Of a stretch of 64,000 nucleotides of DNA, positions 1-64,000 are shown in pieces. Under the pieces are notes generated by a model. The model was not told where the DNA came from. It did no database searches and saw only the letters and a program-made list of their open reading frames with translations. The stretch covers positions 97,024 through 161,023 of the forward strand of contig JBIKUX010000001.1 in assembly GCA_044347345.1 (NCBI GenBank), written 5' to 3'. Numbering within the stretch: position 1 is the first letter of the stretch; each line of letters starts with the position of its first letter. The translations under genes were made by a program, and so were the position numbers. This DNA comes from Bdellovibrionota bacterium. Lineage in GTDB: Bacteria; Bdellovibrionota_C; UBA2361; JBIKUX01.

Positions 1-138
1 TCTTTTTTCAAAAATTCTTCCCATCGAACTAACTCTCGAGTAAAAATTGTGCAAAAGATGGTTATACCGCTTGCACGCTTTACTTTCTAGGGTATTTATC
101 CAAAACATAAAAATTGAAGTTCTTAATATTCAAAAATA

Positions 139-3100
139 CTATGAGTTAGTATTCTGTGCGGATGCCTGATTAGGAGTTGCCTGATTAGGAGTTGCTGACC
201 CACTAGGGATGTTAGTTTGTGGCGCAGGGATATTCGACGCAGGGGTATTCGACGCAGGGGTATTCGGCGCAGGGGTATTACTAGTTGGTGACGGACTAAA
301 ACTTGGTGAACTGTTAGAGTAAAAATTCCTAAGCTGATCTGAACTTGCTCCTAAAACATCCCCCAGTGAAGTGCCCGGCGTTACACCTTGACCAAGGTTA
401 GTTGTGTTGATTCGGCTCATTAAACCTTGGAGTTCAGATGTAATACCGTCTGCTGGGTTCCCGTTTGGTTGAATCGCTTGATTGTTAGCCCATATACTCT
501 CTAATGACTGCTGACCAACTTCGGAATTAACACCGTTGGCAAGGTTATTAAACCAGTTAAAATACTCACCACGTAAAGGGTCGCTATATTGAGCTTGCAT
601 CTGCATATCTGTACCCAACATACCAAGCATAGCCATTCCCTCCATCGAAGCAGGTTTTTGACCTGCTGACAGCGTACCCGCTTGAACCTCTTGGGCCGCT
701 AAAGCACCTGATGCCTGATGCGCAAAGTTATTTAAAGCTGACCACCGCTCTTCACTTGCTCGCTGCTCGGCTGCTTGGTTTTGGCGGCCAGCGGCTTGGT
801 TATATCCTGCCGCTTGCCCTCCAGCGGAGAACGCTTTATTGACTTGCCCTGCTTGCTGAGCCTCTAGCTGTGCTTGCCTTTGGCGATTTGTCGTTTCAAT
901 ACCATACGTACCAAGAGCAGATGCTCCTTGCAGAAGCTGAGAAGCTGCACTGGTAACTCCTAAAACTGAGCTTATCCCAGTATTGAGTGCTGCACCCGCC
1001 GCACTACCAAGAGGTTTGTTAATAGCTCCGGCAATGGCACCTGCTGTTGAACTTAGTGCTCCCCCAAGGCTATTTGTACCCAAACCTAAATTTGCAGCTC
1101 CTACAAGAGCTGAAGTAGCTTGTGTAGCGGTTGATAGTCCAGATGTTCTTTGTTGAGCAGCAAGAGAATATTGTCTGGCTTGTTGGCCATACCCCTTTTC
1201 AAGAGCATTAGCGGCTGATTGCTCTTGTTGACCGCGCAGTCCTAAGTTACCGTAAGCAAGTGCATGAAATCCAAATTCATTTGGATCATTGCGCATTGCC
1301 TTACTATAAGCCATTTGCCCAACTGTGGCCTGATTTGAGCTAGCTCTAGCAGTTAGATCTCCAGTGTAACCTCTCCCAGCGGCGCGACCAGTTTCTTGCG
1401 CATAAGACTGAATCGATTGAGTAGCAAGAGATGCAGCTCCTGCCTTCGCCCCAAGAACTATTTGCCCTGTAACTGCCGGTACGGCAAAATACAAAGCCGC
1501 CATAAGATAGATATAATACGAATTCGTTAAATCTAAATCCATTGCGGCTCCAAGCACCATGGATTTATCTAAAATCCGCATTGTATCAAACCAGGAAATA
1601 AGATTTGAACCATTAGCTCCTAAGCTAGGAAGCGATACAGGCCCTGTTATTCCTGTTCCAAGAAGCCCTCCTCCTGCCGCTACCATCACCTTAGGTACCG
1701 CTCCTGGAGCGCAAATACCGTATGGCGGATTGACTCCAAAGGCTAGCAGTTGCGACGGACATGTTACTTGCACCATCCCATGCTGTTGCATTGACCATAC
1801 TTTTGAGAACAATTTTACTGAGTCTGAGTTATTTCCAAGCATTGCCCAAATGCTTCGCTCAAGGGTAATGCATAACGCAAAACCTACATCCCATAATTTT
1901 ACCCAAGCCCAAAATGACATCCATGTAAATAAAATTTTATGCCATCCAGGAATTAGAATAAACAAACATACAAACGGGTAAGCGATAGACAGAAGATACA
2001 TAAGTACACCTTGTACATAAGGCATCATCATGGCCCAACTGTACACCTCGGTAAAACGGGACTGAGAACCTACAGTTGACTGATATATTTCACCATAGGC
2101 TACAGAGGAAGCACCACTACTCATTCGTACATCGTATGGTTTAGGTGCTATTGAGAATTCGTTACGAAACAAATGTACTAAAATTAAATCGGTTAAAAAT
2201 GCTGCTTGACCTTCTGGTGTTAAGCCACGCACAAGAGTAGCTGGATTAAGAGCACTTAAAATAGATTGCCATCCTCCTCCAAGAATTGCTCCTATTCCTC
2301 CGGAAAGTAGATTTTCTAACTCAAGAGCATGACGAGGCCACCCATAAAACAGAGTGTACATCATAGTAATTGGACTCACCCCAGCGGGAAGACCACTGAT
2401 CATCTGATAATAAATGTGTCCAGCTTCCCAACGAAATGCATGCACCAGAAGATAAAGATACTGATCACATCTAACAGTCTCGTAGATATTCTGCCTCTTA
2501 AAATCTTCTGTTTCAATGAAAGGAAACCCTCGTCTAAAACCTCCCACTGAATCCTTACTCAAAAAATCTCTCATCGACTTGGGAGTAGGTACAGCTAAAC
2601 TAGCTAAATATTTCGTGATCAGAACATACTGCCCGCCGTTACCTGTAATAGGAATTCCTAAAATATTAGCACTAGCTTCTTCCAAAAATACAGTATCAGG
2701 TACATTTGCTCCGGTAGAGTTATTAGCAGCTACAAACTTACCCTCATCAATACCTTTCCTAAAGGCATCACCGCATTCGCTTGATAAAAAACTAGTAAAA
2801 GCATCTCTTAAATCTGCACTTGATACCTTAGCTCCAGTTATATCTTGCAGGTATTTCCACTTTAAATTAGATAAAAGCCAATGCATGTCATCTGAAGGCT
2901 CACCGCTACCCGTGACGTTACCAAGTAGATCAGTAAGAGTGAATCCTCCATTATTAACAAATTGAGGGAGGTTACTCAGTAAAGATGAAAATATACTAGA
3001 TTCTGCTCCGGGCAAGTTAAATACGCCGGTCCACCGCATCATCCATTCAACAAAATCAGACAGAAGTGTATCGTACCATACAAACAGATTTGATACACGA

Positions 3101-3657
3101 ACTTTACCAATACTACGATTAAACTGTAAATCTAATCCTAAATCTCCGAGAGTATCATAAAAATCGTAAGACCCACTTTGCACAATATTAAGGGCTGCTA
3201 AACCAGGTTCCGCATTTTTCCAAACTTCTTTCTGAGCTGCTTTTTGTCGCTGAACATTATCCTCGACTTTTGGCCCTACATTCCACCGCACACCTGCTAT
3301 GGGAATAGTATCTTGTACTAACCAATGATAAATACCTGGGCCAATTAAAAACCAAAGGTACAACTTTGGAGGGAAACCCATAGCCATCCCAATTATTCCT
3401 GAGATAACAGCTATAGTATAAATTAGTATAGCCCAAGTTCCTAACCCACCTTGAGTAATATAAGAAAGAATATCAGCCTGAACCCAGTATCCTTGAGTGG
3501 CAAGCGCGGCAGTTTGAAGATGAAAAACTGAAGCTGGACAAGAACTGGGACCTCCTGGAGTAGAAGGTATGCAGTTTGAAGAGTCTGCAATAGATTGCAC
3601 ATCTACTATAAAGGAAAGTAAAGTTGCAAAAAACGTAACAAATGCGTCCGCTATCAC
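139..3657 (-). CDS. Large polytopic membrane protein (1172 aa) resembling the TraG N-terminal domain of F-type T4SS mating-pair-stabilisation proteins. Two blocks of TM helices flank a periplasmic region; the C-terminus is Gln/Ala/Gly-rich with Thr-Pro-Ala-Ser-Asn pentapeptide repeats. The gene runs toward the left edge of the window.
   Basis: Single uninterrupted 1172-aa ORF. N-terminal hydrophobic helices (GTWAILIYTIAVISGIIGMAMG, LYLWFLIGPGIYHWLV) and a second TM cluster around residues 560-720. Low-complexity C-terminal third. Operon context with TraF/TraU-like genes. The TraG_N assignment is from architecture and memory of the family, not from an alignment. Confidence 0.4.
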   Translation of the reverse strand: MIADAFVTFFATLLSFIVDVQSIADSSNCIPSTPGGPSSCPASVFHLQTAALATQGYWVQADILSYITQGGLGTWAILIYTIAVISGIIGMAMGFPPKLYLWFLIGPGIYHWLVQDTIPIAGVRWNVGPKVEDNVQRQKAAQKEVWKNAEPGLAALNIVQSGSYDFYDTLGDLGLDLQFNRSIGKVRVSNLFVWYDTLLSDFVEWMMRWTGVFNLPGAESSIFSSLLSNLPQFVNNGGFTLTDLLGNVTGSGEPSDDMHWLLSNLKWKYLQDITGAKVSSADLRDAFTSFLSSECGDAFRKGIDEGKFVAANNSTGANVPDTVFLEEASANILGIPITGNGGQYVLITKYLASLAVPTPKSMRDFLSKDSVGGFRRGFPFIETEDFKRQNIYETVRCDQYLYLLVHAFRWEAGHIYYQMISGLPAGVSPITMMYTLFYGWPRHALELENLLSGGIGAILGGGWQSILSALNPATLVRGLTPEGQAAFLTDLILVHLFRNEFSIAPKPYDVRMSSGASSVAYGEIYQSTVGSQSRFTEVYSWAMMMPYVQGVLMYLLSIAYPFVCLFILIPGWHKILFTWMSFWAWVKLWDVGFALCITLERSIWAMLGNNSDSVKLFSKVWSMQQHGMVQVTCPSQLLAFGVNPPYGICAPGAVPKVMVAAGGGLLGTGITGPVSLPSLGANGSNLISWFDTMRILDKSMVLGAAMDLDLTNSYYIYLMAALYFAVPAVTGQIVLGAKAGAASLATQSIQSYAQETGRAAGRGYTGDLTARASSNQATVGQMAYSKAMRNDPNEFGFHALAYGNLGLRGQQEQSAANALEKGYGQQARQYSLAAQQRTSGLSTATQATSALVGAANLGLGTNSLGGALSSTAGAIAGAINKPLGSAAGAALNTGISSVLGVTSAASQLLQGASALGTYGIETTNRQRQAQLEAQQAGQVNKAFSAGGQAAGYNQAAGRQNQAAEQRASEERWSALNNFAHQASGALAAQEVQAGTLSAGQKPASMEGMAMLGMLGTDMQMQAQYSDPLRGEYFNWFNNLANGVNSEVGQQSLESIWANNQAIQPNGNPADGITSELQGLMSRINTTNLGQGVTPGTSLGDVLGASSDQLRNFYSNSSPSFSPSPTSNTPAPNTPASNTPASNIPAPQTNIPSGSATPNQATPNQASAQNTNS
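223..279. repeat. Tandem 15-bp repeat (gcagggRtattcgRc), about 3.8 copies, inside the 3' end of the TraG-like gene. It encodes the N-T-P-A-S/P pentapeptide repeats.
   Basis: Direct reading gives gcagggatattcgac / gcaggggtattcgac / gcaggggtattcggc / gcaggggtatta. A second 2 x 15-bp repeat (cctgattaggagttg) lies at 165-194. Confidence 0.85.
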
Positions 3658-3813
3658 AACAATAATACCTCACGATACTAGAAAACCAAGATGAGCAACT
3701 TGAAAATGATTTGACTACAAATAATTTCAAGATCAGTTAATCTATATCTTCTAGTTCGACTAACAATCGGTATAGCTTGAATCAGAATTAAATTATCTAA
3801 TAGAAATTAAATT

Positions 3814-5619
3814 CTAATTTCCATTTCTACCAAATGAAAGTTGGGTACCACTACGACCCTTTTCAGCCTCACATTCTTCCAAAATTTTAGTAACTAAAGG
3901 CTTGATCTTATCTAACTCTGTAAATATTTGTTGGTCAGTAGATAAGCCTATTCGGTGCGCAAATAGCTTTTCTACGTCAGGAATAAGTGCTTCAAGGCCT
4001 GAAATTTGCTTCATAAAACCCAGAGTATCGAGCTTTAATCCATAAGAATTATTTAGTGCTACACCTTGTGCAAACTTGATAAGGCTATTGACTCTAAGTG
4101 AGGCGGATAAATCACCATTTTGACTCACAGTATCCCAATTAAGTGGACCATCTGGTGCAAATAAACCACACATCATCGATGAGCCTGAGCCTCCGCCATT
4201 ACTAGAATTCCCGCCATTTCCGTTAGGTACCCCTCCTGAAGACCATCCATCGTCAGTATTACTATTGGAACTTTTACCGAAATTTATACTAATTGATTCT
4301 CCTGCTGTTGGCTTACGAGAAGCCCCCCAAGGAGGGCGTGCGGCTCCTGTCGATGAGGAAGAGCCCTGACTCCAATTATTACTTAATGGTGGCAAGAAAT
4401 TTGCGAGTGAATTACTTCTTCCTGTATCACCACCACTTGATGAGGAGGTAGTGCGAGCAGCAGTATCATCTGAAAATCTGGTATAAACACACTCAGCTAT
4501 ATCAAGAAAACCTCCAACCCCTTGAATTTGAAGTCGCCTTAGCCTTTTAATGTTTTCAGGAGAGCCGTACGCTCCCATTTTAAGTCGAGCTGCTACAAGT
4601 AAAGAATCATCGTTACCCGCTGTAGCTGAAGAGATGCATCTTGCACTATTTTGATCAAACACCCCATGGGTCTTTACATTTACAGGTTCGTTTTCGCAAG
4701 CACATCTAGAATAAAGAATTGCCAGCATGTCTTCATAAGCCACCTTTGCTAAAAGGCGACGAAGTGCCTTAGGGTTATTATCGTCAACTGCAAGTAGGGG
4801 TGCTACTAGAAATAATTTATATTTATTATCTTCGGTAGCAGAGGGAATTTCTTCTTTACACATATCGCCAACAAAATTAAGCATTCTGTCAAGCTTTTCC
4901 TCAACTTGCGCACGCGCAATATCTATTTCATCAGGTCCTATACCACTCTCGTTCTGCCTAACATTTATCCACGCTCTAACCATATTTGAGGTACATATCG
5001 CTCCTGGTGGTGCACTTTCCCCACTTGGCAATCTGGTAATATCTATTGTTTCACCCCCTCCCTGCGGTTGACTTGGGTCATTTACTGTTTCATTAGGATT
5101 TGTAACGCAAGAATTTTGGATCTCACTAATACTGATATTAGGGTCTCTTCGTCGACCTTCTTGAATACAAGTGTCAATTGCTTGCTGATAAAACCTAGCT
5201 TGCTCTGGGCCTTGAGTCCTCTCTATGTAAGCAATTAAATCACCTATCTGAACTTTAAATGAGTTTTGCTGATTAACAAAATTCGCTATCGTACTTTGTT
5301 CAGCATTAGAAATAGCCGGCGCTACTAAACTTTTAGTTAGTGCAGTATCTACTAACGACTGATTAAGAGGATTTCGTGCATAAGGCAGATTACCTCCCAA
5401 TGAAGAAAACTCACAGTTACCAGATGCCTCATCACATTGAAAGTTAGATCCATCATTAGTAGTTGGTAAGGTGTCAGCTGGATTAGTAGTAGAATCCTCT
5501 GCTACCGCAAAATTATTAACAATTACTAGTAGGTAAAAACTTACCAAGCAAAGCTTTAACAGATATTTTCTTGGTGAATGGATAACGTTAAACGGAAGTT
5601 TTTTTGGCATGTTCTTCAT
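3814..5619 (-). CDS. Secreted Cys-rich protein (601 aa) with a Gly/Ser/Asn-rich insert; possible TraN- or TraH-like F-type T4SS periplasmic/outer-membrane component.
   Basis: N-terminal signal-like hydrophobic segment (LLKLCLVSFYLLVIVNNFAVA). About 12 Cys spread over the mature protein. A roughly 100-aa S/G/N-rich region (SSSSGGDTGRS...GGNSSNGGGSGSS). Co-oriented in the operon between the TraF-like and TraG-like genes. Confidence 0.3.
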   Translation of the reverse strand: MKNMPKKLPFNVIHSPRKYLLKLCLVSFYLLVIVNNFAVAEDSTTNPADTLPTTNDGSNFQCDEASGNCEFSSLGGNLPYARNPLNQSLVDTALTKSLVAPAISNAEQSTIANFVNQQNSFKVQIGDLIAYIERTQGPEQARFYQQAIDTCIQEGRRRDPNISISEIQNSCVTNPNETVNDPSQPQGGGETIDITRLPSGESAPPGAICTSNMVRAWINVRQNESGIGPDEIDIARAQVEEKLDRMLNFVGDMCKEEIPSATEDNKYKLFLVAPLLAVDDNNPKALRRLLAKVAYEDMLAILYSRCACENEPVNVKTHGVFDQNSARCISSATAGNDDSLLVAARLKMGAYGSPENIKRLRRLQIQGVGGFLDIAECVYTRFSDDTAARTTSSSSGGDTGRSNSLANFLPPLSNNWSQGSSSSTGAARPPWGASRKPTAGESISINFGKSSNSNTDDGWSSGGVPNGNGGNSSNGGGSGSSMMCGLFAPDGPLNWDTVSQNGDLSASLRVNSLIKFAQGVALNNSYGLKLDTLGFMKQISGLEALIPDVEKLFAHRIGLSTDQQIFTELDKIKPLVTKILEECEAEKGRSGTQLSFGRNGN

Positions 5620-5632
5620 TTAGAATATGACT

Positions 5633-6925
5633 TTATTTTGATTGAGACCTTTGCATCACATTTATAATTTCATCTAGAAAAAACCATTCACGATGCCCAA
5701 CCTCTGTCCATACTGTTTCACTATTTGGAGAGAAAAATACAAAAGTAGGAGCACTTCGAACGCCAATACCTTTCGCTACCTTTGTGCCTACTCGCAACGG
5801 CAATTTTATTTCTAACACCCTAGCAAAACGCTGAAAATCACCAGATGCTACGGAATCAAGCGACAAACCGACCGTTACAACTCTTGAATCGTCTTTACGC
5901 TTTTGCGCTAAGATATGCATAGCCTTGAGGGCTTTATGCGATTTAGGATCTTTCATTCGAAAAAAGAGAAATAACGACACTTTACCGTCTTTCGCAGACG
6001 GTAGCTTATGTAAGTACTCTCTCTGTATAAGATTTCTAATCGAGGCTTCATCAACAGCCTGATCTTTGCCAAGTCTTACATTACCAAATTTTTTTGTTTC
6101 TAGGTCGTCATCACTTTTTAAATATTTCTCTGTACTAAAATTAAGACGTTTATCCTCTTCAGCCTCTGCAGCAGCAAGAATATCTCTTACATGACCCGCT
6201 AATTTTGTTCCGTAAGCTACTTCTAGATTATTAGTGATATTTTTGGCTGCTCGCTCTTGTTCGAGCAATTTTCTTACTCCATCATATTCAGGATCTTCTT
6301 CATTTAATTTTGATTCAGGGCTAATACCTTCTGCGACTTTTGCAACTTCTTGTAATTTTGTAGCAAATGCTACTCTATTTTGTACATCCTGTAAATAACG
6401 CACAAATTGTCTGGCGTACTTAATAGCTAAATCATCTCTTCCTTCTTGCATAGCAATCATCATCGCCTTAAATGGCTTAGGTGCTTTTTCATCAGCTAAA
6501 ACCGGTGCATCTTCTTCCGGCTTGCCGGAAAGTTCTATGAGTCTTTCTTCTAATGTCTGCTCTTTTATGTCATTCTTCCCATCTGTTTCTTTCTCGGTAA
6601 AACCTTCTTCTTCAGTCTCATCAGATATAGGAATATCAGGATTTTCAGGAGGAAGAATGTGCACTACAGGCTTGTCAGTTAGCGAAGTTGCTGTAGCTGA
6701 AAACGGTGATTCAGCAGATCCGTGCAAAAAGAAATCCTTAGAGGCTCCACCGTTACCCTTACCACGAAGACTTTGCTCAAATGATGATAAATTATTTATT
6801 TTTGAATCAGCAGCACAGAAGTGCATAGCAAATAAACTACTCACAACAGTCATAATGAGTACCAATGCTAGAGTTACGCCTTTTTGGCGCCTTATAGTAA
6901 ATGACTTAAGTTTCACTCCTTTCAT
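5633..6925 (-). CDS. TraF-like periplasmic thioredoxin-fold protein (430 aa). It lacks a CxxC motif and carries a roughly 250-aa acidic/coiled N-terminal extension.
   Basis: Signal peptide (VTLALVLIMTVVSSLFA). The C-terminal ~110 aa (GKVSLFLFFRMKDPKSHKALK...VTVGLSLDS...IGVRSAPTFVFFSPNSETVW) matches the layout of the F-plasmid TraF family: a thioredoxin fold with Asp-Pro in place of CxxC, an SLDG-like strand, and the cis-Pro loop region. The N-terminus is rich in E/K/D. Confidence 0.45.
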   Translation of the reverse strand: MKGVKLKSFTIRRQKGVTLALVLIMTVVSSLFAMHFCAADSKINNLSSFEQSLRGKGNGGASKDFFLHGSAESPFSATATSLTDKPVVHILPPENPDIPISDETEEEGFTEKETDGKNDIKEQTLEERLIELSGKPEEDAPVLADEKAPKPFKAMMIAMQEGRDDLAIKYARQFVRYLQDVQNRVAFATKLQEVAKVAEGISPESKLNEEDPEYDGVRKLLEQERAAKNITNNLEVAYGTKLAGHVRDILAAAEAEEDKRLNFSTEKYLKSDDDLETKKFGNVRLGKDQAVDEASIRNLIQREYLHKLPSAKDGKVSLFLFFRMKDPKSHKALKAMHILAQKRKDDSRVVTVGLSLDSVASGDFQRFARVLEIKLPLRVGTKVAKGIGVRSAPTFVFFSPNSETVWTEVGHREWFFLDEIINVMQRSQSK

Positions 6926-7162
6926 CCAAAAAAATAATCTAATTAATAAAACCTAAAAGCCAGTACGAATTAATTTCCCTTACTCTCATCTAATCTAATT
7001 CAATCTATTCGAATTTTGCGCCTTCTCTAAACTCTCTAATGGTTAACTATTTAAAATAGTTATCATAAGCTACTTGGTAATCGTTTACATTAAGGGTCGG
7101 AAAGAGACCCCCTTAACTTTACGCTAGTCATGCCAGATTAGTATTTTTCTAAAATAATTTAG

Positions 7163-7813
7163 TTATTTAGGCCTATCTGTACCTGCTAATTTATCCGGAA
7201 TTATAAATTTCCCATCTGCTGTAAAAAATAGTTCGGGATTTGAAACTCCCTCTAAAATATAAGTTCCACCCTTTATCGTTACAATCCAGCTAGGGACTTT
7301 TTCAACAGGAATTTTGTCAGGTAAGCGAGATACTAATTTAACACGATTCACAATTTCAAATAGAGCCTGGCGTCTATCTATAGGGTCGGTTTTCTCAATA
7401 ATAGATTGGAAAAAAGGCATTACTTCTTCAGGCCTACCAAAAAGATAGAAAGGCTCAACGTAACTCTTTGTTTTTAAAATAATATCAGCAAAAAAGTTGA
7501 TATTAGCCTGTAAGGACTGAACATCTAAGCCACTTAACACGGCTCCAAAACCAATTACTTCATAAGCCTGCTTGATATCTTTAGAATTTAGAACTGTAGA
7601 TGTAACAACTATTTCACTTTTGTTACTATTTTCTTCTAAGGGAGCCTCAAGCTCAGTAAAATTAGTACTCTTGCTGGAAGAGGGTTGAGATGCAAAATTC
7701 TTTTTAAAAAATGAGTCTGGCCTTTCTTGTGCTTTTACTTTTTGATTAATAAAAGACCACACTATTATTAGTATTAAGCGTATAAAATACGGCGTACTTT
7801 TTCCTCTATTCAC
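7163..7813 (-). CDS. Secreted protein (216 aa); size and position fit a TrbC/TraW-like F-type T4SS periplasmic protein.
   Basis: Signal peptide (FIRLILIIVWSFINQKVKA). 8-bp overlap with the upstream gene, which implies translational coupling. Length is close to F TrbC/TraW (about 210 aa). No motif-level support. Confidence 0.25.
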   Translation of the reverse strand: MNRGKSTPYFIRLILIIVWSFINQKVKAQERPDSFFKKNFASQPSSSKSTNFTELEAPLEENSNKSEIVVTSTVLNSKDIKQAYEVIGFGAVLSGLDVQSLQANINFFADIILKTKSYVEPFYLFGRPEEVMPFFQSIIEKTDPIDRRQALFEIVNRVKLVSRLPDKIPVEKVPSWIVTIKGGTYILEGVSNPELFFTADGKFIIPDKLAGTDRPK

Positions 7814-9200
7814 AACTTTTCCTATCGAGAATAGGGCAAGTAGAAGCTAATACAACCCGCATGCCTGCAGGCTTTTCCGTAAACTTTATCCAATGAGTAG
7901 AAACCCACTCTGATTGCTCTTTAGGCATACCTTCACCAGCGGTTAAAACGGTAAACCCTGGCTCTATAGATAAGCACTGATTGTCATTAATATCATCTTT
8001 GTTATGAGCATGATGAATTTGCCATTTATCGCTCGATATTTCTTCGGGCGAGCGAATAGCATAAGTCCAGCCTTCAAGATTGCACATGACATTTGTTGTG
8101 TTCTGTGAGCCCGCTAAAGCTGCACTAGCTGTACCTCTAGAATTGTACCTAGCTCCCACAGGCACCTTACAACCGGCTAAACCTTTGCCAAAGGCACCAG
8201 CAGAAAACTCTTTCAAATCTTCTTTTTTTATATAGGGGTTACCGATACTCTTCGCGTTATAATTAATTACTTCTTGATTATAAATGCGATTCTTCTCACA
8301 AATCATGGGATCTTTAGTTAAGACTTCCTTAGTTAACTCTTTATATTTATTACTTATCATAGCTGTAGTAGCGTAAGTGCCAAGATGTGCAGGAAGATGC
8401 CTAAATTCATAAGATGAAGCATAAGTACCAACTTCACATTTTTTTAATTTAATACGAAGAAGTGGGTTTGGATTACTTATCTGGCGAGTTATGGGGCAAA
8501 TTGCAGAACACCATGCAGTGTTTGGTCCTTTAAAAAGAAGCTTCATTGCATCTTTCTTTTTATTCAGAGTATCTGCCACAACAGAAGCCTTAATGTTCCA
8601 AAATCTAGTTACGGGAGCCAGGCCTTTTTGAGTATTTGCTACATTTAATGAAGTAAACTGTGTAAAAAGCTCTTGCTCATAAAGTGATGTTAAAAAGGGA
8701 GGATTTAAAATAGCACTTTCAGCAATTTTTTTTTCAATATTCATTAAGACAGATGGAATAAAACCGCTAGTATAAGGCGTATTAGAACATACCATAGTAG
8801 TTGCAGGAGCTCGTCCATTCGGCATTGGCTTTACAGCCACTCCACCAAACAAGCCGCCGGTAAGTCCTACAGCCCAACACTGAGGATTATATGCAACACA
8901 CGGGTCAAAGGGATTTATAGATTTAACAAAAGTTTCACCAAAAACTCGTAGATTATTAGCTGTTACTTCAGGAAAAGAAGCGCCGTTAGCATATTTTATT
9001 TCTGTTGGAACTTCTGAATTGACAGGAACGGTCTTAATTTTTTCTCTAAGCTCCTTAACTGTAGGCTCCAAATCTTGTTCATACTTTTTTGTGGCTTCGC
9101 TATTATCTGCAAAAGAAACGGTAGGAACTACTACGAAAAAAACTACTAAAAATAAACAATAAAGCCTCGCTTGAATGGAGCTTCTAATATTCATCTCCAT
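7806..9200 (-). CDS. Secreted Cys-rich protein (464 aa); possible TraU-like F-type T4SS periplasmic component.
   Basis: Signal peptide (LYCLFLVVFFVVVPTVSFA). About 12 Cys in the mature part, including NPFDPCVAYNPQCWAVGL, which resembles the N-terminal Cys/Trp cluster of TraU. Overlaps both neighbours by 8-10 bp. Confidence 0.3.
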   Translation of the reverse strand: MEMNIRSSIQARLYCLFLVVFFVVVPTVSFADNSEATKKYEQDLEPTVKELREKIKTVPVNSEVPTEIKYANGASFPEVTANNLRVFGETFVKSINPFDPCVAYNPQCWAVGLTGGLFGGVAVKPMPNGRAPATTMVCSNTPYTSGFIPSVLMNIEKKIAESAILNPPFLTSLYEQELFTQFTSLNVANTQKGLAPVTRFWNIKASVVADTLNKKKDAMKLLFKGPNTAWCSAICPITRQISNPNPLLRIKLKKCEVGTYASSYEFRHLPAHLGTYATTAMISNKYKELTKEVLTKDPMICEKNRIYNQEVINYNAKSIGNPYIKKEDLKEFSAGAFGKGLAGCKVPVGARYNSRGTASAALAGSQNTTNVMCNLEGWTYAIRSPEEISSDKWQIHHAHNKDDINDNQCLSIEPGFTVLTAGEGMPKEQSEWVSTHWIKFTEKPAGMRVVLASTCPILDRKSCE

Positions 9201-9991
9201 CCTCTGAGTAAAAAGATGGTTTTCATGTCGGTGTGCATAATTCCCCGCCCATGTGGATTTCCATCATAATTTTTTAAAGCATCTCCACCCCTTGAAATAT
9301 AAAGAGCTCCAGCAACAAGCCTCGAACGATACGGTAAGCATCCTACCTGTGAAACCAAGCCAGCAATTGTTTGAGATACGCTATCCTCTTTATCGTTGGT
9401 ATAAACGTAAACAGAAGTTTCTATACCAAATGCTTCAAGAGGTTTTAGGGGAACATCGCCAGCATGTACGTAAAGATAATCAGAGATAACTTCATTTGAT
9501 ACTGGAACTCCCCTAATTGGTATTTTTTCAGTGCTAGATTTATTACAGGTAGATATATGGGGTAGAGGCGGTAATGATTGAACTTCTCTCTTAAATCGCT
9601 CTTCAGCAGCTTTTGCTAAAGCTAAACCCTCTCTTTCATATACCTCAAAAGCCTCTGGAGAAAGACGATAAGGAGCTTCTACTTCATCTTGAGTCGGTAA
9701 AGTATCTCCATTACGCCCCAAAATTTTACCTACAATAACTAGATTGGAGAGCTCTGCGGGCAGAAATTTATACTTCTGCTGTACAGTCTTAACCATTCTT
9801 GTTAAACCAAGAGCAAAATCCCTCTCTTCTTGAGAAAGATTATTAAGCGACTGCTCTATTTCACCAGATTGAGCGTAAGCTAATGGTATTAGCGCAGAAA
9901 ACTGGGTAAAAATCATTATACATGAAATTACAAGCCAGAGTTTTTTTATGTAACGATAGCTAATCCACCTTACACTAAACATTAGCACCAT
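9191..9991 (-). CDS. Secreted or membrane-anchored protein (266 aa); first gene of the tra-like operon inside the window, function unknown (TraW-like?).
   Basis: N-terminal hydrophobic segment (LWLVISCIMIFTQFSALIPLAYA). 10-bp overlap with the next gene. Located 126 bp downstream of the gcvP stop codon. Confidence 0.25.
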   Translation of the reverse strand: MVLMFSVRWISYRYIKKLWLVISCIMIFTQFSALIPLAYAQSGEIEQSLNNLSQEERDFALGLTRMVKTVQQKYKFLPAELSNLVIVGKILGRNGDTLPTQDEVEAPYRLSPEAFEVYEREGLALAKAAEERFKREVQSLPPLPHISTCNKSSTEKIPIRGVPVSNEVISDYLYVHAGDVPLKPLEAFGIETSVYVYTNDKEDSVSQTIAGLVSQVGCLPYRSRLVAGALYISRGGDALKNYDGNPHGRGIMHTDMKTIFLLRGWR

Positions 9992-10117
9992 AATATCGTT
10001 AAGGAGAATTCTTAGCTTACTAATTAAAATTTGTTAAAAACTAAGATACCATCATCGGTTATTAAATCTGTAATCGGCTCCAAGCCTACGTTTCTTAAAT
10101 AACAAGAACCTTAACCC

Positions 10118-13000
10118 TTAAGAGTCAAGCGGTTCACAAGAACAAACTAAATTTCTATCACCATAAGCCGCATCTATTGCACCCACAGCAGGCCAAAACT
10201 TATTTATCCTGGTTCCAGAGGTAGGAAACACCGCTTTTTCGCGAGAGTAAGGATGTGACCATTCAGTAGAACTTACAACGGCAAAAGCAGTATGAGGGGC
10301 ATTAATTAAAGGATTATCAGCCCGTGGCCAAATACCCTCTTCTATCATCCTAATCTCTTCACGAATTGAAATTAAAGCCTCGCAATACCGATCAATTTCA
10401 TCTTTGCCTTCACTTTCAGTGGGCTCAATCATCATTGTTCCGGGAACTGGCCAAGAAATAGTAGGTGCATGAAATCCATAATCCATTAAGCGCCGAGCAA
10501 TATGTCCAACATCTACTCCTGCAGAATTTTTAAAAGCCCTACAATCAAGAATACATTCATGAGCTACAAAACCCGACTCACCTCTGTAAAGCACCGGATA
10601 CGCTCCCTCTAACCGCTTTACCATATAATTTGCATTAGCTATCGCTACACAACTGGCTTCTCTTAATCCTGTTTGACCCATTAATGCAATGTACATCCAC
10701 GAAATCGGAAGAATACTCGCACTACCCCAGGGTGCAGATGAAATCGGACCAATAGCTTGATCGTCACAATCATGAGTAGCAACTAAAGGATGTGAGGGAA
10801 TAAATGGAGCTAAATGCTCAGCTACAGCGATAGGACCCATCCCCGGGCCTCCGCCACCGTGAGGAATACAAAAAGTTTTGTGTAGATTAATATGACAAAC
10901 GTCCATCCCTAGCTCAGCAGGCGCCACTAAACCAACTAATGCGTTTAGATTAGCGCCGTCCATATAGACCTGCCCTCCAAATGAGTGAATAATCTCACTT
11001 GCCTGAAGCACTCCTTTCTCAAACACTCCGTGAGTGGATGGATATGTAATCATCAAAGCCGCTAAATTACTGGCATGTAATTCAGCCTTTCTACGCAGGT
11101 CAGAGATATCTATGTTACCTTCGTCATCACAATCAATTACCACCACTTGAAACCCCGCCATAATCGCACTTGCGGGATTAGTTCCGTGAGCTGATTTTGG
11201 AATTAAGCATACCAAGCGATGCCCTTCACCTCTAGCTTGATGATAAGCGCGTATAACTAGTAATCCTGCGTATTCTCCCTGCGAACCGGCGTTTGGTTGA
11301 AGAGACACGGCCTTAAAGCCCGTTATCTGCGCCAAAGACTCTTCCAAATCACTAAACAATTTCTTATATCCTCGTACCTGATTAGCAGGAGCAAAAGGAT
11401 GAATAGAAGAAAATTTAGACCACGATACCGGAAGCATTTCTGCTGACGCATTTAATTTCATCGTGCAAGAACCCAAGGGTATCATCGAGTGACAAAGAGA
11501 CAGGTCTTTTGCCTCAAGTCGCTTAATATAGCGTAAAAACTCACTCTCTGATCTATAACGATTAAAGACTTCCTGCTTCAGGTAAGGACTAGTTCGAACA
11601 ACATCAGTGCTTAGACAATCATCAATGTAAACATTTAGCGGAATAAGAGTAGCACCACAAACTTCAGCTAAATCAAAAAGGTCTTGTTCACTTACAGTTT
11701 CATCGAGCGAAATACTAACATCATTATTTGCAAGCACACGTATATTTATTCGTTTGCGAGCTGCGGCTTCAATAATAACTCTTGCTGTATATGGTGAACG
11801 CGGTGTAAATGTTACCGTATCAAAAAACGAACTAGCATACATGCTATGACCAACCGCTTTTAACGATGCAGCAAGGCGCTTAGCATACCCATGAACTCTG
11901 TCTGCTATTTGCCGTAACCCTTCTGGTCCATGATAAACAGCATACATTCCAGATATAACTGCAAGTAATACCTGTGCTGTACAAATATTACTGGTGGCTT
12001 TTTCCCTTCTGATATGTTGCTCTCTAGTTTGCAAAGCTAACCGTAACGCAACACCACCAGAAGCATCTTTAGATACCCCGACAAGACGCCCCGGAATCAT
12101 TCTCTTAAACTCATCAGTGGTAGCAAAAAATGCTGCATGGGGGCCACCATATCCGATAGGAACACCAAATCGTTGCGCACTCCCAACTACAACATCCGCT
12201 CCGCATTCTCCAGGCGAAGCTAAAATTGCTAAAGACAAAAGATCGGCACTTACGACTGCTAAAGCCCCTATCTCTTTAATTCGCTGAATTCTTGGAGACA
12301 AAGGTTTTACCTCACCTAAAGTGCCAGGATATTGCAGTAGTACCCCGAAAACTCTTTGACCTTCAGATATAAATAGATGGTCGTCTCCAACTATTACCTC
12401 TATACCTAACGCCTCAGCTCTGGTGCGAACTACAGCAATTGTTTGCGGATGACACTCTGCTGAAATAAAAAAAAAGTTCTTGGTGCTATTACTCCGAGCG
12501 CTAAAACAAAGGCTCATAGCTTCAGCTGCCGCTGTTCCTTCATCGAGAAGAGATGCATTTGCTAACTTCATTCCAGTTAGCTCACATATCATTGTCTGAA
12601 AATTGAGCAGAGCTTCCAGACGACCCTGAGATATCTCAGGCTGATAAGGGGTATATTGGGTGTACCAGCCAGGATTCTCAAAAATGTTTCGACTAATCAC
12701 TGGGGGAGTTATAGTGCCGTAGTATCCAAGTCCAATATAGGATCTCCACACTTCGTTTTGTTCAGCATAGTCACTGAGTCGTGCTAGAGCCTCATCTTCA
12801 CTTAATCCACATTGAGGGTTTATGTTACTCTGAGCAAAAGAGGGAAGAGACCAAGAGGAAACACGGCGTATCTGCTTTGGAATAACACAATCAATTAGGG
12901 AGTCGAGATTTTTAAATCCCAAACTCTCTACAATAGCGCTTAGATCATTTTGAGAAGATCCAATATGACGTTTAACAAAGCTAGAATGTTGATGATTCAT
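10118..13000 (-). CDS. gcvP: Glycine dehydrogenase (decarboxylating), single-chain P-protein of the glycine cleavage system.
   Basis: 960-aa ORF with hallmark GcvP regions ([57 protein letters not shown]). Confidence 0.95.
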
Positions 13001-13030
13001 AAATTTGAGGTACTTCAGTAAATTAAAAAA

Positions 13031-13411
13031 CTACGCATTAACGTGAGATGTATAACTTGTTACATCCAAAAGATTAGTTAATTCCGTCTCAGTTATATTA
13101 GCTAGCTTCACTAGCCATCCGGCGCCATGCGGATCACTATTTAAAGAAGAAGGATCATTTACTAGCGTGCTGTTTACCTCAATTACTGTACCACTTACTG
13201 GAGCATAAACATCAGAAGCAGCTTTTGTAGATTCGACTACACATAAAGTAGCTCCTTTGACAATTGTAGCTCCGACTACTGGAAGCTCAACAAAAACTAC
13301 TTCTCCAAGTTCAGACTGAGCAAAAGAAGTTATACCTACAGTTGCCTCTGAACCGTTTACATCAATCCATTCGTGCTCTTTTGTGTACTTATATCTAGCA
13401 GGAAATGACAT
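13031..13411 (-). CDS. gcvH: Glycine cleavage system H protein (lipoyl carrier).
   Basis: 126 aa. The YTKEHEWI start and the lipoyl-lysine context (VVESTKAASDVYAPVSG) are typical of GcvH. Lies between gcvT and gcvP. Confidence 0.9.
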   Translation of the reverse strand: MSFPARYKYTKEHEWIDVNGSEATVGITSFAQSELGEVVFVELPVVGATIVKGATLCVVESTKAASDVYAPVSGTVIEVNSTLVNDPSSLNSDPHGAGWLVKLANITETELTNLLDVTSYTSHVNA

Positions 13412-13436
13412 AATTATTATCCTAAGGTATTTTTAG

Positions 13437-14570
13437 TTAGTTGGTAGTTGATTTTGACCGTCGTAAAGCTGAATAAAAAGGCAATTTAGCAATCCTAGCT
13501 TCTATGTTCTTACCGCGTATTTCAATTATTAAGGAACATCCCTCACTTGAATAACTCTCGTCAATTAGCGCCATTCCAATGGCTTTACCTATTGTAGGGG
13601 TAATTGTTCCACTAGTCACAACACCACATTTAACCCCTAATTCATTTTTAATAATATCCCCGTGCCTAGCAATTCCTCTACCTGTAACCTCAAAGCCTAC
13701 AAGCTTATGCTTACTATTAGTTGCACGTTCTAAAGCTTCACGCCCGATAAATTGGCCTTTTCCCATTTTCACAATCCATCCAAGACCACTTTCTGTAGCT
13801 AATGATACAGAAGAAAGTTCATGTCCATACAGTGGGTATCCAGCCTCAATTCTAAGAGTATCTCGTGCACCCAAACCACAACAAGCTACCCGAGTATTTG
13901 AGCGAAGTGTTTGCCAAAACGAACCAATAATTACCTTTGGTATGAAAAATTCAAACCCATCCTCACCCGTATAACCTGTACGCGCAGCAATACAAGACAC
14001 ACCCTCCCAAAAAAATTCCGTAAAATGGAAGTATTTTAAGGTATCAACCTTAGCAGAGACCAAATCTGGTATTTCCTTAACAACCTCTACAGCAAGAGGG
14101 CCTTGTAATGCTACTTGTCCGAATCCATCCGACTCATCTACTACCGTAACCTTGCCATTAAATTGCTCAGAGCATGAAATTAACCATTCAAAATCTACAT
14201 TTATATTTGCCGCATTAACGCACAAGAGATACTCATCGTTGGTTAAACGGTAAACGATGATGTCATCAATAACGCCTCCCGTATCATTCAAAAGAGCTGA
14301 ATATTGAGCTTGTCCATTTTGCAATCTTAATACTGAGTTACAGGTGACATAATCTAAGAAAGATCCAGCATCTTCACCAAGAATCCTAATTTCTCCCATG
14401 TGACTCACATCAAAGATACCAACTTTGTTGCGAACATGCTCATGCTCCTGTCTTAGTCCCGCATATTCAATTGGTAAGTACCAACCCGCAAAGTCTACCA
14501 TCTTTGCACCATCAGCCAGATGAAAATTAAGTAAAGGGGTTTGTTTGAGCTGTAACTTATTATGTTCCAT
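13437..14570 (-). CDS. gcvT: Aminomethyltransferase (glycine cleavage T protein).
   Basis: 377 aa. GcvT-like motifs (GWYLPIEY, IFDVSHMGEI, ARDTLRIEAGYPLYGHEL). Sits in an operon with gcvH and gcvP. Confidence 0.9.
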   Translation of the reverse strand: MEHNKLQLKQTPLLNFHLADGAKMVDFAGWYLPIEYAGLRQEHEHVRNKVGIFDVSHMGEIRILGEDAGSFLDYVTCNSVLRLQNGQAQYSALLNDTGGVIDDIIVYRLTNDEYLLCVNAANINVDFEWLISCSEQFNGKVTVVDESDGFGQVALQGPLAVEVVKEIPDLVSAKVDTLKYFHFTEFFWEGVSCIAARTGYTGEDGFEFFIPKVIIGSFWQTLRSNTRVACCGLGARDTLRIEAGYPLYGHELSSVSLATESGLGWIVKMGKGQFIGREALERATNSKHKLVGFEVTGRGIARHGDIIKNELGVKCGVVTSGTITPTIGKAIGMALIDESYSSEGCSLIIEIRGKNIEARIAKLPFYSALRRSKSTTN

Positions 14571-14597
14571 ATTTTTTGTAACTCCCGTTGCGCATGC

Positions 14598-15539
14598 TTA
14601 ATGTTTTTTCTGAACCCTTCGTCGATATAGGTCAAAGGTATTCTGTAACAGCATAGCAACAGTCATAGGCCCTACCCCACCCGGAACAGGAGTGATTGCG
14701 GCACAACGTCCATAAACTGCTTTGTAATCAACATCTCCCACAAGAACCCCACTGGCCAAGCGATTGATACCGACATCTATTACTATAGCTCCCTCTTTCA
14801 CCCAAGCTGGGGTTATCAAACCAGCTACTCCCGATGCAGCGACTAAAATATCAGCATCAGCGGCAATCTCATTTGGATGACTACTTTTAGAATGCAAAAT
14901 AGTTACAGTTGCATCTCTCTCCAGTAAAAGTAAGGCAATTGGCTTACCAACTAAAATTGATCGTCCTACTACAACTGCATTTTTACCAGAAAGTGACTTA
15001 GGTTTAGCTACTTCCTGAGGGATGGTATGAGATGAAAGAGCATAATCTAGTAACTTCATCGCACCAGCGGGAGTGCAAGGAATAGGAGAACCAATACGCT
15101 TTGCTTCTCCGCGGATAAGATAACCTTGGTTTATCGAATGCAACCCATCAGCATCTTTCCAAGGATCAATCACAGCAAGTAAATTATCAGCTACAAGATG
15201 TTTGGGTACGGGCAATTGCAACAAAATACCGTCAATTGCAGGATTTTGGTTAAGATTTTTTATTACCTGAACCACATCATCTTCAGAAGCATCTGCCGAA
15301 AGCGTATGCTGTTCAGTGTAGAAGCCACATTTTTTGGCAGCTCTCTCCTTATTTCTAACATAAGTGACTGATGCGGGATTATCTCCAACAAGGATAACAG
15401 CCAAGCCCGGCTGACGGCCAAAGCTACTAACAAGCTCTTTTACTTGATTGCTTAGTCGCTCAGTTACAGCACGTGCCAGCGCTTTCCCATCAAGTATTTT
15501 AGTATGTTGAGGAGTTAATATATTGTCGCTAGTCATCAT
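14598..15539 (-). CDS. folD: Bifunctional 5,10-methylene-tetrahydrofolate dehydrogenase/cyclohydrolase.
   Basis: 313 aa. FolD-like sequence (LDGKALA, GRSILVGKPIALLLL, ITPVPGGVGPMTVAMLLQNT). Directly upstream of the gcv genes, which fits a shared one-carbon role. Confidence 0.9.
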   Translation of the reverse strand: MMTSDNILTPQHTKILDGKALARAVTERLSNQVKELVSSFGRQPGLAVILVGDNPASVTYVRNKERAAKKCGFYTEQHTLSADASEDDVVQVIKNLNQNPAIDGILLQLPVPKHLVADNLLAVIDPWKDADGLHSINQGYLIRGEAKRIGSPIPCTPAGAMKLLDYALSSHTIPQEVAKPKSLSGKNAVVVGRSILVGKPIALLLLERDATVTILHSKSSHPNEIAADADILVAASGVAGLITPAWVKEGAIVIDVGINRLASGVLVGDVDYKAVYGRCAAITPVPGGVGPMTVAMLLQNTFDLYRRRVQKKH

Positions 15540-15745
15540 TCTTTTTGTTCATCTTCATGCTTGCATACCGCATATAACTCTTTCAATTTTAATTAATTTG
15601 AAAGTACGGAAGTTAATATATTCATAAAGCGTAACCGTACAATAAATTTTGTAAAATTTTAATGATAATTGTATGCTTTTTAAAATTAACAACAGCGCTA
15701 ATCAAAAAAACTAAGAATAGCCTCAATTTAAATAAAGAATTACCC

Positions 15746-16855
15746 ATGAAGATTGGAATTCCTAAAGAGAGAAAAATCCTCGAAAAGCGAGTTGCACTCA
15801 CTCCTGACGGAGCGGCTGAACTCATTCGCAGAGGCCACAAAATTTTAATAGAGGCTGGAGCTGGGGTTGGTTCTTACTTTAATGATACCGAATATGAAAA
15901 AGTTGGCGCAACCATTGTTCCTACCTTGGCCGACGTTTGGTATGAAGCTGAGCTAATAGTAAAAGTGAAGGAACCCGCTCCAGAAGAATACCCTTTCTTT
16001 AGAAAAGGGCTCCTCTTATTTGATTACCTCCATTTAGCAAGTAATAAGGCGGTGACAGATGCTCTAATCGATGGTGGCGTTACTTCAATCGCTTACGAAC
16101 TGATACGAACCCAAGATGGGAAATTACCTCTTCTTGAACCTATGAGTGAAATCGCAGGTAAATTAGCAGTTCAGAACGGTGCCACTCACTTACTCGCTCA
16201 ACACGGTGGAAGAGGCGTACTACTGGGAGGTGCGGTAGGTGTAAGTCCAGCTCAAGTAGTGATTCTCGGTGCTGGTATAGCTGGAAGAGCAGCATGTGAG
16301 ATAGCTCTAGGCTTTGGCGCTAGAGTTACCATTTTAGATATCGATCACAAAAAGCTTGCTCAACTTAAAGCAGAGTTTGGTAATGCCCCTACATTATTAT
16401 TTTCGACATCTGCCACAATCGCACGAGAAGTTAGCCATGCTGACCTTTTAATTGGAGCAGTGCTTATACCTGGAGCTGCGGCACCTAAACTTGTAAATGA
16501 AAATATGGTGCAAAGCATGAAAAGTGGCTCAGTAATAGTTGATATCAGCGTAGACCAAGGGGGATGTATTACCACAACTAAAGTTACTTCGCTCCAGAAT
16601 CCTACTGAAACCCTTCATGGAGTAATTCATTACGGTGTACCTAATATGCCAGCTCAAACACCTCGTACATCAACTTTAGCGTTAACGGCGGCTACATTAC
16701 CCTACATAATCCAGCTAGCTAATGGAGGTGAAAAGTTAGTGCTAAATAATCCAGTGTTCAGTGCAGCGGTAAATACCTACAACGGGCATTTAGTACAAGC
16801 ACAAGTTGCTCAAGCATTGAATCTAAAAGCCAATTCTTTAGATTCAATGCTCTAA
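15746..16855 (+). CDS. ald: Alanine dehydrogenase. The true start is probably the ATG at 15746; the ORF track extends upstream into the intergenic region.
   Basis: MKIGIPKERK...RVALTPDG start and the GAGVAG/NAD-binding region (VVILGAGIAGRAA) are characteristic of AlaDH/PNT-family Ald. Confidence 0.88.
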   Translation: MKIGIPKERKILEKRVALTPDGAAELIRRGHKILIEAGAGVGSYFNDTEYEKVGATIVPTLADVWYEAELIVKVKEPAPEEYPFFRKGLLLFDYLHLASNKAVTDALIDGGVTSIAYELIRTQDGKLPLLEPMSEIAGKLAVQNGATHLLAQHGGRGVLLGGAVGVSPAQVVILGAGIAGRAACEIALGFGARVTILDIDHKKLAQLKAEFGNAPTLLFSTSATIAREVSHADLLIGAVLIPGAAAPKLVNENMVQSMKSGSVIVDISVDQGGCITTTKVTSLQNPTETLHGVIHYGVPNMPAQTPRTSTLALTAATLPYIIQLANGGEKLVLNNPVFSAAVNTYNGHLVQAQVAQALNLKANSLDSML

Positions 16856-16992
16856 GCCGAGTATCTGACCATTTTAATGTTTTGTCGGCTGTTCGTCAGA
16901 TGGAAAAAACTCACCACTCAAGTAACATTATTTCCTTTGATATTGAGCTTTTTAAAATACACCGAGCAAATATATGTCTTGCAACAATTAAT

Positions 16993-17352
16993 CTATCTAA
17001 CGGAAGCTGATGGTGTTTGATTAAATGAAGCTTCATCATCTGTATTGGTTATCATACCAGAATGTGCTACAGCAGATGTATCGGCTCTTATCTTTTCATT
17101 TCTCTTCACTAACACCGGAGAATTAATCTGAAGAGTGGTCATATCAGAATCTCTGCGATACGAAATATCAAATGCGGTCTTATCAACCTCGAAATACTTT
17201 TCTATCACTAAGATAAGTTCGCTTTTAAACTTAGCAATCTCTTCATTAGACAAACCTGCCCTATCCTGAACAAGAACAAATTGCAGCCTATTCTTAGCGA
17301 CTGAACTGCTTTCTGCTTTACTGTTAAATAACCGTTGCAATAATGCTAGCAC
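16993..17352 (-). CDS. minE: Cell division topological specificity factor MinE. A GTG start at 17352 is proposed; the ORF track begins at an upstream ATG that overlaps minD.
   Basis: VLALLQRLFNSK...AKNRLQFVLVQDR aligns with the MinE N-terminus (MALLDFFL...AKERLQIIVAERR). A GGAGAG Shine-Dalgarno sequence lies 6 nt upstream of the GTG. Immediately downstream of minD. Confidence 0.75.
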   Translation of the reverse strand: MLALLQRLFNSKAESSSVAKNRLQFVLVQDRAGLSNEEIAKFKSELILVIEKYFEVDKTAFDISYRRDSDMTTLQINSPVLVKRNEKIRADTSAVAHSGMITNTDDEASFNQTPSASVR

Positions 17353-17387
17353 TTGATTCTCTCCAAAACATACACAGTAACCTAGAA

Positions 17388-18224
17388 TTACGCTCCAAGG
17401 CGACGAGTTATACGTGACCATAATCCAGAACTATCAAGCTGTGGAAAAGGTACTTTTTCTCCACACAATCTTCTAGCTATTCTGTCGAAAGCTTTGCCTG
17501 CTTTGGAGCGAGGATTAAATACTGCTGGCTCACCACAATTAGCAGCAACTATCACTAAATCATCTCTTTCAACGATACCTATTAAATCTGTACCTAAAAT
17601 CTCTCGTACATCTCTAACTGAAAGCATGTCTCCTCTTTTAACAAGCTCCAAATCAAGGCGATTCACAATTAGTTGCGACTCTATTCCTCGAGATGAAAGA
17701 AGCCCGATAACACGGTCAGCGTCCCTGATAGCTGAAACCTCCGGAGTAGTAACTACAATTGCCCTATCTGCTCCAGAACAAGCGTTTCTAAAACCTTGCT
17801 CAATACCAGCTGGTGAATCAACAAGAATATAATGAAACTCACGACGAAACTGATCAAGTACCGATTTTACATCTTGCTCGTTAACCACATCTTTATCATC
17901 TGTCTGAGAAGCAGGAAGTAAAAATAAATTAGAGCTTTTTTTTGATTTTATGGTTGCCTGATTTGGTTTGCACACTCCTTTAGCTACGTCAACAAGATTA
18001 AATACAATACGATTTTCAAGACCCAGAATAACATCTAGATTTCGTAGCCCTATATCAGCATCTACCACAAGAGTACGTTGCCCGCGCAAAGCTAACGCGG
18101 CTCCCAAGGTAGCTGTAGTAGTAGTTTTACCGACTCCGCCTTTTCCAGAAGTTACTACTATAACCTCTCCTTGAGTTTTTTTTGGTGCAGTTGTTACTGC
18201 GGTAGTTCCATTCACTGTAGACAT
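17388..18224 (-). CDS. minD: Septum site-determining ATPase MinD.
   Basis: Deviant Walker A (GKGGVGKTTTTA) and a MinD-like length of 278 aa. Flanked by minC and minE. Confidence 0.95.
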   Translation of the reverse strand: MSTVNGTTAVTTAPKKTQGEVIVVTSGKGGVGKTTTTATLGAALALRGQRTLVVDADIGLRNLDVILGLENRIVFNLVDVAKGVCKPNQATIKSKKSSNLFLLPASQTDDKDVVNEQDVKSVLDQFRREFHYILVDSPAGIEQGFRNACSGADRAIVVTTPEVSAIRDADRVIGLLSSRGIESQLIVNRLDLELVKRGDMLSVRDVREILGTDLIGIVERDDLVIVAANCGEPAVFNPRSKAGKAFDRIARRLCGEKVPFPQLDSSGLWSRITRRLGA

Positions 18225-18296
18225 TATATTTTGTACCTCAGGTGTTTCTTTTTACCTTGAATTTGACCACTGACTCCCCCGATTATTCAAAAGGGA

Positions 18297-19385
18297 CTAA
18301 CCTAAATTTTCCCGAAAACTGCCGCGACTACGCACTTGTCTGGCATTATACCGCTCTACAACTATAGTATCACCGTCTACTCTCGCTATCTCAGGTTCTT
18401 TAACACGACGTCGCTTACTAAAAAAATAACTAAAACCCTCCCCAAGACCACGAGTAATTACAGTCCCAATTCGTAATTGAGTTGGTTCCAAATGATGAGC
18501 AAAGATAATTCGCCCACCTCCGCTCTCATCAAAAGCTCCAGCATGAGCTACTCCACGCAAAGCTCCCAGGACTATTATATCGCCACCAGCAACTACATCC
18601 GCGCCAGAATTGACATCGCCTAAAATAATTAGTGAATGCTCAGTTTCAATTCTTTGTCCTGATCTTAAAGTAGCAAAAACTACTCTAGCATCAGGTTCAT
18701 CCCACAACTCTGATTCATTACCTACACCAAATTTAAGCCCAATGCCTCTACTACTACTATCGCCTAGAGAACTGCTACTAGCTCTTTCACCTACCGCAGG
18801 CTTTTGCTCCGAATTACCGCGCACAAATCCAAACATATGACCGACCCCATCAAAAATAGTCCGAGTGGAGCCGCCTGAGTTAGAAGCGCCTTCTATCTCT
18901 TGATTTGGTAGCTCTTCTACCAAAGAATCGCGACGCCTTGGAGTCAAAACCTCGAGAGTTACTTTACGAGATGTAACCATTCCGGATGAATTTATTGATC
19001 TTAGAGCAGAGCTTTCTGAGAAATTAGATTCTGCGCTAGTTATGTCTCTAGGGAGTAGTTTCTTCTCTTCGGTTGTATTACTAACGGCATGACGGAATCG
19101 CACTGTTTCGACAATTATACGATACTCTTCTTCGAGCAGATTAGAAAAATGTTCTGCTAATTCCGGCGAAGCCTCCTTACCTAACCACTCAATCGTTACT
19201 CGCTGACCTTCAAGAAAACCCCTTCTAACGGCCATAAACTCCCGTAAGGCGTCCTCTAATGTCTTGGTGTCACGACGCCCATCCAAACGGAGGACAAGCC
19301 CTTCTGTGGTACCCCTTGCGCTTACTACCGATTGGTAATCACGAATGGTCTCTTTTGAGTCCTTCAAGATAGATTCCTTATTCAC
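18297..19385 (-). CDS. minC: Septum formation inhibitor MinC, with an extended N-terminal/linker region (362 aa).
   Basis: The C-terminal beta-helix region (ILGDVNSGADVVAGGDIIVLGALRGVAHAGAFDESGGGRIIF) is typical of the MinC C-domain. Sits upstream of minD. Confidence 0.8.
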   Translation of the reverse strand: MNKESILKDSKETIRDYQSVVSARGTTEGLVLRLDGRRDTKTLEDALREFMAVRRGFLEGQRVTIEWLGKEASPELAEHFSNLLEEEYRIIVETVRFRHAVSNTTEEKKLLPRDITSAESNFSESSALRSINSSGMVTSRKVTLEVLTPRRRDSLVEELPNQEIEGASNSGGSTRTIFDGVGHMFGFVRGNSEQKPAVGERASSSSLGDSSSRGIGLKFGVGNESELWDEPDARVVFATLRSGQRIETEHSLIILGDVNSGADVVAGGDIIVLGALRGVAHAGAFDESGGGRIIFAHHLEPTQLRIGTVITRGLGEGFSYFFSKRRRVKEPEIARVDGDTIVVERYNARQVRSRGSFRENLG

Positions 19386-19687
19386 GATAAAACTTTTTTA
19401 ACCTGTACTTCACCTTTACTTTTTTTTAAGCCTGCTGGTTACTATCTAACTCGAGCTAGTGCCCAACTTAGTCAGATAAGAAAATCAGTCTGTATTTGAG
19501 TTGGTTTTGTAAACCCTATTTAAAACTTAAACTTTAAGTTGCTTATACCAAACGGACAGCGCATGGGTCAACGGGATAATTTTAATCTATGTTAGACTAA
19601 GAAAACGCGAAGACTACCGTTGTCCCGCCTTTAGTGAGCTTTAACCAATCCAAATAAGTCTTGGTTTAACTTTTTTAGGACGTTGTC

Positions 19688-20197
19688 ATGCACCAAACAA
19701 GAGTAAAGATATCCTCTCAACTAGCAAAAACTGTGATGAGCATCTGCTATCTCGGATATTTTACTCGAGCACCTGGTACTGTTGGATCACTAATCACAGT
19801 AATTTTTTGGCTGGGATTGTCTCATTATTGTTATTTTATTGACACCAAGCTCCTCTCTGGGCTCATGGTACTTACGGGCATAGTACTTGGATGGCTATCG
19901 TTAAACATTTACTTCCGCGAGAAGCATGATACTACGGAAAATAATTGGAACGACCCAAGCTGGGTGATAATCGATGAGTGGGTCGGAATGAGCATAGCCT
20001 TGCTTCCCTTAAGTGGAGCTTACTTTGTTGATTCAGCTATAGTGTTTTTTCTATTTAGAGTCTTCGATATATGGAAACCAGGATTTATAAAAAACGTACA
20101 AGATATTCCAGGAGCCATTGGGGTATTACTTGATGACGTGCTAGCTGGTATCTTAGCTGCGATAATCTACTGGTGCTTCAAGTTAATTTTAATATGA
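19688..20197 (+). CDS. pgpA: Phosphatidylglycerophosphatase A.
   Basis: 169 aa with a PgpA-like N-terminus (YLGYFTRAPGTVGSL) and hydrophobic helices. Confidence 0.75.
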   Translation: MHQTRVKISSQLAKTVMSICYLGYFTRAPGTVGSLITVIFWLGLSHYCYFIDTKLLSGLMVLTGIVLGWLSLNIYFREKHDTTENNWNDPSWVIIDEWVGMSIALLPLSGAYFVDSAIVFFLFRVFDIWKPGFIKNVQDIPGAIGVLLDDVLAGILAAIIYWCFKLILI

Positions 20198-21405
20198 TTA
20201 ATCTAAAGTTTTATTTTTCCCTGTTTAGTTCAAAGAACTCTCAAGCTATCCTCTCTTATTTGATTATTTTTACACTAATGTCCTCGACGATTTCAGCACA
20301 GGACTCCTCTTTTACTGAACCTGTTTTACCAAGTGTCATTGATTTATCTTCGCAGAAAAAAACAGATAAACCTTTGCAGGAAAAACCTCTCAAGAAATTA
20401 ACTGCGTCACCCTCACCACTAGTATCTTCATTAATAGATTCCGGAATTATTCAAACAAGTTTCACTCTCAGCGCTCCACCTTCAGCTACATTCGATATTT
20501 CTGGTCGAATCGCTTTTACGGCAAAAGTTAAAGATACTGAGGGTATTTTCGTGCTCGATCTCGATTCAAATACTTTTTCACCATTAATTCTCGGACCTGG
20601 TAACAACCGCTACCCAACAATTTCTCCAGATGGAAAATACATCGCCTTTGTATCCGACCGCGATGGTAACAGCGAAATATATGTTACACGCTGGGATGGC
20701 ACTTCTGTAACAAGGATTACAAAAAACTCAACTGAAGATACAGACCCAACTTGGCTTCCTCGTACTTCTGCTATCCTGTTCTCGCGAATAGCAGGTAAAG
20801 AGCCAAATATTACTACTGAACTACGAATAGCCTCACTTGTAGACAATAATCAGCAATTGACCAGCAATGAAGTCTTACTATGCAATCTTAAAGGCCGTAA
20901 TGTGAACGCGGCATGGACTCCAATTAAAGATATGGTGACCTATTCATCAAATCGTTTCTGGCCTGGTTGGGATATTTGTGGATGGCAAATTGCATCTAAA
21001 AGTGAACGATGCTTTTTTGGAGGAGATGAATCTTTCGGCAGAGCTAAATGGTCTCCTGACGGTCTTCAATTAGTCTTTTCACATGGTGATGGAAGAAATA
21101 TGAATTTAGGTCTATCACTGCTCGGCAAAAAATCTTTTTCCGATATAACAACATCGGCAGGAAACGAATATGACCCCGAATGGTCACCAAACGGAGAGTA
21201 TTTAATTTTCGTAGCGGACGGAGCGACTCAAATATATCAGCCCTATATTTTGAAACTTGAAGACCGCTCCTACAAGCAACTTTTCAAAAGCCTTTTTTCA
21301 ATTCGCTATCTTTCTTGGTCACCACATAAAACTACAGATCTTGAGATTGACAGAATTTCTCAGATGGAAAACTCCAAGGTTACTGAAGAAAATGACCTTA
21401 ACTAA
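20194..21405 (+). CDS. Periplasmic TolB-like WD40 beta-propeller protein. Proposed start is the ATG at 20194, overlapping the pgpA stop.
   Basis: Signal peptide. Repeated PDGKYIAFVSDRDGNSEIYV and SPDGLQLVF-type blades are characteristic of TolB-like propellers. Confidence 0.7.
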   Translation: MINLKFYFSLFSSKNSQAILSYLIIFTLMSSTISAQDSSFTEPVLPSVIDLSSQKKTDKPLQEKPLKKLTASPSPLVSSLIDSGIIQTSFTLSAPPSATFDISGRIAFTAKVKDTEGIFVLDLDSNTFSPLILGPGNNRYPTISPDGKYIAFVSDRDGNSEIYVTRWDGTSVTRITKNSTEDTDPTWLPRTSAILFSRIAGKEPNITTELRIASLVDNNQQLTSNEVLLCNLKGRNVNAAWTPIKDMVTYSSNRFWPGWDICGWQIASKSERCFFGGDESFGRAKWSPDGLQLVFSHGDGRNMNLGLSLLGKKSFSDITTSAGNEYDPEWSPNGEYLIFVADGATQIYQPYILKLEDRSYKQLFKSLFSIRYLSWSPHKTTDLEIDRISQMENSKVTEENDLN

Positions 21406-22540
21406 ATTGACTTATAATAAGCGATTTCTATCTACGCTAATTTTTTTTACCATTACTTCGAGTATATTTTCAGCCGGATGTAACCCACTATACGTAGCTC
21501 GAGCTGGGATGAACGGTGCTTTATTTATTCTTCGGCGACAACCGATTGATACCGTTATAACCAACCCATCTACTCCGGTAGAAATTCAAAGAAAACTTAA
21601 TCTAATAAAAGCAGCCCGCCATTACGCTATATCAAGGGGTCTTACTCCTTATGGCTCTTTTACCTATTACACAGAAGTGAAAGGTGATGCCGTTAGCTGG
21701 TTAGTGACAGCAGTAAAAAAAGGTTCCTTTGTCCCCAAAACTTGGTGGTTTCCATTCGTAGGAACAGTGCCCTACAAAGGGTTTTTCTCAAAAAATGAGG
21801 CAGATCATGCAAGTAACTCCTTAATTGCAGATAACTACGATACGAATGTCCGTGTTGTTGAGGCCTACAGCACACTCGGTTGGTTTGATGACCCAGTGCC
21901 TTCATTACTATTAAAACGCTCAGATATTCAGTTAGTCGAAAACGTAATTCACGAAATAGTCCACTCAACCGTGTGGATTCCTAATCAAGTTTCTGTCAAT
22001 GAAAGCCTTGCGCAGTATATTGCTTTACGAGAAACAATCCGATTTTTTCTCGATTCTTCTCATGAGTTTTATTCTATTAATACTGCCGATACTGCTAAAA
22101 ACAGTAGTGAAAAATACATTCTTTCTGCTAAGCGATTCGAACAACTTTTTCGACAATTATTGGCTCTTTATGAAAAACAAGAAATAAGTGCCCAAAAAAA
22201 AGAGGAAATACAAAAAGAATTATATCAACAAACAATAAATGATGTTCGTACCTTTGCGCCACAGTTTGTGTTTGTTGAAGCTCCGAATAATGCAGCTTTA
22301 CTGGATGTAATACTTTATCTGCAAGGATATGACCTTTGGTCAAAAATGTATGATAAGTATGATGGTGAAATACCTAAAATTATGAGCAAAGTGCAGTCAT
22401 TTGCAGTAAAATACACCGAATACCTAGAGCATCTGAAAGAGTTTAATTTTAAGTCTAAATCCAAACATAATAATGTAACGGGCGATGAGAGTACCGCTAC
22501 TCCTCAGCTTATCGATTTTATCCGACAAAAATTAACCTAA
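21392..22540 (+). CDS. Putative secreted zinc metallopeptidase (HExxH). Proposed start is the ATG at 21392; the ORF track start overlaps the preceding gene by 149 bp.
   Basis: An HEIVH motif (VIHEIVHSTVW) follows a signal-like N-terminus (LSTLIFFTITSSIFSAGC). The family cannot be assigned by eye. Confidence 0.45.
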   Translation: MTLTKLTYNKRFLSTLIFFTITSSIFSAGCNPLYVARAGMNGALFILRRQPIDTVITNPSTPVEIQRKLNLIKAARHYAISRGLTPYGSFTYYTEVKGDAVSWLVTAVKKGSFVPKTWWFPFVGTVPYKGFFSKNEADHASNSLIADNYDTNVRVVEAYSTLGWFDDPVPSLLLKRSDIQLVENVIHEIVHSTVWIPNQVSVNESLAQYIALRETIRFFLDSSHEFYSINTADTAKNSSEKYILSAKRFEQLFRQLLALYEKQEISAQKKEEIQKELYQQTINDVRTFAPQFVFVEAPNNAALLDVILYLQGYDLWSKMYDKYDGEIPKIMSKVQSFAVKYTEYLEHLKEFNFKSKSKHNNVTGDESTATPQLIDFIRQKLT

Positions 22541-22597
22541 TTATTTTTTTGAGCCTTCTTTTCTTCTGATAATTCGAGGTGTAATAGTCTTGACTAT

Positions 22598-23638
22598 ATG
22601 TTAATAAAAAAATTTAATTCTCAAATCTCATCACCCTCTTACCACTTTGCGGACTATTTACTAAAACGAGTGAAGAAACATAAGTCAGTCTTAGTTGTCG
22701 GTCTTGATCCTCAAATAGAGGAAATACCAGATTTATTGCATGATAAGGCTCAAAAAAACTCTCTAACCGATGAAGATTTCATACATAATCTTCTGACAGA
22801 TTATTATCGCGGTGTTTTAATTCAAATAGCAGAGAGCATTCTAGCCATAAAGCCCAATATAGCCTTCTTTGAACAATTTGGCATAGGTGGCTTGCGAGCT
22901 TTTGCTACTGTGATAAGTATCGCGAAAGAGTTAAAAGTCCCTATCATTGCTGATATAAAACGCGGAGATATAGGTTCTACCGCCACAGCTTATGCAAATG
23001 CATATTTGCCAGCGCGCCGAAGTTACCGTAATTCTCTCAATGAATTTGCTGTAGATGCCATTACCATTTCACCGTTTCTTGGACTTGATTCGTTGAGTCC
23101 GATCATTTCAGTAGCAAAAGATCATGGCAAAGGAGTGTTTATTTTAGTAAAGACCTCCAATGAGGGTAGTAAAGACCTACAAGATAAAATTCTAAGTGAT
23201 GCCCAAATTAGTGTGTCACAACAAGTTGCTGAATGGATCACTTCTCTAGGTGAAGGGTCTCACGGAGAATCAGGTTATTCTCTTCTTGGAGCAGTTGTTG
23301 GAGCGACTTTTCCAGAACATCTTGCGTTTTTCCGTTCTCTCCTGACATCCGAATTATTCTTAATTCCTGGAGTAGGAAGTCAAGGTGGTGCTGTTCAAGA
23401 TATCGCTCCTGCTTTTTCTACGAGCTCTAATTGTTTAGGACCTGGAGCCGTAGTAAATGTCTCCCGCGGTATCTTTAAAGATGCTTTCATGAAAGTATAC
23501 AGACAAAATCATCGAGACTTTTCGAGCGAACAACTTAACTGTAAAAATGACCAATTTAAACAATGGAATAATGAAATTATTAATTTAGTGCGCTCATTTA
23601 ACCAATCACTTCAAAGTGTAATATCTTCACAGGACTGA
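22598..23638 (+). CDS. pyrF: Orotidine 5'-phosphate decarboxylase (type 2-like, with a C-terminal extension).
   Basis: LVVGLDPQ...IIADIKRGDIGSTA matches the OMP decarboxylase active-site region (DxKxxDI). Confidence 0.75.
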   Translation: MLIKKFNSQISSPSYHFADYLLKRVKKHKSVLVVGLDPQIEEIPDLLHDKAQKNSLTDEDFIHNLLTDYYRGVLIQIAESILAIKPNIAFFEQFGIGGLRAFATVISIAKELKVPIIADIKRGDIGSTATAYANAYLPARRSYRNSLNEFAVDAITISPFLGLDSLSPIISVAKDHGKGVFILVKTSNEGSKDLQDKILSDAQISVSQQVAEWITSLGEGSHGESGYSLLGAVVGATFPEHLAFFRSLLTSELFLIPGVGSQGGAVQDIAPAFSTSSNCLGPGAVVNVSRGIFKDAFMKVYRQNHRDFSSEQLNCKNDQFKQWNNEIINLVRSFNQSLQSVISSQD

Positions 23639-23640
23639 AT

Positions 23641-26094
23641 GTGACCTCACCTTTTCGATTACTCGCTGGAGAACTGCCTATCGGTTCACTTGTAATTTAT
23701 GAGATTAATAGCGTACCAACTTTAGGCCGCGTCCTTAAACAAAAAGATGGAAAATGTACCATTTTAAATGAACGAGGCGAGGAATTATTACTTCCAATAT
23801 CGCGTCTTACTTCATTTAAAGCCCCCCAAAAAGTCTTCCGATTTGAAGCGGCAACTGATAGCGATACAAAAATATCTTCAAAAATAGCAAAACAAAGCAT
23901 TGCCGAAACTCTCAAAAAAATAGGAGAAAAAGTTACAGAGCATGCCTCTCAGATCAATTTACCTGAACTTTGGAGTTTAGTCAGCGAAGAACCTAATAAT
24001 TACACCATTCACCAATTAGCAGAGCTTCTACCAACTCAAGATTCAGATCACTTTACAAATTTAGCTTCTGAGCTAGGAATCGATGCAGAGGATATTACAT
24101 GCCTTCCTACCATCGCACTACACCTTGCTATTATAAAAGACCGTATTTATTTTCGGCGACAAGACCGCCACTTTATACCCCGTTCAGAAACAGCGGTAGA
24201 AGAACTTAAAAAAGCTGAAGAAGCACTTAAACAGCGACAAGATAAAGAGGATGCTCTATTTGCTACTTTAGTAGCATTAACTACAAATGAGGATAAGGCC
24301 TTTTTAGAAGAAATTCGCGCGTCATTACAAGTTAAAAACTTGATGAGGATGGCGGCGCAGATAGAAGATCCCGACCCGTCTCGTCGAAAAGAAACTAAAT
24401 TATTTTTAGAAAGATTAGAAAAAGTCCTTCAAGACAAAAATCCTATTTTCGGCTCAGAAATTGAACGAACAGACTCATTTCGGGCTCGTCTTGTGTTAGC
24501 AAAATTAGGACTTATATCAATTGATGAAAATCTTTTTTATCTTAAATCTAATGTCGAGGTTCCCTTCTCTTCAACAGTAGAGGTTTGGATCCCAAACATT
24601 ATCGAAAGAACTCAAGCCTCGGTACGAAATGCTACTCGACCAATTACAGACCTTACTGGCGATTCAGGAGTATCTCATTCTCTTCTAGGCGAAATAGATA
24701 TCACTCTTATTTCTGGTAGAATTGCATTGTCGACACCATCAATAGTAACAATTGACGATCCAACAACTAACGATCGTGATGATGGTCTATCTTTAGAATT
24801 ATTAAATTCTTCTGCCCATACCTATTTATGGAGGCTAGGTGTGCATATCTCTGATGTCGCATCAAGCATTGGCAGTGTTGGCTCATCTCAGAGTAACAAT
24901 GATTCTTCAGATCCACTCGAATCATTGGCTTCAGAACGTCTAACTTCAGTTTACTGCTCTGATATAACTCGCCATATGTTACCAAAAGACCTAGTAGAGA
25001 AAGCCTTCAGCTTAGACGAAGGAACTAAACGCCCAGCTCTTTCGCTTTTTATCACCTATAACGAAGACGTAGCAACTGGAGAATGCAGTATTGAAAATGT
25101 ATCTTTTGCACAAACTGCCGTCAGTATACAAAAAAATTGGGGTTATGATGAAGTTGATCAAATAATAGAAAATTTCTCACCAGCGTTAGCGCTCATCAGC
25201 CTGACTCCAGCCCTTAGCCTAATTGAAACTGAGTCATCAACTGAAATCAAAGCCTCAGAGACTCCATCTGAAGCAGATCATAATCTTTCATCTCTTCAAT
25301 ATTTCTCGGCACTTCACAGATTTGCTAAATGGTTTGAAACTCACCGAAGCAAGTCAGGTGCCCAAGAGTTTGATAATCGTGATATCTCAGTAGTGTATTG
25401 TGAAAAAACGGATTCTCTGATTTTAACAGAGACCACAATGTCATCTCCATCCCGTCTCACTATTCGTGAACTCATGATCTGTTATAACTGGTTGGTCGCC
25501 GAGGCAGCAAGCCGCACCAATACCTCTATTCCCTTTAGAACTCAATCACCGCCACAATCTTCTGCTAATGATTCTTTTGAAATACCTCTCTCTTCTGGGC
25601 CAGCGCGTGATTATTTAGCTAAAGGACGCCTAAATCGATCCTTGTGGGGGACTGAGGCAAAACCACATTTTTCTTTAGGCTTACCGTGTTACTGTCAAGC
25701 TACTTCTCCAATCAGGAGATACTACGACCTTTTAGCTCAGCAACAGATTCGTTCGCTTCTTAATCAAGAGTCTCCGCCTTATTCTAAAGATAGAATTGCA
25801 GAAAAACTGGAACAAAGCGCGCCGTATTTAATAGCCACGCAATTAGTAGCAAAAGATTCTAAGAGGTTTTGGATGTTACGCTACTTGGCTCAAGAAAAGA
25901 CTCGTAATAATAGCGTATTTGAAGGAGTAGTAGTTAGAGCCGACAATAGAGGAATCCTTGCTCTTATTCCTTCCATACAACTTACTTGCCTTGTAAAAAA
26001 TGTTTCTTCATTAAAACTGGGTGATTCAGTAAAGGTTAAACTAGTAAAAATCGATCCATACAATGACTTTATTAAATGGCAATTGGTAGTTTAA
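23641..26094 (+). CDS. rnr: RNase II/R-family 3'-5' exoribonuclease.
   Basis: 817 aa. RNB catalytic motif (IDDPTTNDRDDGLSLE). C-terminal S1-like segment (KLGDSVKVKLVKIDP). The length fits RNase R. Confidence 0.75.
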   Translation: MTSPFRLLAGELPIGSLVIYEINSVPTLGRVLKQKDGKCTILNERGEELLLPISRLTSFKAPQKVFRFEAATDSDTKISSKIAKQSIAETLKKIGEKVTEHASQINLPELWSLVSEEPNNYTIHQLAELLPTQDSDHFTNLASELGIDAEDITCLPTIALHLAIIKDRIYFRRQDRHFIPRSETAVEELKKAEEALKQRQDKEDALFATLVALTTNEDKAFLEEIRASLQVKNLMRMAAQIEDPDPSRRKETKLFLERLEKVLQDKNPIFGSEIERTDSFRARLVLAKLGLISIDENLFYLKSNVEVPFSSTVEVWIPNIIERTQASVRNATRPITDLTGDSGVSHSLLGEIDITLISGRIALSTPSIVTIDDPTTNDRDDGLSLELLNSSAHTYLWRLGVHISDVASSIGSVGSSQSNNDSSDPLESLASERLTSVYCSDITRHMLPKDLVEKAFSLDEGTKRPALSLFITYNEDVATGECSIENVSFAQTAVSIQKNWGYDEVDQIIENFSPALALISLTPALSLIETESSTEIKASETPSEADHNLSSLQYFSALHRFAKWFETHRSKSGAQEFDNRDISVVYCEKTDSLILTETTMSSPSRLTIRELMICYNWLVAEAASRTNTSIPFRTQSPPQSSANDSFEIPLSSGPARDYLAKGRLNRSLWGTEAKPHFSLGLPCYCQATSPIRRYYDLLAQQQIRSLLNQESPPYSKDRIAEKLEQSAPYLIATQLVAKDSKRFWMLRYLAQEKTRNNSVFEGVVVRADNRGILALIPSIQLTCLVKNVSSLKLGDSVKVKLVKIDPYNDFIKWQLVV

Positions 26095-27341
26095 TTAGTT
26101 AAAGGTGAGTAACTAGAAAATCTTCTTGCTACATCATCATCAGTCTGAGCAAACTCACTTTGACGAGCATATACCTCCTGCTCAGCTAGGGAATTAAGAG
26201 CTAACCCTTTTGTACCAAAGCGAGCTATAACTTGCTCATCTTTAACTACGGGTAACACATCTTTTATTGGCCCACTACCAGGTAAAGACCTTTCCATAAT
26301 GGGAACTAATCTACGACTAATATTTGATGCTTCGCAAAATTGTCTTAAAAATGAAAATGCAGCACGCTCAGGATAAGCATGCGCTGCAACAGGACTTAAA
26401 GATTTAGATACATTAGAACTGAAGCTCCACTTAATTGAAGACTTCGTTGAGCCATCGAGTACTAAGTAAGATATCTTAGGAGTTTTATATGCTATCTTTT
26501 TTATAAAATAACCATGATTAATTAAGTCACTATTTCGTTTAAAAAGAAACGAATCTATATCCACTTTATAAAATTCATCTCTAATTAATGGTTTAATCAT
26601 TTGAACTTCAATTAAGCTCTCTTTAAGTAAACATTGATCAGAGCTATCAATTATAACGAAATTGTGTCGATCCCTAAAAACTAATAAGCCGACCTTTGGA
26701 TTATCAACCTTTACTATGTACCGCTCACATGCGTACCATCCATTCGATTTATTTGTAATTTTTGGAATTGTCTCTGTCGCATCAACTACTACACTTGTAA
26801 TTACATGTAACTGCTTACCACTTGCAGCTTGCTCTAACTGAAGATTTACGCGACCATCCGCCGCTAAACTAGAGCTTATAGGTCGGACGTAGTTCATGAC
26901 TACTGCACCCTCATCGCGAGCCGATACAATCTGCTCCATCACTAACCTAGGAGCATTCCACCAAGGTAGAGTAACTGTTTTATGAAACCATGAGTTATCT
27001 AAACAAGTGACTGAAGTATGACCAACTAGATGAGGAGCTGAAATACTCCTCGTAGTAAACAGTGTGTCTTTTTTTAACCTTCGCCACCAAGGCTTAACTA
27101 ATTCAAGGGGATTTATTCCCACATGCCCACTTAAAGGCGTATCAAGAAAATCATTTTGAGAGATGAGAAGAGTTGAAAAAGAATTGAGCGCTGACGTCCG
27201 AGCAACGAGTGCCCCTAGAAGTCCTCCTCCAATCACAACAACATCATAAAAGTCAGGATTAGTGCCTTTGGATATGTAAGACTTATTTAATGATTTAGTA
27301 TCAAGGATCATAGATTGCGGCACAAACCGCTCAAAAGACAT
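26091..27341 (-). CDS. FAD-dependent oxidoreductase (glycerol-3-phosphate / 2-hydroxyglutarate dehydrogenase-like).
   Basis: N-terminal dinucleotide-binding motif (DVVVIGGGLLGALVA). About 416 aa. Confidence 0.55.
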   Translation of the reverse strand: MSFERFVPQSMILDTKSLNKSYISKGTNPDFYDVVVIGGGLLGALVARTSALNSFSTLLISQNDFLDTPLSGHVGINPLELVKPWWRRLKKDTLFTTRSISAPHLVGHTSVTCLDNSWFHKTVTLPWWNAPRLVMEQIVSARDEGAVVMNYVRPISSSLAADGRVNLQLEQAASGKQLHVITSVVVDATETIPKITNKSNGWYACERYIVKVDNPKVGLLVFRDRHNFVIIDSSDQCLLKESLIEVQMIKPLIRDEFYKVDIDSFLFKRNSDLINHGYFIKKIAYKTPKISYLVLDGSTKSSIKWSFSSNVSKSLSPVAAHAYPERAAFSFLRQFCEASNISRRLVPIMERSLPGSGPIKDVLPVVKDEQVIARFGTKGLALNSLAEQEVYARQSEFAQTDDDVARRFSSYSPLTN

Positions 27342-27385
27342 TTATCCACTCCTCCCTTTGATACAATCCACTAAACACTTTAACT

Positions 27386-27691
27386 TTACTGATTAGCTGG
27401 ATCTCTATTTACCGAAACCACACGCCCTTTAGAGGTTATAATCTTCCACATTCCTGGTTTTATATTGGCAAACTTTATAATTCTTCCACTACCTAATCCC
27501 TTAATTTGTGATTCCACAGCATCAAGACGGTCAAGAGTTGCTACTGTATTACCATCATTAGTTTCTTGTGATTCAGACAAAACAACCACGATATTAGCCG
27601 GCGCAGATACTGAAGCTATAAGACGCACTAAACCAGTTTCATCAACAATTCTTAATTCATCAGCAAAACACTTAGCCTCAAATATTAGATT
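27386..27691 (-). CDS. Hypothetical small protein downstream of purD. Proposed start is Met-21 of the ORF-track protein (MNLIFEAK...).
   Basis: An ORF of about 100 aa, co-oriented with purHD. No recognisable motif. Confidence 0.35.
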   Translation of the reverse strand, partial: NLIFEAKCFADELRIVDETGLVRLIASVSAPANIVVVLSESQETNDGNTVATLDRLDAVESQIKGLGSGRIIKFANIKPGMWKIITSKGRVVSVNRDPANQ

Positions 27692-27762
27692 CATAAACTG
27701 GAAAATAAGACAAAAAATATAAAAAAAATGAAAGAATTCCCTTTTAAGCATCTTTTTATTTA

Positions 27763-29025
27763 TTAACCGTTTAGTGCACCAATATCTCTTCGATAAAATG
27801 CTCCTCTAATCGTAAGTTTTTCGCAGGCAGAATAGGCACTTTTAAGGGCATCGCTTACTTGCTTACCTTGAGCACTAATGTTGAGAACTCGCCCTCCAGA
27901 TGTTACTAAGCTATCGTCTCTTAACTTAGTACCAGCATGAAAAACAATTACGTCTTGAACCGACTCAGCTTCTTCTAATCCATTTATGATATCACCGGTT
28001 ACCAAAGCAGTTGCATCCGGATATCCTTGTGAAGCTACTACGACACAAACTGAAGAATTAGTACTCCAAATAACTGGAGAGGTAACCTTATCACCAGATG
28101 CAAGTGGTAAAACAATATCGATTAATGATGACTCTAGTCGAGTAAGAATAACCTGAGCTTCTGGATCTCCTAGTCTAGCATTAAACTCTATTACCTGAGG
28201 ATTCTGTCCCTCCGGTACTATTAGCCCAGCGTAAAGAAAACCTCGGTAAATTATATTTCTGTTCCGTAATTCTCGTAACATAGGAGCGATAATATAATCT
28301 CTAACATATTCTTCCTGCTGAGAAGAAAGATAGGGAGTTGGTGAAATTGCACCCATTCCCCCCGTATTTGATCCCTTATTACCATCACCTACTCTCTTGT
28401 AATCATGGGAAGCTACCATCGGAACAATATCTTCTCCGTTAGTAGCAACTATGTAAGATGCTTCAACTCCCCTAATAAACTCTTCAACCAATACAATTTG
28501 AGCATTTAATTGATTGAATAAATACTCGACTCCGTGAAGTAACTCCTTATCCGTAAAACAAATAACGACTCCCTTACCAGCAGCTAATCCATCCGCTTTC
28601 AGCACAACTGGGAAACCTGTCTCTTTGCCCTGAAAAATTGCAGCTTCTGGAGTGTTGACAATAATACTTCTTGGTGTCGGTACACCGGCTGCCCGCATAA
28701 TATCCTTGGAAAAACTCTTTGATGCTTCGAGTAAAGCACCGTCTTTACCTGGACCAAAGGTCGCAATCTGTACATTCCTGAGGGCATCAGCTAATCCAAG
28801 AGATAACGGATATTCAGGACCAACAATAACAAGATCTATCTTTTTTAATGTAGCAAACTCTACAATTCCTGAAATGTCATCAATTTTTATCGGTATACAC
28901 TCGGCTCGTTTTGCTATACCCGGATTACCAGGAGCACAATATAATTTATCTACTCGCGCATCACTCGAAATTTTCCATATTAATGCGTGCTCACGGCCAC
29001 CGTTTCCAATAATTAAAATTCGCAT
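27763..29025 (-). CDS. purD: Phosphoribosylamine--glycine ligase.
   Basis: MRILIIGNGGREHAL start and the ATP-grasp region are typical of PurD. 420 aa. Confidence 0.95.
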   Translation of the reverse strand: MRILIIGNGGREHALIWKISSDARVDKLYCAPGNPGIAKRAECIPIKIDDISGIVEFATLKKIDLVIVGPEYPLSLGLADALRNVQIATFGPGKDGALLEASKSFSKDIMRAAGVPTPRSIIVNTPEAAIFQGKETGFPVVLKADGLAAGKGVVICFTDKELLHGVEYLFNQLNAQIVLVEEFIRGVEASYIVATNGEDIVPMVASHDYKRVGDGNKGSNTGGMGAISPTPYLSSQQEEYVRDYIIAPMLRELRNRNIIYRGFLYAGLIVPEGQNPQVIEFNARLGDPEAQVILTRLESSLIDIVLPLASGDKVTSPVIWSTNSSVCVVVASQGYPDATALVTGDIINGLEEAESVQDVIVFHAGTKLRDDSLVTSGGRVLNISAQGKQVSDALKSAYSACEKLTIRGAFYRRDIGALNG

Positions 29026-29064
29026 AATCTAGGTCTCTAGTTGAGTTTACTATCTATAAATAAA

Positions 29065-30729
29065 TTAGTGACGGAAATGTCTATGTTCGGCAAATAATAA
29101 TGTTACTCCTGCTTGAGAAGCAGCGGATATAACCTCATCGTCTCGCTTTGCACCGCCAGGAACAATAATAGTCCCAACACCAGCATCAGAAAGCACCTGA
29201 ACAGTATCGGGAAAAGGGAAAAAAGCATCTGATGCTACAATAGCTCCCTTCGTAGAATGACCATGACGACGTGCTCGAGAAAGAGCTAATTCAGCGGAAT
29301 CAATCCTACTCATTTGACCTGCTCCTACACCTATTAGCATGTCATTGTTTACTAACACTATGGCATTAGAACTGACTCGCGCACATATACCCCATGCTAA
29401 CGCAATTGATTGCAAAATAGAGCTCGTTGGCTTTTTTCCAGTCATACATCGAGCTAAATTGACCTCTTCTAATGCACGCTCGAAATATAAATCATCAGGT
29501 TCTTGTACTAATGTACCTCCAACTACTTGTCTGATCTCTTTTGGAATTTTAAGGGTTCGAAAGCTAGGTGCTATTACAATTCTAAGAGCTTTCTTTTTTG
29601 CAAAGACTTCTCTGGCGTTAATATCAATACCAGGAGCTACGACTACTTCAGCAAAATCAGAAGTTATTTCTTCGGCCACTTCTTTTGTAATAATAGAAGT
29701 ACATCCCACAATTCCGCCAAAATGGCTCCTTGGATCACCTTGTTTTGCTCCTTCAAGAGCTGATACTAAAGTAGGACGAAGAGCAGCTCCACATGGATTA
29801 AGATGCTTTACAATAACCACACCACATTGATTACAATGAGTGTCTTCGGGAAAAGCTCGCATAAGAAGAAGGGTCGCATTAAGGTCTAAAATATTATTAT
29901 AGGAAAGTGGCTTTCCTTGCAGAAGATACCAAGGATTCTTATCTGAATAATTCTCACTTTCTGATAAGTAGTTTGGATTTAATTTTTTTTGAGATAATTT
30001 TTCGTTATACAAATTATAAATAGCAGCTTGCTGATGAGGATTTTCACCGTATCTCAATGATTGAGATCGTACTAAGACATCTCCAACAACTGGCTCAGTT
30101 AAATTATCAGTTAACTCTTTTTTTTCGACGGAAGAAGTAAGAAACTTTGCTATAGCCAAATCATAAGCAGCTGTAGCGGTAAATACTTTTGCGGCTAACT
30201 TAGTACGATATAAATCAGAAAATTTTTCACCAGCACTTATTAATCTTAAAACTTCTGGATAATCGGCTGGATCAATAACAGGTAAAACTGAACTACTATT
30301 TTTTGCTGCAGCGCGAAGCATCGTAGGCCCACCAATATCAATTAGCTCCCTGAGTTTTTTTTCATCATGTTCTCCCTGCTCAATAGCTGAAATAAAGGGA
30401 TACAAATTAACTACTGCTATAGCTATTGGAGTAATGTTATGAAGCGTTAGCTCTTGACAATGTTGTGGGTTACTAACACAAGCAAGTAATCCAGCATGAA
30501 TCTTTGGATGAAGAGTTTTTACTCGACCATTCAGTATTTCTTGTTGACCAGTGTATTCTTCAATTGATTCAACTGAGATACCAGCTTTTTGTAAGGCTTG
30601 CATTGTACCACCAGTAGCAAGAATACGATATCCTCCGTCAGTTAACCCTTGAGCTAGCGGAATTAAATCTGTCTTATCTGAAACGCTGACTAAAGCGTAG
30701 GGGCGTGAGCTTAAGAATGAGGCATTCAT
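29065..30729 (-). CDS. purH: Bifunctional AICAR transformylase / IMP cyclohydrolase.
   Basis: 554 aa with an MGS-like N-terminus (ALVSVSDKTDL...ILATGGT) and an AICARFT region. Adjacent to purD. Confidence 0.95.
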   Translation of the reverse strand: MNASFLSSRPYALVSVSDKTDLIPLAQGLTDGGYRILATGGTMQALQKAGISVESIEEYTGQQEILNGRVKTLHPKIHAGLLACVSNPQHCQELTLHNITPIAIAVVNLYPFISAIEQGEHDEKKLRELIDIGGPTMLRAAAKNSSSVLPVIDPADYPEVLRLISAGEKFSDLYRTKLAAKVFTATAAYDLAIAKFLTSSVEKKELTDNLTEPVVGDVLVRSQSLRYGENPHQQAAIYNLYNEKLSQKKLNPNYLSESENYSDKNPWYLLQGKPLSYNNILDLNATLLLMRAFPEDTHCNQCGVVIVKHLNPCGAALRPTLVSALEGAKQGDPRSHFGGIVGCTSIITKEVAEEITSDFAEVVVAPGIDINAREVFAKKKALRIVIAPSFRTLKIPKEIRQVVGGTLVQEPDDLYFERALEEVNLARCMTGKKPTSSILQSIALAWGICARVSSNAIVLVNNDMLIGVGAGQMSRIDSAELALSRARRHGHSTKGAIVASDAFFPFPDTVQVLSDAGVGTIIVPGGAKRDDEVISAASQAGVTLLFAEHRHFRH

Positions 30730-30852
30730 GAGGGAAGTTCCTTTTATACAAAGCGGACAGGTATAATTTAGAACGCTATAATGCCCTAAGGGAACTTTCT
30801 GATCAAAAATTCTTTGGTTTAAAATTATCCAATTAATCTTTTTAGCTTTTGT

Positions 30853-31950
30853 TTAATTCGTGGGCACAATAATCCTCGCTAGTGACCAGCCTCGCAAGTA
30901 TATAAAGAATACTAAGCTAAAAAATAATAGCAGTAAGAGGTAGGTACGCCAGGAAACTCTTTGCAATGGTAGTGAGAAGCCCTTATTCAAGGGCATTCTC
31001 TTGATTTTAGGTTTAGCAACTTTTTTTTTCGTCAAATTACGACCTAAATTAGGTCTTACGTCATCTGATCTCAAAGGGATTTTTTTATCTAATTTACTGA
31101 TATCTGGAGTTGATAATAATTTCGTTTCACAAGTAGTCTTTTCTTCATGCGTAGGACTTATTTTTTTTTCAAACTGAGCATCTGCTGACTCCACGTCCAC
31201 TGCTACCACTATAACCGTTATATTATCTGTGCCACCGCATTGATTTGCTCGGTTAATAAGATAATTTGTAGCTTGTTCAGGGTTTAGACTAGTGACTGCC
31301 GTTACAATTTCCTCTGAGCATAACATTCCGTACAGTCCATCTGAACAGATAACCAGTTTATCATTTGGCTTAAGAAAATCTGGTAATTGTGCACACTCCA
31401 CTGAAACATCAGCACAAGGCCCAAGAGACCTTGTTAAAACATGTGATATAGGATGTTTAGCCGCTTGGGTAGCTGACAAACTTCCAGTGGCAACTAGGTC
31501 CTGCACCAGCGTGTGGTCAGTAGTTAATTTAATTAGGGAACCATCTCTAACTAGATAGGCTCTAGAATCGCCAACATGAGCTAATAGTAATTCCTTTGAA
31601 GTAATTCCTACGGCTACGATTGTAGTGCCCATTCCGCTCAGTTCGCTACTTCCATCACCGATTGAAAATATTATTTCATTAGCACATTTTAAAACGTGGT
31701 CTAGTTTTTTGAGTGTAAGCTGGTCAGTTGAGCCTTGAAATGCATATCTTAGAGCCGCTATTGCAGTAGCCGAAGCTTCAGCTCCACCATGCACACCTCC
31801 CATACCGTCAGCCACGGTAAATAGCGTAAATTTCTCTCCTTCAACAATAGCGAAATTATCTTGATTCTCTTTGCGAATTATCCCCTTATCAGTCCGAGCT
31901 GAATAAAAAATAGGTAGTCTTCCAGTAGATGATTCACCCTGCTCAAGCAC
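30853..31950 (-). CDS. PP2C-family Ser/Thr protein phosphatase with a C-terminal transmembrane anchor.
   Basis: PP2C motifs (FTVADGMGG, ICSDGL, GGTDNITV). A basic stretch is followed by a hydrophobic helix (TYLLLLLFFSLVFFIYL) at the C-terminus. Confidence 0.8.
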   Translation of the reverse strand: MLEQGESSTGRLPIFYSARTDKGIIRKENQDNFAIVEGEKFTLFTVADGMGGVHGGAEASATAIAALRYAFQGSTDQLTLKKLDHVLKCANEIIFSIGDGSSELSGMGTTIVAVGITSKELLLAHVGDSRAYLVRDGSLIKLTTDHTLVQDLVATGSLSATQAAKHPISHVLTRSLGPCADVSVECAQLPDFLKPNDKLVICSDGLYGMLCSEEIVTAVTSLNPEQATNYLINRANQCGGTDNITVIVVAVDVESADAQFEKKISPTHEEKTTCETKLLSTPDISKLDKKIPLRSDDVRPNLGRNLTKKKVAKPKIKRMPLNKGFSLPLQRVSWRTYLLLLLFFSLVFFIYLRGWSLARIIVPTN

Positions 31951-32136
31951 TTACAGACCTTAGTGTAGAAGTTAATATACAACACCCTAAACAATTCAAT
32001 TAAAGTTGTATCGTCACAAGAACAAAATAGGAAAATTTAAAAAGAAAATTGCTTTAATATCAAATTGTTATCTTAATTAAAAAGATGATACAAAGGGTAA
32101 TGAATAGGTACATTGCACGAAAAATGCTACTTATCA

Positions 32137-34158
32137 CTACTTGTCTGCCCGTTCTTTGTTACTTAGCCCATCAGATACTTTGAGTATTTTTTGACCAGAA
32201 AGCTTCTTGATTAATTCAATAAGCAAATGATTAGTTTTATCTTGTTGCTCAGCAAGAGCCATTAGGCGACGGTCTGTTTCGTTAACTGACTCTTCAATTG
32301 CTCCTACTACCTCAACCATTATTCGTCTCACCCTCGGGTTATTTAACCTATCAATTGACGAGACTAATTGGACACTATCAAGCGCAGTGCCACCAAGGTC
32401 ACGCTGTTTGAGACTTTCTACCAAAGATTGTTGAGCTCCTGCTTGAATTTCTTCAATTGTTTCGGTACGTAGAACTATAACACGACGTGGTAAATTTTTT
32501 GCTTCCTGAGATTTTGATACTTCATTAGCGACAGGAATATTACCACCAGCAAATATATCCTTTTCTTCATCTAAAGAGCCATCCTGACTTACTTTTTCGG
32601 CCGCACTGTGGTAAGTTTGCTCATCGTCGTTATTATTCTTAACTGATTGAATAGATTCAATCTTATCGGCTTCATTTTTAGCAATCTCTCCGGAAGAATT
32701 AACTGCTACAGAGCTATCAGCGCTTTCTTGAGGCTTTAGTAACTTTATCCCGATCTGAATTACAACTCCTATCAAAAAACCGATGCATAAAGCGGCAAAT
32801 ATCCGTAGAGGTTTTAAATTCCTTCCCTCATATCCCTCTGCGACCGACTGAATACCAAGGTAACTACCGTCTCTATTGAGTTCAGAATCACTTACTCTAT
32901 CCCGATGTGCGGTAGCGGTATCGTGATGTACAGATGAATTGGTGTCAAAGTCTTCTGATTCGATAGAATCTTTATGACTTAAATCATTAAACCACTCATC
33001 TCCACTTTTTTCCGTAAAATTACCTTGCTTGGCCTTACGTTTAGCAGTTTTTAATCCCTGGGCGTTGTTTCTGAGCTTTGCCCTATTATTACGTCTAGAA
33101 AGTTTTTTACCTTTCTTTTTTTTCTTTATGTTTTTTTCAATCTCATCAATTTCAGAGAATGCCTCTACATTTTGCAGATCACCTACAACACTATCCTCTT
33201 CATTTATCTCTTTTTTTGATACGTCAGATAACTCAGAAATTGAGAATTTTTCGCCCTTTTCAAAATTGTCTGATAATTGGTCTGGTAGTTGTTCTTCTGG
33301 ATTCTCTATTAAATGGGTAACTTCGATCTCTTCCGCTTGGACCGGAACCGATTCTTCAATAATAACTGAGTCATCTTTCGAGGTAGACTCAACAAATACA
33401 TTTGATTCAACTAATCGAGCTGCTTTTTCTCCAATTTGAACTACAAGCGCGGTAATATTGTCTTTACCACCTCGACCTCTAACTAAAGCTATGATTTCTT
33501 TTGCTGTATCCTCTAAAGGAGCACCCTCTAAAATGTCACAAAGTTCATCAAGAGCTACGGCATTATAAACTCCATCCGTGCAACATAGATATCTATCCCC
33601 ATCTTTGGGAGGTTCAGAAATTTCAAATAAATCAATAGCAAGATTCTTTGATTCACCTAAGACCTTACTGATACCACCATCTTCAATCGATTGTATCTGA
33701 TGGATATTTTCTCTGTATTGATCTTTTGTTAGTTGTGTAAGTTTACGATTTCGAAGGCGGTAAATTCGAGAATTACCTACATGAGCGATAAACGCTGTAT
33801 CTTCGCTAAAAACAATACCGGAAACTGTCGTTCCCATGCCCCAAAAATGAGGTCCAGATTCTGCGAGCTCAACTATTGCTTCATTTGCCTTTTCAATAGC
33901 AGTTCGAACATCAGATTCAAGAAACTGCTTTTTAGAGCGGAGTAGAGATTCCAGAGTAGATAAGGCAAGGTGAGAAGCTATTTCGCCTTTTGATGGCCCC
34001 CCCATCCCATCCGCGACAAAGAACCCCCTACTCTCAGATGAGCGGATAATTGAAAAAGCATCTTCGTTAGTTTCAAGAACTAGACCCCTATCACTCTTAA
34101 CAACTGAGCGTACGGATTGCACAAAAGATGCTGATGATTCGGAAACTGAATCGGTCAT
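32137..34158 (-). CDS. PP2C-family Ser/Thr phosphatase fused to a poly-Lys segment, one TM helix and a roughly 200-aa extracytoplasmic coiled C-terminal domain.
   Basis: PP2C motifs (FFVADGMGG, LCCTDGVY, GGKDNITAL). KKKKKGKKLSRRNNRAKLR stretch. TM segment (IFAALCIGFLIGVVIQIGI). Confidence 0.75.
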   Translation of the reverse strand: MTDSVSESSASFVQSVRSVVKSDRGLVLETNEDAFSIIRSSESRGFFVADGMGGPSKGEIASHLALSTLESLLRSKKQFLESDVRTAIEKANEAIVELAESGPHFWGMGTTVSGIVFSEDTAFIAHVGNSRIYRLRNRKLTQLTKDQYRENIHQIQSIEDGGISKVLGESKNLAIDLFEISEPPKDGDRYLCCTDGVYNAVALDELCDILEGAPLEDTAKEIIALVRGRGGKDNITALVVQIGEKAARLVESNVFVESTSKDDSVIIEESVPVQAEEIEVTHLIENPEEQLPDQLSDNFEKGEKFSISELSDVSKKEINEEDSVVGDLQNVEAFSEIDEIEKNIKKKKKGKKLSRRNNRAKLRNNAQGLKTAKRKAKQGNFTEKSGDEWFNDLSHKDSIESEDFDTNSSVHHDTATAHRDRVSDSELNRDGSYLGIQSVAEGYEGRNLKPLRIFAALCIGFLIGVVIQIGIKLLKPQESADSSVAVNSSGEIAKNEADKIESIQSVKNNNDDEQTYHSAAEKVSQDGSLDEEKDIFAGGNIPVANEVSKSQEAKNLPRRVIVLRTETIEEIQAGAQQSLVESLKQRDLGGTALDSVQLVSSIDRLNNPRVRRIMVEVVGAIEESVNETDRRLMALAEQQDKTNHLLIELIKKLSGQKILKVSDGLSNKERADK

Positions 34159-34353
34159 GAATACTGGACATTTGCCTACCGACCCATATCGGCACCCATA
34201 GCCAAGTTGAATCCAACTCAGTTAAAAATTTGTCTTCCGTAAAAAATACGGAGGCTGAACTTGTAAGGTAATTTCACTTCTACTCATAGCCTACATATTT
34301 GCTACACTCAACGTTCAACAAACTCTGCCAAAAATAAAACGGACAGACAAAAT

Positions 34354-35190
34354 TTAATCTACCAAACGAATAAAAATTCTTGAGGATACCCCTGGCTCCC
34401 GTTTAAGCTGAACAGCCATTCTCTCAGATAATTCGCGTGAACTTTCAGGACCAACCAATAAACGATAATGAGCTTGGCCATCCACTAAAGTATCCTCTAA
34501 AATTATCGGAAAACCACTACCTCGTAATTTTTTTGCTAAACCTTCAATTTCTCTTCGATTTGGCGTGGCCATAACCTGCACAAACCAACCTTTGGTTAGA
34601 GACTGTGTAGAACTTTTATCTAGAGATAAGCGATCTGTACCAACAAATTTTTTGGTAGAATCATCTCTTTCTACTTGTTTATCCTTCTCCTCGGGAAACC
34701 CAACTTTTTTCTCTCTATCTTCTAATATTCTCGAAAAAGCTTGTTCAGGACTATCTGGTGAATCTAAACCCTTAACACTAGCTGCTTGAAGACTGTCCTC
34801 TATTTTTTTCCCGCCTCCCTGTTGTTTACTGTCAGGCGTATCGGAGGGATACGTGACCGCCGGACGAGCCAACTTTTGAGGCCTCAGAATAGGCACAGAG
34901 GAAGGGGCATTAACTTCATCCACTTGCTTTTTATTTTCTTGACTTAAATTAACATCATGCCCCACTGATTGCGCACTAAGAGTGCTCACCGCATTAACAC
35001 TAGAGTGAGCAACACCTACGACATCAGAGGAAATAATCATGCGAGTTACTGGCTGTATACCTTGATCCAAGGCTGACTCAATCCCTACTACCCTTCCAGC
35101 AGATAGCCCCAAGTAATAGGAGCATATTATGCCTCCAACAAATACAAACAAAACCAAATACCACTGATAAATAAAATTACCTATTCTCAC
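34354..35190 (-). CDS. SPOR-domain (peptidoglycan-binding, septal) membrane protein, FtsN/DedD-like.
   Basis: N-terminal TM helix and a C-terminal SPOR-like segment (GWFVQVMATPNRREIEGLAKKLRGSGFPIILEDTLVDGQAHYRLLVGP). Confidence 0.7.
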   Translation of the reverse strand: MRIGNFIYQWYLVLFVFVGGIICSYYLGLSAGRVVGIESALDQGIQPVTRMIISSDVVGVAHSSVNAVSTLSAQSVGHDVNLSQENKKQVDEVNAPSSVPILRPQKLARPAVTYPSDTPDSKQQGGGKKIEDSLQAASVKGLDSPDSPEQAFSRILEDREKKVGFPEEKDKQVERDDSTKKFVGTDRLSLDKSSTQSLTKGWFVQVMATPNRREIEGLAKKLRGSGFPIILEDTLVDGQAHYRLLVGPESSRELSERMAVQLKREPGVSSRIFIRLVD

Positions 35191-35202
35191 TATTACCTAT
35201 TT

Positions 35203-36450
35203 TCACTGGCACAATCGTAACCAATACCGATCCTGTTTAACTAAATTTAGCACAATCCGGAGCAACTTAACGTTATACTCAGATAACTGACCTTGACTAT
35301 AATTCAATACTCTATGGAGCGCGAGAAGTAAGAAGTGCTCAATTTGTAATTGTAATGAGAGATTTCCACTACGACCTAAAATTCTATCAGCGCACGGAAT
35401 GCGACACCAAAAAGATGCTATTTTCAAATAGTCTTCCTCACCAAAGTTACTACGATTTAAAAAAGATTTATCAGCCAACCACTCTACAATAGCTTTAGAT
35501 TCGACCTCAAAAGACTCTCTAAAACAACTTAAACCTCTATTTAATCTACTTAGAGTATGCCCCCAAAACCAACGACAATTCGCTCGTTCCTCAAATAACG
35601 GTACATGATAATCAATATCTTTACTAAATGTATCTCCAGCAAGATAGCTTATAAAATTAAGAGTAACGTTATGGTTCCATTCATTCAAGTTACTAGCTGT
35701 AAAAGGACACGGTGATAATTCAGCCCAAGAATTTACAGGAACCCAAACCGTACCACCACTTGCCTTAACTCTCGCCACGATAGAGCGAAAATCTTGCTGA
35801 GAAAAAGTATTGGGAAGTAACCACAAATAATTATTCACTGTGCTACTTTGACTACAATTTGCTAATATATCACTTTGAATCCTATTCCTAAAAAACGGAG
35901 TTTCACTCTCATTACTTCGGGATGAAATAATATCAACAAATAATTTACATAAACTACCCAAATCAGTTGCATCAATTTCCACTAATAGGTTCTCATCAAG
36001 CGTACCTACCCGTAAAAATGCTCTTTGTCCTGAGAATGTACACCGCAATAAAAAAAAGAGTGCTCGTGCTATCAATCTCATGTAGCTTTCGTAGCTTTGG
36101 CTTTTTGTAGGAGGTAATACATGTATAATTACTAATTCAGGCTCTTTAATCTCACCAAAAACCGAGTAAACATGGGTAAAATCTTCAATTTCTAAATTAA
36201 GAAAAGATCTAACCACTTGTGTTTTAACTCTCAACGATAAAGGAATCCGATTATACAACTCTAATGCTACCTCAGCAGAATTCCTACGCTCACGCTCAGC
36301 TACTAAAATTGCTATCGAAGATGTAAACTCACCAAAAAATCCCGGTTCCTGAGGTTTTAGAGAATTAAGTACTTCAGCACGCGAACACGTAGTCTCTACA
36401 AGACGTGCAAGATTATTTACCCAATCATAAAGATTAACTGATGATGTCAC
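35203..36450 (-). CDS. Hypothetical protein (415 aa); weak resemblance to the N- and C-terminal non-catalytic domains of arginyl-tRNA synthetase, with no HIGH/KMSKS motifs seen.
   Basis: GEFTSSIAILVAERERRNSAEVALELYNRIP resembles the ArgRS N-terminal additional domain. The C-terminus (KLLRIVLNLVKQ) resembles the DALR end. No class-I catalytic signatures were found. This is a by-eye impression only. Confidence 0.3.
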   Translation of the reverse strand: MTSSVNLYDWVNNLARLVETTCSRAEVLNSLKPQEPGFFGEFTSSIAILVAERERRNSAEVALELYNRIPLSLRVKTQVVRSFLNLEIEDFTHVYSVFGEIKEPELVIIHVLPPTKSQSYESYMRLIARALFFLLRCTFSGQRAFLRVGTLDENLLVEIDATDLGSLCKLFVDIISSRSNESETPFFRNRIQSDILANCSQSSTVNNYLWLLPNTFSQQDFRSIVARVKASGGTVWVPVNSWAELSPCPFTASNLNEWNHNVTLNFISYLAGDTFSKDIDYHVPLFEERANCRWFWGHTLSRLNRGLSCFRESFEVESKAIVEWLADKSFLNRSNFGEEDYLKIASFWCRIPCADRILGRSGNLSLQLQIEHFLLLALHRVLNYSQGQLSEYNVKLLRIVLNLVKQDRYWLRLCQ

Positions 36451-36520
36451 CTAATAAGCCCTATAAAATAGCGAAGTATTTTTAATTAAACTTGTCCAAG
36501 TTATAAATAATTAGTGGTTC

Positions 36521-37957
36521 TTACTGGCTATCTGCCAATAATGAGCTTTTTTGACCTTGTGCATACTTAACGATCCCTTTTGCTATACCTCTAGCCAAAG
36601 CTTCCCTAAAAATTGTACTTTCTAATTTATTACTATCCTTTGGATTATCAATAAATAAAAGTTCAACTAAAATACTAGGCATCTGAGCACCGATTAAAAC
36701 GACAAAAGGTGCTTTGCGAACACCAAGGTCAACAAGTGAAGGATAATATTGTCGACCTTCACCAATTATGGCACCGTGAACTGCTTCAGCTAATTCTACA
36801 GATTCGCTGACCTTACCTTGCAAATGCAAGTCTCCCAGCATAGCTCTAATATCATCATCCATGCCAAGTGGCGCTACATCATCAAAAGCTAGTGATTGAT
36901 TTTCTCTAGCAGCTATGGCTTCAGTTGAAGGATTTTCCGTAGTATCTAAATAATAAGTCTCTAATCCAGAGGCATTACCATTTTTGCTTGCATTACAATG
37001 TAGGCTGATAAAAACATCCGCTTTACGGTTGTTAGCTTGTCGAGTACGGTCATTTAGAGAAATGAAATTATCGTTATTTCTTGTTAGATGTACGTCATAA
37101 TCGCCTAATCTAAGTAACTCTTCTTTCACAAGAAGAGCAATATCAACTACTGTGTCTTTTTCTCGTAAACCGCCTGCTCCTGTAGCTCCGACATCTCGAC
37201 CACCATGCCCTGGATCGATAACTATTCGAAATCTAGTATCACTGATAACGCCAGTGTCTGCATTTTGTTCAGATGGGAGTCTTGATTCAAATAAATTTTT
37301 GTTGATGTCTCTCGAACTTTTATTTTTCTGAGGCACTCTATACCTCTTTTCCTCAATGACAACTAATCTATCCTGAACCTCTTCGATTAGTGATTCAGAC
37401 TCAGATTTTAGCAATAATGATGTAAGCTTCTGATGAGCTCTATCAAAATCGCCGTTAGCTACATACAAATCAGCGAGTTCAAGGTCAGCGAAATCATATA
37501 AATCTCGTAAAGAGCTCAAATCGTTTGTTCCGTTAAAAACAAACGATTCGTAAGCGTTAATAGCTTTTTGTCGCATAATTGGCTCATTTAAAAACTTCGA
37601 TAATCGGCTTAACGCCCTACCAGCATACAGCCATGCCGCTGACTCATTCTCTTTTGCAGCTAATAGAACCGCTTCTTCAGCAATCCGGCGGTACTCAGCT
37701 ATTAAGGCGGAATTACTCAGCAAAGGAGACTTTTTATTCTGACGTTCAAAAACCTCTCGTCGCGACTCTACTTCCCACCACTTCTTTTCGAGAGATACCA
37801 ATGTTAGCTTGTTATCAGAACTACCTACTAAAGAAGTATCAGCTACAGAGTTGATGAGCGGACAAAGTAGTAAAATTACCGTAAAAAAAACGTAAAAAAC
37901 TTGTCTTGATAAAAAACGTTTAGTGAAAAAAGATTTTTTTTTGCTGTAGTTAAGCAT
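36521..37957 (-). CDS. N-acetylmuramoyl-L-alanine amidase (Amidase_3, AmiC-like) with an N-terminal helical/TPR-like region.
   Basis: Catalytic-domain start (RIVIDPGHGGRDVGATG) and LHCNA. An N-terminal signal or TM segment. Confidence 0.8.
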   Translation of the reverse strand: MLNYSKKKSFFTKRFLSRQVFYVFFTVILLLCPLINSVADTSLVGSSDNKLTLVSLEKKWWEVESRREVFERQNKKSPLLSNSALIAEYRRIAEEAVLLAAKENESAAWLYAGRALSRLSKFLNEPIMRQKAINAYESFVFNGTNDLSSLRDLYDFADLELADLYVANGDFDRAHQKLTSLLLKSESESLIEEVQDRLVVIEEKRYRVPQKNKSSRDINKNLFESRLPSEQNADTGVISDTRFRIVIDPGHGGRDVGATGAGGLREKDTVVDIALLVKEELLRLGDYDVHLTRNNDNFISLNDRTRQANNRKADVFISLHCNASKNGNASGLETYYLDTTENPSTEAIAARENQSLAFDDVAPLGMDDDIRAMLGDLHLQGKVSESVELAEAVHGAIIGEGRQYYPSLVDLGVRKAPFVVLIGAQMPSILVELLFIDNPKDSNKLESTIFREALARGIAKGIVKYAQGQKSSLLADSQ

Positions 37958-37968
37958 CTCCGTAGATC

Positions 37969-40815
37969 CTACTTGAGAGCAATAGGCAGTGAAGGTTGCA
38001 ATAACTCGTGAGTAATATCGTCCTCTTTTTTAGTTGATTCTCTTGTTACTACTCCTCCTCCCCCCATCACCAATTTACGAACTAATTCAAGATGAGCTAA
38101 AGCATTTGCTGGGGTAGTTTCAAAAAGATTAATTTTGCTCAAGTGTCTTCTTATTTCAGCAACTATTTTTTTTTCATGCATACTAGATTTAGCTATAACT
38201 ACATTATTAGTACTAACATTTTGTTGCGTAGGTAACCTCTCTACATCATTGACGCTAATATCAGTATCAAATTTCACATCAATATCATGAGCAATAATGT
38301 TGCGAACTTTTCCCTTACTTAAAGTTCTAGGCTCGCTTAAATCTTTGTCATTAGTGTCCACATTATTGATACCAGCCAGCATTCTGGCTCGATCTAATAA
38401 CTCTTCAGGCAATCCAGCCCTTTTAGCTACCTCAAGTCCATAGGAAGAATATGCCACACCGGGAACTATTTTATGGGTAAAAATAGGCCCATCATCACCA
38501 TGATCAACTCCAACGGTAAGATTCACTAACGTTGATTCCTTTGCATACAAAGACGTAAGCTCATGAAAATGCGTAGCAAACAAAGTTTTGCATTCAATTC
38601 TATGAACAATCCACTCCAAAATACTTCGAGCAAGGGCTAGGCCATCAAGGGTAGCTGTTCCACGACCAATCTCATCAATTAAGACTAAAGACTTGCTAGT
38701 TGCGTGAGCGAGAATAGTGGCTATTTCTCGCATTTCAACCATAAAAGTTGATTCTCCCTCATGAATATCATCCGCACTGCCAATTCGAGCAAAAATAGCG
38801 TCGATAATTCCTATAGTAGCACTTCGTACAGGAACAAAACTGCCTATCTGAGCCATTACTACAATAAGGGCATTTTGCCTTAAAAAAGTAGATTTTCCTC
38901 CCATATTAGGTCCAGTAATAATACCAATACGACCTTTGTGACCATCATCATCGAAATTTCCAGTCTTTTCTTTTTCACACAGAAAAAGTGAATTAGGAAC
39001 GAAACGAGAATTAAGCCGAGCAGAAACTACTGGATGACGCCCACCATCAATAATGAGATGGTTATGATGAACTATAGTTGGTCTAACATAATCAAACTGA
39101 ACACTCACAGTCGCCAAAGATGAAAGAACATCTACTAAGGCTACTATAGAATCTAGCACTCTCAATGTGGGAATAGCAGGTACCAGTTTCTCTCTGATTT
39201 CTATAAATAGCTCTTTCTCTAACTGAACAAGACGAGTCTGAGCGTTAAATGCTTCCCGCTCTTTTTCTTTAAGCCAAGGCACGATAAACCGCTCGCCCTG
39301 AGTAGTGGATTGCCTACGTATATACTCTGGTGGCACACGTTTTAGATGAGAATTAGTCACTTCAATAAAATAACCAAGCACACCATTATACTTGATTTTT
39401 AAGGAGCTAATTCCAGTTCTTTCTCGTTCGCTCTGCTCAAATTGCGAGATCCAAGCTGATTGCTCTTTAGTGATAGCTCGCAGTTCATCAATATCTGAGC
39501 TAACTCCATCAGCTATGATTCCACCCTCCCTTAAAAAGGGAGCAGGTTCCTCTAAAAAACTAATCTTGAGAAGTTCACATAACTCAGAAGGAAAATCACA
39601 AGATAAAGCCGCATTTTTAAGTAAACTCACTTGATCAGAGAAACTGTCTAAATAATCTCTCAGTCTGTGCAAATTCTGGATAAAATCTCTTAAAGCAGCT
39701 AACTCTCTTGGGCCTGCTACACGACTACCAATTCTAGCAGCAAGCCTAGCCAAAGGTGGTGCTTCTCGCAAAATAGCCTGTATAGCACTTCGAGAGATAT
39801 TATCCGATATAAGAGCCTGTACTGCTTCTTGCCGGTAAATTAGTGCTTGAATATCAGTAAGAGGATGCAGTATCCATTCCCATAACAGTGTGCTCCCAGT
39901 AGTTGTTACAGTCTGGTTTAAATGTTCAAAAAGAGTTCCTCTTTGAGTGCCATCACGAATATTACGAACTAATTCCAAACTTCTTCTAGTCTCAGCATCA
40001 ATTGCTACAAAACCATCGTATCTCTTGGTTACTACCCGAGCTATAATGTTACTTATGTCTACTGTAGTCTCTGCTAAAAAATGAAGTAATAGGAAAACTG
40101 CTTTGCGTGTAAAAGGCGGTACAGTATTTAACCCTTCTAGATTTAACTCTTCTAAGTTTAATGCAAGTCCTGACTCTTCAAGACATTCCGACCCCCTGAT
40201 TTTGAGTGGGATAGTTAGCCGTCTTTCTAAGTGACGTATAATAGCTGAGCGTCCATCTAGTACTTCGCCACCTGCTACCCGGCAAATAACAAGCTCAGAA
40301 CAACCAATTCTTTCAATCTCATTGATTAACTGGCCAAATGGTATACCAGAGCGAACAACAACAATACCATCGTTAATATTAGTCCATGCTAAATGTGCAT
40401 CATCGTGAGAAAAAATTACCAAAGCGGCTACTATAGCTCTGGTTGTCTCTGAATTTACAATACCTCCCAAAAGACGAATTCCTGGTGTAACAATTCGTTC
40501 TAAAGCCCTTGGTACCATACCCTTTGCAGGTACGTCCCCTACTTGAGAAACTAAAGCTACCGAATGTCCTTTTTCAACTAATCGGTCAACATATCCATCA
40601 ATAACTGCTACTGGAACACCACACATCGGAATGGGAGTAGCGGATGATTTATCCCGAGACGTTAAAGTAATCCCTAAGACCTGAGACACAACCTTTGCAT
40701 CATCAAAAAAAAGCTCATAAAAATCGCCAACTTGCATGAATATAAGCGAGTCAGGATGCTTTTCTTTGTACTCAAGGTACTGAACTAACATTGGGGGAAG
40801 AGGACGAACTTCCAT
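37969..40815 (-). CDS. mutS: DNA mismatch repair protein MutS, with a roughly 90-aa C-terminal extension.
   Basis: Domain I start (TPMLVQYLEYKEKHPDSLIFMQVGDFYELFFDDA). Walker A (GPNMGGKSTFLRQ). 948 aa. Confidence 0.9.
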   Translation of the reverse strand: MEVRPLPPMLVQYLEYKEKHPDSLIFMQVGDFYELFFDDAKVVSQVLGITLTSRDKSSATPIPMCGVPVAVIDGYVDRLVEKGHSVALVSQVGDVPAKGMVPRALERIVTPGIRLLGGIVNSETTRAIVAALVIFSHDDAHLAWTNINDGIVVVRSGIPFGQLINEIERIGCSELVICRVAGGEVLDGRSAIIRHLERRLTIPLKIRGSECLEESGLALNLEELNLEGLNTVPPFTRKAVFLLLHFLAETTVDISNIIARVVTKRYDGFVAIDAETRRSLELVRNIRDGTQRGTLFEHLNQTVTTTGSTLLWEWILHPLTDIQALIYRQEAVQALISDNISRSAIQAILREAPPLARLAARIGSRVAGPRELAALRDFIQNLHRLRDYLDSFSDQVSLLKNAALSCDFPSELCELLKISFLEEPAPFLREGGIIADGVSSDIDELRAITKEQSAWISQFEQSERERTGISSLKIKYNGVLGYFIEVTNSHLKRVPPEYIRRQSTTQGERFIVPWLKEKEREAFNAQTRLVQLEKELFIEIREKLVPAIPTLRVLDSIVALVDVLSSLATVSVQFDYVRPTIVHHNHLIIDGGRHPVVSARLNSRFVPNSLFLCEKEKTGNFDDDGHKGRIGIITGPNMGGKSTFLRQNALIVVMAQIGSFVPVRSATIGIIDAIFARIGSADDIHEGESTFMVEMREIATILAHATSKSLVLIDEIGRGTATLDGLALARSILEWIVHRIECKTLFATHFHELTSLYAKESTLVNLTVGVDHGDDGPIFTHKIVPGVAYSSYGLEVAKRAGLPEELLDRARMLAGINNVDTNDKDLSEPRTLSKGKVRNIIAHDIDVKFDTDISVNDVERLPTQQNVSTNNVVIAKSSMHEKKIVAEIRRHLSKINLFETTPANALAHLELVRKLVMGGGGVVTRESTKKEDDITHELLQPSLPIALK

Positions 40816-40932
40816 GATATTTATTTGAGAGCATAAAGATTACGCCTCACTTCATCAAAAAGTTTAGAAGAACGAAAGTAGTCGGAGTAAAAAGACTATT
40901 TTATCAACTAAAAAAAGTGGAGTCAGAATACT

Positions 40933-41421
40933 ATGAGTACTGATGCATTTGCACGCTTTACTCAAACAGACAGCTTATCAAACAGCATACCTACTTCACA
41001 AAGTATGAAAAATTGCATCACACTGATAGATGATAATGAAGCCGTTCTTAAAGCATTAACACTAGTTTTAAAAGCTTTAGGTTACTCAGTGAGTGCATTT
41101 GTTGACCCGCTTGAAGCTGTATTTAAAGTACAAACCACCCACACTTTAGATGTAAATAACCTCTTTGCATTAATCACAGACGTAAGAATGTACCCCATTA
41201 GTGGCACTGAGATTACTAAGCTAATCAGAAAGAACCTGCCACATCTCCCAATAATTTTAATTTCAGGAGATGCCGAAGCTCAGGATATTGAACAATTTAT
41301 TGTAAAAGATGCTTTCACTCAATTTTTACAAAAACCTTTTACCCCACAAGAACTTCAGAAAAAACTAAGTAGTTTTAGTAACACTGACTCGAGCCAATTA
41401 AAATTAACCCGAGCCAGTTGA
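40933..41421 (+). CDS. Stand-alone response-regulator receiver (CheY-like) domain protein. The start may instead be the internal Met at about 41005.
   Basis: ITLIDDNEAV...LITDVRMYPISGTE...ILISG is the layout of a REC domain. There is no output domain. Confidence 0.55.
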   Translation: MSTDAFARFTQTDSLSNSIPTSQSMKNCITLIDDNEAVLKALTLVLKALGYSVSAFVDPLEAVFKVQTTHTLDVNNLFALITDVRMYPISGTEITKLIRKNLPHLPIILISGDAEAQDIEQFIVKDAFTQFLQKPFTPQELQKKLSSFSNTDSSQLKLTRAS

Positions 41422-41450
41422 TCTGTAACTTTGATCAGTAAGTTATTTAA

Positions 41451-43160
41451 TTACTCAGCATCACTCATCTTTTGACGAATCAAATCACCGAATGTAAGGG
41501 CACTACTGGTATCTTCCATGTATTCGGAATACTCACCCTTTTCCTCTTTTTTCTTCAAGCTCTTGATACTTAGACTTATCCTACGGTCGTTCATATCAAT
41601 GGCAATTACCTCACATTCAACTTGCTGACCAGCGGCAAAGCGCTCGGATACATCTTGTCCTCGCTCACTTCCAAGCTGTGAATTATGAATAAGTCCCTCA
41701 ACACCCTCTGCAATTTCAACAAAGACCCCAAAATCAGCAATAGACTTTACAGAACCTTTAACACGAGCGCCCACCGGGTATCTTTGAGCGATAGCCTCCC
41801 AAGGATCATTTTCCATCTGCTTGATACCAAGACTTAGTCGCTCATTATTGGCGTCAATGTCTAAAACAACAGCCTCTACATCATCACCCTTTTTGTATAA
41901 TTCTTGAATTTCAGATGGGTCCTTAATTCGTTTTGTCCACGAAAAATCTGAAACATGAACTAAACCATCAATCTCATCGGTAACTCCTACAAAGATACCG
42001 AACTCTGTGATAGAGCGCACTTTACCGCGAACTCTTGAGCCAATGGGATGAAGCTTACGAAGATCCTCCCAAGGATTTGGAAGAAGTTGTTTTAATCCAA
42101 GACTGATTCGTTGCTGCTCTGAGTCGATACCAAGAACAACAGCTTCAACCGTATCACCTTCATTTAATACCTTAGAAGGATGTTTAGCTTTCTTAGACCA
42201 ACTCATCTCCGAAATGTGGATGAGTCCTTCCACACCCTCTTCAAGTTGGATAAAAGCACCGTAATCTGTAAGACTAGCTACCTTACCTTTTACACGAGCG
42301 CCAACAGGGTATTCCTGAATTACCTTACTCCAAGGGTCTTCCGTGAGCTGCTTCATCCCAAGGCTAACTCGTTCACGCTCGCGGTCATACTTAAGAACTA
42401 CTACCTTAATGACTTGGCCAACCGAAATTTTATCAGATGGATGGTTAAGTCGCCCCCAAGACATATCGGTAATATGCAAGAGACCGTCAATTCCACCTAA
42501 ATCAATAAACGCTCCGTAATCTGTAATGTTCTTGACTACTCCCTCTAAGACTATCCCTTCATCGAGAACGAGTAAGGTTTCCTTACGTAAACTTTCTCGC
42601 TCTGACATTAACAAGGCGCGGCGTGATAAAACGATATTACCCTTGTCCCGAGTCATCTTTAGAACTTTGAAATCGTAATATTGACCTAAAAATTTATCGA
42701 GATTTCTGTGTGGACGAAGGTCAATTTGCGAACCAGGCAAAAATGCAGGAATACCAATGTCGACTTGGAGTCCTCCTTTAACTTTTAGCACTACCTTGCC
42801 GCTAACAATCCCATCTTGCTTACATATATCTTCTACTTGCTCCCAAATTCGCTTTTGATCGGCCTTTTCCTTTGACAAAACTACCTGACCAAACTCGTTT
42901 TCTAACATGATAATAAGAACATCAACCTCATCACCACGCTTTACAGCGAGAGCCCCTTCCTCATTTAAAAACTGCTCTGTGGGAACCACTCCTTCAGACT
43001 TAAAACCAATATCAACAGTGACAAAATCCCGATTAATATCAGTCACCTTACCGCTAACAATGGCACCATTACTTATTTTATTAACTTGCTCTTCAAATAA
43101 ACGAGCAAATTCCCCGGCAAAACTACCGCCTTCTTCAGTCTTTCCTGATGTGTGTTCCAT
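41451..43160 (-). CDS. rpsA: 30S ribosomal protein S1.
   Basis: 569 aa with six repeated S1 motifs (VKGKVxxITDYGAFIDL-type repeats). Confidence 0.95.
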   Translation of the reverse strand: MEHTSGKTEEGGSFAGEFARLFEEQVNKISNGAIVSGKVTDINRDFVTVDIGFKSEGVVPTEQFLNEEGALAVKRGDEVDVLIIMLENEFGQVVLSKEKADQKRIWEQVEDICKQDGIVSGKVVLKVKGGLQVDIGIPAFLPGSQIDLRPHRNLDKFLGQYYDFKVLKMTRDKGNIVLSRRALLMSERESLRKETLLVLDEGIVLEGVVKNITDYGAFIDLGGIDGLLHITDMSWGRLNHPSDKISVGQVIKVVVLKYDRERERVSLGMKQLTEDPWSKVIQEYPVGARVKGKVASLTDYGAFIQLEEGVEGLIHISEMSWSKKAKHPSKVLNEGDTVEAVVLGIDSEQQRISLGLKQLLPNPWEDLRKLHPIGSRVRGKVRSITEFGIFVGVTDEIDGLVHVSDFSWTKRIKDPSEIQELYKKGDDVEAVVLDIDANNERLSLGIKQMENDPWEAIAQRYPVGARVKGSVKSIADFGVFVEIAEGVEGLIHNSQLGSERGQDVSERFAAGQQVECEVIAIDMNDRRISLSIKSLKKKEEKGEYSEYMEDTSSALTFGDLIRQKMSDAE

Positions 43161-43455
43161 AATTTAATTAGATAAACTTACTTTTTACTCTTTACTAAGC
43201 CTTAGAAAAAAGACCCTCTCGCTTTAAATACCAAACATACCTACCTTATTTCAGGTTCCTACATAAACAGGCACCATAAATAAACCCTATCTTTCACTTA
43301 ATACCTATTTTTTAAAAAATTATCCTTGATTTTTAACGACCAGGTTAAATGCTTAAAAATAAGTTTTTGCAAAAAACATAATTCAGGGCTCAGGGATTTT
43401 ACGGTATCAAGGTTTCAGTACCAATAAAACGCCTAGATTCTAATTCGTAAAACTG

Positions 43456-43487
43456 CGAACTGATGTGGATACTTTGGTGAGAGTGGA
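43456..43487. repeat. Two copies of a 14-bp direct repeat (gtggatactttggt) separated by 4 bp, in the selO-rpsA intergenic region.
   Basis: Direct reading; function unknown. Lies about 300 bp upstream of the rpsA start. Confidence 0.7.
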
Positions 43488-43599
43488 TACTTTGGTTTAA
43501 TTAAGCTGGTCTCCTTTTTTATTACCGGCTTGTTTTTTACTTTAACCTTGAGTATCGGTTTTACCCAAAACTTTTGCGCTTTATAATTACTCGTGCGTT

Positions 43600-43662
43600 A
43601 TAAGCGCGCCCACACCCTAACTATACGTAGAAGCATAGCTAGGTCAACCTAGCCAACTTAAA
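43600..43662 (-). terminator. Two adjacent hairpins immediately downstream of selO on the minus strand (gcgcttataa...ttataaagcgc and gctaggt-caa-cctagc); candidate transcription terminator.
   Basis: Inverted repeats read directly. Only a weak T-tract follows on the minus strand, so intrinsic terminator status is uncertain. Confidence 0.3.
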
Positions 43663-43677
43663 GAACTACAAGATAAC

Positions 43678-45381
43678 TCAAGAACTGCAAGACAACATCG
43701 AACACCCAACTTTTTTCCTAGCCCAGTCGGGGCGCTTAGCGGCCCATCTGTCACTTCCAATATCACTTGCAGTATCACTTCCAGAATCAGATCCGGTGTG
43801 CCATGTATAAGGGTTTCTCAAAATATCAGCATAATTGCGCAATGGCTCAAAATCTCCCTCTTCCGCTGAAACTATAATCTCTTGCAAGAGATAATTTCTT
43901 GGAATGTAGCAAGGATTAACTCTTTGCATACGATTCCTTCGAGTTTGATCGTCAATGTTCCAAGATTTCACTGTTTGACAATATAACTCTAGCCAAGCTA
44001 AGACTTGTTCTAACTGTGGTGAGCCATAAACTACAGAATTAATACGGTTTATAACTTGCTTTTTGTCTAAAAGCTCATCTAGAGATAAGTCAGTAATAAG
44101 CCGAAAAAACAATGTGTAATCTGTCTCAATTTCACTACTCCAACTAATAAAATTCTTATAAAGAGCTACTGCTTGCGAGACAGACTCCGGTTCGATCAGT
44201 GAAAAACCTAATTTTTCAGCAATCATGACTTCATATTCGCGCTCAAATTGACCTTTAAATTGGTATACCTCCTGAGCGAGTGCTTCTGTATCGTCAATTA
44301 GCGGAGAGATAGCCTCAGCAAGGCAACCTAAATTCCATTGAGCCACAGCAGCCTGTCTTCCAAAACAGTATCGTCGACCGGGGAGATCAGTCGTATTTGG
44401 AGTCCAAAAAAAGTCAACATTATCGAGAAAACCATAAGGCCCGTAATCGATAGTTAACCCTAAAATAGACATATTATCAGTGTTCATAACCCCGTGAGTG
44501 AATCCAACACGATACCAATGCACTATCATTAGTGCTGTGCGCCTACATACCTCGCTAAACCAACGCAGATAAGACTCTTCACCAATTACTGGTGTACTAG
44601 AGGCAGAAGAAACTAATTCTGGAAACCACTGACAAATTGTCCAATCAGTTATTGCTTTTAAAATCGAATATTCGCCACGACTTGCATACAACTCAAAATT
44701 TCCAAATCGTAAAAATGTTGGTGCTACTCGAGCAACAATAGCACCTGGTTCATAAAGAGGGTTACCGTCATACATCACGTCTCGGAGCACCAACTCTCCA
44801 GTACCAATTAACGACAATGCTCTTGTAGTTGGGATGCCAAGATAATGCATCGCCTCACTGGCTATAAACTCTCTAATTGAAGACCGAAGTACCGCTCGCC
44901 CGTCAGCACTCCGAGAATATGGGGTCTTTCCTGCGCCCTTTAATTGCACCTCTTGAAGTAAAGTATTAGAACCACGAGTGGGCAGAGAGCCTAAGGTAAT
45001 CGCTCTACCATCTCCGAGCTGCCCTGCCCAAGAACCAAACTGGTGACCACCGTAGCAAAGAGAAAATGGAGTTGCCTCTCGAGGTATAGCCGAGCCACTC
45101 AACACCAAGGAAGTTTCAGGAAGCGTGGGGGTAATCGGTGAGAGATTTAAAAGCTCTGCGCATTCTTTAGACCAAGCTATAAGATGGGGCTTTTTCACCG
45201 GAGTAGGTTTAACGATAGAAAAAGCCGCACCGCGTACCTCTCTAGCATCGGTGCACTCTGTAAAATCACCAGGTATATTTTCAGTAAACGTAGAGCACCA
45301 AGGAGCATCAACAAGAGAGACTATCTCTTGGATTATACCATCTTTAGCCTGACATAACTCTTCTTTCATCTTTAGCATCAT
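43678..45381 (-). CDS. selO: Protein adenylyltransferase SelO (YdiU/UPF0061 family).
   Basis: 567 aa. The conserved SelO N-terminal region (GHQFGSWAGQLGDGRAITLG) and overall length match. Confidence 0.8.
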   Translation of the reverse strand: MMLKMKEELCQAKDGIIQEIVSLVDAPWCSTFTENIPGDFTECTDAREVRGAAFSIVKPTPVKKPHLIAWSKECAELLNLSPITPTLPETSLVLSGSAIPREATPFSLCYGGHQFGSWAGQLGDGRAITLGSLPTRGSNTLLQEVQLKGAGKTPYSRSADGRAVLRSSIREFIASEAMHYLGIPTTRALSLIGTGELVLRDVMYDGNPLYEPGAIVARVAPTFLRFGNFELYASRGEYSILKAITDWTICQWFPELVSSASSTPVIGEESYLRWFSEVCRRTALMIVHWYRVGFTHGVMNTDNMSILGLTIDYGPYGFLDNVDFFWTPNTTDLPGRRYCFGRQAAVAQWNLGCLAEAISPLIDDTEALAQEVYQFKGQFEREYEVMIAEKLGFSLIEPESVSQAVALYKNFISWSSEIETDYTLFFRLITDLSLDELLDKKQVINRINSVVYGSPQLEQVLAWLELYCQTVKSWNIDDQTRRNRMQRVNPCYIPRNYLLQEIIVSAEEGDFEPLRNYADILRNPYTWHTGSDSGSDTASDIGSDRWAAKRPDWARKKVGCSMLSCSS

Positions 45382-45434
45382 AATCTAAAGAAACCTCTAA
45401 TACATGCCGTTGTTAGAGGTAGGCGAAAATTTAT

Positions 45435-46613
45435 ATGCGTAAGCGCCCCCGCCCCCTATCAAAACCAGCAATGTGCCTCTCCTCTCCGCTTGCTCCAAGC
45501 TCTGGAGATTTAGCAATCGTGCTTTCCGGCGGTGGAGCCAGAGCGGCCTATCAAGTTGGTGCCTTTAAAGCCCTTGAATCATATCTTGACCTTCAAGCTC
45601 AACCAATAGCAACAATAATCGGAAGTAGTATTGGCGCCGTAAACGGCGTAATTTTTGGTGCCTGTCTTAAATCAGGATATAGCGATGCCGTAACTGAGCT
45701 CTCAACTCTATGGCGTGAGCGCACCTTTAGGAATTCATTTGCGGGTTCACCATCTCGCTCATTTCTTAAGGCTATTCTGGTAGCTACAGCTCAGTGGCGC
45801 TCTCCTGGCCTTACTGCCAGCGAGATGGCCATCTTTGACCCCACGCCTCTAATGAATAGAGTTGACGCTTTAATAAAAGGGTACGGCTCACTTAGACCAG
45901 AAGAACGTCACCCAAACCTTAAAAACGTAGCGGTTATGACTACCCTTGAAGGGCCTACTCGTGAGCCACTTCTTTTTCTTTCTTCACACAAAAAAGCGAG
46001 TTCAGAAAATATGGTCGGCGCATCCTTTGAGATATGTTACGTCGAGTCTATAACCGCAAAACATGCTTTTGCTTCGGCAGCTCTTCCCTCAATATTGCCT
46101 CCCGTAAAAATATCTACAGAGGAGGGTAGTTTGCAACTCATAGATGGGGGCATAGCGCAAAATCATCCGGTAGATCCCGCCGTACGCCTTGGTGCAGAGC
46201 GAGTAATCCTAATTGACGTTTCAGGAAGAGATTGGTGGTTTAATTTATACGGAACAGCCCACGATACAGCCCCCGACTGGGAGGTTAAAGCTGAACCAGA
46301 TACTTACTGCCTCAGACCTAATGACTACTTTTTAAGTAGGTGTATGACGGCACTCGGGCCAATTCTTAAAGAAGCTGTCGGAAGATCAACTAAAAGGTTT
46401 ATTTCATCTGTTGGCCCAGTCTGGCCTCTCTATACACTCCTCCGCAAAAAGTGTGGAGAAGCAGTAGCTTACGAAGTTATGTCTTATGTGGCTCTAGATG
46501 AAGAGTACATTAACGCTCTAATAGAAAGAGGCTTTCACGAAACTACCATACTTCTAAAAAAACGCGCCGCACAACAATGCGAGGAAGATTTGACAACTAG
46601 ACAAGTATGCTAG
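45435..46613 (+). CDS. Patatin-like phospholipase.
   Basis: Glycine-rich oxyanion motif (LSGGGARAAYQVGAF) and GxSxG (IGSSIGA). A DGG motif (IDGGIAQNHP) is present. Confidence 0.8.
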   Translation: MRKRPRPLSKPAMCLSSPLAPSSGDLAIVLSGGGARAAYQVGAFKALESYLDLQAQPIATIIGSSIGAVNGVIFGACLKSGYSDAVTELSTLWRERTFRNSFAGSPSRSFLKAILVATAQWRSPGLTASEMAIFDPTPLMNRVDALIKGYGSLRPEERHPNLKNVAVMTTLEGPTREPLLFLSSHKKASSENMVGASFEICYVESITAKHAFASAALPSILPPVKISTEEGSLQLIDGGIAQNHPVDPAVRLGAERVILIDVSGRDWWFNLYGTAHDTAPDWEVKAEPDTYCLRPNDYFLSRCMTALGPILKEAVGRSTKRFISSVGPVWPLYTLLRKKCGEAVAYEVMSYVALDEEYINALIERGFHETTILLKKRAAQQCEEDLTTRQVC

Positions 46614-46700
46614 TCACCACGCAAAATAAAATATCGCTTCCATAGCCAGAGACACTGAGCCCAAAACTATAAACACTGCTCTTTTAGATATAGACAAAAA

Positions 46701-47015
46701 CTAAGGTGTTATTTTTGATTCACCCGATGGATTTCCTTGTGGAGCACTCGGAGTAGACCCTTCATGTTGCTCCGGAGTAGACCCTCCAGGTTGCGCTGTC
46801 CCTTGCTCTTGGCGTGACTCTTCATAAGGTTTTCTTTGGGCTGGGACTGTTTCCGCCGGGAATTTGTCGCCATTATGGGAGGGGGGGGTTCCACATCCGC
46901 TTAGTAAAAAGCTCAGAAAAAGTGACAAGGCCGCTGCTATACAATAAGCTGGTTTAGGCATCTGAGGGTTACTAAAACCCTCGTCGGGCCTCTGTGGATT
47001 AAAATCAGGTGTCAT
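46701..47015 (-). CDS. Small Pro/Gly/Gln-rich lipoprotein (104 aa) containing an internal poly-C/poly-G tract.
   Basis: Lipobox (LLSGC) after a hydrophobic segment. A low-complexity mature region. A run of eight G at 46881-46888 lies inside the ORF. Confidence 0.45.
   Translation of the reverse strand: MTPDFNPQRPDEGFSNPQMPKPAYCIAAALSLFLSFLLSGCGTPPSHNGDKFPAETVPAQRKPYEESRQEQGTAQPGGSTPEQHEGSTPSAPQGNPSGESKITP
46881..46888. repeat. Homopolymeric G8 (C8 on the coding strand) tract inside the small lipoprotein gene.
   Basis: ggga-gggggggg-tt read directly. Unusual for a roughly 40% GC sequence. Confidence 0.8.
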
Positions 47016-47235
47016 AACTTATCTATACTTAATTAGCTAAAATTACTGTCAAACAAATTTTTTTGACAAAATACACTTTTTTGACCCCAGAGAGGCTACC
47101 CACATAAAAAAAGTTAAACAACCTCTGACGCTAACTAAAATTTTTTAAAAGAATATTTAATTCACTAAGAAGTAGATTATACCTAATATAAAAAAGGACG
47201 TTAAAAACGTCCTAATTACTAGGTTAACTTTTTAA

Positions 47236-48045
47236 ATGACAAGTAATATACAGGCAAATCATATACAGGCTAATTATATACAAAAGAGTAATTGGTTACA
47301 GTGTTCAAGCCAAATGTGGCTAAAAGATATTTTGGTACATCCCTCCGCAAGAAAAAGCTCTAAACCATTTCGATTAAAAGTTACATCTTGCAAATTGCTT
47401 CACCCTAGTATCACAGCTCTATTAGGTGATAACGGCGCTGGCAAAAGCACCCTAATTAAAGTCATTGCTGGACTTATCCCTTTTAGTGGACATGTATTAC
47501 TACCAGACAACCTAAACACCGATAAAATAACAAATTTTTCGTATCTTCCTCAACACTTTTCTATTGAAGCTGCTTACAGGATGACAGTAAAAGAATTTAT
47601 TAAGACGGCTTATCCGGTAAAAATTAGGCACGATAAGCAAACTATGGCCGCGCGTATCGAAAACGCACTTGTAACTTACGGATTAGAAAATCTGACTGAT
47701 GCTTATCTTGGCTCGCTTAGCGGAGGAGAGCTTAGAATGACCCTTTTAGCGGCTACTTTTACTCCTCCCACACCCTTTTTATTACTCGACGAACCTACTA
47801 CTTATCTAGATCAAAAACACTGTAAACAGTTAGTGATGTGGATAAAAAATGAATTACACCATCTTAGGTCAACCATCTTTGCCACGCACGATATTTTATT
47901 TGCTCTATCGTGCGCTGATACCTTAGCGATACTAGAACACGGAGAAATCTTAGCGTTGGGACCAACAAAAGAGCTAGTGAATACAGAAATATTCCAAGAA
48001 AAATACGGCGGATTAAATTCACTTAAAAATTTAAACCAGATTTAG
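47236..48045 (+). CDS. ABC transporter ATP-binding protein of the iron-siderophore/cobalamin importer type (FecE/BtuD-like). The true start is probably downstream of the 15-bp direct repeats.
   Basis: Walker A (GDNGAGKSTLIK). Signature (LSGGELRMTLLAA). Walker B (LLLDEPTTYLD). H-loop (ATHD). About 250 aa without the repeat-encoded N-terminus. Confidence 0.75.
   Translation: MTSNIQANHIQANYIQKSNWLQCSSQMWLKDILVHPSARKSSKPFRLKVTSCKLLHPSITALLGDNGAGKSTLIKVIAGLIPFSGHVLLPDNLNTDKITNFSYLPQHFSIEAAYRMTVKEFIKTAYPVKIRHDKQTMAARIENALVTYGLENLTDAYLGSLSGGELRMTLLAATFTPPTPFLLLDEPTTYLDQKHCKQLVMWIKNELHHLRSTIFATHDILFALSCADTLAILEHGEILALGPTKELVNTEIFQEKYGGLNSLKNLNQI
47246..47284. repeat. 2.6 copies of a 15-bp direct repeat (atatacaggcWaatY) at the 5' end or leader of the ABC ATPase gene.
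   Basis: atatacaggcaaatc / atatacaggctaatt / atatacaaa read directly. Confidence 0.8.
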
Positions 48046-48811
48046 TTCTTTCATCCGGCTGATACTGATATTGATACTGATGCTGATGCTGATACCAATC
48101 ACCCTTAACTAGGTCACTTCGACGCATAGGAAACTTTACTGCTACGCCCTGAAAATGAGACAAAAATTTCCACAAATCATTCATATCAAGGGGTGCTGTC
48201 AAACAAATTTTCCATGAAATAGGTGCTTTTTTAATTATTTTATCTCCCTGAGAGCCTGCTTGCTTAGTTGTAATGACCAAAACGGGCAGCCTTAATCGGT
48301 GTATAAACGGCTCACCATCAAAGCCACTGTGTTGAGTCCGAAGAGGCAAGCCGAAAGGTAAATTTCGCTCAATAGATGAGGCTAATCTCTCAAGCCAAGA
48401 AGGATGCGGTCTAAGAAGCGGATCAATTAAAATGAGTTGTCGTACAAGTTTTGGATAACACAATGCTAAACAGATCGTAAGTGGTGCGCATGATGCCGCA
48501 GCTACAGCAACTACTGACCGTACTTTTGCCTCTTTTAGAACAGTTGCCACCTCATTAGCTCTTGACTCACAGCTTAAAAACGTTAACGCCTTTACTCTCA
48601 ATCGCAATACAGATACCTGTAGTCCTAAGCTCTGAGGAGGATCTAGCTCTACTTTTGTGTTTTCACACCCTGCTCCAGCATTTTCAACGTCTACCGACTT
48701 TACGCACCAAGGGATTTTACTATTGTTGTCGTCGGTAGTTTCGGCAAAAAAAGCAACCGTCCGTCCGTCTCCACTTTTCAGATCAACAAAAACATTTGAA
48801 TCTTGAGCCAT
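48023..48811 (-). CDS. Hypothetical protein, possibly alpha/beta-hydrolase-like, with a C-terminal (Gln-Tyr/His)n tail encoded by hexanucleotide repeats.
   Basis: 262-aa ORF. AAASCA may be a nucleophile-elbow-like segment. The C-terminus (YQHQHQYQYQYQ) comes from (TGATRY)6 repeats at 48061-48096. Confidence 0.35.
   Translation of the reverse strand: MAQDSNVFVDLKSGDGRTVAFFAETTDDNNSKIPWCVKSVDVENAGAGCENTKVELDPPQSLGLQVSVLRLRVKALTFLSCESRANEVATVLKEAKVRSVVAVAAASCAPLTICLALCYPKLVRQLILIDPLLRPHPSWLERLASSIERNLPFGLPLRTQHSGFDGEPFIHRLRLPVLVITTKQAGSQGDKIIKKAPISWKICLTAPLDMNDLWKFLSHFQGVAVKFPMRRSDLVKGDWYQHQHQYQYQYQPDERTKSGLNF
48061..48096. repeat. Six tandem hexanucleotide repeats (GATRYY), in frame within the 3' end of the 48023..48811 ORF.
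   Basis: gatact gatatt gatact gatgct gatgct gatacc read directly. Confidence 0.85.
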
Positions 48812-49009
48812 TCCGAAAAACTCCTAAAAATAAAACAATTGATCTCGCATCCTAACTGTGCAAACGATAGGAGTGGGAGTGCTCTAAGAGCTTGACAAAA
48901 CCTAAATTAGTTAAGTTTTTTTTTCACTGCAAAGCTGTGAATCAAACAAAAGAGTACAAATCTTTATTGTAATGGTAATATTTATAGAACTCTTTACAAA
49001 AAATGCCCA

Positions 49010-49474
49010 ATGAAAAAATCAGGGCCATTTCCAATTATTAAAGAAAAGGGTAACGGAGAGGTATCATATCCAATAGAACCTCCTCGTCGAAGGTATGATT
49101 GTGCTCAATATGAAACCTGTCTTACCATAGCTTCAGCTCTATTTTGGGATTCTTTTACTTGTCGTGGATGTAACGGCACTGTAAATGGTCGTCTTTTATG
49201 GCGATTTTCTAAACGGACACTTTCAAAGACACAGTATAGCTCCCCAGAAGAAAAAGATGACGATGATAAGTCGCTCTTCTACAAAACTTCCTCTCACACC
49301 GGCGATATTGAAAGTGTCATTCATGAAAACACATTGCAAACTAAAGTAGTAAATACACCTATTAGCCAATCATGTGGCAATACACTACCAACAAAGTCAT
49401 CAATTGGAATTGAATCATTAAATCCTGACTCTCCCTTCCCGTTACATCTTTTTAAAAAGTTATCATCTGTGTGA
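49010..49474 (+). CDS. Hypothetical small protein with an N-terminal four-Cys (C-x5-C...C-x2-C) putative zinc-ribbon and an acidic linker.
   Basis: YDCAQYETC...TCRGCNG. A DDDD linker. Sits between the convergent and divergent gene sets. Confidence 0.3.
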   Translation: MKKSGPFPIIKEKGNGEVSYPIEPPRRRYDCAQYETCLTIASALFWDSFTCRGCNGTVNGRLLWRFSKRTLSKTQYSSPEEKDDDDKSLFYKTSSHTGDIESVIHENTLQTKVVNTPISQSCGNTLPTKSSIGIESLNPDSPFPLHLFKKLSSV

Positions 49475-49517
49475 AAATTGCAGGGCAGTAGCTCTACAAT
49501 CTCATAAACGGATATAG

Positions 49518-50660
49518 ATGATAAATCGATTTTTTGTTGTTCCAATCTTTTTGATGCTCTTTGGTATTATCACCGCGCTTACCACTGGAGAGATAGGCAT
49601 CCGCATATGGAATTATTTTTATAAAGATTATCTTCTATCAAAAACAGCGAATATCTTTACCACCACCAAAAAATCACCTAACGAAGATACCGAACAAATT
49701 AGAGCAGGAGAAACCTTAAAAGGTATAATTCAACCAAGTAGTCATCGCGATATTGTTTATGAATTAAGACCCAACTTACGAGGTATTTTTGTTGGAGCTC
49801 AGTTACGTACTAATCAATTTGGCATAAGAGGAAAAACGTACTCTATCAATAAACCCTCAGGAGGAGTGATTCGCATCGCTGGCATAGGCGACTCCGTTAT
49901 GTTTGGATGGGGTGTAAGTGAAGAAAAATCATACCTTTCACTTCTTGAAAAAAAACTCACAGATTCAGGAGTAAAGACAGAAGTACTAAATTTTGCTGTT
50001 CCCGGCTACAATACAACTATGGAGGTTGCTACATTCGAGCACCGAGTTCTGCCATTTAATCCTGATTTAGTCATTATTCACTTTGTAAACAATGACCTCG
50101 GTGTACCTCAATTTATGACCAAACCGCCCTTACCTCCCACTATATTTCATTCTCAATTACTTGGATTGATAGTACCAAAAATAAATTTAATCAAAGAAAG
50201 ATTGGATAGATTTTACAATTCTTCTACAGGTGATTTAGAGGAAGAGGCTCTTAAAGACGATAGAGTGCTAAATTCTGACGTAATGCTACAAGGAAGCCCA
50301 GAGGAAACTAACGCTCAGTACAGATATATGGTTGGTGAAAATAGCTATAGAACCGCCATGAAACGCTTAGTTGAATTAACTAAATTACACAACATTCCTC
50401 TAATAATTTTATATGGAGGCGAAAATAAGCTTATAAAAAGGCTAATAATAAACGGAGTAGCAAAAAGGCATAATCTAGTGACAGTTGAAGCAAAACCAAT
50501 TGTTGACTCCTATTTTTTTACTAATCATCCAGATATTTCAAAAAGCAAACGGAGAGAGCTTCTAACTTTGTCGGATAAAGACCCTCATCCAAATGTCTTG
50601 GGACATTACTTATATTCGGAAGCACTCTATCCGGTTGTAAAAAATTTATTAGCAAGATAG
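49518..50660 (+). CDS. SGNH/GDSL-family hydrolase with an N-terminal membrane anchor.
   Basis: N-terminal TM helix. GDS motif block (IRIAGIGDSVMFGWG). A later DLVIIHFVNND block. Confidence 0.55.
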   Translation: MINRFFVVPIFLMLFGIITALTTGEIGIRIWNYFYKDYLLSKTANIFTTTKKSPNEDTEQIRAGETLKGIIQPSSHRDIVYELRPNLRGIFVGAQLRTNQFGIRGKTYSINKPSGGVIRIAGIGDSVMFGWGVSEEKSYLSLLEKKLTDSGVKTEVLNFAVPGYNTTMEVATFEHRVLPFNPDLVIIHFVNNDLGVPQFMTKPPLPPTIFHSQLLGLIVPKINLIKERLDRFYNSSTGDLEEEALKDDRVLNSDVMLQGSPEETNAQYRYMVGENSYRTAMKRLVELTKLHNIPLIILYGGENKLIKRLIINGVAKRHNLVTVEAKPIVDSYFFTNHPDISKSKRRELLTLSDKDPHPNVLGHYLYSEALYPVVKNLLAR

Positions 50661-50663
50661 TTT

Positions 50664-51620
50664 CTAAGTTATTTTTTGTGCTAGCTTTGGTCTTTGCAAA
50701 AACCAAACTACTCCTCCTAACAATGCAAGAAAAAGTACTTTAGCACGAAGCACAAGCGCTATACTGAGTGCTTCTTCAGTAGTTGCTCCAATTAACCCAA
50801 GAAAATATACAAAAGCTCCCTCCTGAATACCTATGCCGCTGGGTGTAAGTGGCATAGCTCCAACAAGTAAAATTAACGGCAATACACCAAACAACATCGG
50901 CAAGGATACTGTAGTCCATCCTACTGCCCAAGCAGCTACAAGAGTATTTATTGCTGAAAAGGCATGAAACAAAAAAGACAATAACATTATACGAACCAAC
51001 ACAGATTTATTATCAGTGATAATGGCCATTTCTTTGAGGAGTAATTTGGTATTACTGCTGATAACCGGCGGTAACCAAGATAATGTATCGACTAAAAGAA
51101 TAATACGGCTACGAACGGGTGCTGTACAGAGAATTAGAATCAAACAAATTATGAAAGCAATTACCAACACAGCGTAAGTTACTCCAGTAGGTAATTCTCC
51201 AACAAAAATGAGAGATAAAATAGCTAACGCTACCATGGCTACAAGTCCTGAAAACCGTTCAAATATGGTGCTTAAAAAAGAAGCCTTATACCCAGCCCCA
51301 TCATTACTTACTGCAAGAGTTCTCACGACATCTCCGCCAACATGGCTTGGAAGAAGCGTATTACAAAAATATCCAAGCAGGTACAGAGATAAAAGACGTA
51401 TAACAGATGGAGCAGATCCAAAAATAGCCAAGAGAGTGCGCCACTTTAAAACACTAATGTATAAAAGTATAAAAGATATAAAACAAAGACCTATTAGTTG
51501 AGAAGCATGTATCTTAGCTACTACCGTCCAAAACTGCTTGACATCTGTTAAGGTAAGTAAAATTCCTATAGCTATAATAGCTAGGAACTTCTTACCAATG
51601 CCAATAAATCTACTTACCAT
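50664..51620 (-). CDS. Polytopic membrane protein of the UPF0104 / lysyl-PG-synthase-TM-like ('flippase-like') family.
   Basis: 318 aa with about 8 TM helices. Overlaps the GT-C gene start by 11 bp, so it is in the same operon. Confidence 0.5.
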   Translation of the reverse strand: MVSRFIGIGKKFLAIIAIGILLTLTDVKQFWTVVAKIHASQLIGLCFISFILLYISVLKWRTLLAIFGSAPSVIRLLSLYLLGYFCNTLLPSHVGGDVVRTLAVSNDGAGYKASFLSTIFERFSGLVAMVALAILSLIFVGELPTGVTYAVLVIAFIICLILILCTAPVRSRIILLVDTLSWLPPVISSNTKLLLKEMAIITDNKSVLVRIMLLSFLFHAFSAINTLVAAWAVGWTTVSLPMLFGVLPLILLVGAMPLTPSGIGIQEGAFVYFLGLIGATTEEALSIALVLRAKVLFLALLGGVVWFLQRPKLAQKIT

Positions 51621-53616
51621 AAATATTTATCTCAGCAATTGACCAATCAAATATGGGATCCTTACCTATCTGTCTAAGACGAATGGCTTGGCACTGAGGA
51701 TGATCATTAAACCGTAGTTTAACTGGGTGTAAACTACTCCTTGAAAGATTAGCTTGAACATAATGTACAGCGGGATAATCTTCGGAACTAAGTAAAATTC
51801 TACTTTTACCATCTATTTCACAAGTTATAACAAGTCCTCGAGCTGCATCCGTATACCAAATGCCATAATCAATAGATATCCCAAGTACCTCTTTAGGCTG
51901 ACTCCAGCCTAATACTATGAACATATCTGATACTTGAGGTGCGCTACTTCCCCATCTAGTTTCATTATTTCCATCTATTGCTTTATAAAGCTCTTGAGGA
52001 TTATGTGAAGTATTAAATGTTTCTACCGGCAACATTTTAGAAGAATCTAATTCTGGTAGATTAATCTTAGATATTACACTATACTCGCCCACTTTTTCTT
52101 CAATAAAAGTAGCTCCTAGTGCAGCTAATCCTTTTTGAACAATATCACCCTGTAAATTAGTCATAACCAGAGGAACCGCCGACACTGGTAAAGCATCTGT
52201 AAATTTCTGATAATCAGCAATTCGAATCTGATTTGGCTCACCAAAAATACCAAAACGAACAGCTTCATTAGTTTCAAAAGCTAATCTATACCCTATCCAA
52301 TAATTTGTTCTAACAGCCGCTATATGATTACTAGAAAGCCACTTTATCAAAGCATCATTATCACGTGCTACCCTCTCCCCCTTAAAAACATGAGGCTCTC
52401 CTGGGGTTGCTCTACCACCGTAATAAGATGAACACAGATTAAAAAATATAAGTAATACAGTTCCAGAAATAATCAGCCATCTTCTGGTATGAAAACTTGA
52501 TAACGCACACCCATATATCACAGCGAGCATCGGATAAAGTGGCAAAAGATACCTAGGAGCCTGAACAAGAGCACCAAATGAACTAAGAATAAATATTAAA
52601 AAAGTACCTACTAAAAATGAAATCGAAATGCATATTTGGGGTAATGTAGCATTATCTTGTTTATAGGCCTTAACAGAGATAACAACAAATCTACAAACGA
52701 GAATAACAAAAATCAGATTAGCAAAAACATTGGCTCCCAAAAATAGGCTATTCTCATGCCAAAAACGCCTTGCCCCGAGGATTGTAGGAAGCGCTACACT
52801 AAAAAAGCCCTTGATATGAGAAGCAATAGATGTTGTTGGTTGAAATATACCAAAAGAGGCAAATGAATTATTAATGTTGTACCACCAAAAAGGACTACTA
52901 CCAATTAGAAATCCTACCACTCCTAAAATACTAAACTTAATTATCTCGATTTGCCTTCTATAAAATCTAAGGATCCAGAAAATATACCCAAAAAAAATCG
53001 CCACTATAGCGAAAATTATCTGATTATTTGTCCACCATCCTAAACCTAACACTAAACCTAAGATAAATATTCGATATTTATCTTGCGATAACACTGAATA
53101 TTTCACTAAATATATCGCTAAAAGAAGAGCAATCGTAGTAATAACTACAATTTCAATAAAACCTCCTCTAGCCATACCACTCCACACTATAAGTGGTGAC
53201 GGCGCTACCCCAACTAAAATAGTTGAGATGCGCGCGGAAGATAACCGTTTAAAGTGGTCTTTATTAAAAATTATGCTTGCAAGTTCACTTCCAAGAAGAT
53301 AAACGAGGGGGACAAGCACTATACTCCAACAAAGTGGTACCGCCTTTAAAGTAGCTGAACTTAAGCCAAAAATAGCAAAAATAATTGCTGCACATAATGG
53401 CTCAAGAGAGCCCATATAATGCTGTCCATAATAGAAAATAGGAACATCTTTACCCTCAAGGATATGCTTTCCCATCAGACCAACAATGGCTTCATCGCTA
53501 TCAATGGTAAAATTAGACGCATATTGAAGGTCAATTCGAAGTAACAAGCTTAATGCAGAAATAAACAGGATGAAGATCCAATCTTTTCTGAGTAAGTTAA
53601 CCCACTCTTTGAGCAT
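51610..53616 (-). CDS. GT-C fold membrane glycosyltransferase (PMT/ArnT-like, GT39/83-type) fused to a C-terminal discoidin-like (F5/8 type C) carbohydrate-binding domain.
   Basis: 668 aa. More than 10 TM helices. A DSDEA motif in the first extracytoplasmic loop is typical of the PMT/ArnT family. The C-terminal ~150 aa (AIDGNNETRWGSSAPQVSDMFIVLGW) resemble the discoidin fold. Confidence 0.6.
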   Translation of the reverse strand: MLKEWVNLLRKDWIFILFISALSLLLRIDLQYASNFTIDSDEAIVGLMGKHILEGKDVPIFYYGQHYMGSLEPLCAAIIFAIFGLSSATLKAVPLCWSIVLVPLVYLLGSELASIIFNKDHFKRLSSARISTILVGVAPSPLIVWSGMARGGFIEIVVITTIALLLAIYLVKYSVLSQDKYRIFILGLVLGLGWWTNNQIIFAIVAIFFGYIFWILRFYRRQIEIIKFSILGVVGFLIGSSPFWWYNINNSFASFGIFQPTTSIASHIKGFFSVALPTILGARRFWHENSLFLGANVFANLIFVILVCRFVVISVKAYKQDNATLPQICISISFLVGTFLIFILSSFGALVQAPRYLLPLYPMLAVIYGCALSSFHTRRWLIISGTVLLIFFNLCSSYYGGRATPGEPHVFKGERVARDNDALIKWLSSNHIAAVRTNYWIGYRLAFETNEAVRFGIFGEPNQIRIADYQKFTDALPVSAVPLVMTNLQGDIVQKGLAALGATFIEEKVGEYSVISKINLPELDSSKMLPVETFNTSHNPQELYKAIDGNNETRWGSSAPQVSDMFIVLGWSQPKEVLGISIDYGIWYTDAARGLVITCEIDGKSRILLSSEDYPAVHYVQANLSRSSLHPVKLRFNDHPQCQAIRLRQIGKDPIFDWSIAEINIYGK

Positions 53617-53630
53617 ACCGAATCAACTCA

Positions 53631-54848
53631 CTATACAAATCTCTCATATACAGAAAGAGTCTTTCGACCAGTCTCATCCCAAGTATACTGTCTTGCCCAT
53701 TTACGGCCACGAGCTCTTCTAGTATTCAAATAATCTGAAGATGAACGTAAATAATGAATAGTAGCAGATACTCCATCATCAATCTTTGTTGGGTCAAAGT
53801 AGAGAGCTTCATCTCCCAGCACCTCCGGAAGAGAGGAGGTATTACTACTTACTACCGGTACACCTGCTGCTAGTGCCTCAAGAGGTGGTAATCCAAATCC
53901 TTCATATAAACTTGGAAATAAAAAAATTGCAGCACCTTGATAAAGAGCCAAAAGATCATCGTCACTAACAAAGCCTATACATCTAACCTCATCTCGCAAA
54001 TCATTATCACGAATAAGTGCTAGTAAGTTTGGGAAATTACGATCATCTTCTATTTTTCCAGCTAAAACCAAGATGGGCGAAACTCTGTTGGAGAGCCTTT
54101 CAGCCTCATGAACTAATTTGTACAACCTGATTAACCCATTCATATTTTTTCGTTCATCAATACCTCCGACATACAATAAATAGGGTCGTTCCGAGGGTAA
54201 TTGATACTTAGCTCTTATATTTTGTATCAGATCGGGATGTGCTTCACCAAAGAAGCGGTCATCCACACCTAAGGGAGTAACAGTTATCCTATCCAAAGGG
54301 ATGCCGAGTAATTTATGACAATCACGTGCCGTGCACTCACTTATAGCCAATAAGTGCTTTGCTCCTCTAATAGCTCTAAGCTCAAGCCAACGAGCTAGAG
54401 TAAATCTCATATCCACAGATGCAGGTTTGTAGAGGTCTTGTAAAATTAACGGTATTAAATCTAGTACCGTAACTACATAAGGTACGGTTGCCCATGACGG
54501 AGCATCCATGTGAGCCGGAAAATGTAATAAAGAAAATTGCCGCATTCGTGCGCTTTTTAATTGTAGTGGATAGCACAACTGTTGCCTTACAGTTTGCCTA
54601 CCGCGAGGAAGAAGAGATATAAGATTTTCGATATAGGACGGTAAAGAAGACCATGAATGATCAAACATTCCAACTTCTACTTTCTCAGTAGAATTAGTCT
54701 CATTCAATGATTTAACTAAACCAACTCTTGTAAAGTAATCAAATAAAGACTTAACGTAGCGCCCTATTCCTCTTCCAGCATGCGCCTTAAATGTAGGATC
54801 TAAAGCACTACAATCTACTCCAACGCAGATACCTCCCGCTACCTTCAT
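53631..54848 (-). CDS. Glycosyltransferase family 4 (GT-B, retaining).
   Basis: C-terminal EGFGLPPLEALAAGVPVV motif. 405 aa. Confidence 0.8.
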   Translation of the reverse strand: MKVAGGICVGVDCSALDPTFKAHAGRGIGRYVKSLFDYFTRVGLVKSLNETNSTEKVEVGMFDHSWSSLPSYIENLISLLPRGRQTVRQQLCYPLQLKSARMRQFSLLHFPAHMDAPSWATVPYVVTVLDLIPLILQDLYKPASVDMRFTLARWLELRAIRGAKHLLAISECTARDCHKLLGIPLDRITVTPLGVDDRFFGEAHPDLIQNIRAKYQLPSERPYLLYVGGIDERKNMNGLIRLYKLVHEAERLSNRVSPILVLAGKIEDDRNFPNLLALIRDNDLRDEVRCIGFVSDDDLLALYQGAAIFLFPSLYEGFGLPPLEALAAGVPVVSSNTSSLPEVLGDEALYFDPTKIDDGVSATIHYLRSSSDYLNTRRARGRKWARQYTWDETGRKTLSVYERFV

Positions 54849-55960
54849 CGTTGCTCACTCGCCCGCCTACACGAAGAAAGCGTAGAAGATTCAATAAGTG
54901 TGATAGCAGATTTAGCAAAATTAGCCTCAGAAAAAGCGTTAGCCCTTATCTTGCCGGCATCAATTAAAGACCTACGAAGTGAAACATCCCGATGAACAAG
55001 AGCCACAAGTTCGGCTATCTCTGCATGACGCTTCTCTTTAAACAATATACCAGCCTCACCCATAGTTTCCGCTACAGCCCCTGCATCAAATGCAAGAACC
55101 GGAAGCCCCTCTGACATAGCTTCAAGAATCGGTAAACAAAATCCTTCATGTTCACTCATTCCGAGATAAACACTAGACCCACGGTAAAAAGCCCGAACTT
55201 CCTCATCGGCACAACCACCAGTAAAGCGAACAGCATCACGAATACCAAGCTCATAAGCCAACCGCTTTAGATGGAAGGAATAAACTTCGGTATCGGTATC
55301 AATACCAACTAACCATAGAGTACTTTTTTTTTCGATATAATGATGAAGGAAGTAAAATACCTTAAGAAGGTCCTCAATACTTTTATTAGGAGCAATACGG
55401 CCAACATGAAGAAGATTCAGATGACCAGATTTTTGAAGTAGAGAAAGGATACCCATATTAGGTGCGGTATTTTTTTCCTCTCCCCAACGCACTCCTCCAA
55501 CCGGAAGTGGTAAAACAGAGCAGGTAAAGCCAAGATTTCTCAGTTCCTCAGCATTAAAATTTGAATCAGCCACAAGTTGATCGCTTGCCAGACACAAAGT
55601 TGGAAGCTCCTCGTAGCCCCTAACTAAATCAGCCGCTACACGAGGATTAATGCTATAAAACCAATGAGCCGGTGTCATATTATGATAAACAAGAACTCGC
55701 GAAGCTCGCTTAAGATCAAGGTAGCTCTGATTAAGAGGAGATCCGATGGAATAATGTAATATTATCTTTCCTTCAAATTCAGGAGATAATGAGAGATAAC
55801 TTTTGGTTTCATTAGCATAACGAGGGTGAGTATTTATCGTAAAAATGTCGCTCTTATACCCACAATTGCTAAACGCATTACGCAATGCTCGTACTTCACC
55901 AGAAATGGCATCACCATAACTTAAAGTATGAACAAGCTGATGTATCTCTCCTTTTGTCAT
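54845..55960 (-). CDS. Glycosyltransferase family 4. Proposed start is the internal Met (MTKGEIHQLV) overlapping the wzm stop by ATGA; the ORF track start at 56050 overlaps wzm by 94 bp.
   Basis: EGFCLPILEAMSEGLPVLAFDAGA motif. Confidence 0.8.
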   Translation of the reverse strand: MTKGEIHQLVHTLSYGDAISGEVRALRNAFSNCGYKSDIFTINTHPRYANETKSYLSLSPEFEGKIILHYSIGSPLNQSYLDLKRASRVLVYHNMTPAHWFYSINPRVAADLVRGYEELPTLCLASDQLVADSNFNAEELRNLGFTCSVLPLPVGGVRWGEEKNTAPNMGILSLLQKSGHLNLLHVGRIAPNKSIEDLLKVFYFLHHYIEKKSTLWLVGIDTDTEVYSFHLKRLAYELGIRDAVRFTGGCADEEVRAFYRGSSVYLGMSEHEGFCLPILEAMSEGLPVLAFDAGAVAETMGEAGILFKEKRHAEIAELVALVHRDVSLRRSLIDAGKIRANAFSEANFAKSAITLIESSTLSSCRRASEQR

Positions 55961-56751
55961 AGAACTTCCGCAAACCCCTCGCGATAATTTCCATAGGTAA
56001 ACATTCCTAAAACTAAGGAAAAAGCACTCCAAACAAAAAGGATTAACCAATGTGTTACGGAAGGAATAGCACCTTTAAGAAGGATGGAATTATACATTAA
56101 GACTAGCAACGAAAATGGATTCAAATAAAAAAGTATATGATATTTAGTGGGAGCTACACTCAATGGATATATTATTGGACATAGAAAAAACACCAAGCCC
56201 AACAAGTTAGTAATTAAATGCTGTATATCTCTAAAAAATACATTCAATGAACTTAAAGCTAAGACAATCCCAGTCAAAAGTACAAACTGTAATACAACAA
56301 GAATCGGAAGAAAAATTAATGTCCACGGTATAGACACCTCATCTATCCACATAAATAAAAATAACAACGGTAATGATAAGAGAAAATTTACCAAAGTCGT
56401 CAGCACACTTACCACTGGAAGTATCGCAGCAGGGAATAATGATTTAGTGATTAAGGTACCACCCGAGGCGATAGCAATTGTACCTTCAGCTAAGGCTGAT
56501 GCACACCAGAGCCAGGGTAAAAGTCCACAAAAAAGAAAAATCGCATAATGCTCGACTTGGTTAAAGCGCATGTAATAGTGGAAGACCACTGTATAAACAA
56601 GCATCATACACAAAGGATTTAATAGCGACCACAATAACCCTAAAAAAGACCCACGATAGCGAGCATGAAGATGCCGCCCGACAAGGGCACTAATTAATGC
56701 TCGATATTTAATCAAGTCACGCAACAACACTATTAAATCTCCATCGGACAT
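55957..56751 (-). CDS. wzm: ABC-2 type polysaccharide export permease (Wzm/KpsM-like).
   Basis: 264 aa with 6 TM helices. The N-terminus (LISALVGRHLHARYRGSFLGLLWSLLNP) is typical of Wzm. Paired with wzt. Confidence 0.75.
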   Translation of the reverse strand: MSDGDLIVLLRDLIKYRALISALVGRHLHARYRGSFLGLLWSLLNPLCMMLVYTVVFHYYMRFNQVEHYAIFLFCGLLPWLWCASALAEGTIAIASGGTLITKSLFPAAILPVVSVLTTLVNFLLSLPLLFLFMWIDEVSIPWTLIFLPILVVLQFVLLTGIVLALSSLNVFFRDIQHLITNLLGLVFFLCPIIYPLSVAPTKYHILFYLNPFSLLVLMYNSILLKGAIPSVTHWLILFVWSAFSLVLGMFTYGNYREGFAEVL

Positions 56752-58003
56752 TTGGACTAAATATACCGACTCTAGCGGCTTCTGTTCTTATTGCAAAATG
56801 ATAACATCCTCGAAAATAATCAAAGGAGTAGCCGTCAGAACTATGCACAGCTACGTCAATAGAATAGGAGCCATCTGTAAGTTCCCAACTACCTATATCA
56901 ACAGATACCATGCCTATCTTACCTAAGGGTGGGACAACCACCTTTTCAATCAGAGTATTAGTACCTATCACTAAAAGTCCGTCACTACGATTAACCGCTA
57001 TGCCGAAAACAACATCATGCTGATCTTGATTCACAGTATACAAGATAGTTAAACAACATTGCTCATCAGAACGAAAAACATGCGCCACAGCACCTGTACT
57101 GCTTAAAAGAGCAACTTCTTTAATTTCAATTTCACGACTACCCCATCTCTCTGAACGTGCATCTTGCAATAAAGTACCCTTTTTTTCTTCATGCAACGTA
57201 TCAGACAAATTATTAGTCACTAAACTAGACTCTTTACTTGCTAGTACTTCCTCTTCGCGTCCAGCAATAAAAGCACGATACTCATCAATGACACGGCGGG
57301 GTTGTCCACGGTCTTTTACTTCTCCCCCTTCTAGCCAAAGTACTTCATCACACCATCTCTCAACCGCACCTAAATCATGCGATACTATTAATAGAGTGCA
57401 GCCCTGTGCCCGTAACTCAGCTATTTTATCTTTACATTTTGCCTCAAAAGCAGCGTCGCCAACTGCAAGCACCTCATCAATTAAAAGTATGTCAGGATTA
57501 GTATGAACGGCTAAGCTAAATCCAAGCCGCATAAACATCCCAGATGAGTAAGTTCGTACCGGCTCATCAATAACTTCATGTAATTCAGCAAAACTGACAA
57601 TTGAATCGAAGCAACGGTCTAGATCTCGCTTAGTGAGCCCAAGAAGTAACGCACCAAGATGAAGATTTTCTCTACCTGTGAAGTCTGGATGAAACCCAGC
57701 ACCAAGCTCTATTAGAGCCGCCACACGACCCTTTACTGATATTTCACCAGTATCAGGAACATAAATGCCAGTGATTAGCTTAAGCAGCGTTGATTTACCT
57801 GAACCATTTCTTCCAATAACTCCAACGGAGTTTCCTTTAGGAATTCTCAAGGTAAGATTTGTTAGAATCGACCTTTTACTCGAAATACTTTTCTTCCCTT
57901 TTCCCTTAAAACTCACGATTAGCGATTTAAGGGATGAATAACCCGCTCCAAGAGATTGAAAAGCTTTGCTTACTGATCGAATGTCGATAACGTAATCGGG
58001 CAC
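56717..58003 (-). CDS. wzt: ABC polysaccharide export ATP-binding protein (Wzt/TagH-like) with an extra C-terminal, presumed glycan-binding, domain.
   Basis: Walker A (GRNGSGKSTLLK). Signature (YSSGMFMRLGFS). Walker B (LLIDEVLAVGD). A roughly 170-aa C-terminal extension, as in O-antigen Wzt proteins. Confidence 0.8.
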   Translation of the reverse strand: MPDYVIDIRSVSKAFQSLGAGYSSLKSLIVSFKGKGKKSISSKRSILTNLTLRIPKGNSVGVIGRNGSGKSTLLKLITGIYVPDTGEISVKGRVAALIELGAGFHPDFTGRENLHLGALLLGLTKRDLDRCFDSIVSFAELHEVIDEPVRTYSSGMFMRLGFSLAVHTNPDILLIDEVLAVGDAAFEAKCKDKIAELRAQGCTLLIVSHDLGAVERWCDEVLWLEGGEVKDRGQPRRVIDEYRAFIAGREEEVLASKESSLVTNNLSDTLHEEKKGTLLQDARSERWGSREIEIKEVALLSSTGAVAHVFRSDEQCCLTILYTVNQDQHDVVFGIAVNRSDGLLVIGTNTLIEKVVVPPLGKIGMVSVDIGSWELTDGSYSIDVAVHSSDGYSFDYFRGCYHFAIRTEAARVGIFSPNVRWRFNSVVA

Positions 58004-58020
58004 TTTTTTCCCTAATCTAC

Positions 58021-58581
58021 TTACTTTGAAGGTTGAATAATATAAACGTCAGAAAGGTTACGATAGCGGTCAAGCTCTTCCATACCATATCCTACAAACC
58101 ATTCATCACCACTATACTGAAAAACCTTCCACTCCGGATCAAACTCAGGATTAACAATAACTCGCTGAATCAACACTGCCGCCCGTACTTCCCGAGCCCC
58201 GGCACGAAGAAGGTGCGTAGTTAAGTGTTTTAAAGTACGACCAGAATCGCAAATATCATCAACTAAAAGAATACTTCTATCCCGAGCTTGACAATCCATT
58301 AGGTCTATTTGAAGCTCTGGCGCCGTTACTCCAACCTGATCAGTTAAATATCCCATCGTCCGCACAGGTTGAACCTGCACTGTGTTAGTTAAACACCGGA
58401 CGAGGTCTACAAAAAAAAATAACCCTCCTCTGAGTATTGGTACAGCTATTACATCTCTACCGGTCTCATTATAAGTGTTGCTGCACCAACCAGATATCTC
58501 TCGAGCTATAGGTTGAATAGCATCATTTATTTGAGCTTTCGAATAAATTAAGCGGAATCTATCAGGCTTATACATCGACAT
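58021..58581 (-). CDS. hpt: Hypoxanthine(-guanine) phosphoribosyltransferase.
   Basis: PRPP-binding motif (LLVDDICDSGRTL). 186 aa. Confidence 0.85.
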   Translation of the reverse strand: MSMYKPDRFRLIYSKAQINDAIQPIAREISGWCSNTYNETGRDVIAVPILRGGLFFFVDLVRCLTNTVQVQPVRTMGYLTDQVGVTAPELQIDLMDCQARDRSILLVDDICDSGRTLKHLTTHLLRAGAREVRAAVLIQRVIVNPEFDPEWKVFQYSGDEWFVGYGMEELDRYRNLSDVYIIQPSK

Positions 58582-58662
58582 TTCACTTGATATTTAAAAC
58601 AGCAATAGAGAAACTTAATAATCAGTTGATAAAATGTAGCGCTAAAAAATGTTTACCATAAT

Positions 58663-59262
58663 ATGACACCACTAAAGTCTTCTTCACCACTTTTTGCTAC
58701 AACTGTACAATTTGTTATCGCTCTTACTCTTTCCTCATGTTACCGCGAGACAGAGGACAGAGTCGAGACATCCCCTTCTCAACAACAATTTGAATCAAAA
58801 AACCAAGACGACAATAATTCTCTTCTCAACAAAGACGGATTACTCGATACCGTAAAAAAATCAGCTCAGAGTTTGGGAGTAATTCTTGACGAAAAATCTA
58901 GTCAACTAGAGCAAAGTGCTAAACAAGAAGTAAGTAAGCTACTTACTCTCGAGTACAAGGTCGTATTTATTAAAGCTCCAGAGTTTATTAACATTTCTGA
59001 TTCAAACTCTCAAAAAACAATATTTCATAATCAAAATACTACATCGTCTTTACCAGAAAGTGATGCTTCATTAGAACAGGTAAAAAATAAAAGACTAGGC
59101 GCAGATGTCTTTGAACTCGAAGAAGCCCTCCGTCAGCTAGGAGCCGATAGTTGGGATTGTTATAGCTTATTAGATACACAAGAAGGGACTCGCCTCACCT
59201 GCAAACGACCATCTCAGAGTTACTTGAGATGGATTCTGAAAAGAAACCCCCTTGGTTTTTAG
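58663..59262 (+). CDS. Hypothetical lipoprotein (199 aa).
   Basis: Signal peptide with a lipobox-like LTLSSC. No other motif. Confidence 0.45.
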   Translation: MTPLKSSSPLFATTVQFVIALTLSSCYRETEDRVETSPSQQQFESKNQDDNNSLLNKDGLLDTVKKSAQSLGVILDEKSSQLEQSAKQEVSKLLTLEYKVVFIKAPEFINISDSNSQKTIFHNQNTTSSLPESDASLEQVKNKRLGADVFELEEALRQLGADSWDCYSLLDTQEGTRLTCKRPSQSYLRWILKRNPLGF

Positions 59263-59388
59263 AGGCTAAAAACAATACTAAGTTGTTCAAAAGACTTTTG
59301 TATTTGCTCTGCCGGTACTTGCTCTACCAAAGTCAGGTAAGCTGGATTTGTAATACCGGATAGCTGAACAAATATTTAAAAGATCGGC

Positions 59389-59694
59389 CTACCAGCTAGC
59401 CTTCTTAAGGCCGGGTATAACTCCCTCATGCGCAAGTTCGCGAAGCACAATTCGCGATATCATATACTTACGATACACTCCACGTCCTCGACCAGTCAAT
59501 TGACACCTGTTTCGAACGCGATTTGGTGCACTATTCCTAGGTAGAGCTTGTAATTTGACGCGAGCTATATAACGTTCCTCGTCAGAAAGAGAAAAATCTA
59601 ACGAACGAGCCTTTAGGTCAGCACGCTTGCTTGCATGCTGCGCGACTAACTTTTTACGCTTTTCATTTCGGAGGACTACACTTTTCTTGGCCAT
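59389..59694 (-). CDS. rpsN: 30S ribosomal protein S14 in the long, zinc-independent form, located outside any ribosomal-protein operon.
   Basis: 101 aa. The [15 protein letters not shown]...[41 protein letters not shown] sequence is a canonical S14 with one Cys and no CxxC...CxxC. Its neighbours are hpt and an ABC importer, not rplE/rpsH. Confidence 0.9.
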
Positions 59695-59796
59695 AACTAA
59701 AATTCTTTTAACACCTCAACAGATTACTGTCTCTATATTTAAAGTCAAGTAGCCTACTACTCTATCCCAACTTTTGAATACTTAACTTTTGAATAC

Positions 59797-60816
59797 TTAA
59801 CTTTTGAATTTTAGCGACCCATCTTTTAGATTATTACGCAAGAGAAGAAATATAAAGCCTGGCACCCCTAATAAAGCTGTTATCACCCCAGGAGGTATTT
59901 CAAAAGGGGCGGCCACTACTCTACTTATAACATCACTCCCAAGCAGTAAACCTGCTCCAATCAGTGAGGTTACGGGCAATAAACGACCATGAAGTTCACC
60001 ACAAAAACACCGGGCAATATGGGGGCTAAGTAACCCGATAAAAGGAATAGGCCCGGTACAGACCACTGAAATACTAATTCCCACGCAAACAATTGACAAT
60101 ATTACCGCCCGAAAATTTTGAGGACAAATACCTCGACTACAAACAAAATCATCTCCAAATAGCATTAAATCAAAAATATAATGACGCTTAGAGCTAACGA
60201 CCAAAGTAATCAAAAAAACGGCCAACAAAGGTATTACCGTATAAAATGTTGAACCTTGAAAACTTCCCATAAGCCACCGTTGCGTTACAAATAGCTGAGT
60301 TGGGTCTGACATATATTGAAGCATTAAAGTAGCGCTACTCGCAAAAAAATTGAGGCATATACCAAGCAAAAGTATAATTGACGATTCTCTAACCAGCCAA
60401 GCAATTAAAAGCATCATAGCTGAAGATACGAGGGCTCCTATAAGCCCGAAAGCAGCAGCTGCAGAAAACGTAGAAGTAATGGTTGTAGAAAAAAACAAAA
60501 TAGAGACATATACCCCTAAACTAGCCGCAGCAGATACTCCAACGGTAAAGGGAGAACATAGGTCGTTACGAAAAATAGCTTGAAGTATTAAGCCTCCTAT
60601 AGCGAGAAGCGCTCCTGTTAATGATACAACCAATGCTCTGGGTGCTCGTATCTGCCAAAAAATAAAAAAATTTGATGAATCTGGATCGATAATTGATAAA
60701 AAATTAATCTTTACTGGCCCAACTAAGAGTGAGCCTATAAGTAAAATAGGAAGAAGAGCGCACAAAATTACAAAACTTATCTTCCAACCTAGTAAGCTAG
60801 TACAAACTTTTTTCAT
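59797..60816 (-). CDS. FecCD-family ABC importer permease (BtuC/FhuB/HmuU-like).
   Basis: 339 aa with about 9 TM helices. QIRAPRALVV (the RxPR-type motif of FecCD permeases). Confidence 0.8.
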   Translation of the reverse strand: MKKVCTSLLGWKISFVILCALLPILLIGSLLVGPVKINFLSIIDPDSSNFFIFWQIRAPRALVVSLTGALLAIGGLILQAIFRNDLCSPFTVGVSAAASLGVYVSILFFSTTITSTFSAAAAFGLIGALVSSAMMLLIAWLVRESSIILLLGICLNFFASSATLMLQYMSDPTQLFVTQRWLMGSFQGSTFYTVIPLLAVFLITLVVSSKRHYIFDLMLFGDDFVCSRGICPQNFRAVILSIVCVGISISVVCTGPIPFIGLLSPHIARCFCGELHGRLLPVTSLIGAGLLLGSDVISRVVAAPFEIPPGVITALLGVPGFIFLLLRNNLKDGSLKFKS

Positions 60817-60842
60817 GTCTTGTTACTAAATACTCACATCTC

Positions 60843-61730
60843 TCAAGAGTTTGGCGAATCTGTTACACGTAATAAAAACCTTCCTATAACCTCCAAAAGC
60901 TGCACCATACGCGGGCCAGGAATGGAAGCAAAATCATCGGCGATTATTAAAATAGGTATGTCTCGAGATGAGTTAAATAAACGATTTAAATCAGATCGCC
61001 ACTTCAATTTTTGATCCTGAGTGTCAGTGCCCGGAGGAGCTATCTGTATTATCGCATCTGGCCTAATCTTATAAATAGTCTCTGATGATAAACTACTGAA
61101 GGAGCTAGTATACCCCGTTATGGGATTGTTAGCTCCTATAGATTCTAAAAGTGAAGTATAAATTCCGTCTCTTCCCGATATATAAAGAGGGGTTAAATCC
61201 CCCTGACTAATCAAACTACCCACTAAAACAAGAACATCTAATTTTTTTTTAAGAGAGAATTTATCAACCGCTACCTTCATTCGAGCTGACAGTAATTGTG
61301 AAGAAACTTTAGCTTGTGCTTCTAATGCACAAAACTGTCCAATAATTCCATAGGCCTCAATGATTTTATCTATACTACCCTCTTCAATAAAAACTGTTGC
61401 TATTTTAGCTCTTTTTATAACCGGCATTAATGCTTGTTGTGAGGGAAGAAGGATGACCAAATTAGGACGAAGAGACAGAAGAAGTTCAATATTTGGATCA
61501 AGTAATCCGCCAAGTTTAGGCAGAGAATCAGCTTCTGTTGGATATTTTGTAAAACTACTAGTTGCTACCACTTTATCACCTAAGCCCATATCAAAAATAA
61601 TTTCAGTTGCTACGGGTGAAAGTGGAACAATACGAAGACACTCACAAAACGCGCTATTAGAACAAAGAGAAAAGTATAACCACACTATCCTGAGCAAAAA
61701 TAAGCTCGTTATTTTAACATAACCCGACAT
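60843..61730 (-). CDS. Periplasmic substrate-binding protein of the cobalamin/iron-siderophore/heme type (BtuF/FhuD-like).
   Basis: Signal peptide. 295 aa. Two-lobe layout (RIVPLSPVATEIIFDMGLGDKVVATS...LRPNLVIL). Confidence 0.65.
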   Translation of the reverse strand: MSGYVKITSLFLLRIVWLYFSLCSNSAFCECLRIVPLSPVATEIIFDMGLGDKVVATSSFTKYPTEADSLPKLGGLLDPNIELLLSLRPNLVILLPSQQALMPVIKRAKIATVFIEEGSIDKIIEAYGIIGQFCALEAQAKVSSQLLSARMKVAVDKFSLKKKLDVLVLVGSLISQGDLTPLYISGRDGIYTSLLESIGANNPITGYTSSFSSLSSETIYKIRPDAIIQIAPPGTDTQDQKLKWRSDLNRLFNSSRDIPILIIADDFASIPGPRMVQLLEVIGRFLLRVTDSPNS

Positions 61731-61792
61731 AGAGCAAGCTGAATATTTTTTTATATCAAGTAAGAATGATTTTACTAATTACCGCATCTTCT

Positions 61793-63760
61793 CTAATCGT
61801 CTGAAATAGATAGATTGGTGTCTATTTTCAGTCCTAACATAACTCTTGCTCCCGGGGAACCAAATCCGTAGACCTCTTGATATTCTTTATCTAGTAAATT
61901 ATCAGCCGCCAAAGTAGCAGATACACCCTTACCGAGTTCGTAAGATCCGTTAAGACCAAATAATACATAGGAGCCTAAAGACACATTTTCTGCGGGGAAC
62001 ACGGTGAAATTTCTATCTCTGCGCGGACCAACCCATTGAGTATTAAGATTTATTCTTAACCGTTTTGTTGCGATGTATGAAAATACGCTACGCGCTTGCC
62101 TACTTGCTCTTCTCAACAAGGCGGAACCGGTAGATTTATCCTCGGTATCCAAATAAGTAAAAAAACCTAGCCACTCAAATTTTGTAAAAATGGGAGCTTT
62201 AATCGACACTTCCACACCTTGAGTTTCAGCATTATCAATATTTTGTAAAATAAAAGAACTCGGATCAAATTGAATAAGGTTACGAAACTCATTTCTAAAA
62301 TAAGTGGTATCAATCAAAATTTTACTCGATGGAATGAGAAATTCGTAGCCGAAATCCCATCCTCTTGAGGTTTCTGCCTGAAGACTAGAGTTACCGAAGG
62401 AAGAAAATAACTGCGTTACCGTAGGAGCTTTAAATCCTGTACCGACACTACTATGAATACGAGATTGGAACAAAGAAACTGGACGTGACGCCGTAATTCG
62501 CCATGTATCCTGTCCTCCAAAGCGAGAATGATCATCATACCGGTTACCAATAGTCAAAAGACCTAACCATTCAGGCTGAATCAGCAACTCACTAAAAACT
62601 CCCCCGTTTGAAGTGCTACTAGGCAATAATTCGTCCTTAAATTCACCGAATTGTGAATAAGAAACGTACTGAGAATTAGCTGATTCATTCTCATATTCCC
62701 CACCCACATCAAACTTAAGCCAATCGATAGGCTTAATTACTTCGATAACTGAGAAGCGTGTTCGATATCCTTGAAATCTACTATCAATAAGATCAAGCGG
62801 TGCAGTTACATCCGCTTCATTAATATCAGTCAATTCATGCTCTGCGTATTCAAATTGTAAACGCTGATCCAGTAGGTCATTAAAAAATTCTGAATGAGCA
62901 CTTACTGAGCTGACAAAAACGTCATTACTAAGTTTTCGATTGGGGTCATCTCCCCCTACTCCTGCCGCTCTATCAATTTCAGCTTCACTCGATACCTTCT
63001 TAAGATTAAACTCTAAGTCAGATAAACCAACTCTGAGACCTCCAAGTGCGCTAAATGAGCTATTTGAATATGGGTCTCTCTCAAAGTTACCATCTCTTTG
63101 GTCGGCTGAAGATATGTTTGATTGACTCTTACTACCGCTAGCACTGAGTGTAAGATACTTATTCTCATCACTTAAAAGCAAAGTAGAAGTACCTGCGGTA
63201 GTTTCGTAATTTCCACTCAAAGCAGTAAGAGATAACTTGTTTTCTTTAGCTCCTTTCTTGGTAATTATATGAATAACTCCGCCAATAGCGTTTGAACCGT
63301 ACATTAAACTTTGAGGCCCGCGAAGAATTTCAATTCTTTCCACACCATCGGTGGTAATGTTAGCGAGATCAAATGAGCCTCCAGGAGTAGCTGGATTGTT
63401 AACTTCAACGCCGTCAATAAGAACTAGAGTATGCTCTCCGTTTGCTCCCCTCATAAACGTGGAGACAGAGCCTCCTGGCCCACCCGATTGCACAATATTT
63501 ACTCCAGGTGTACTTCTGAGTGCATCAACGATATTAGTTTGAGCCATGGCCTCAATTGACTCTCTATTGATGATGGTCACAGCTCCACCAATTTGCGATT
63601 GTGGTACCTCATCCTGATGAGATGTTACTACTAACGGCGATAAATCTTTGACGATAACGTCTTCAGCTTTAACATCATAGTTAGACAAAAAAATTGCCTG
63701 AATAATAACGAGCCCAACAAAAGAAATTGAACCGATATGATCGGAATTCATACTTTTCAT
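61793..63760 (-). CDS. TonB-dependent outer-membrane receptor (BtuB/CirA-like). Proposed start is the Met of the MKSMNSDHIG signal peptide; the ORF track extends 72 nt further upstream.
   Basis: Signal peptide. TonB-box-like SPLVVTS. Plug-domain motifs (IEILRGPQSLMYGSNAIGGVIHI). A long beta-barrel region. Confidence 0.85.
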   Translation of the reverse strand: MKSMNSDHIGSISFVGLVIIQAIFLSNYDVKAEDVIVKDLSPLVVTSHQDEVPQSQIGGAVTIINRESIEAMAQTNIVDALRSTPGVNIVQSGGPGGSVSTFMRGANGEHTLVLIDGVEVNNPATPGGSFDLANITTDGVERIEILRGPQSLMYGSNAIGGVIHIITKKGAKENKLSLTALSGNYETTAGTSTLLLSDENKYLTLSASGSKSQSNISSADQRDGNFERDPYSNSSFSALGGLRVGLSDLEFNLKKVSSEAEIDRAAGVGGDDPNRKLSNDVFVSSVSAHSEFFNDLLDQRLQFEYAEHELTDINEADVTAPLDLIDSRFQGYRTRFSVIEVIKPIDWLKFDVGGEYENESANSQYVSYSQFGEFKDELLPSSTSNGGVFSELLIQPEWLGLLTIGNRYDDHSRFGGQDTWRITASRPVSLFQSRIHSSVGTGFKAPTVTQLFSSFGNSSLQAETSRGWDFGYEFLIPSSKILIDTTYFRNEFRNLIQFDPSSFILQNIDNAETQGVEVSIKAPIFTKFEWLGFFTYLDTEDKSTGSALLRRASRQARSVFSYIATKRLRINLNTQWVGPRRDRNFTVFPAENVSLGSYVLFGLNGSYELGKGVSATLAADNLLDKEYQEVYGFGSPGARVMLGLKIDTNLSISDD

Positions 63761-64000
63761 GATCTTTTTTCCGTCAAACCAAAAAACCACAAACTTGCCT
63801 AATTTTTTAAATAAATTCATCATTTCAGGCATAAAGCCATTTTTCTAAACTTAAAATATTGATGCCCAAAGAATTAACAGAAGTTCTTCCCGCTCACTTA
63901 AAGGTTTTATCTAAAGCTTGTTTATTGAGCAAATATTATCTGGAGCTAACAGCTAAATTCGAGACATTGCAACTACATTTAACATTGAATCTATACGCTC

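Follow-up and report, generated by a model that had tools for sequence, protein, structure and literature searches.

A chromosomal six-gene envelope operon in an uncultured Bdellovibrionota bacterium with distant likeness to the distal genes of F-type transfer systems

Six genes on the minus strand of the window (the whole 64,000-nucleotide stretch of DNA analyzed here), at positions 139 to 9991, are one envelope-directed operon. Two of the six encoded proteins appear to be detectably, and three faintly, related to F-type pilus-assembly and mating-contact proteins, and the evidence supports a fixed chromosomal module in this Bdellovibrionota lineage, not a mobile element. The cluster resembles either an old and fixed derivative that lacks an ATPase or a portion detached from a system whose parts are scattered. 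We tentatively favor, at just short of an even chance, a very old ancestry among the "F-specific" genes in the distal part of conjugative transfer operons of F type (MPF-F/MPF-G-like), with strong divergence and chromosomal fixation.

Layout and boundaries of the operon

The ORF calls agreed with an earlier sequence-only reading of this DNA, which had reported six co-oriented minus-strand genes. Their products have 266 aa (gene 1, 9191 to 9991), 464 aa (gene 2, 7806 to 9200), 216 aa (gene 3, 7163 to 7813), 430 aa (gene 4, 5633 to 6925), 601 aa (gene 5, 3814 to 5619), and 1172 aa (gene 6, 139 to 3657). An alternative start at 9916, the one used in the NCBI record, gives a 241-aa product for gene 1, and gene 2 encodes 462 aa under an alternative call. 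An N-terminal hydrophobic signal or anchor was found on all six products, consistent with the signal peptides or transmembrane (TM) helices described for each of them before. Overlaps had been reported at most junctions; only two of the five overlap (one by 10 or 4 bp, the other by 8 bp), and the remaining three are spacers of 13, 237, and 156 bp.

Upstream lie gcvT/H/P and folD. The boundary gene is gcvP (10118 to 13000, minus strand; Pfam GDC-P, 3.8e-180), whose stop codon is separated from gene 1 by 126 bp in the same orientation, as previously noted. This spacer (9992 to 10117, minus strand) may be read through or contain a promoter. Weak consensus matches in its area comprise a terminator-like hairpin (10129 to 10110) and a promoter-like site (10037 to 10008), neither class being commoner than in shuffled sequence. 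The cluster had been thought to run off the left edge of the window, with a missing proximal half possibly lying there. Instead, the last ORF, of 1172 aa, ends at 139. To its left come yebC/TACO1 first and also tatA, scpAB, dcd, and a DNA ligase gene, which refutes a proximal half on that side. To judge from the Pfam labels of the called genes, the window and about 10 kb on either side of it contain no gene for a type IV secretion system (T4SS) ATPase, pilin, core component, or relaxase, which bears out their reported absence on the right.

Relationship of the six proteins to Tra families

None of the six window proteins directly matched a Pfam or NCBIfam Tra model or reached a curated family threshold. 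For the 430-, 464-, and 1172-aa proteins, which the sequence-only reading had assigned to MPF-F families, nothing was found even at an E value of ≤10, the outcome that this reading had named as refuting it. Links to Tra families became visible only through orthologues and profile-profile comparison, in which query families built from orthologues were aligned with 14 Tra families using hhalign. With reversed templates as the null, the lowest P value in 70 comparisons was 0.086. Four of the six query families had their cognate family (TraF, TraG, TrbC, or TraW) at the top of the ranking. The hhalign probabilities for the TraW, TrbC, and TraU signals were individually weak (1 to 5%), and combining the four weak pairs, fixed beforehand by gene order, with Fisher's method gave a P value of ~7e-4.

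For the 430-aa protein, these comparisons support a TraF-like thioredoxin fold without CxxC. Its family aligned with TraF at a probability of 96.1% (P = 3.2e-9), with LFLFFRMKDPKSH paired with IMFFYRGQDPIDG of F TraF, and an FF[YF]RxxDP motif occupies the CxxC position. Both results sustain the earlier proposal of a TraF-like thioredoxin protein with D-P in place of CxxC. The TraF-like domain spans residues about 300 to 425 (roughly window positions 5650 to 6030), and the N-terminal part consists of a signal anchor and a long charged region. Weaker hhalign matches were to TrbB (2e-5), TraW (1.7e-4), DsbC (2e-4), and TrbC (3e-4), so that TraF led TrbB and DsbC by 4 to 5 orders of magnitude. Family members also gave sub-threshold matches to Pfam Thioredoxin_8, Thioredoxin_2, and TraF.

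The 1172-aa protein is the most conserved member of the cluster (31 to 46% identity in 45 ORFs), and its assignment as a VirB6/TraG_N-type polytopic inner-membrane protein is supported by layout and family matches. Two TM blocks flank a loop of about 450 aa in a conserved core (residues 1 to 760; window positions 1378 to 3657), followed by an A/G/S/Q/N-rich tail that ends in pentapeptide repeats (residues 761 to 1172; 139 to 1377). Among 18 orthologues, five matched Pfam TraG_N (best E = 1.5e-5), and in each case the second TM block was paired with profile positions 258 to 383; the scores of 12 to 21 bits, against a cutoff of 36.1, fall in hydrophobic helices, whose composition may inflate them. 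Sub-threshold NCBIfam matches were to Bacteroides TraJ (TIGR03782; four members), CD3337/EF1877 of Firmicutes (three members), and F TraG (PRK13735; two members). Four independent VirB6-type models from three T4SS classes thus weakly and repeatedly match the same block, although the TraJ and CD3337/EF1877 proteins are much smaller and belong to complete conjugation gene sets. In hhalign, TraG gave a P value of 8.9e-5, with the 13 other Tra families all above 0.04. The polytopic protein of TraG_N layout proposed earlier is supported.

Could the likeness to Tra proteins be a matter of chance and of common folds (thioredoxin, polytopic helices), in an unrelated envelope or secreted module whose gene order is coincidental? 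We consider this doubtful. The lead of TraF over TrbB and DsbC, the FF[YF]RxxDP motif shared with TraF, the convergence of the VirB6-type models on one block, and cognate first ranks under a null that never fell below 0.086 all argue against it.

The signals for the other proteins are fainter. The 266-aa protein, predicted to be secreted or anchored, has orthologues in 10 loci and no Pfam or NCBIfam match. Its family aligned best, among the 14, with the N-terminal region of TraW (P = 0.009 over 30 columns, within which the window protein has a gap), weakly suggesting a TraW-like protein. The cysteine-free 216-aa protein combines a signal peptide with a disordered linker and a thioredoxin-fold domain at residues about 80 to 205. 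TrbC was the best of the 14 profiles for its family (P = 0.0078), which supports a TrbC-sized, TrbC-like thioredoxin-fold protein; the likeness is not specific because thioredoxin folds are ubiquitous. Thus, of the proposed pair of about 210 to 270 aa with TrbC and TraW sizes, the TrbC member stood and the TraW member found weak backing.

The two proteins described as having about 12 cysteines, those of 464 and 601 aa, have 13 each. One of them had been described as having a TraU-like N-terminal cysteine cluster, and for the 464-aa protein, which carries a signal peptide, we found only hints of a possible, very distant relationship to TraU. It has two homologues among 1.84 billion representative proteins, and its family, expanded to 13 members by jackhmmer, gave a sole TraU alignment that is C-terminal and colinear (P = 0.13, then 0.067). 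One orthologue (P0035) matched TIGR03756, which we take to be a TraU-related family, in the same C-terminal region (E = 0.013; 14.8 bits versus a cutoff of 188). The AlphaFold model was unusable (pLDDT, 42.8). The 601-aa protein, which occupies the TraH position, carries a signal peptide and a low-complexity S/G/N insert, and its C terminus is helical. It is homologous to two families (c3 and c23; hhalign, 97.7% and 98.3%) located before the 1172-aa orthologue in nearly all related loci. TraH identity, which the gene order noted in the sequence-only reading would imply, was not supported: neither TraH nor any other Pfam family matched in 29 members, hhalign gave no signal against TraH (P = 0.27), and the profile found nothing among PDB sequences.

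Conservation and chromosomal setting

Orthologous loci numbered about 35, every one of them on a Bdellovibrionota/Oligoflexia MAG or a related metagenome contig. The genes for the 430-aa, 601-aa-like, and 1172-aa proteins always occur together, often with gcvP on one side and the same set of downstream genes on the other, and this gcvP-to-TonB-like/scpAB slot recurs across many related genomes, with no integrase or relaxase seen. Retention of the same slot and order at 31 to 46% orthologue identity points to long vertical inheritance under selection.

A functional tie to glycine cleavage or one-carbon metabolism, through read-through from gcvTHP, would fit the orientation shared with gcvP, the 126-bp distance, the lack of a convincing terminator, and the adjacency of gcvP in at least eight related loci (immediately before the cluster in L012, L013, L019, L021, L030, L031, L040, and L044). 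We judge it very unlikely, since many loci have the cluster without gcvP (L007, L009, L011, L015, L023, and L036 to L039) and every product is exported or lies in a membrane and matches no enzyme family.

Least probable of all is that an integrated conjugative element (ICE) lost its proximal half and is now decaying here. The presence of distal-type genes only, adjoining a core operon, and an IS110 transposase or PIN toxin gene inserted within the cluster in some distant loci speak for such a remnant. However, none of the six ORFs is disrupted, their GC3 and codon usage cannot be told apart from those of the neighboring genes, and neither an integrase nor a relaxase, tRNA, or att-like repeat was found in the inspected region. 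Native composition and the conserved slot argue against both an ICE remnant and a re-ordered ICE. Among the three scenarios offered earlier, a repurposed periplasmic module fits best.

More serious, yet still rather unlikely, is that the six genes are a piece detached from a type IV secretion or pilus system that is chromosomal, complete, and highly diverged, with its ATPase, core, and pilin genes elsewhere in the genome. Scattered T4SS parts have precedents in the vir homologues of Rickettsiales and the split tra regions of large plasmids. A Pseudomonas aeruginosa plasmid has dsbC-traW-traU-trbC about 12 kb from traL-E-K-B-V-A-C, with traF/H/G outside the 41 kb viewed. The DNA inspected here is about 84 kb of a 170-kb contig, and in F these periplasmic proteins function only in concert with the core machine (PMC7555446). 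Against a detached piece, the 442 ORFs of the approximately 35 related loci (with flanks of ±10 kb) include no relative of VirB4/TraC, TraB, TraK, TraE, or TraV, and their Pfam labels are empty or housekeeping. VirB4 is usually easily detected, even in remote systems.

Comparison with known transfer systems and proposed role

The cluster parallels traW-traU-trbC-traF-(traH)-traG, in line with the match to the distal tra operon noticed before; F, pYJ016, pLPL, and an Acinetobacter plasmid have the order traW-traU-trbC-(traN)-traF-(trbB)-traH-traG. Besides order, the cluster shares with the distal genes of these and Janthinobacterium plasmids approximate sizes, export of all products, a TraF-type thioredoxin domain without CxxC, a TrbC-sized thioredoxin-fold protein, and a large polytopic last protein in which a TM block, a periplasmic loop, a second TM block, and a long tail follow one another. 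Unlike those sets, it is chromosomal, compositionally native, and in a conserved syntenic slot; its proteins lie below every curated threshold and are 30 to 90% longer than their F counterparts; the TraH-position protein lacks TraH similarity; and TraN, TrbB, pilin, the TraL/E/K/B/V core, the TraC ATPase, a coupling protein, and a relaxase are not in view. In ICEs of the PFGI-1 class, a TIGR03756-family protein and other exported proteins precede a TraG_N-type membrane protein (PMC8895235). The distal genes of these MPF-G elements (encoding TIGR03757, TIGR03756, an ICE protein, and a TraG_N protein) differ in that integrase, relaxase, and VirB4 are absent here and the TIGR03756 match is weak; they resemble the cluster in having exported proteins before a TraG_N-type protein, and TIGR03756 is the only NCBIfam match of that one orthologue of the 464-aa protein.

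Under the ancestry that we favor, the order would read TraW-like, TraU-like (with a question mark), TrbC-like, and TraF-like; a Cys-rich partner would then take the place of TraH, and a TraG_N/VirB6-like membrane protein would come last. The 1172-aa protein, in the inner membrane, would offer a platform through its large loop in the periplasm and its long, flexible tail, and the Cys-rich 601-aa protein is probably its obligate genomic partner. The cysteine-free thioredoxin-fold proteins of 430 and 216 aa may work as noncatalytic adaptors or chaperones, a role that has been proposed for TraF and TrbC of F (PMC7555446). With the 266- and 464-aa proteins added, the result would be a complex in the periplasm, associated with the outer membrane and comparable to the F TraF/H/U/W/TrbC interaction group (PMC7555446). 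Given that no ATPase, pilin, or coupling protein is adjacent, the likeliest role of the complex, by analogy, is in contact at the level of the envelope or in the assembly of a surface structure; alternatively, it may act with motor and core parts encoded elsewhere. More speculatively, the contact might be with another cell or prey.

Gene layout and chromosomal setting of the cluster

The cluster comprises six ORFs in head-to-tail order, all intact and all encoded by the minus strand. From gene 1 to gene 6, they encode proteins of 266 aa (9991-9191), 464 aa (9200-7806), 216 aa (7813-7163), 430 aa (6925-5633), 601 aa (5619-3814), and 1172 aa (3657-139). folD and the glycine cleavage genes gcvT, gcvH, and gcvP lie upstream in the same orientation, with 126 bp between the gcvP stop codon and the first start codon of the cluster. 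Two of the five junctions overlap (by 10 or 4 bp and by 8 bp). Because the others are spacers of 13, 237, and 156 bp, the translational coupling across the cluster that was proposed in the sequence-only reading was overstated. Each product has a hydrophobic signal or anchor at its N-terminus. The 464-aa and 601-aa proteins contain 13 cysteines each, the 216-aa protein contains none, and the 430-aa protein has a single one, located within its signal anchor. The 1172-aa protein begins with an N-terminal transmembrane (TM) block, which a loop of ~450 aa separates from a second one; its A/G/S/Q/N-rich tail of ~410 aa terminates in pentapeptide repeats, for which two 15-bp tandem arrays code. These arrays, located at 163-195 and 223-279 at the 3' end of the gene, encode TPNQA-like and NTPAS-like C-terminal pentapeptides, and their length could differ among strains.

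The left flank was read from a 170-kb contig of NCBI assembly GCA_041443025.1, which contains an exact match to the 1172-aa protein; several further metagenome copies of this protein were found by exact look-up. The cluster had been thought to run off the left edge of the window. It instead ends at 139, since yebC/TACO1 and other non-tra genes lie directly beyond that edge: a DOT1-like methyltransferase gene, a TonB_2-like gene, tatA, a SpoU methylase gene, scpA, scpB, a pseudouridine synthase gene, dcd, and an ATP-dependent DNA ligase gene. No tra gene is present among the Pfam-labelled genes of this flank. The presence of yebC, tatA, scpA/scpB, dcd, and the ligase gene in that position refutes the scenario in which the proximal half of a transfer gene set lies to the left, and with it that of a re-ordered integrated conjugative element (ICE). 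The DOT1-like methyltransferase (a weak Pfam match) and the ATP-dependent DNA ligase, both uncommon in bacteria, are encoded among the housekeeping genes of this flank (6784-7500 of L002, one of the loci collected for comparison; ~22 kb left on the public contig). Housekeeping genes also fill the remainder of the window and the 10 kb past its right end, with minCDE, purD/purH, PP2C phosphatases, mutS, an amidase, ribosomal protein S1, SelO, glycosyltransferases, a TonB-dependent receptor, and metH. Three sizeable ORFs without a Pfam family are found at 26091-27341 (416 aa), 35203-36450 (415 aa), and 51610-53616 (668 aa), the last flanked by glycosyltransferases and an LPG_synthase_TM protein.

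Approximately 35 related loci were gathered from contigs with relatives of the 216-aa protein and from two scans with an alignment of the 1172-aa family, one covering one genome per species and the other metagenomes. All sources with a name are MAGs labelled Bdellovibrionota, Oligoflexia, or "delta-/Pseudomonadota bacterium"; one of them, CP129486.1, is a complete genome of 2.28 Mb. Almost all loci that span the 430-like, 601-like (protein clusters c3 and c23), and 1172-like genes keep this trio together. Upstream of it, some loci (L019, L021, L030, L031, and L036) carry the 266-464-216 genes, which are divergently arranged in L007, L009, L011, L023, and L046. The slot occupied in the window recurs in many genomes, with gcvP upstream and a TonB_2-like gene, a gene of unknown function, SpoU, scpA, scpB, and rluB downstream. 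Orthologues of the 1172-aa protein share only 31-46% identity with the window protein, which indicates that the arrangement is old and vertically kept. Among 1.84 billion representative proteins, scanned in full with HMMER, were one relative of the 601-aa protein, two of the 464-aa protein, and ~15 of the 216-aa protein, none of them matched by Pfam. Word-index searches returned one match for the 464-aa protein, five for the 216-aa family, and one for a concatenated 464+601 alignment. These proteins are rare and fast-evolving.

Were the cluster instead an ICE or the remnant of one, genes for an integrase and a relaxase, att repeats or a tRNA as target, and a foreign composition might be expected; the cluster displays none of these. 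No integrase, relaxase, or att repeats were found between about -10 kb and +74 kb in window coordinates, and no tRNA genes within the window. A comparison of composition, suggested from the sequence alone, placed the six genes within the range of 29 neighbours in GC content, GC3, and codon usage (GC3 of 0.24-0.30, versus 0.279 +/- 0.032 in neighbouring genes). Native composition, intact ORFs, a conserved slot, and the absence of integrase and relaxase genes from this region thus make an ICE remnant unlikely.

Comparison of the cluster proteins with Tra families

Pfam and NCBIfam gave no meaningful match to any of the six window proteins, and no cluster protein reached a curated threshold. At E<=10, faint matches linked the 430-aa protein to Thioredoxin_8 (E=0.097) and the 1172-aa protein to the CD3337/EF1877 mobilome membrane family (E=0.2). 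PDB sequence searches, with single sequences and with profiles, returned nothing, and a Foldseek structure search of BFVD returned viral thioredoxins only. Because Pfam and NCBIfam recognise none of the proteins, standard type IV secretion system (T4SS) scanners would miss the locus. We found no literature linking Bdellovibrio or Bdellovibrionota with Tra genes. For profile-profile comparison with hhalign, each gene was paired beforehand with a Tra family by gene order; F, pYJ016, pLPL, and a plasmid from Acinetobacter were confirmed to have the order traW-traU-trbC-(traN)-traF-(trbB)-traH-traG.

The 430-aa family aligned with TraF at 96.1% probability (P=3.2e-9, 93 columns), and its matches to TrbB, DsbC, TraW, and TrbC were four to five orders of magnitude weaker. 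In the first round, performed with three-sequence Tra profiles, TraF alone was apparent. The window segment LFLFFRMKDPKSH aligns with IMFFYRGQDPIDG of F TraF, which places D-P at the CxxC position and bears out the earlier observation that D-P replaces CxxC as in F TraF. The 430-aa protein thus has the features of a TraF: it is periplasmic and carries a C-terminal thioredoxin-like domain without CxxC that is related to that of F TraF. The threshold of the TraF Pfam family PF13728 was not reached, with one match (E=0.14) among 42 scanned members. F TraF is composed of a dynamic N-terminal part that binds TraH and a C-terminal thioredoxin-like domain without CxxC (PMC7555446). The 430-aa protein is likewise built of two parts, with a much longer N-terminal region.

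The 216-aa protein was also shown to have a thioredoxin fold. TrbC was the best of 14 Tra profiles for its family, at a weak score (P=0.0078, probability 5%), and neither TrbC_Ftype (PF09673) nor any other Pfam family matched it. Separately, the 216- and 430-aa families have in common a motif, [DS]xFFxK(D/N)xAxSP[LF], just past the signal peptide (hhalign P=6e-4, 21 columns, clean alignments), at residues about 29-49 of the 216-aa protein (7163-7813) and 59-79 of the 430-aa protein (5633-6925). It may be a docking or sorting motif. A 99.8% match between the two families was an artefact of a contaminated alignment; clean sets align in the 21-column N-terminal motif only.

The 1172-aa family was compared with a TraG profile built from five plasmids, and hhalign aligned the second TM blocks of the two (P=8.9e-5, 59.6%; 59.6-67.9% and P=5e-5 to 9e-5 across runs), although scores of such TM-region matches can be raised by composition. 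The 13 other Tra profiles all gave P>0.04. TraG_N (PF07916) did not match the window protein at E<=10. It did match 5 of 18 orthologues scanned singly (best E=1.5e-5; 12.7-21.3 bits, with a cutoff of 36.1), always through the second TM block and profile positions about 258-383. NCBIfam models matching among the 18 orthologues were Bacteroides conjugative-transposon TraJ (four), CD3337/EF1877 (three), and F TraG (PRK13735; two), all of which we take to be VirB6-type T4SS membrane proteins. In its TM-loop-TM-tail layout, the 1172-aa protein agrees with five TraG proteins. The core of the 1172-aa protein is likely homologous to the VirB6/TraG_N superfamily.

The remaining three families gave weak or negative results. 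For the 266-aa family, the TraW N-terminal region (PF12477, TraW_N) was the best of 14 at P=0.009, over 30 columns that are gapped in the window protein. The sole local alignment of the 464-aa family with TraU was a weak, colinear one at the C-terminus (P=0.13, then 0.067), and the TraU Pfam family PF06834 matched none of 12 members. One orthologue of the 464-aa protein, P0035 from L031, has by eye the W...PD.C-27 residues-W[RK]xxxC spacing of TraU, and its only NCBIfam match, TIGR03756 (E=0.013), which is presumably TraU-related, covers the same C-terminal region as the TraU alignment. TIGR03756 is an ICE family encoded beside TraG in PFGI-1-type elements (PMC8895235). An AlphaFold prediction of the 464-aa protein from a 13-sequence alignment had a pLDDT of 42.8, too low for use, and a scan of viral contigs for diverse TraU returned one locus. 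The 601-aa family, with a mean identity of about 20%, is homologous to c3 and c23 (hhalign 97.7% and 98.3%). TraH (PF06122) matched none of its 29 members, and hhalign gave P=0.27; a C-terminal alignment of c3 with TraH (P=0.091) was lost with improved profiles. Position, Cys-richness, and a helical C-terminus are the only features common to the 601-aa protein and TraH.

The cognate Tra family was top-ranked for four of the six query families. With reversed templates as the null, 70 comparisons yielded P values down to 0.086 (median 0.5), so that P values of 0.008-0.009 are outside its range. Fisher combination yielded 7e-4 for the four weak pairs (0.009, 0.067, 0.0078, and 0.27) and 5e-13 for all six.

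Missing transfer genes and reading of the cluster

No AAA_10/TraC-type Pfam label indicative of a VirB4-type ATPase was found between about -10 kb and +74 kb in window coordinates, and a TraC HMM had no match in the 442 ORFs of the ~35 related loci. The loci examined therefore do not encode with the set the TraC ATPase of a complete MPF-F system. They also lack its core and pilus genes: traA, traL, traE, traK, traB, and traV are all absent from the Pfam-labelled genes of the window region and related loci. HMMs for TraK, TraB, TraE, and TraV, built from 6-7 plasmids, had no match at E<1 in the 442 ORFs except one for TraB (E=0.08). HMMs of other Tra families likewise had no match in these ORFs, save one of TraG to a 1172-like protein.

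Read most economically, the cluster is a relative, now very diverged, of the F-specific block at the distal end of F-type (or related MPF-G) transfer gene sets, and it is chromosomally fixed in a Bdellovibrionota clade. It may be a stand-alone module or a detached part of a scattered system. The second reading gains from the existence of split F-type sets: on the Pseudomonas aeruginosa plasmid NZ_CP095924 (L050), dsbC-traW-traU-trbC (18430-21675) and traL-E-K-B-V-A-C (33210-39770) lie ~12 kb apart, which shows that a single replicon can hold such a set in separate parts. In the mechanism that we infer for the diverged F-type block by analogy to the TraF/H/U/W/TrbC/TraG group of F (PMC7555446), the 1172-aa protein would form an inner-membrane VirB6-like platform, accompanied by a periplasmic complex made up of non-catalytic thioredoxin-fold adaptors and Cys-rich partners. 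It is a tentative and rather doubtful proposal that the predatory-type Bdellovibrionota/Oligoflexia, as a phylum-level clade, domesticated the periplasmic half of an F-type machine that serves pilus dynamics and mating-pair stabilisation, as a stand-alone, TraG_N/VirB6-anchored chromosomal module without VirB4, pilin, or DNA transfer. Such a module might possibly act in cell-cell (prey) contact or in a new surface structure.

TraF, TraH, TraU, TraW, TrbC, and TraG belong to the least understood components of conjugation machines, and to our knowledge they have so far been described solely inside complete transfer systems. If the proposal is true, a sub-assembly without motor, pilin, or DNA-processing genes can function or be re-used alone. 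The cluster would then offer a natural minimal system for studying the F-specific sub-assembly, and a phylum that is known for cell-cell predation and has been little studied would gain a candidate envelope machine.

Variants among the related loci

Some genomes and MAGs contain tandem copies of the pair of 601-like and 1172-like genes. L014 (1-11609) carries three genes of the 1172-like type, two of which are paired with a partner; in L048 (452-5209 and beyond), four 1172-like ORFs follow one another. Further conserved proteins of 570-935 aa (protein clusters c56, c31, and c18), which the window's genome lacks, are encoded downstream of the 1172-like gene in L022, L023, L024, L038, and L046. 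Two distant relatives carry insertions between the 216-like and 430-like genes: a PIN/DUF6364 toxin-antitoxin pair in L007 (5074-5725) and an IS110 transposase gene in L011 (4869-5921).

Follow-up and report, generated by a model that had tools for sequence, protein, structure and literature searches.

The locus examined here combines an ABC transporter for glycans with a GT-C glycosyltransferase fused to a carbohydrate-binding module, and raises the question of whether this enzyme takes the place of a WaaL ligase, as a preliminary description of the DNA had proposed, or modifies a glycan after its export. The window, meaning the whole stretch of DNA that was analysed, is 64 kb long, and the open reading frames (ORFs) were located where that description had placed them. 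The features discussed below are (positions in the window):

49518–50660, plus strand: membrane-anchored SGNH/GDSL hydrolase (Lipase_GDSL_2, 5e-12; N-terminal hydrophobic anchor; visible GDS motif)
50664–51620, minus strand: UPF0104 (LPG_synthase_TM, YbhN/AglD2/PplT family) flippase-like membrane protein (PF03706, 6e-41; TIGR00374, 6e-23)
51610–53616, minus strand: 668-aa GT-C glycosyltransferase (PMT_2/ArnT-like) fused to CBM32
52423–53616, minus strand: transmembrane domain of the GT-C, aa 1–398 (helices of the AF2 model; 10 hydrophobic segments by hydropathy)
53488–53502, minus strand: DSDEA motif (D39–A43) in the first periplasmic loop, putative catalytic acidic residues
52057–52392, minus strand: periplasmic alpha/beta domain, aa 409–520 (secondary structure of the AF2 model)
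51616–52020, minus strand: C-terminal CBM32/discoidin beta-sandwich, aa 533–667
53631–54848, minus strand: GT4b, cytoplasmic GT-B glycosyltransferase (Glycos_transf_1, 2e-30; Glyco_transf_4, 1e-8)
54845–55960, minus strand: GT4a, cytoplasmic GT-B glycosyltransferase (Glycos_transf_1, 1e-25; listed ORF extends to a TTG at 56050)
55957–56751, minus strand: wzm, ABC-2 permease (ABC2_membrane, 1e-11; galactan-export Wzm/RfbD model, 9e-11)
56717–58003, minus strand: wzt, ABC-transporter ATPase with a Wzt_C carbohydrate-binding domain (ABC_tran, 4e-19; Wzt_C PF14524, 1e-24, aa 284–415)
58021–58581, minus strand: hpt-like purine phosphoribosyltransferase, directly upstream of wzt (Pribosyltran, 6e-19)

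Judged from their junctions, wzt, wzm, the two GT4 genes, the GT-C gene and the UPF0104 gene fit a single, translationally coupled operon on the minus strand. Specifically, wzm overlaps the 3' end of wzt by 35 nt, ATGA overlaps join wzm to GT4a and GT4a to GT4b, a gap of 14 nt separates GT4b from the GT-C gene, and the latter overlaps the UPF0104 gene by 11 nt. The gene content and the single operon claimed in the preliminary description are thus borne out by ORF coordinates, Pfam matches and junction spacing. The operon contains no genes for sugar-nucleotide synthesis, and its glycosyltransferases other than the GT-C are the two GT4 enzymes. The start of wzt is not overlapped, and the hpt-like gene lies 17 nt upstream of it. 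Every PDB match of the hpt product is an HGPRT, and the product itself scored 96.5 bits against TIGR01203 (under the 150-bit cut-off). The gene is found upstream of wzt in most related loci, and its link to the operon is probably one of synteny only.

The closest solved relative of Wzt is the full-length Wzt of the Aquifex aeolicus O-antigen exporter (8dku), including its carbohydrate-binding domain (phmmer, E 7e-66, aa 44–404), and the Wzt_C match supports the earlier assignment of a C-terminal domain of the recognition type. Wzm has about eight hydrophobic segments. GT4a, which has no transmembrane segment, probably starts at the ATG at 55960 (371 aa) and not at the listed TTG, which would make the protein too long, since its homologues have matching lengths (351–366 aa) and this start overlaps the wzm stop codon. 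The PDB relatives of GT4b are all generic GT4 enzymes.

The 668-aa protein itself had no Pfam match above threshold; across its family, PMT_2 and F5_F8_type_C were matched. Structure prediction, which had been suggested as a check, gave an AlphaFold model (pLDDT 93.7) in which a GT-C fold of the PMT/ArnT/OST type is joined to a periplasmic domain like that of ArnT and to a beta-sandwich of the CBM32/discoidin class. Model and family matches together confirm that a GT-C of the PMT/ArnT type, whose first loop has an acidic motif, is fused to a discoidin/CBM32 domain. The model shows no resemblance to WaaL. Three residues of the DSDEA motif (D39, D41 and E42) are invariant across 52 sequences, and the motif lies after TM1, where PMT and ArnT enzymes have their DE/DxD motif. 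Analogous acidic residues of the GT136 enzyme ORF12, D31 and E34, are essential (PMC11127046). The periplasmic domain carries a conserved TNYWIGYRLAFE segment, in which 8 of 12 positions are invariant and three nearly so; T437, Y439, W440, G442, Y443 and E448 are invariant in this domain.

With regard to the reaction, the top Foldseek match was AftD (8e-9), while PMT, ArnT and OST enzymes scored alike, with AglB, STT3 and PglB matching as well as PMT/ArnT, so that the fold search does not distinguish the transfer of single sugars from en-bloc transfer. The good fit of these oligosaccharyltransferases would suit the preliminary proposal, in which the GT-C replaces WaaL and moves an exported, lipid-linked glycan en bloc to a protein or lipid acceptor while the SGNH hydrolase edits O-acyl groups. 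So would the place of the GT-C as the last biosynthetic gene of an operon with which it is conserved. However, the sequence affinity of the enzyme is to PMT_2, a family whose characterised enzymes take monosaccharides from polyprenyl-phosphate carriers, and profile searches found neither an STT3/PglB nor a Wzy_C signature. The glycan-binding module is, moreover, typical of polymer-modifying GT-Cs such as EmbC, AftD and ORF12 (PMC11127046).

The proposal had drawn on the absence of WaaL, GT2 and WbdD from 64 kb. Indeed, no WaaL, priming phosphoglycosyltransferase, GT2, Wzz or WbdD was found among the scanned ORFs of the window (those at 59797–63832 lay outside the Pfam scan), and no WaaL-like polytopic protein in the 10-kb flanks of related loci. 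The polytopic proteins among the Pfam-negative ORFs and in the region of the operon were only Wzm, the GT-C, UPF0104 and one permease-like ORF (59797–60816), and no chain terminator (WbdD/WbbB-like) accompanies the carbohydrate-binding domain of Wzt. In ABC-transporter-dependent systems, however, waaL and the priming enzyme are as a rule encoded elsewhere, so that not finding them in a single window is weak evidence, and the step to a terminal transferase is unsupported. The characterised GT-Cs of such loci do not act in ligation but use polyprenyl-monophosphate donors to add sugars to a polymer that has already been exported (PMC11127046; PMC10821137), and in one of them a CBM at the C-terminus binds this polymer in its unmodified form (PMC11127046). 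The proposal also leaves no role for UPF0104, unless it flips the acceptor.

The evidence on the hydrolase was mixed. The SGNH gene is not divergent to the operon, as had been reported, but convergent (tail-to-tail) with the UPF0104 gene, with stop codons 3 nt apart, and it adjoins the operon only in this genome (the same convergent arrangement was seen in an independent contig, L088). In four other loci, however, the gene immediately upstream of a GT-C from a paralogous clade encodes an SGNH homologue, which makes some functional tie to this GT-C family plausible and counts in favour of the en-bloc proposal. The claimed link to the pathway is therefore retained in weaker form, with the hydrolase peripheral to the operon and possibly linked to it. 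Taken together, we consider replacement of WaaL quite improbable.

The UPF0104 protein has nine hydrophobic segments, and its PF03706 and TIGR00374 matches agree with the flippase-like assignment made previously. It is encoded within 6 kb downstream of the GT-C gene in 37 of 42 operon-type loci, and beside none of nine true stand-alone GT-C paralogues. The cargoes demonstrated or proposed for the family are glycerolipids (Lys-PG, GlcN-PG); to our knowledge, polyprenyl-phosphate sugars have not been shown to be among them. UPF0104 proteins are predicted lipid flippases that adjoin PMT/STT3-like enzymes and AglD-type GT2 genes in archaea (PMC5898192), and the candidate flippase GpgF belongs to this family (PMC12713373).

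These cargoes raise the alternative of a lipoglycan or glycolipid pathway resembling that of mycobacterial PIM/LM/LAM, in which the GT4 enzymes would glycosylate a membrane glycerolipid, UPF0104 would flip the glycolipid anchor (which Wzm/Wzt may export as well), and the GT-C would extend the anchor or attach glycan in the periplasm, giving a lipid-anchored, LPS-independent product. In GpgS (a GT4)/GpgF, HexSDF and MprF, the known or proposed glycerolipid cargo comes from an adjacent glycosyltransferase (PMC12713373; preprint 10.1101/2022.03.11.483950). The lack of a priming enzyme at the locus and the conservation of the operon, like that of a core envelope component, point the same way, as does the presence, in five related loci, of a gene for a PlsC-like acyltransferase (HX4D motif) that separates the GT-C gene from that of UPF0104; this additional gene is, however, missing from the window and most loci. 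Both GT4 proteins weakly match glycolipid-synthase models (GlcN-PG synthase, MGlcDAG synthase, IagA/BgsA, PimA), but no better than many other GT4 families and far under cut-offs (53.6 and 39.1 bits against the GpgS family, cut-off 480). The carbohydrate-binding domain of Wzt and the likeness to polymer exporters argue instead for a polymer finished in the cytoplasm. We regard a lipoglycan pathway as unlikely.

Of 84 loci from uncultured Bdellovibrionota, most show the order hpt-wzt-wzm-GT4-GT4-GT-C-(UPF0104), with protein identities of only 35–65%; hpt through GT-C was syntenic in 36 of the 49 loci with enough upstream sequence. It is possible that the GT-C and UPF0104 are merely co-transcribed with the exporter and form a separate module for ArnT/FlmK-like glycosylation of lipid A or core, with CBM32 docking on LPS carbohydrate. 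Such glycosylation occurs in Francisella, and Bdellovibrio would require it to make its mannosylated lipid A. The ArnT-like layout (transmembrane domain, then periplasmic alpha/beta domain) and the existence of stand-alone GT-C paralogues without any Wzm/Wzt are consistent with such a module, and PMT_2-type enzymes are known to glycosylate lipid A (PMC2233673). In many relatives, skp-fabZ-lpxA lies 4–6 kb from the operon, but as part of a much larger conserved block (including pnp, rpsO and ffh) that is absent from the window. The tight coupling at both ends of the GT-C gene, the retention of gene order over deep divergence although other insertions are tolerated, and the pairing of UPF0104 with operon-type GT-Cs only argue against a separate module, which we judge improbable.

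We therefore favour, with moderate confidence, an operon for a lineage-conserved cell-envelope glycan made by the ABC-transporter-dependent route and then modified in the periplasm by the GT-C with a UPF0104-flipped donor. The two GT4 enzymes would draw on common nucleotide sugars to assemble a simple glycan on a polyprenol-linked primer, with a priming enzyme supplied from elsewhere in the genome. Wzm/Wzt would export the finished chain, presumably recognised by the C-terminal domain of Wzt. By analogy with known enzymes, CBM32 may hold the exported glycan while the GT-C moves a sugar onto it from a lipid-phosphate-linked donor, as side-chain decoration or periplasmic extension. UPF0104 would flip this small donor over the inner membrane, and an unlinked enzyme, for example WaaL acting on lipid A-core, may carry out final attachment. 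That a single operon encodes two different membrane transporters implies two distinct lipid-linked cargoes, which fits a polymer and a small donor. Neither the window nor the set of genes that recur within 10 kb in the 84 related loci includes a polyprenyl-phosphate-sugar synthase (GtrB/ArnC/Ppm1-type GT2 or polyprenyl phosphoribose synthase), and thus one leg of a three-component system is missing at the locus.

Decoration or extension of a polymer after export, the most likely role of the GT-C, would place it among known systems and not in a new kind of pathway. In Citrobacter youngae O1/O2, the ORF15 synthase, the ORF14 MATE flippase and the GT-C ORF12 (GT136) add side chains in the periplasm, and the CBM binds unmodified polymer (PMC11127046). 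ORF12, from an O-antigen locus, and the enzyme studied here are both GT-Cs that have an acidic residue following TM1 and end in a beta-sandwich CBM, and both are encoded within an ABC-transporter-dependent glycan locus next to a gene for a dedicated (here candidate) flippase; ORF12 acts in the periplasm on exported polymer, as is proposed for the present GT-C. Unlike ORF12, the GT-C here is of the PMT_2 type, its CBM is of the CBM32/discoidin kind, and it has an additional periplasmic domain resembling that of ArnT; UPF0104 takes the place of MATE as candidate flippase; donor synthase, phosphatase and epimerase are absent from the locus; and the operon is a conserved core and not serotype-variable. 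ArnT (GT83) and Francisella FlmK differ further: ArnT lacks CBM32 and is not encoded with Wzm/Wzt, its partners ArnC (GT2) and ArnE/F (SMR flippase) are both absent here, and our family profile gave no sequence-level ArnT match in the PDB.

Mycobacterial arabinogalactan/LAM assembly similarly follows Wzm-Wzt export of galactan with elaboration outside the cytoplasm by Emb/Aft GT-Cs that carry CBMs and use polyprenyl-phosphate sugar donors. These GT-Cs belong, however, to GT53 and other families, and are much larger with several CBMs; the donor pathway is known (DPPRS, DprE1/2), and Wzt (263-aa chains) lacks the C-terminal carbohydrate-binding domain. [quoted passage not shown] Those systems are Gram-positive, with a Wzx-type flippase, an in-cluster GT2 synthase (GacI/WpsA) with an activator, and no CBM32 fusion. 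GpgSDF (P. aeruginosa), HexSDF (C. difficile) and MprF share the pairing of a glycosyltransferase (GT4 in GpgS) with a UPF0104 protein proposed to flip its lipid product (PMC12713373), but the GpgSDF and HexSDF operons have a deacetylase and neither an ABC exporter nor a GT-C.

The new result is the conservation of the operon. It is set among housekeeping genes and syntenic over dozens of species, unlike hypervariable O-antigen clusters, and the earlier view that this is not a textbook O-antigen locus therefore stands. An operon with just two glycosyltransferases besides the GT-C and no sugar-nucleotide synthesis fits a simple conserved glycan, and synteny at such divergence in housekeeping surroundings points to a core, invariant glycan of these Bdellovibrionota, not a variable O-antigen.

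The six genes from wzt to the UPF0104 gene are co-directional on the minus strand, and the preliminary description of the locus was confirmed with minor corrections, since its open reading frames (ORFs), domain calls and GT-C architecture hold. The genes, with their two neighbours, are as follows.

58021-58581, minus strand: hpt-like purine phosphoribosyltransferase, matching 6-oxopurine phosphoribosyltransferases
56717-58003, minus strand: wzt, with ABC_tran and Wzt_C domains
55957-56751, minus strand: wzm, ABC-2 permease
54845-56050 as listed, probable start at the ATG at 55960, minus strand: GT4a, Glycos_transf_1
53631-54848, minus strand: GT4b, Glycos_transf_1
51610-53616, minus strand: 668-aa GT-C protein, GT-C fold plus CBM32 in the model
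50664-51620, minus strand: 318-aa UPF0104 protein, PF03706 and TIGR00374
49518-50660, plus strand: SGNH hydrolase, Lipase_GDSL_2

Inspection of the gene junctions showed translational coupling within the operon. The wzt and wzm genes overlap by 35 nt, GT4a and GT4b share an ATGA overlap, the end of GT4b lies 14 nt from the start of the 668-aa ORF, and the latter overlaps the UPF0104 ORF by 11 nt. The hpt-like gene lies upstream and ends 17 nt from wzt. The stop codon of wzm overlaps the ATG at 55960 (ATGA), which is likely the true start of GT4a because of this overlap and because the resulting 371 aa compare with 351-366 aa in homologues. A scan for promoters and terminators gave counts at or below chance.

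Taken alone, the 668-aa protein had no Pfam match below E 0.01, no NCBIfam match and no match to PDB sequences; its sole Pfam match was F5_F8_type_C (E 0.021, 15.4 bits against a cut-off of 28.2), and PMT_2 (PF13231) gave no match even at E 10. Full-length homologues number in the hundreds (38-49% identity). In an alignment of 52 sequences (the 668-aa protein and 51 homologues), PMT_2 matched 31 at E < 0.01 and F5_F8_type_C matched 34 according to Pfam, with homologues at 40% identity scoring 30-32 bits for PMT_2 (gathering cut-off 26.1) over approximately residues 67-224. When compared with PDB sequences, the family profile matched the CBM32 of ZmpB (3e-9) and otherwise only CBM32 modules, with no solved GT-C among the matches, so that the transmembrane (TM) domain is not placeable by sequence near any solved GT-C. 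In the AlphaFold2 model built from this alignment (pLDDT 93.7, pTM 0.91), aa 1-398 form a helical domain in the membrane with a polytopic GT-C fold, aa 409-520 an alpha/beta domain in the periplasm, and aa 533-667 the beta-sandwich of a CBM32. This confident three-part model indicates that the proposed fusion of a GT-C with a lectin-like beta-sandwich was right. The main grounds for doubting it were also examined: the protein is not WaaL-like, having neither a Wzy_C domain nor a WaaL-like fold, and its C-terminal domain is indeed a beta-sandwich. A TM bundle followed by a periplasmic alpha/beta domain is also the layout of ArnT, to which a C-terminal CBM32 is added here.

Residues D39, D41 and E42 of the DSDEA motif (D39-A43), in the first extracytoplasmic loop, were invariant in 52/52 sequences, from which we infer a catalytic role. 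Further invariant clusters were R150-G-G-F-x-E155, W194-W195-x-N197-x-Q199 and P354-R355-Y356, and the segment TNYWIGYRLAFE was mostly invariant across the 52-sequence alignment. A profile search of 1.84 billion cluster representatives recovered 1,686 clusters of relatives at E < 1e-30, and more than 130 50%-identity clusters of full-length members at E < 1e-180. The GT-C family is large and uniform in architecture.

The operon can be placed within a known kind of system, namely ABC-dependent glycan assembly in which a GT-C elaborates the product in the periplasm. Mycobacteria export galactan through Wzm-Wzt, and CBM-bearing GT-C enzymes of the Emb/Aft type act on it afterwards. The precedent that fits best is the O1/O2 locus of Citrobacter youngae, an ABC-transporter-dependent O-antigen locus in which ORF12, the founding GT136 member, is a GT-C with a C-terminal CBM (PMC11127046). 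Working in the periplasm with an undecaprenyl-phosphate donor, ORF12 attaches pentofuranose as a side chain; its CBM binds polymer that has not yet been modified, the acidic residues that directly follow TM1 are essential, and genes for a MATE-type flippase (ORF14) and a donor synthase (ORF15) adjoin it (PMC11127046). In Gram-positive rhamnose polysaccharides, GacL adds GlcNAc, and WpsJ has been proposed to move a whole C55-P-linked glycan onto ABC-exported rhamnan (PMC10821137). The GT-C transferase of three-component systems (GtrABC, ArnC/EF/T, GacIJKL, ORF15/14/12) is present here too. Our operon differs in being conserved like core genes within an uncultured lineage, in its CBM32 fusion, in having UPF0104 as partner and in lacking a linked donor synthase.

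With regard to export, Wzt is of the O-antigen/teichoic-acid exporter type (ABC_tran, 4e-19) and matched TagH and galactan Wzt models at 1e-52 to 1e-63, under their equivalog cut-offs. Its residues 44-404 align with full-length Aquifex aeolicus Wzt, including the carbohydrate-binding domain (E 7e-66). Wzt_C (PF14524) covers aa 284-415 (1e-24, 87.7 bits, cut-off 30.4), in agreement with the C-terminal domain of the preliminary description. Wzt proteins of this subclass recognise a modification at the chain end, and the domain here is predicted to bind carbohydrate. The adjoining wzm product matched ABC2_membrane (1e-11, 44.7 bits, cut-off 26.9). We found no chain terminator (WbdD-type kinase/methyltransferase or WbbB-type capping glycosyltransferase) in the operon, the scanned window ORFs or the recurrent neighbours of the 84 related loci; capping could be the task of one of the GT4 enzymes. 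By Pfam, both GT4 proteins clearly belong to Glycos_transf_1. Among curated or solved proteins their nearest relatives are generic (MshA, sucrose-phosphate synthase, GlgM, PimA, EpsE), all curated-family scores fall far under the family cut-offs, and PDB searches returned generic GT4 relatives only (MshA, sucrose-phosphate synthase, GlgM, PimA).

The UPF0104 protein matched PF03706 (LPG_synthase_TM) at 6e-41 (141.2 bits against 33.4, covering positions 5-302 of 302) and TIGR00374 with 81.7 bits against 43.2. The flippase domain of MprF and the C-terminal domain of archaeal AglD are of the UPF0104 type, and the known or proposed cargoes of such proteins are glycerolipids. No flippase of the GtrA, SMR, Wzx or MATE type was found at the locus, where the UPF0104 protein holds the adjacent position; by analogy it may fill the flippase role of the three-component systems. 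The family is one of predicted lipid flippases, and in archaeal neighbourhoods UPF0104 occurs with a PMT/STT3-like enzyme and an AglD-like GT2 (PMC5898192). In Pseudomonas aeruginosa, the UPF0104 protein GpgF adjoins the GT4 GpgS (PMC12713373), and many fusions of UPF0104 to glycosyltransferase domains have been reported (preprint 10.1101/2022.03.11.483950). Polyprenyl-phosphate-sugar synthases (GtrB-like GT2, polyprenyl phosphoribose synthase or UbiA-type) were absent from the window and the recurrent neighbours, and at none of the related loci examined was a donor synthase linked to the operon.

Two different transporters in one operon most simply suggest two lipid-linked cargoes, a polymer and a small donor. 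In the model that we prefer, a simple glycan would be assembled in the cytoplasm by the two GT4 enzymes, starting from a lipid-linked primer, and Wzm/Wzt would export it. The GT-C would then dock on the exported glycan via its CBM32 and transfer a sugar from a lipid-phosphate donor flipped by the UPF0104 protein, and final anchoring would fall to an unlinked enzyme. Every enzymatic role in these five steps is one that we infer from the observed domain identities, folds, coupling and conservation, and our confidence in all five jointly is moderate. The lack of a linked donor synthase, the lack of a chain terminator to accompany the Wzt carbohydrate-binding domain, and the glycerolipid nature of the known or proposed UPF0104 cargoes count against the model. 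It is improbable that the GT-C and UPF0104 proteins instead form a separate ArnT/FlmK-like module for lipid A or core modification that is merely co-transcribed.

Possible but rather unlikely is a pathway to a lipoglycan or glycolipid, with a glycolipid anchor made by the GT4 pair and flipped by UPF0104. It has a precedent in GpgSDF/HexSDF, and it would fit the co-directional PlsC-like acyltransferase gene that separates the GT-C gene from UPF0104 in five related loci (L006 3470-4993; L008 5917-7173; L038 9747-11018; L040 11851-13146; L073 8498-9754). The encoded proteins (418-507 aa) have an HX4D motif (GNHPNMALD) and a hydrophobic C-terminal part, and their insertion hints at lipid acylation in the pathway. 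The window itself has no PlsC-like gene.

The preliminary description suggested that the GT-C, in place of WaaL, moves the whole ABC-exported glycan onto a protein or lipid acceptor in the periplasm. That interpretation is partly supported: the GT-C/CBM32 architecture stands in the structural model, and the ligase role is disfavoured by the affinity of the GT-C to PMT_2. The fold search leaves room for such a ligase because the fold is compatible and oligosaccharyltransferases (OSTs) score like PMTs. However, CBMs also occur on polymer-modifying GT-C enzymes, and although WecA/WbaP-type priming phosphoglycosyltransferases and WaaL were absent from the 64-kb window and the 10-kb flanks of related loci, an unlinked waaL is normal for ABC-dependent glycan loci. 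We thus give en-bloc transfer little credence. Equally doubtful is that the lineage lacks a WaaL-type step for this glycan and that the PMT_2-type GT-C, with its CBM32, represents a novel ligase class joining the exported polymer to a UPF0104-delivered glycolipid or lipid acceptor; if true, a Gram-negative envelope would contain an anchored polymer resembling lipoteichoic acid or a lipoglycan.

The related loci comprised 80 from a scan with one genome per species and four more from contig look-ups; by their labels, almost all are MAGs of uncultured Bdellovibrionota, Oligoflexia or "delta/Proteobacteria", and the remainder are other uncultured MAGs. When the window proteins were searched by tblastn and every neighbouring ORF was clustered, the order hpt, wzt, wzm, GT4a, GT4b, GT-C and usually UPF0104 emerged in a large majority of loci. 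Protein identity to the window was 35-65% in most loci and 48-72% in the closest, L001. Together, hpt, wzt, wzm and GT4 were present in 36/49 loci having at least 6.5 kb upstream of the GT-C gene, and UPF0104 lay within 6 kb downstream in 37 of the 42 operon-type loci having at least 3 kb downstream. The surrounding block in relatives is housekeeping, with an M48 peptidase, a lipoprotein and S14 upstream, and a small four-cysteine protein, an orf262-like protein and then Skp, FabZ, LpxA, S15 and PNPase downstream. The window flanks are also housekeeping (S1, MutS, amidase, purH/purD, pyrF, RNase II, minCD, gcvPT), and ORFs at 59797-63832, right of hpt, look like transport genes on inspection of their sequences. 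Neither sugar-nucleotide genes nor further glycosyltransferases were found among the recurrent neighbours of related loci. The conserved order and housekeeping surroundings are the signature of a core, invariant envelope glycan, unlike that of a serotype-variable O-antigen cluster.

Several local features accompany this synteny. L001 has an extra glycosyltransferase-like gene ~3 kb from the operon. The lipid A genes skp-fabZ-lpxA lie 4-6 kb downstream of the operon in many relatives (e.g., locus L089, 13722-15567); at the matching position the window has the SGNH gene, an ABC ATPase, a patatin-like lipase and SelO instead. A 154-aa protein at 49010-49474 (plus strand) has no Pfam match and carries a conserved four-cysteine motif (YDCAQYETC...FTCRGCNG); in 33 related loci a homologue directly follows UPF0104 and is encoded on the opposite strand. 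Genes for MazG, MgtE, an outer-membrane-like protein, a beta-propeller and an M48 peptidase inside relatives' operons look, by sequence, like unrelated housekeeping genes and offer no hint about the chemistry. The 2,096-bp metagenome contig L088 (JGI 3300042547, Ga0453236_0081263) is 100% identical to the window at 49344-51439. No other relative of the operon proteins exceeds 72% identity, so that public protein collections contain hardly any sequence from the source organism.

The position of the hpt-like gene, directly upstream of wzt throughout most of the clade, together with PRPP-based ribofuranose pathways, raised the idea of a PRPP-dependent glycan phosphoribosyltransferase. We rejected it, since the protein matches only 6-oxopurine phosphoribosyltransferases (96.5 bits for the HGPRTase equivalog, cut-off 150) and sits in a housekeeping synteny block (M48 peptidase, S14, Skp-FabZ-LpxA, PNPase). 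The gene is probably ordinary purine salvage kept in place by synteny, but it may be co-transcribed with the glycan operon.

The SGNH protein matched Lipase_GDSL_2 (47.1 bits, cut-off 32.9) and has the block-I GDS motif (IAGIGDSVMFGWG) and an N-terminal membrane anchor. Its gene had been called divergent from the operon but is convergent with UPF0104, their stop codons lying 3 nt apart, an arrangement confirmed by the independent contig L088. It was rejected as a conserved operon member, as it adjoins the operon only in the window and in L088, and its closest homologues in other phyla have unrelated neighbours. Some genomes have a second GT-C without the operon (L002/L010, L036, L083); stand-alone L083 and operon locus L041 come from the same MAG. 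In L004, L016, L055 and L062, an SGNH homologue lies directly upstream of a GT-C gene on the same strand, overlapping it or a few nt apart (e.g., L004, 8958-11998). In a neighbour-joining tree, the GT-C genes of these four loci group with that of L054, where the contig end truncates the upstream region, in a distinct paralogous clade without Wzm/Wzt or UPF0104. An adjacent UPF0104 was found for 0/9 true stand-alone GT-C paralogues. The SGNH enzyme thus lies outside the conserved operon, and its pairing with a paralogous clade suggests that it may work with this GT-C family.

Large flagellins with FG-GAP inserts between Flagellin_N and Flagellin_C are encoded near GT-C genes in L004 (12001-13860, 619 aa) and L003 (19043-21694, 883 aa). 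We set aside a role in flagellin glycosylation, because these giant flagellins occur in two loci only and not among the recurrent neighbours; their proximity may be coincidental. Elsewhere in the window, six consecutive ORFs at 139-9991 (minus strand; 1172, 601, 430, 216, 464 and 266 aa) have no Pfam match at E < 0.001, and hydrophobic, signal-like N-terminal segments in most of them suggest a cluster of exported proteins. Two adjacent PP2C-type phosphatase genes (30853-31950 and 32137-34158, minus strand; 365 and 673 aa) adjoin a SPOR-domain protein, an amidase and mutS.

If our five-step model is right, this GT-C family would complete a core envelope glycan in the periplasm of a widespread branch of uncultured Bdellovibrionota. 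A bacterial UPF0104/YbhN-type protein, rather than one of the GtrA, SMR, Wzx or MATE type, would then supply a lipid-linked donor to a GT-C, a partnership so far only predicted, from archaeal gene neighbourhoods. Being conserved and invariant, such a surface glycan could mark the lineage, and it may matter for interaction with prey or hosts.
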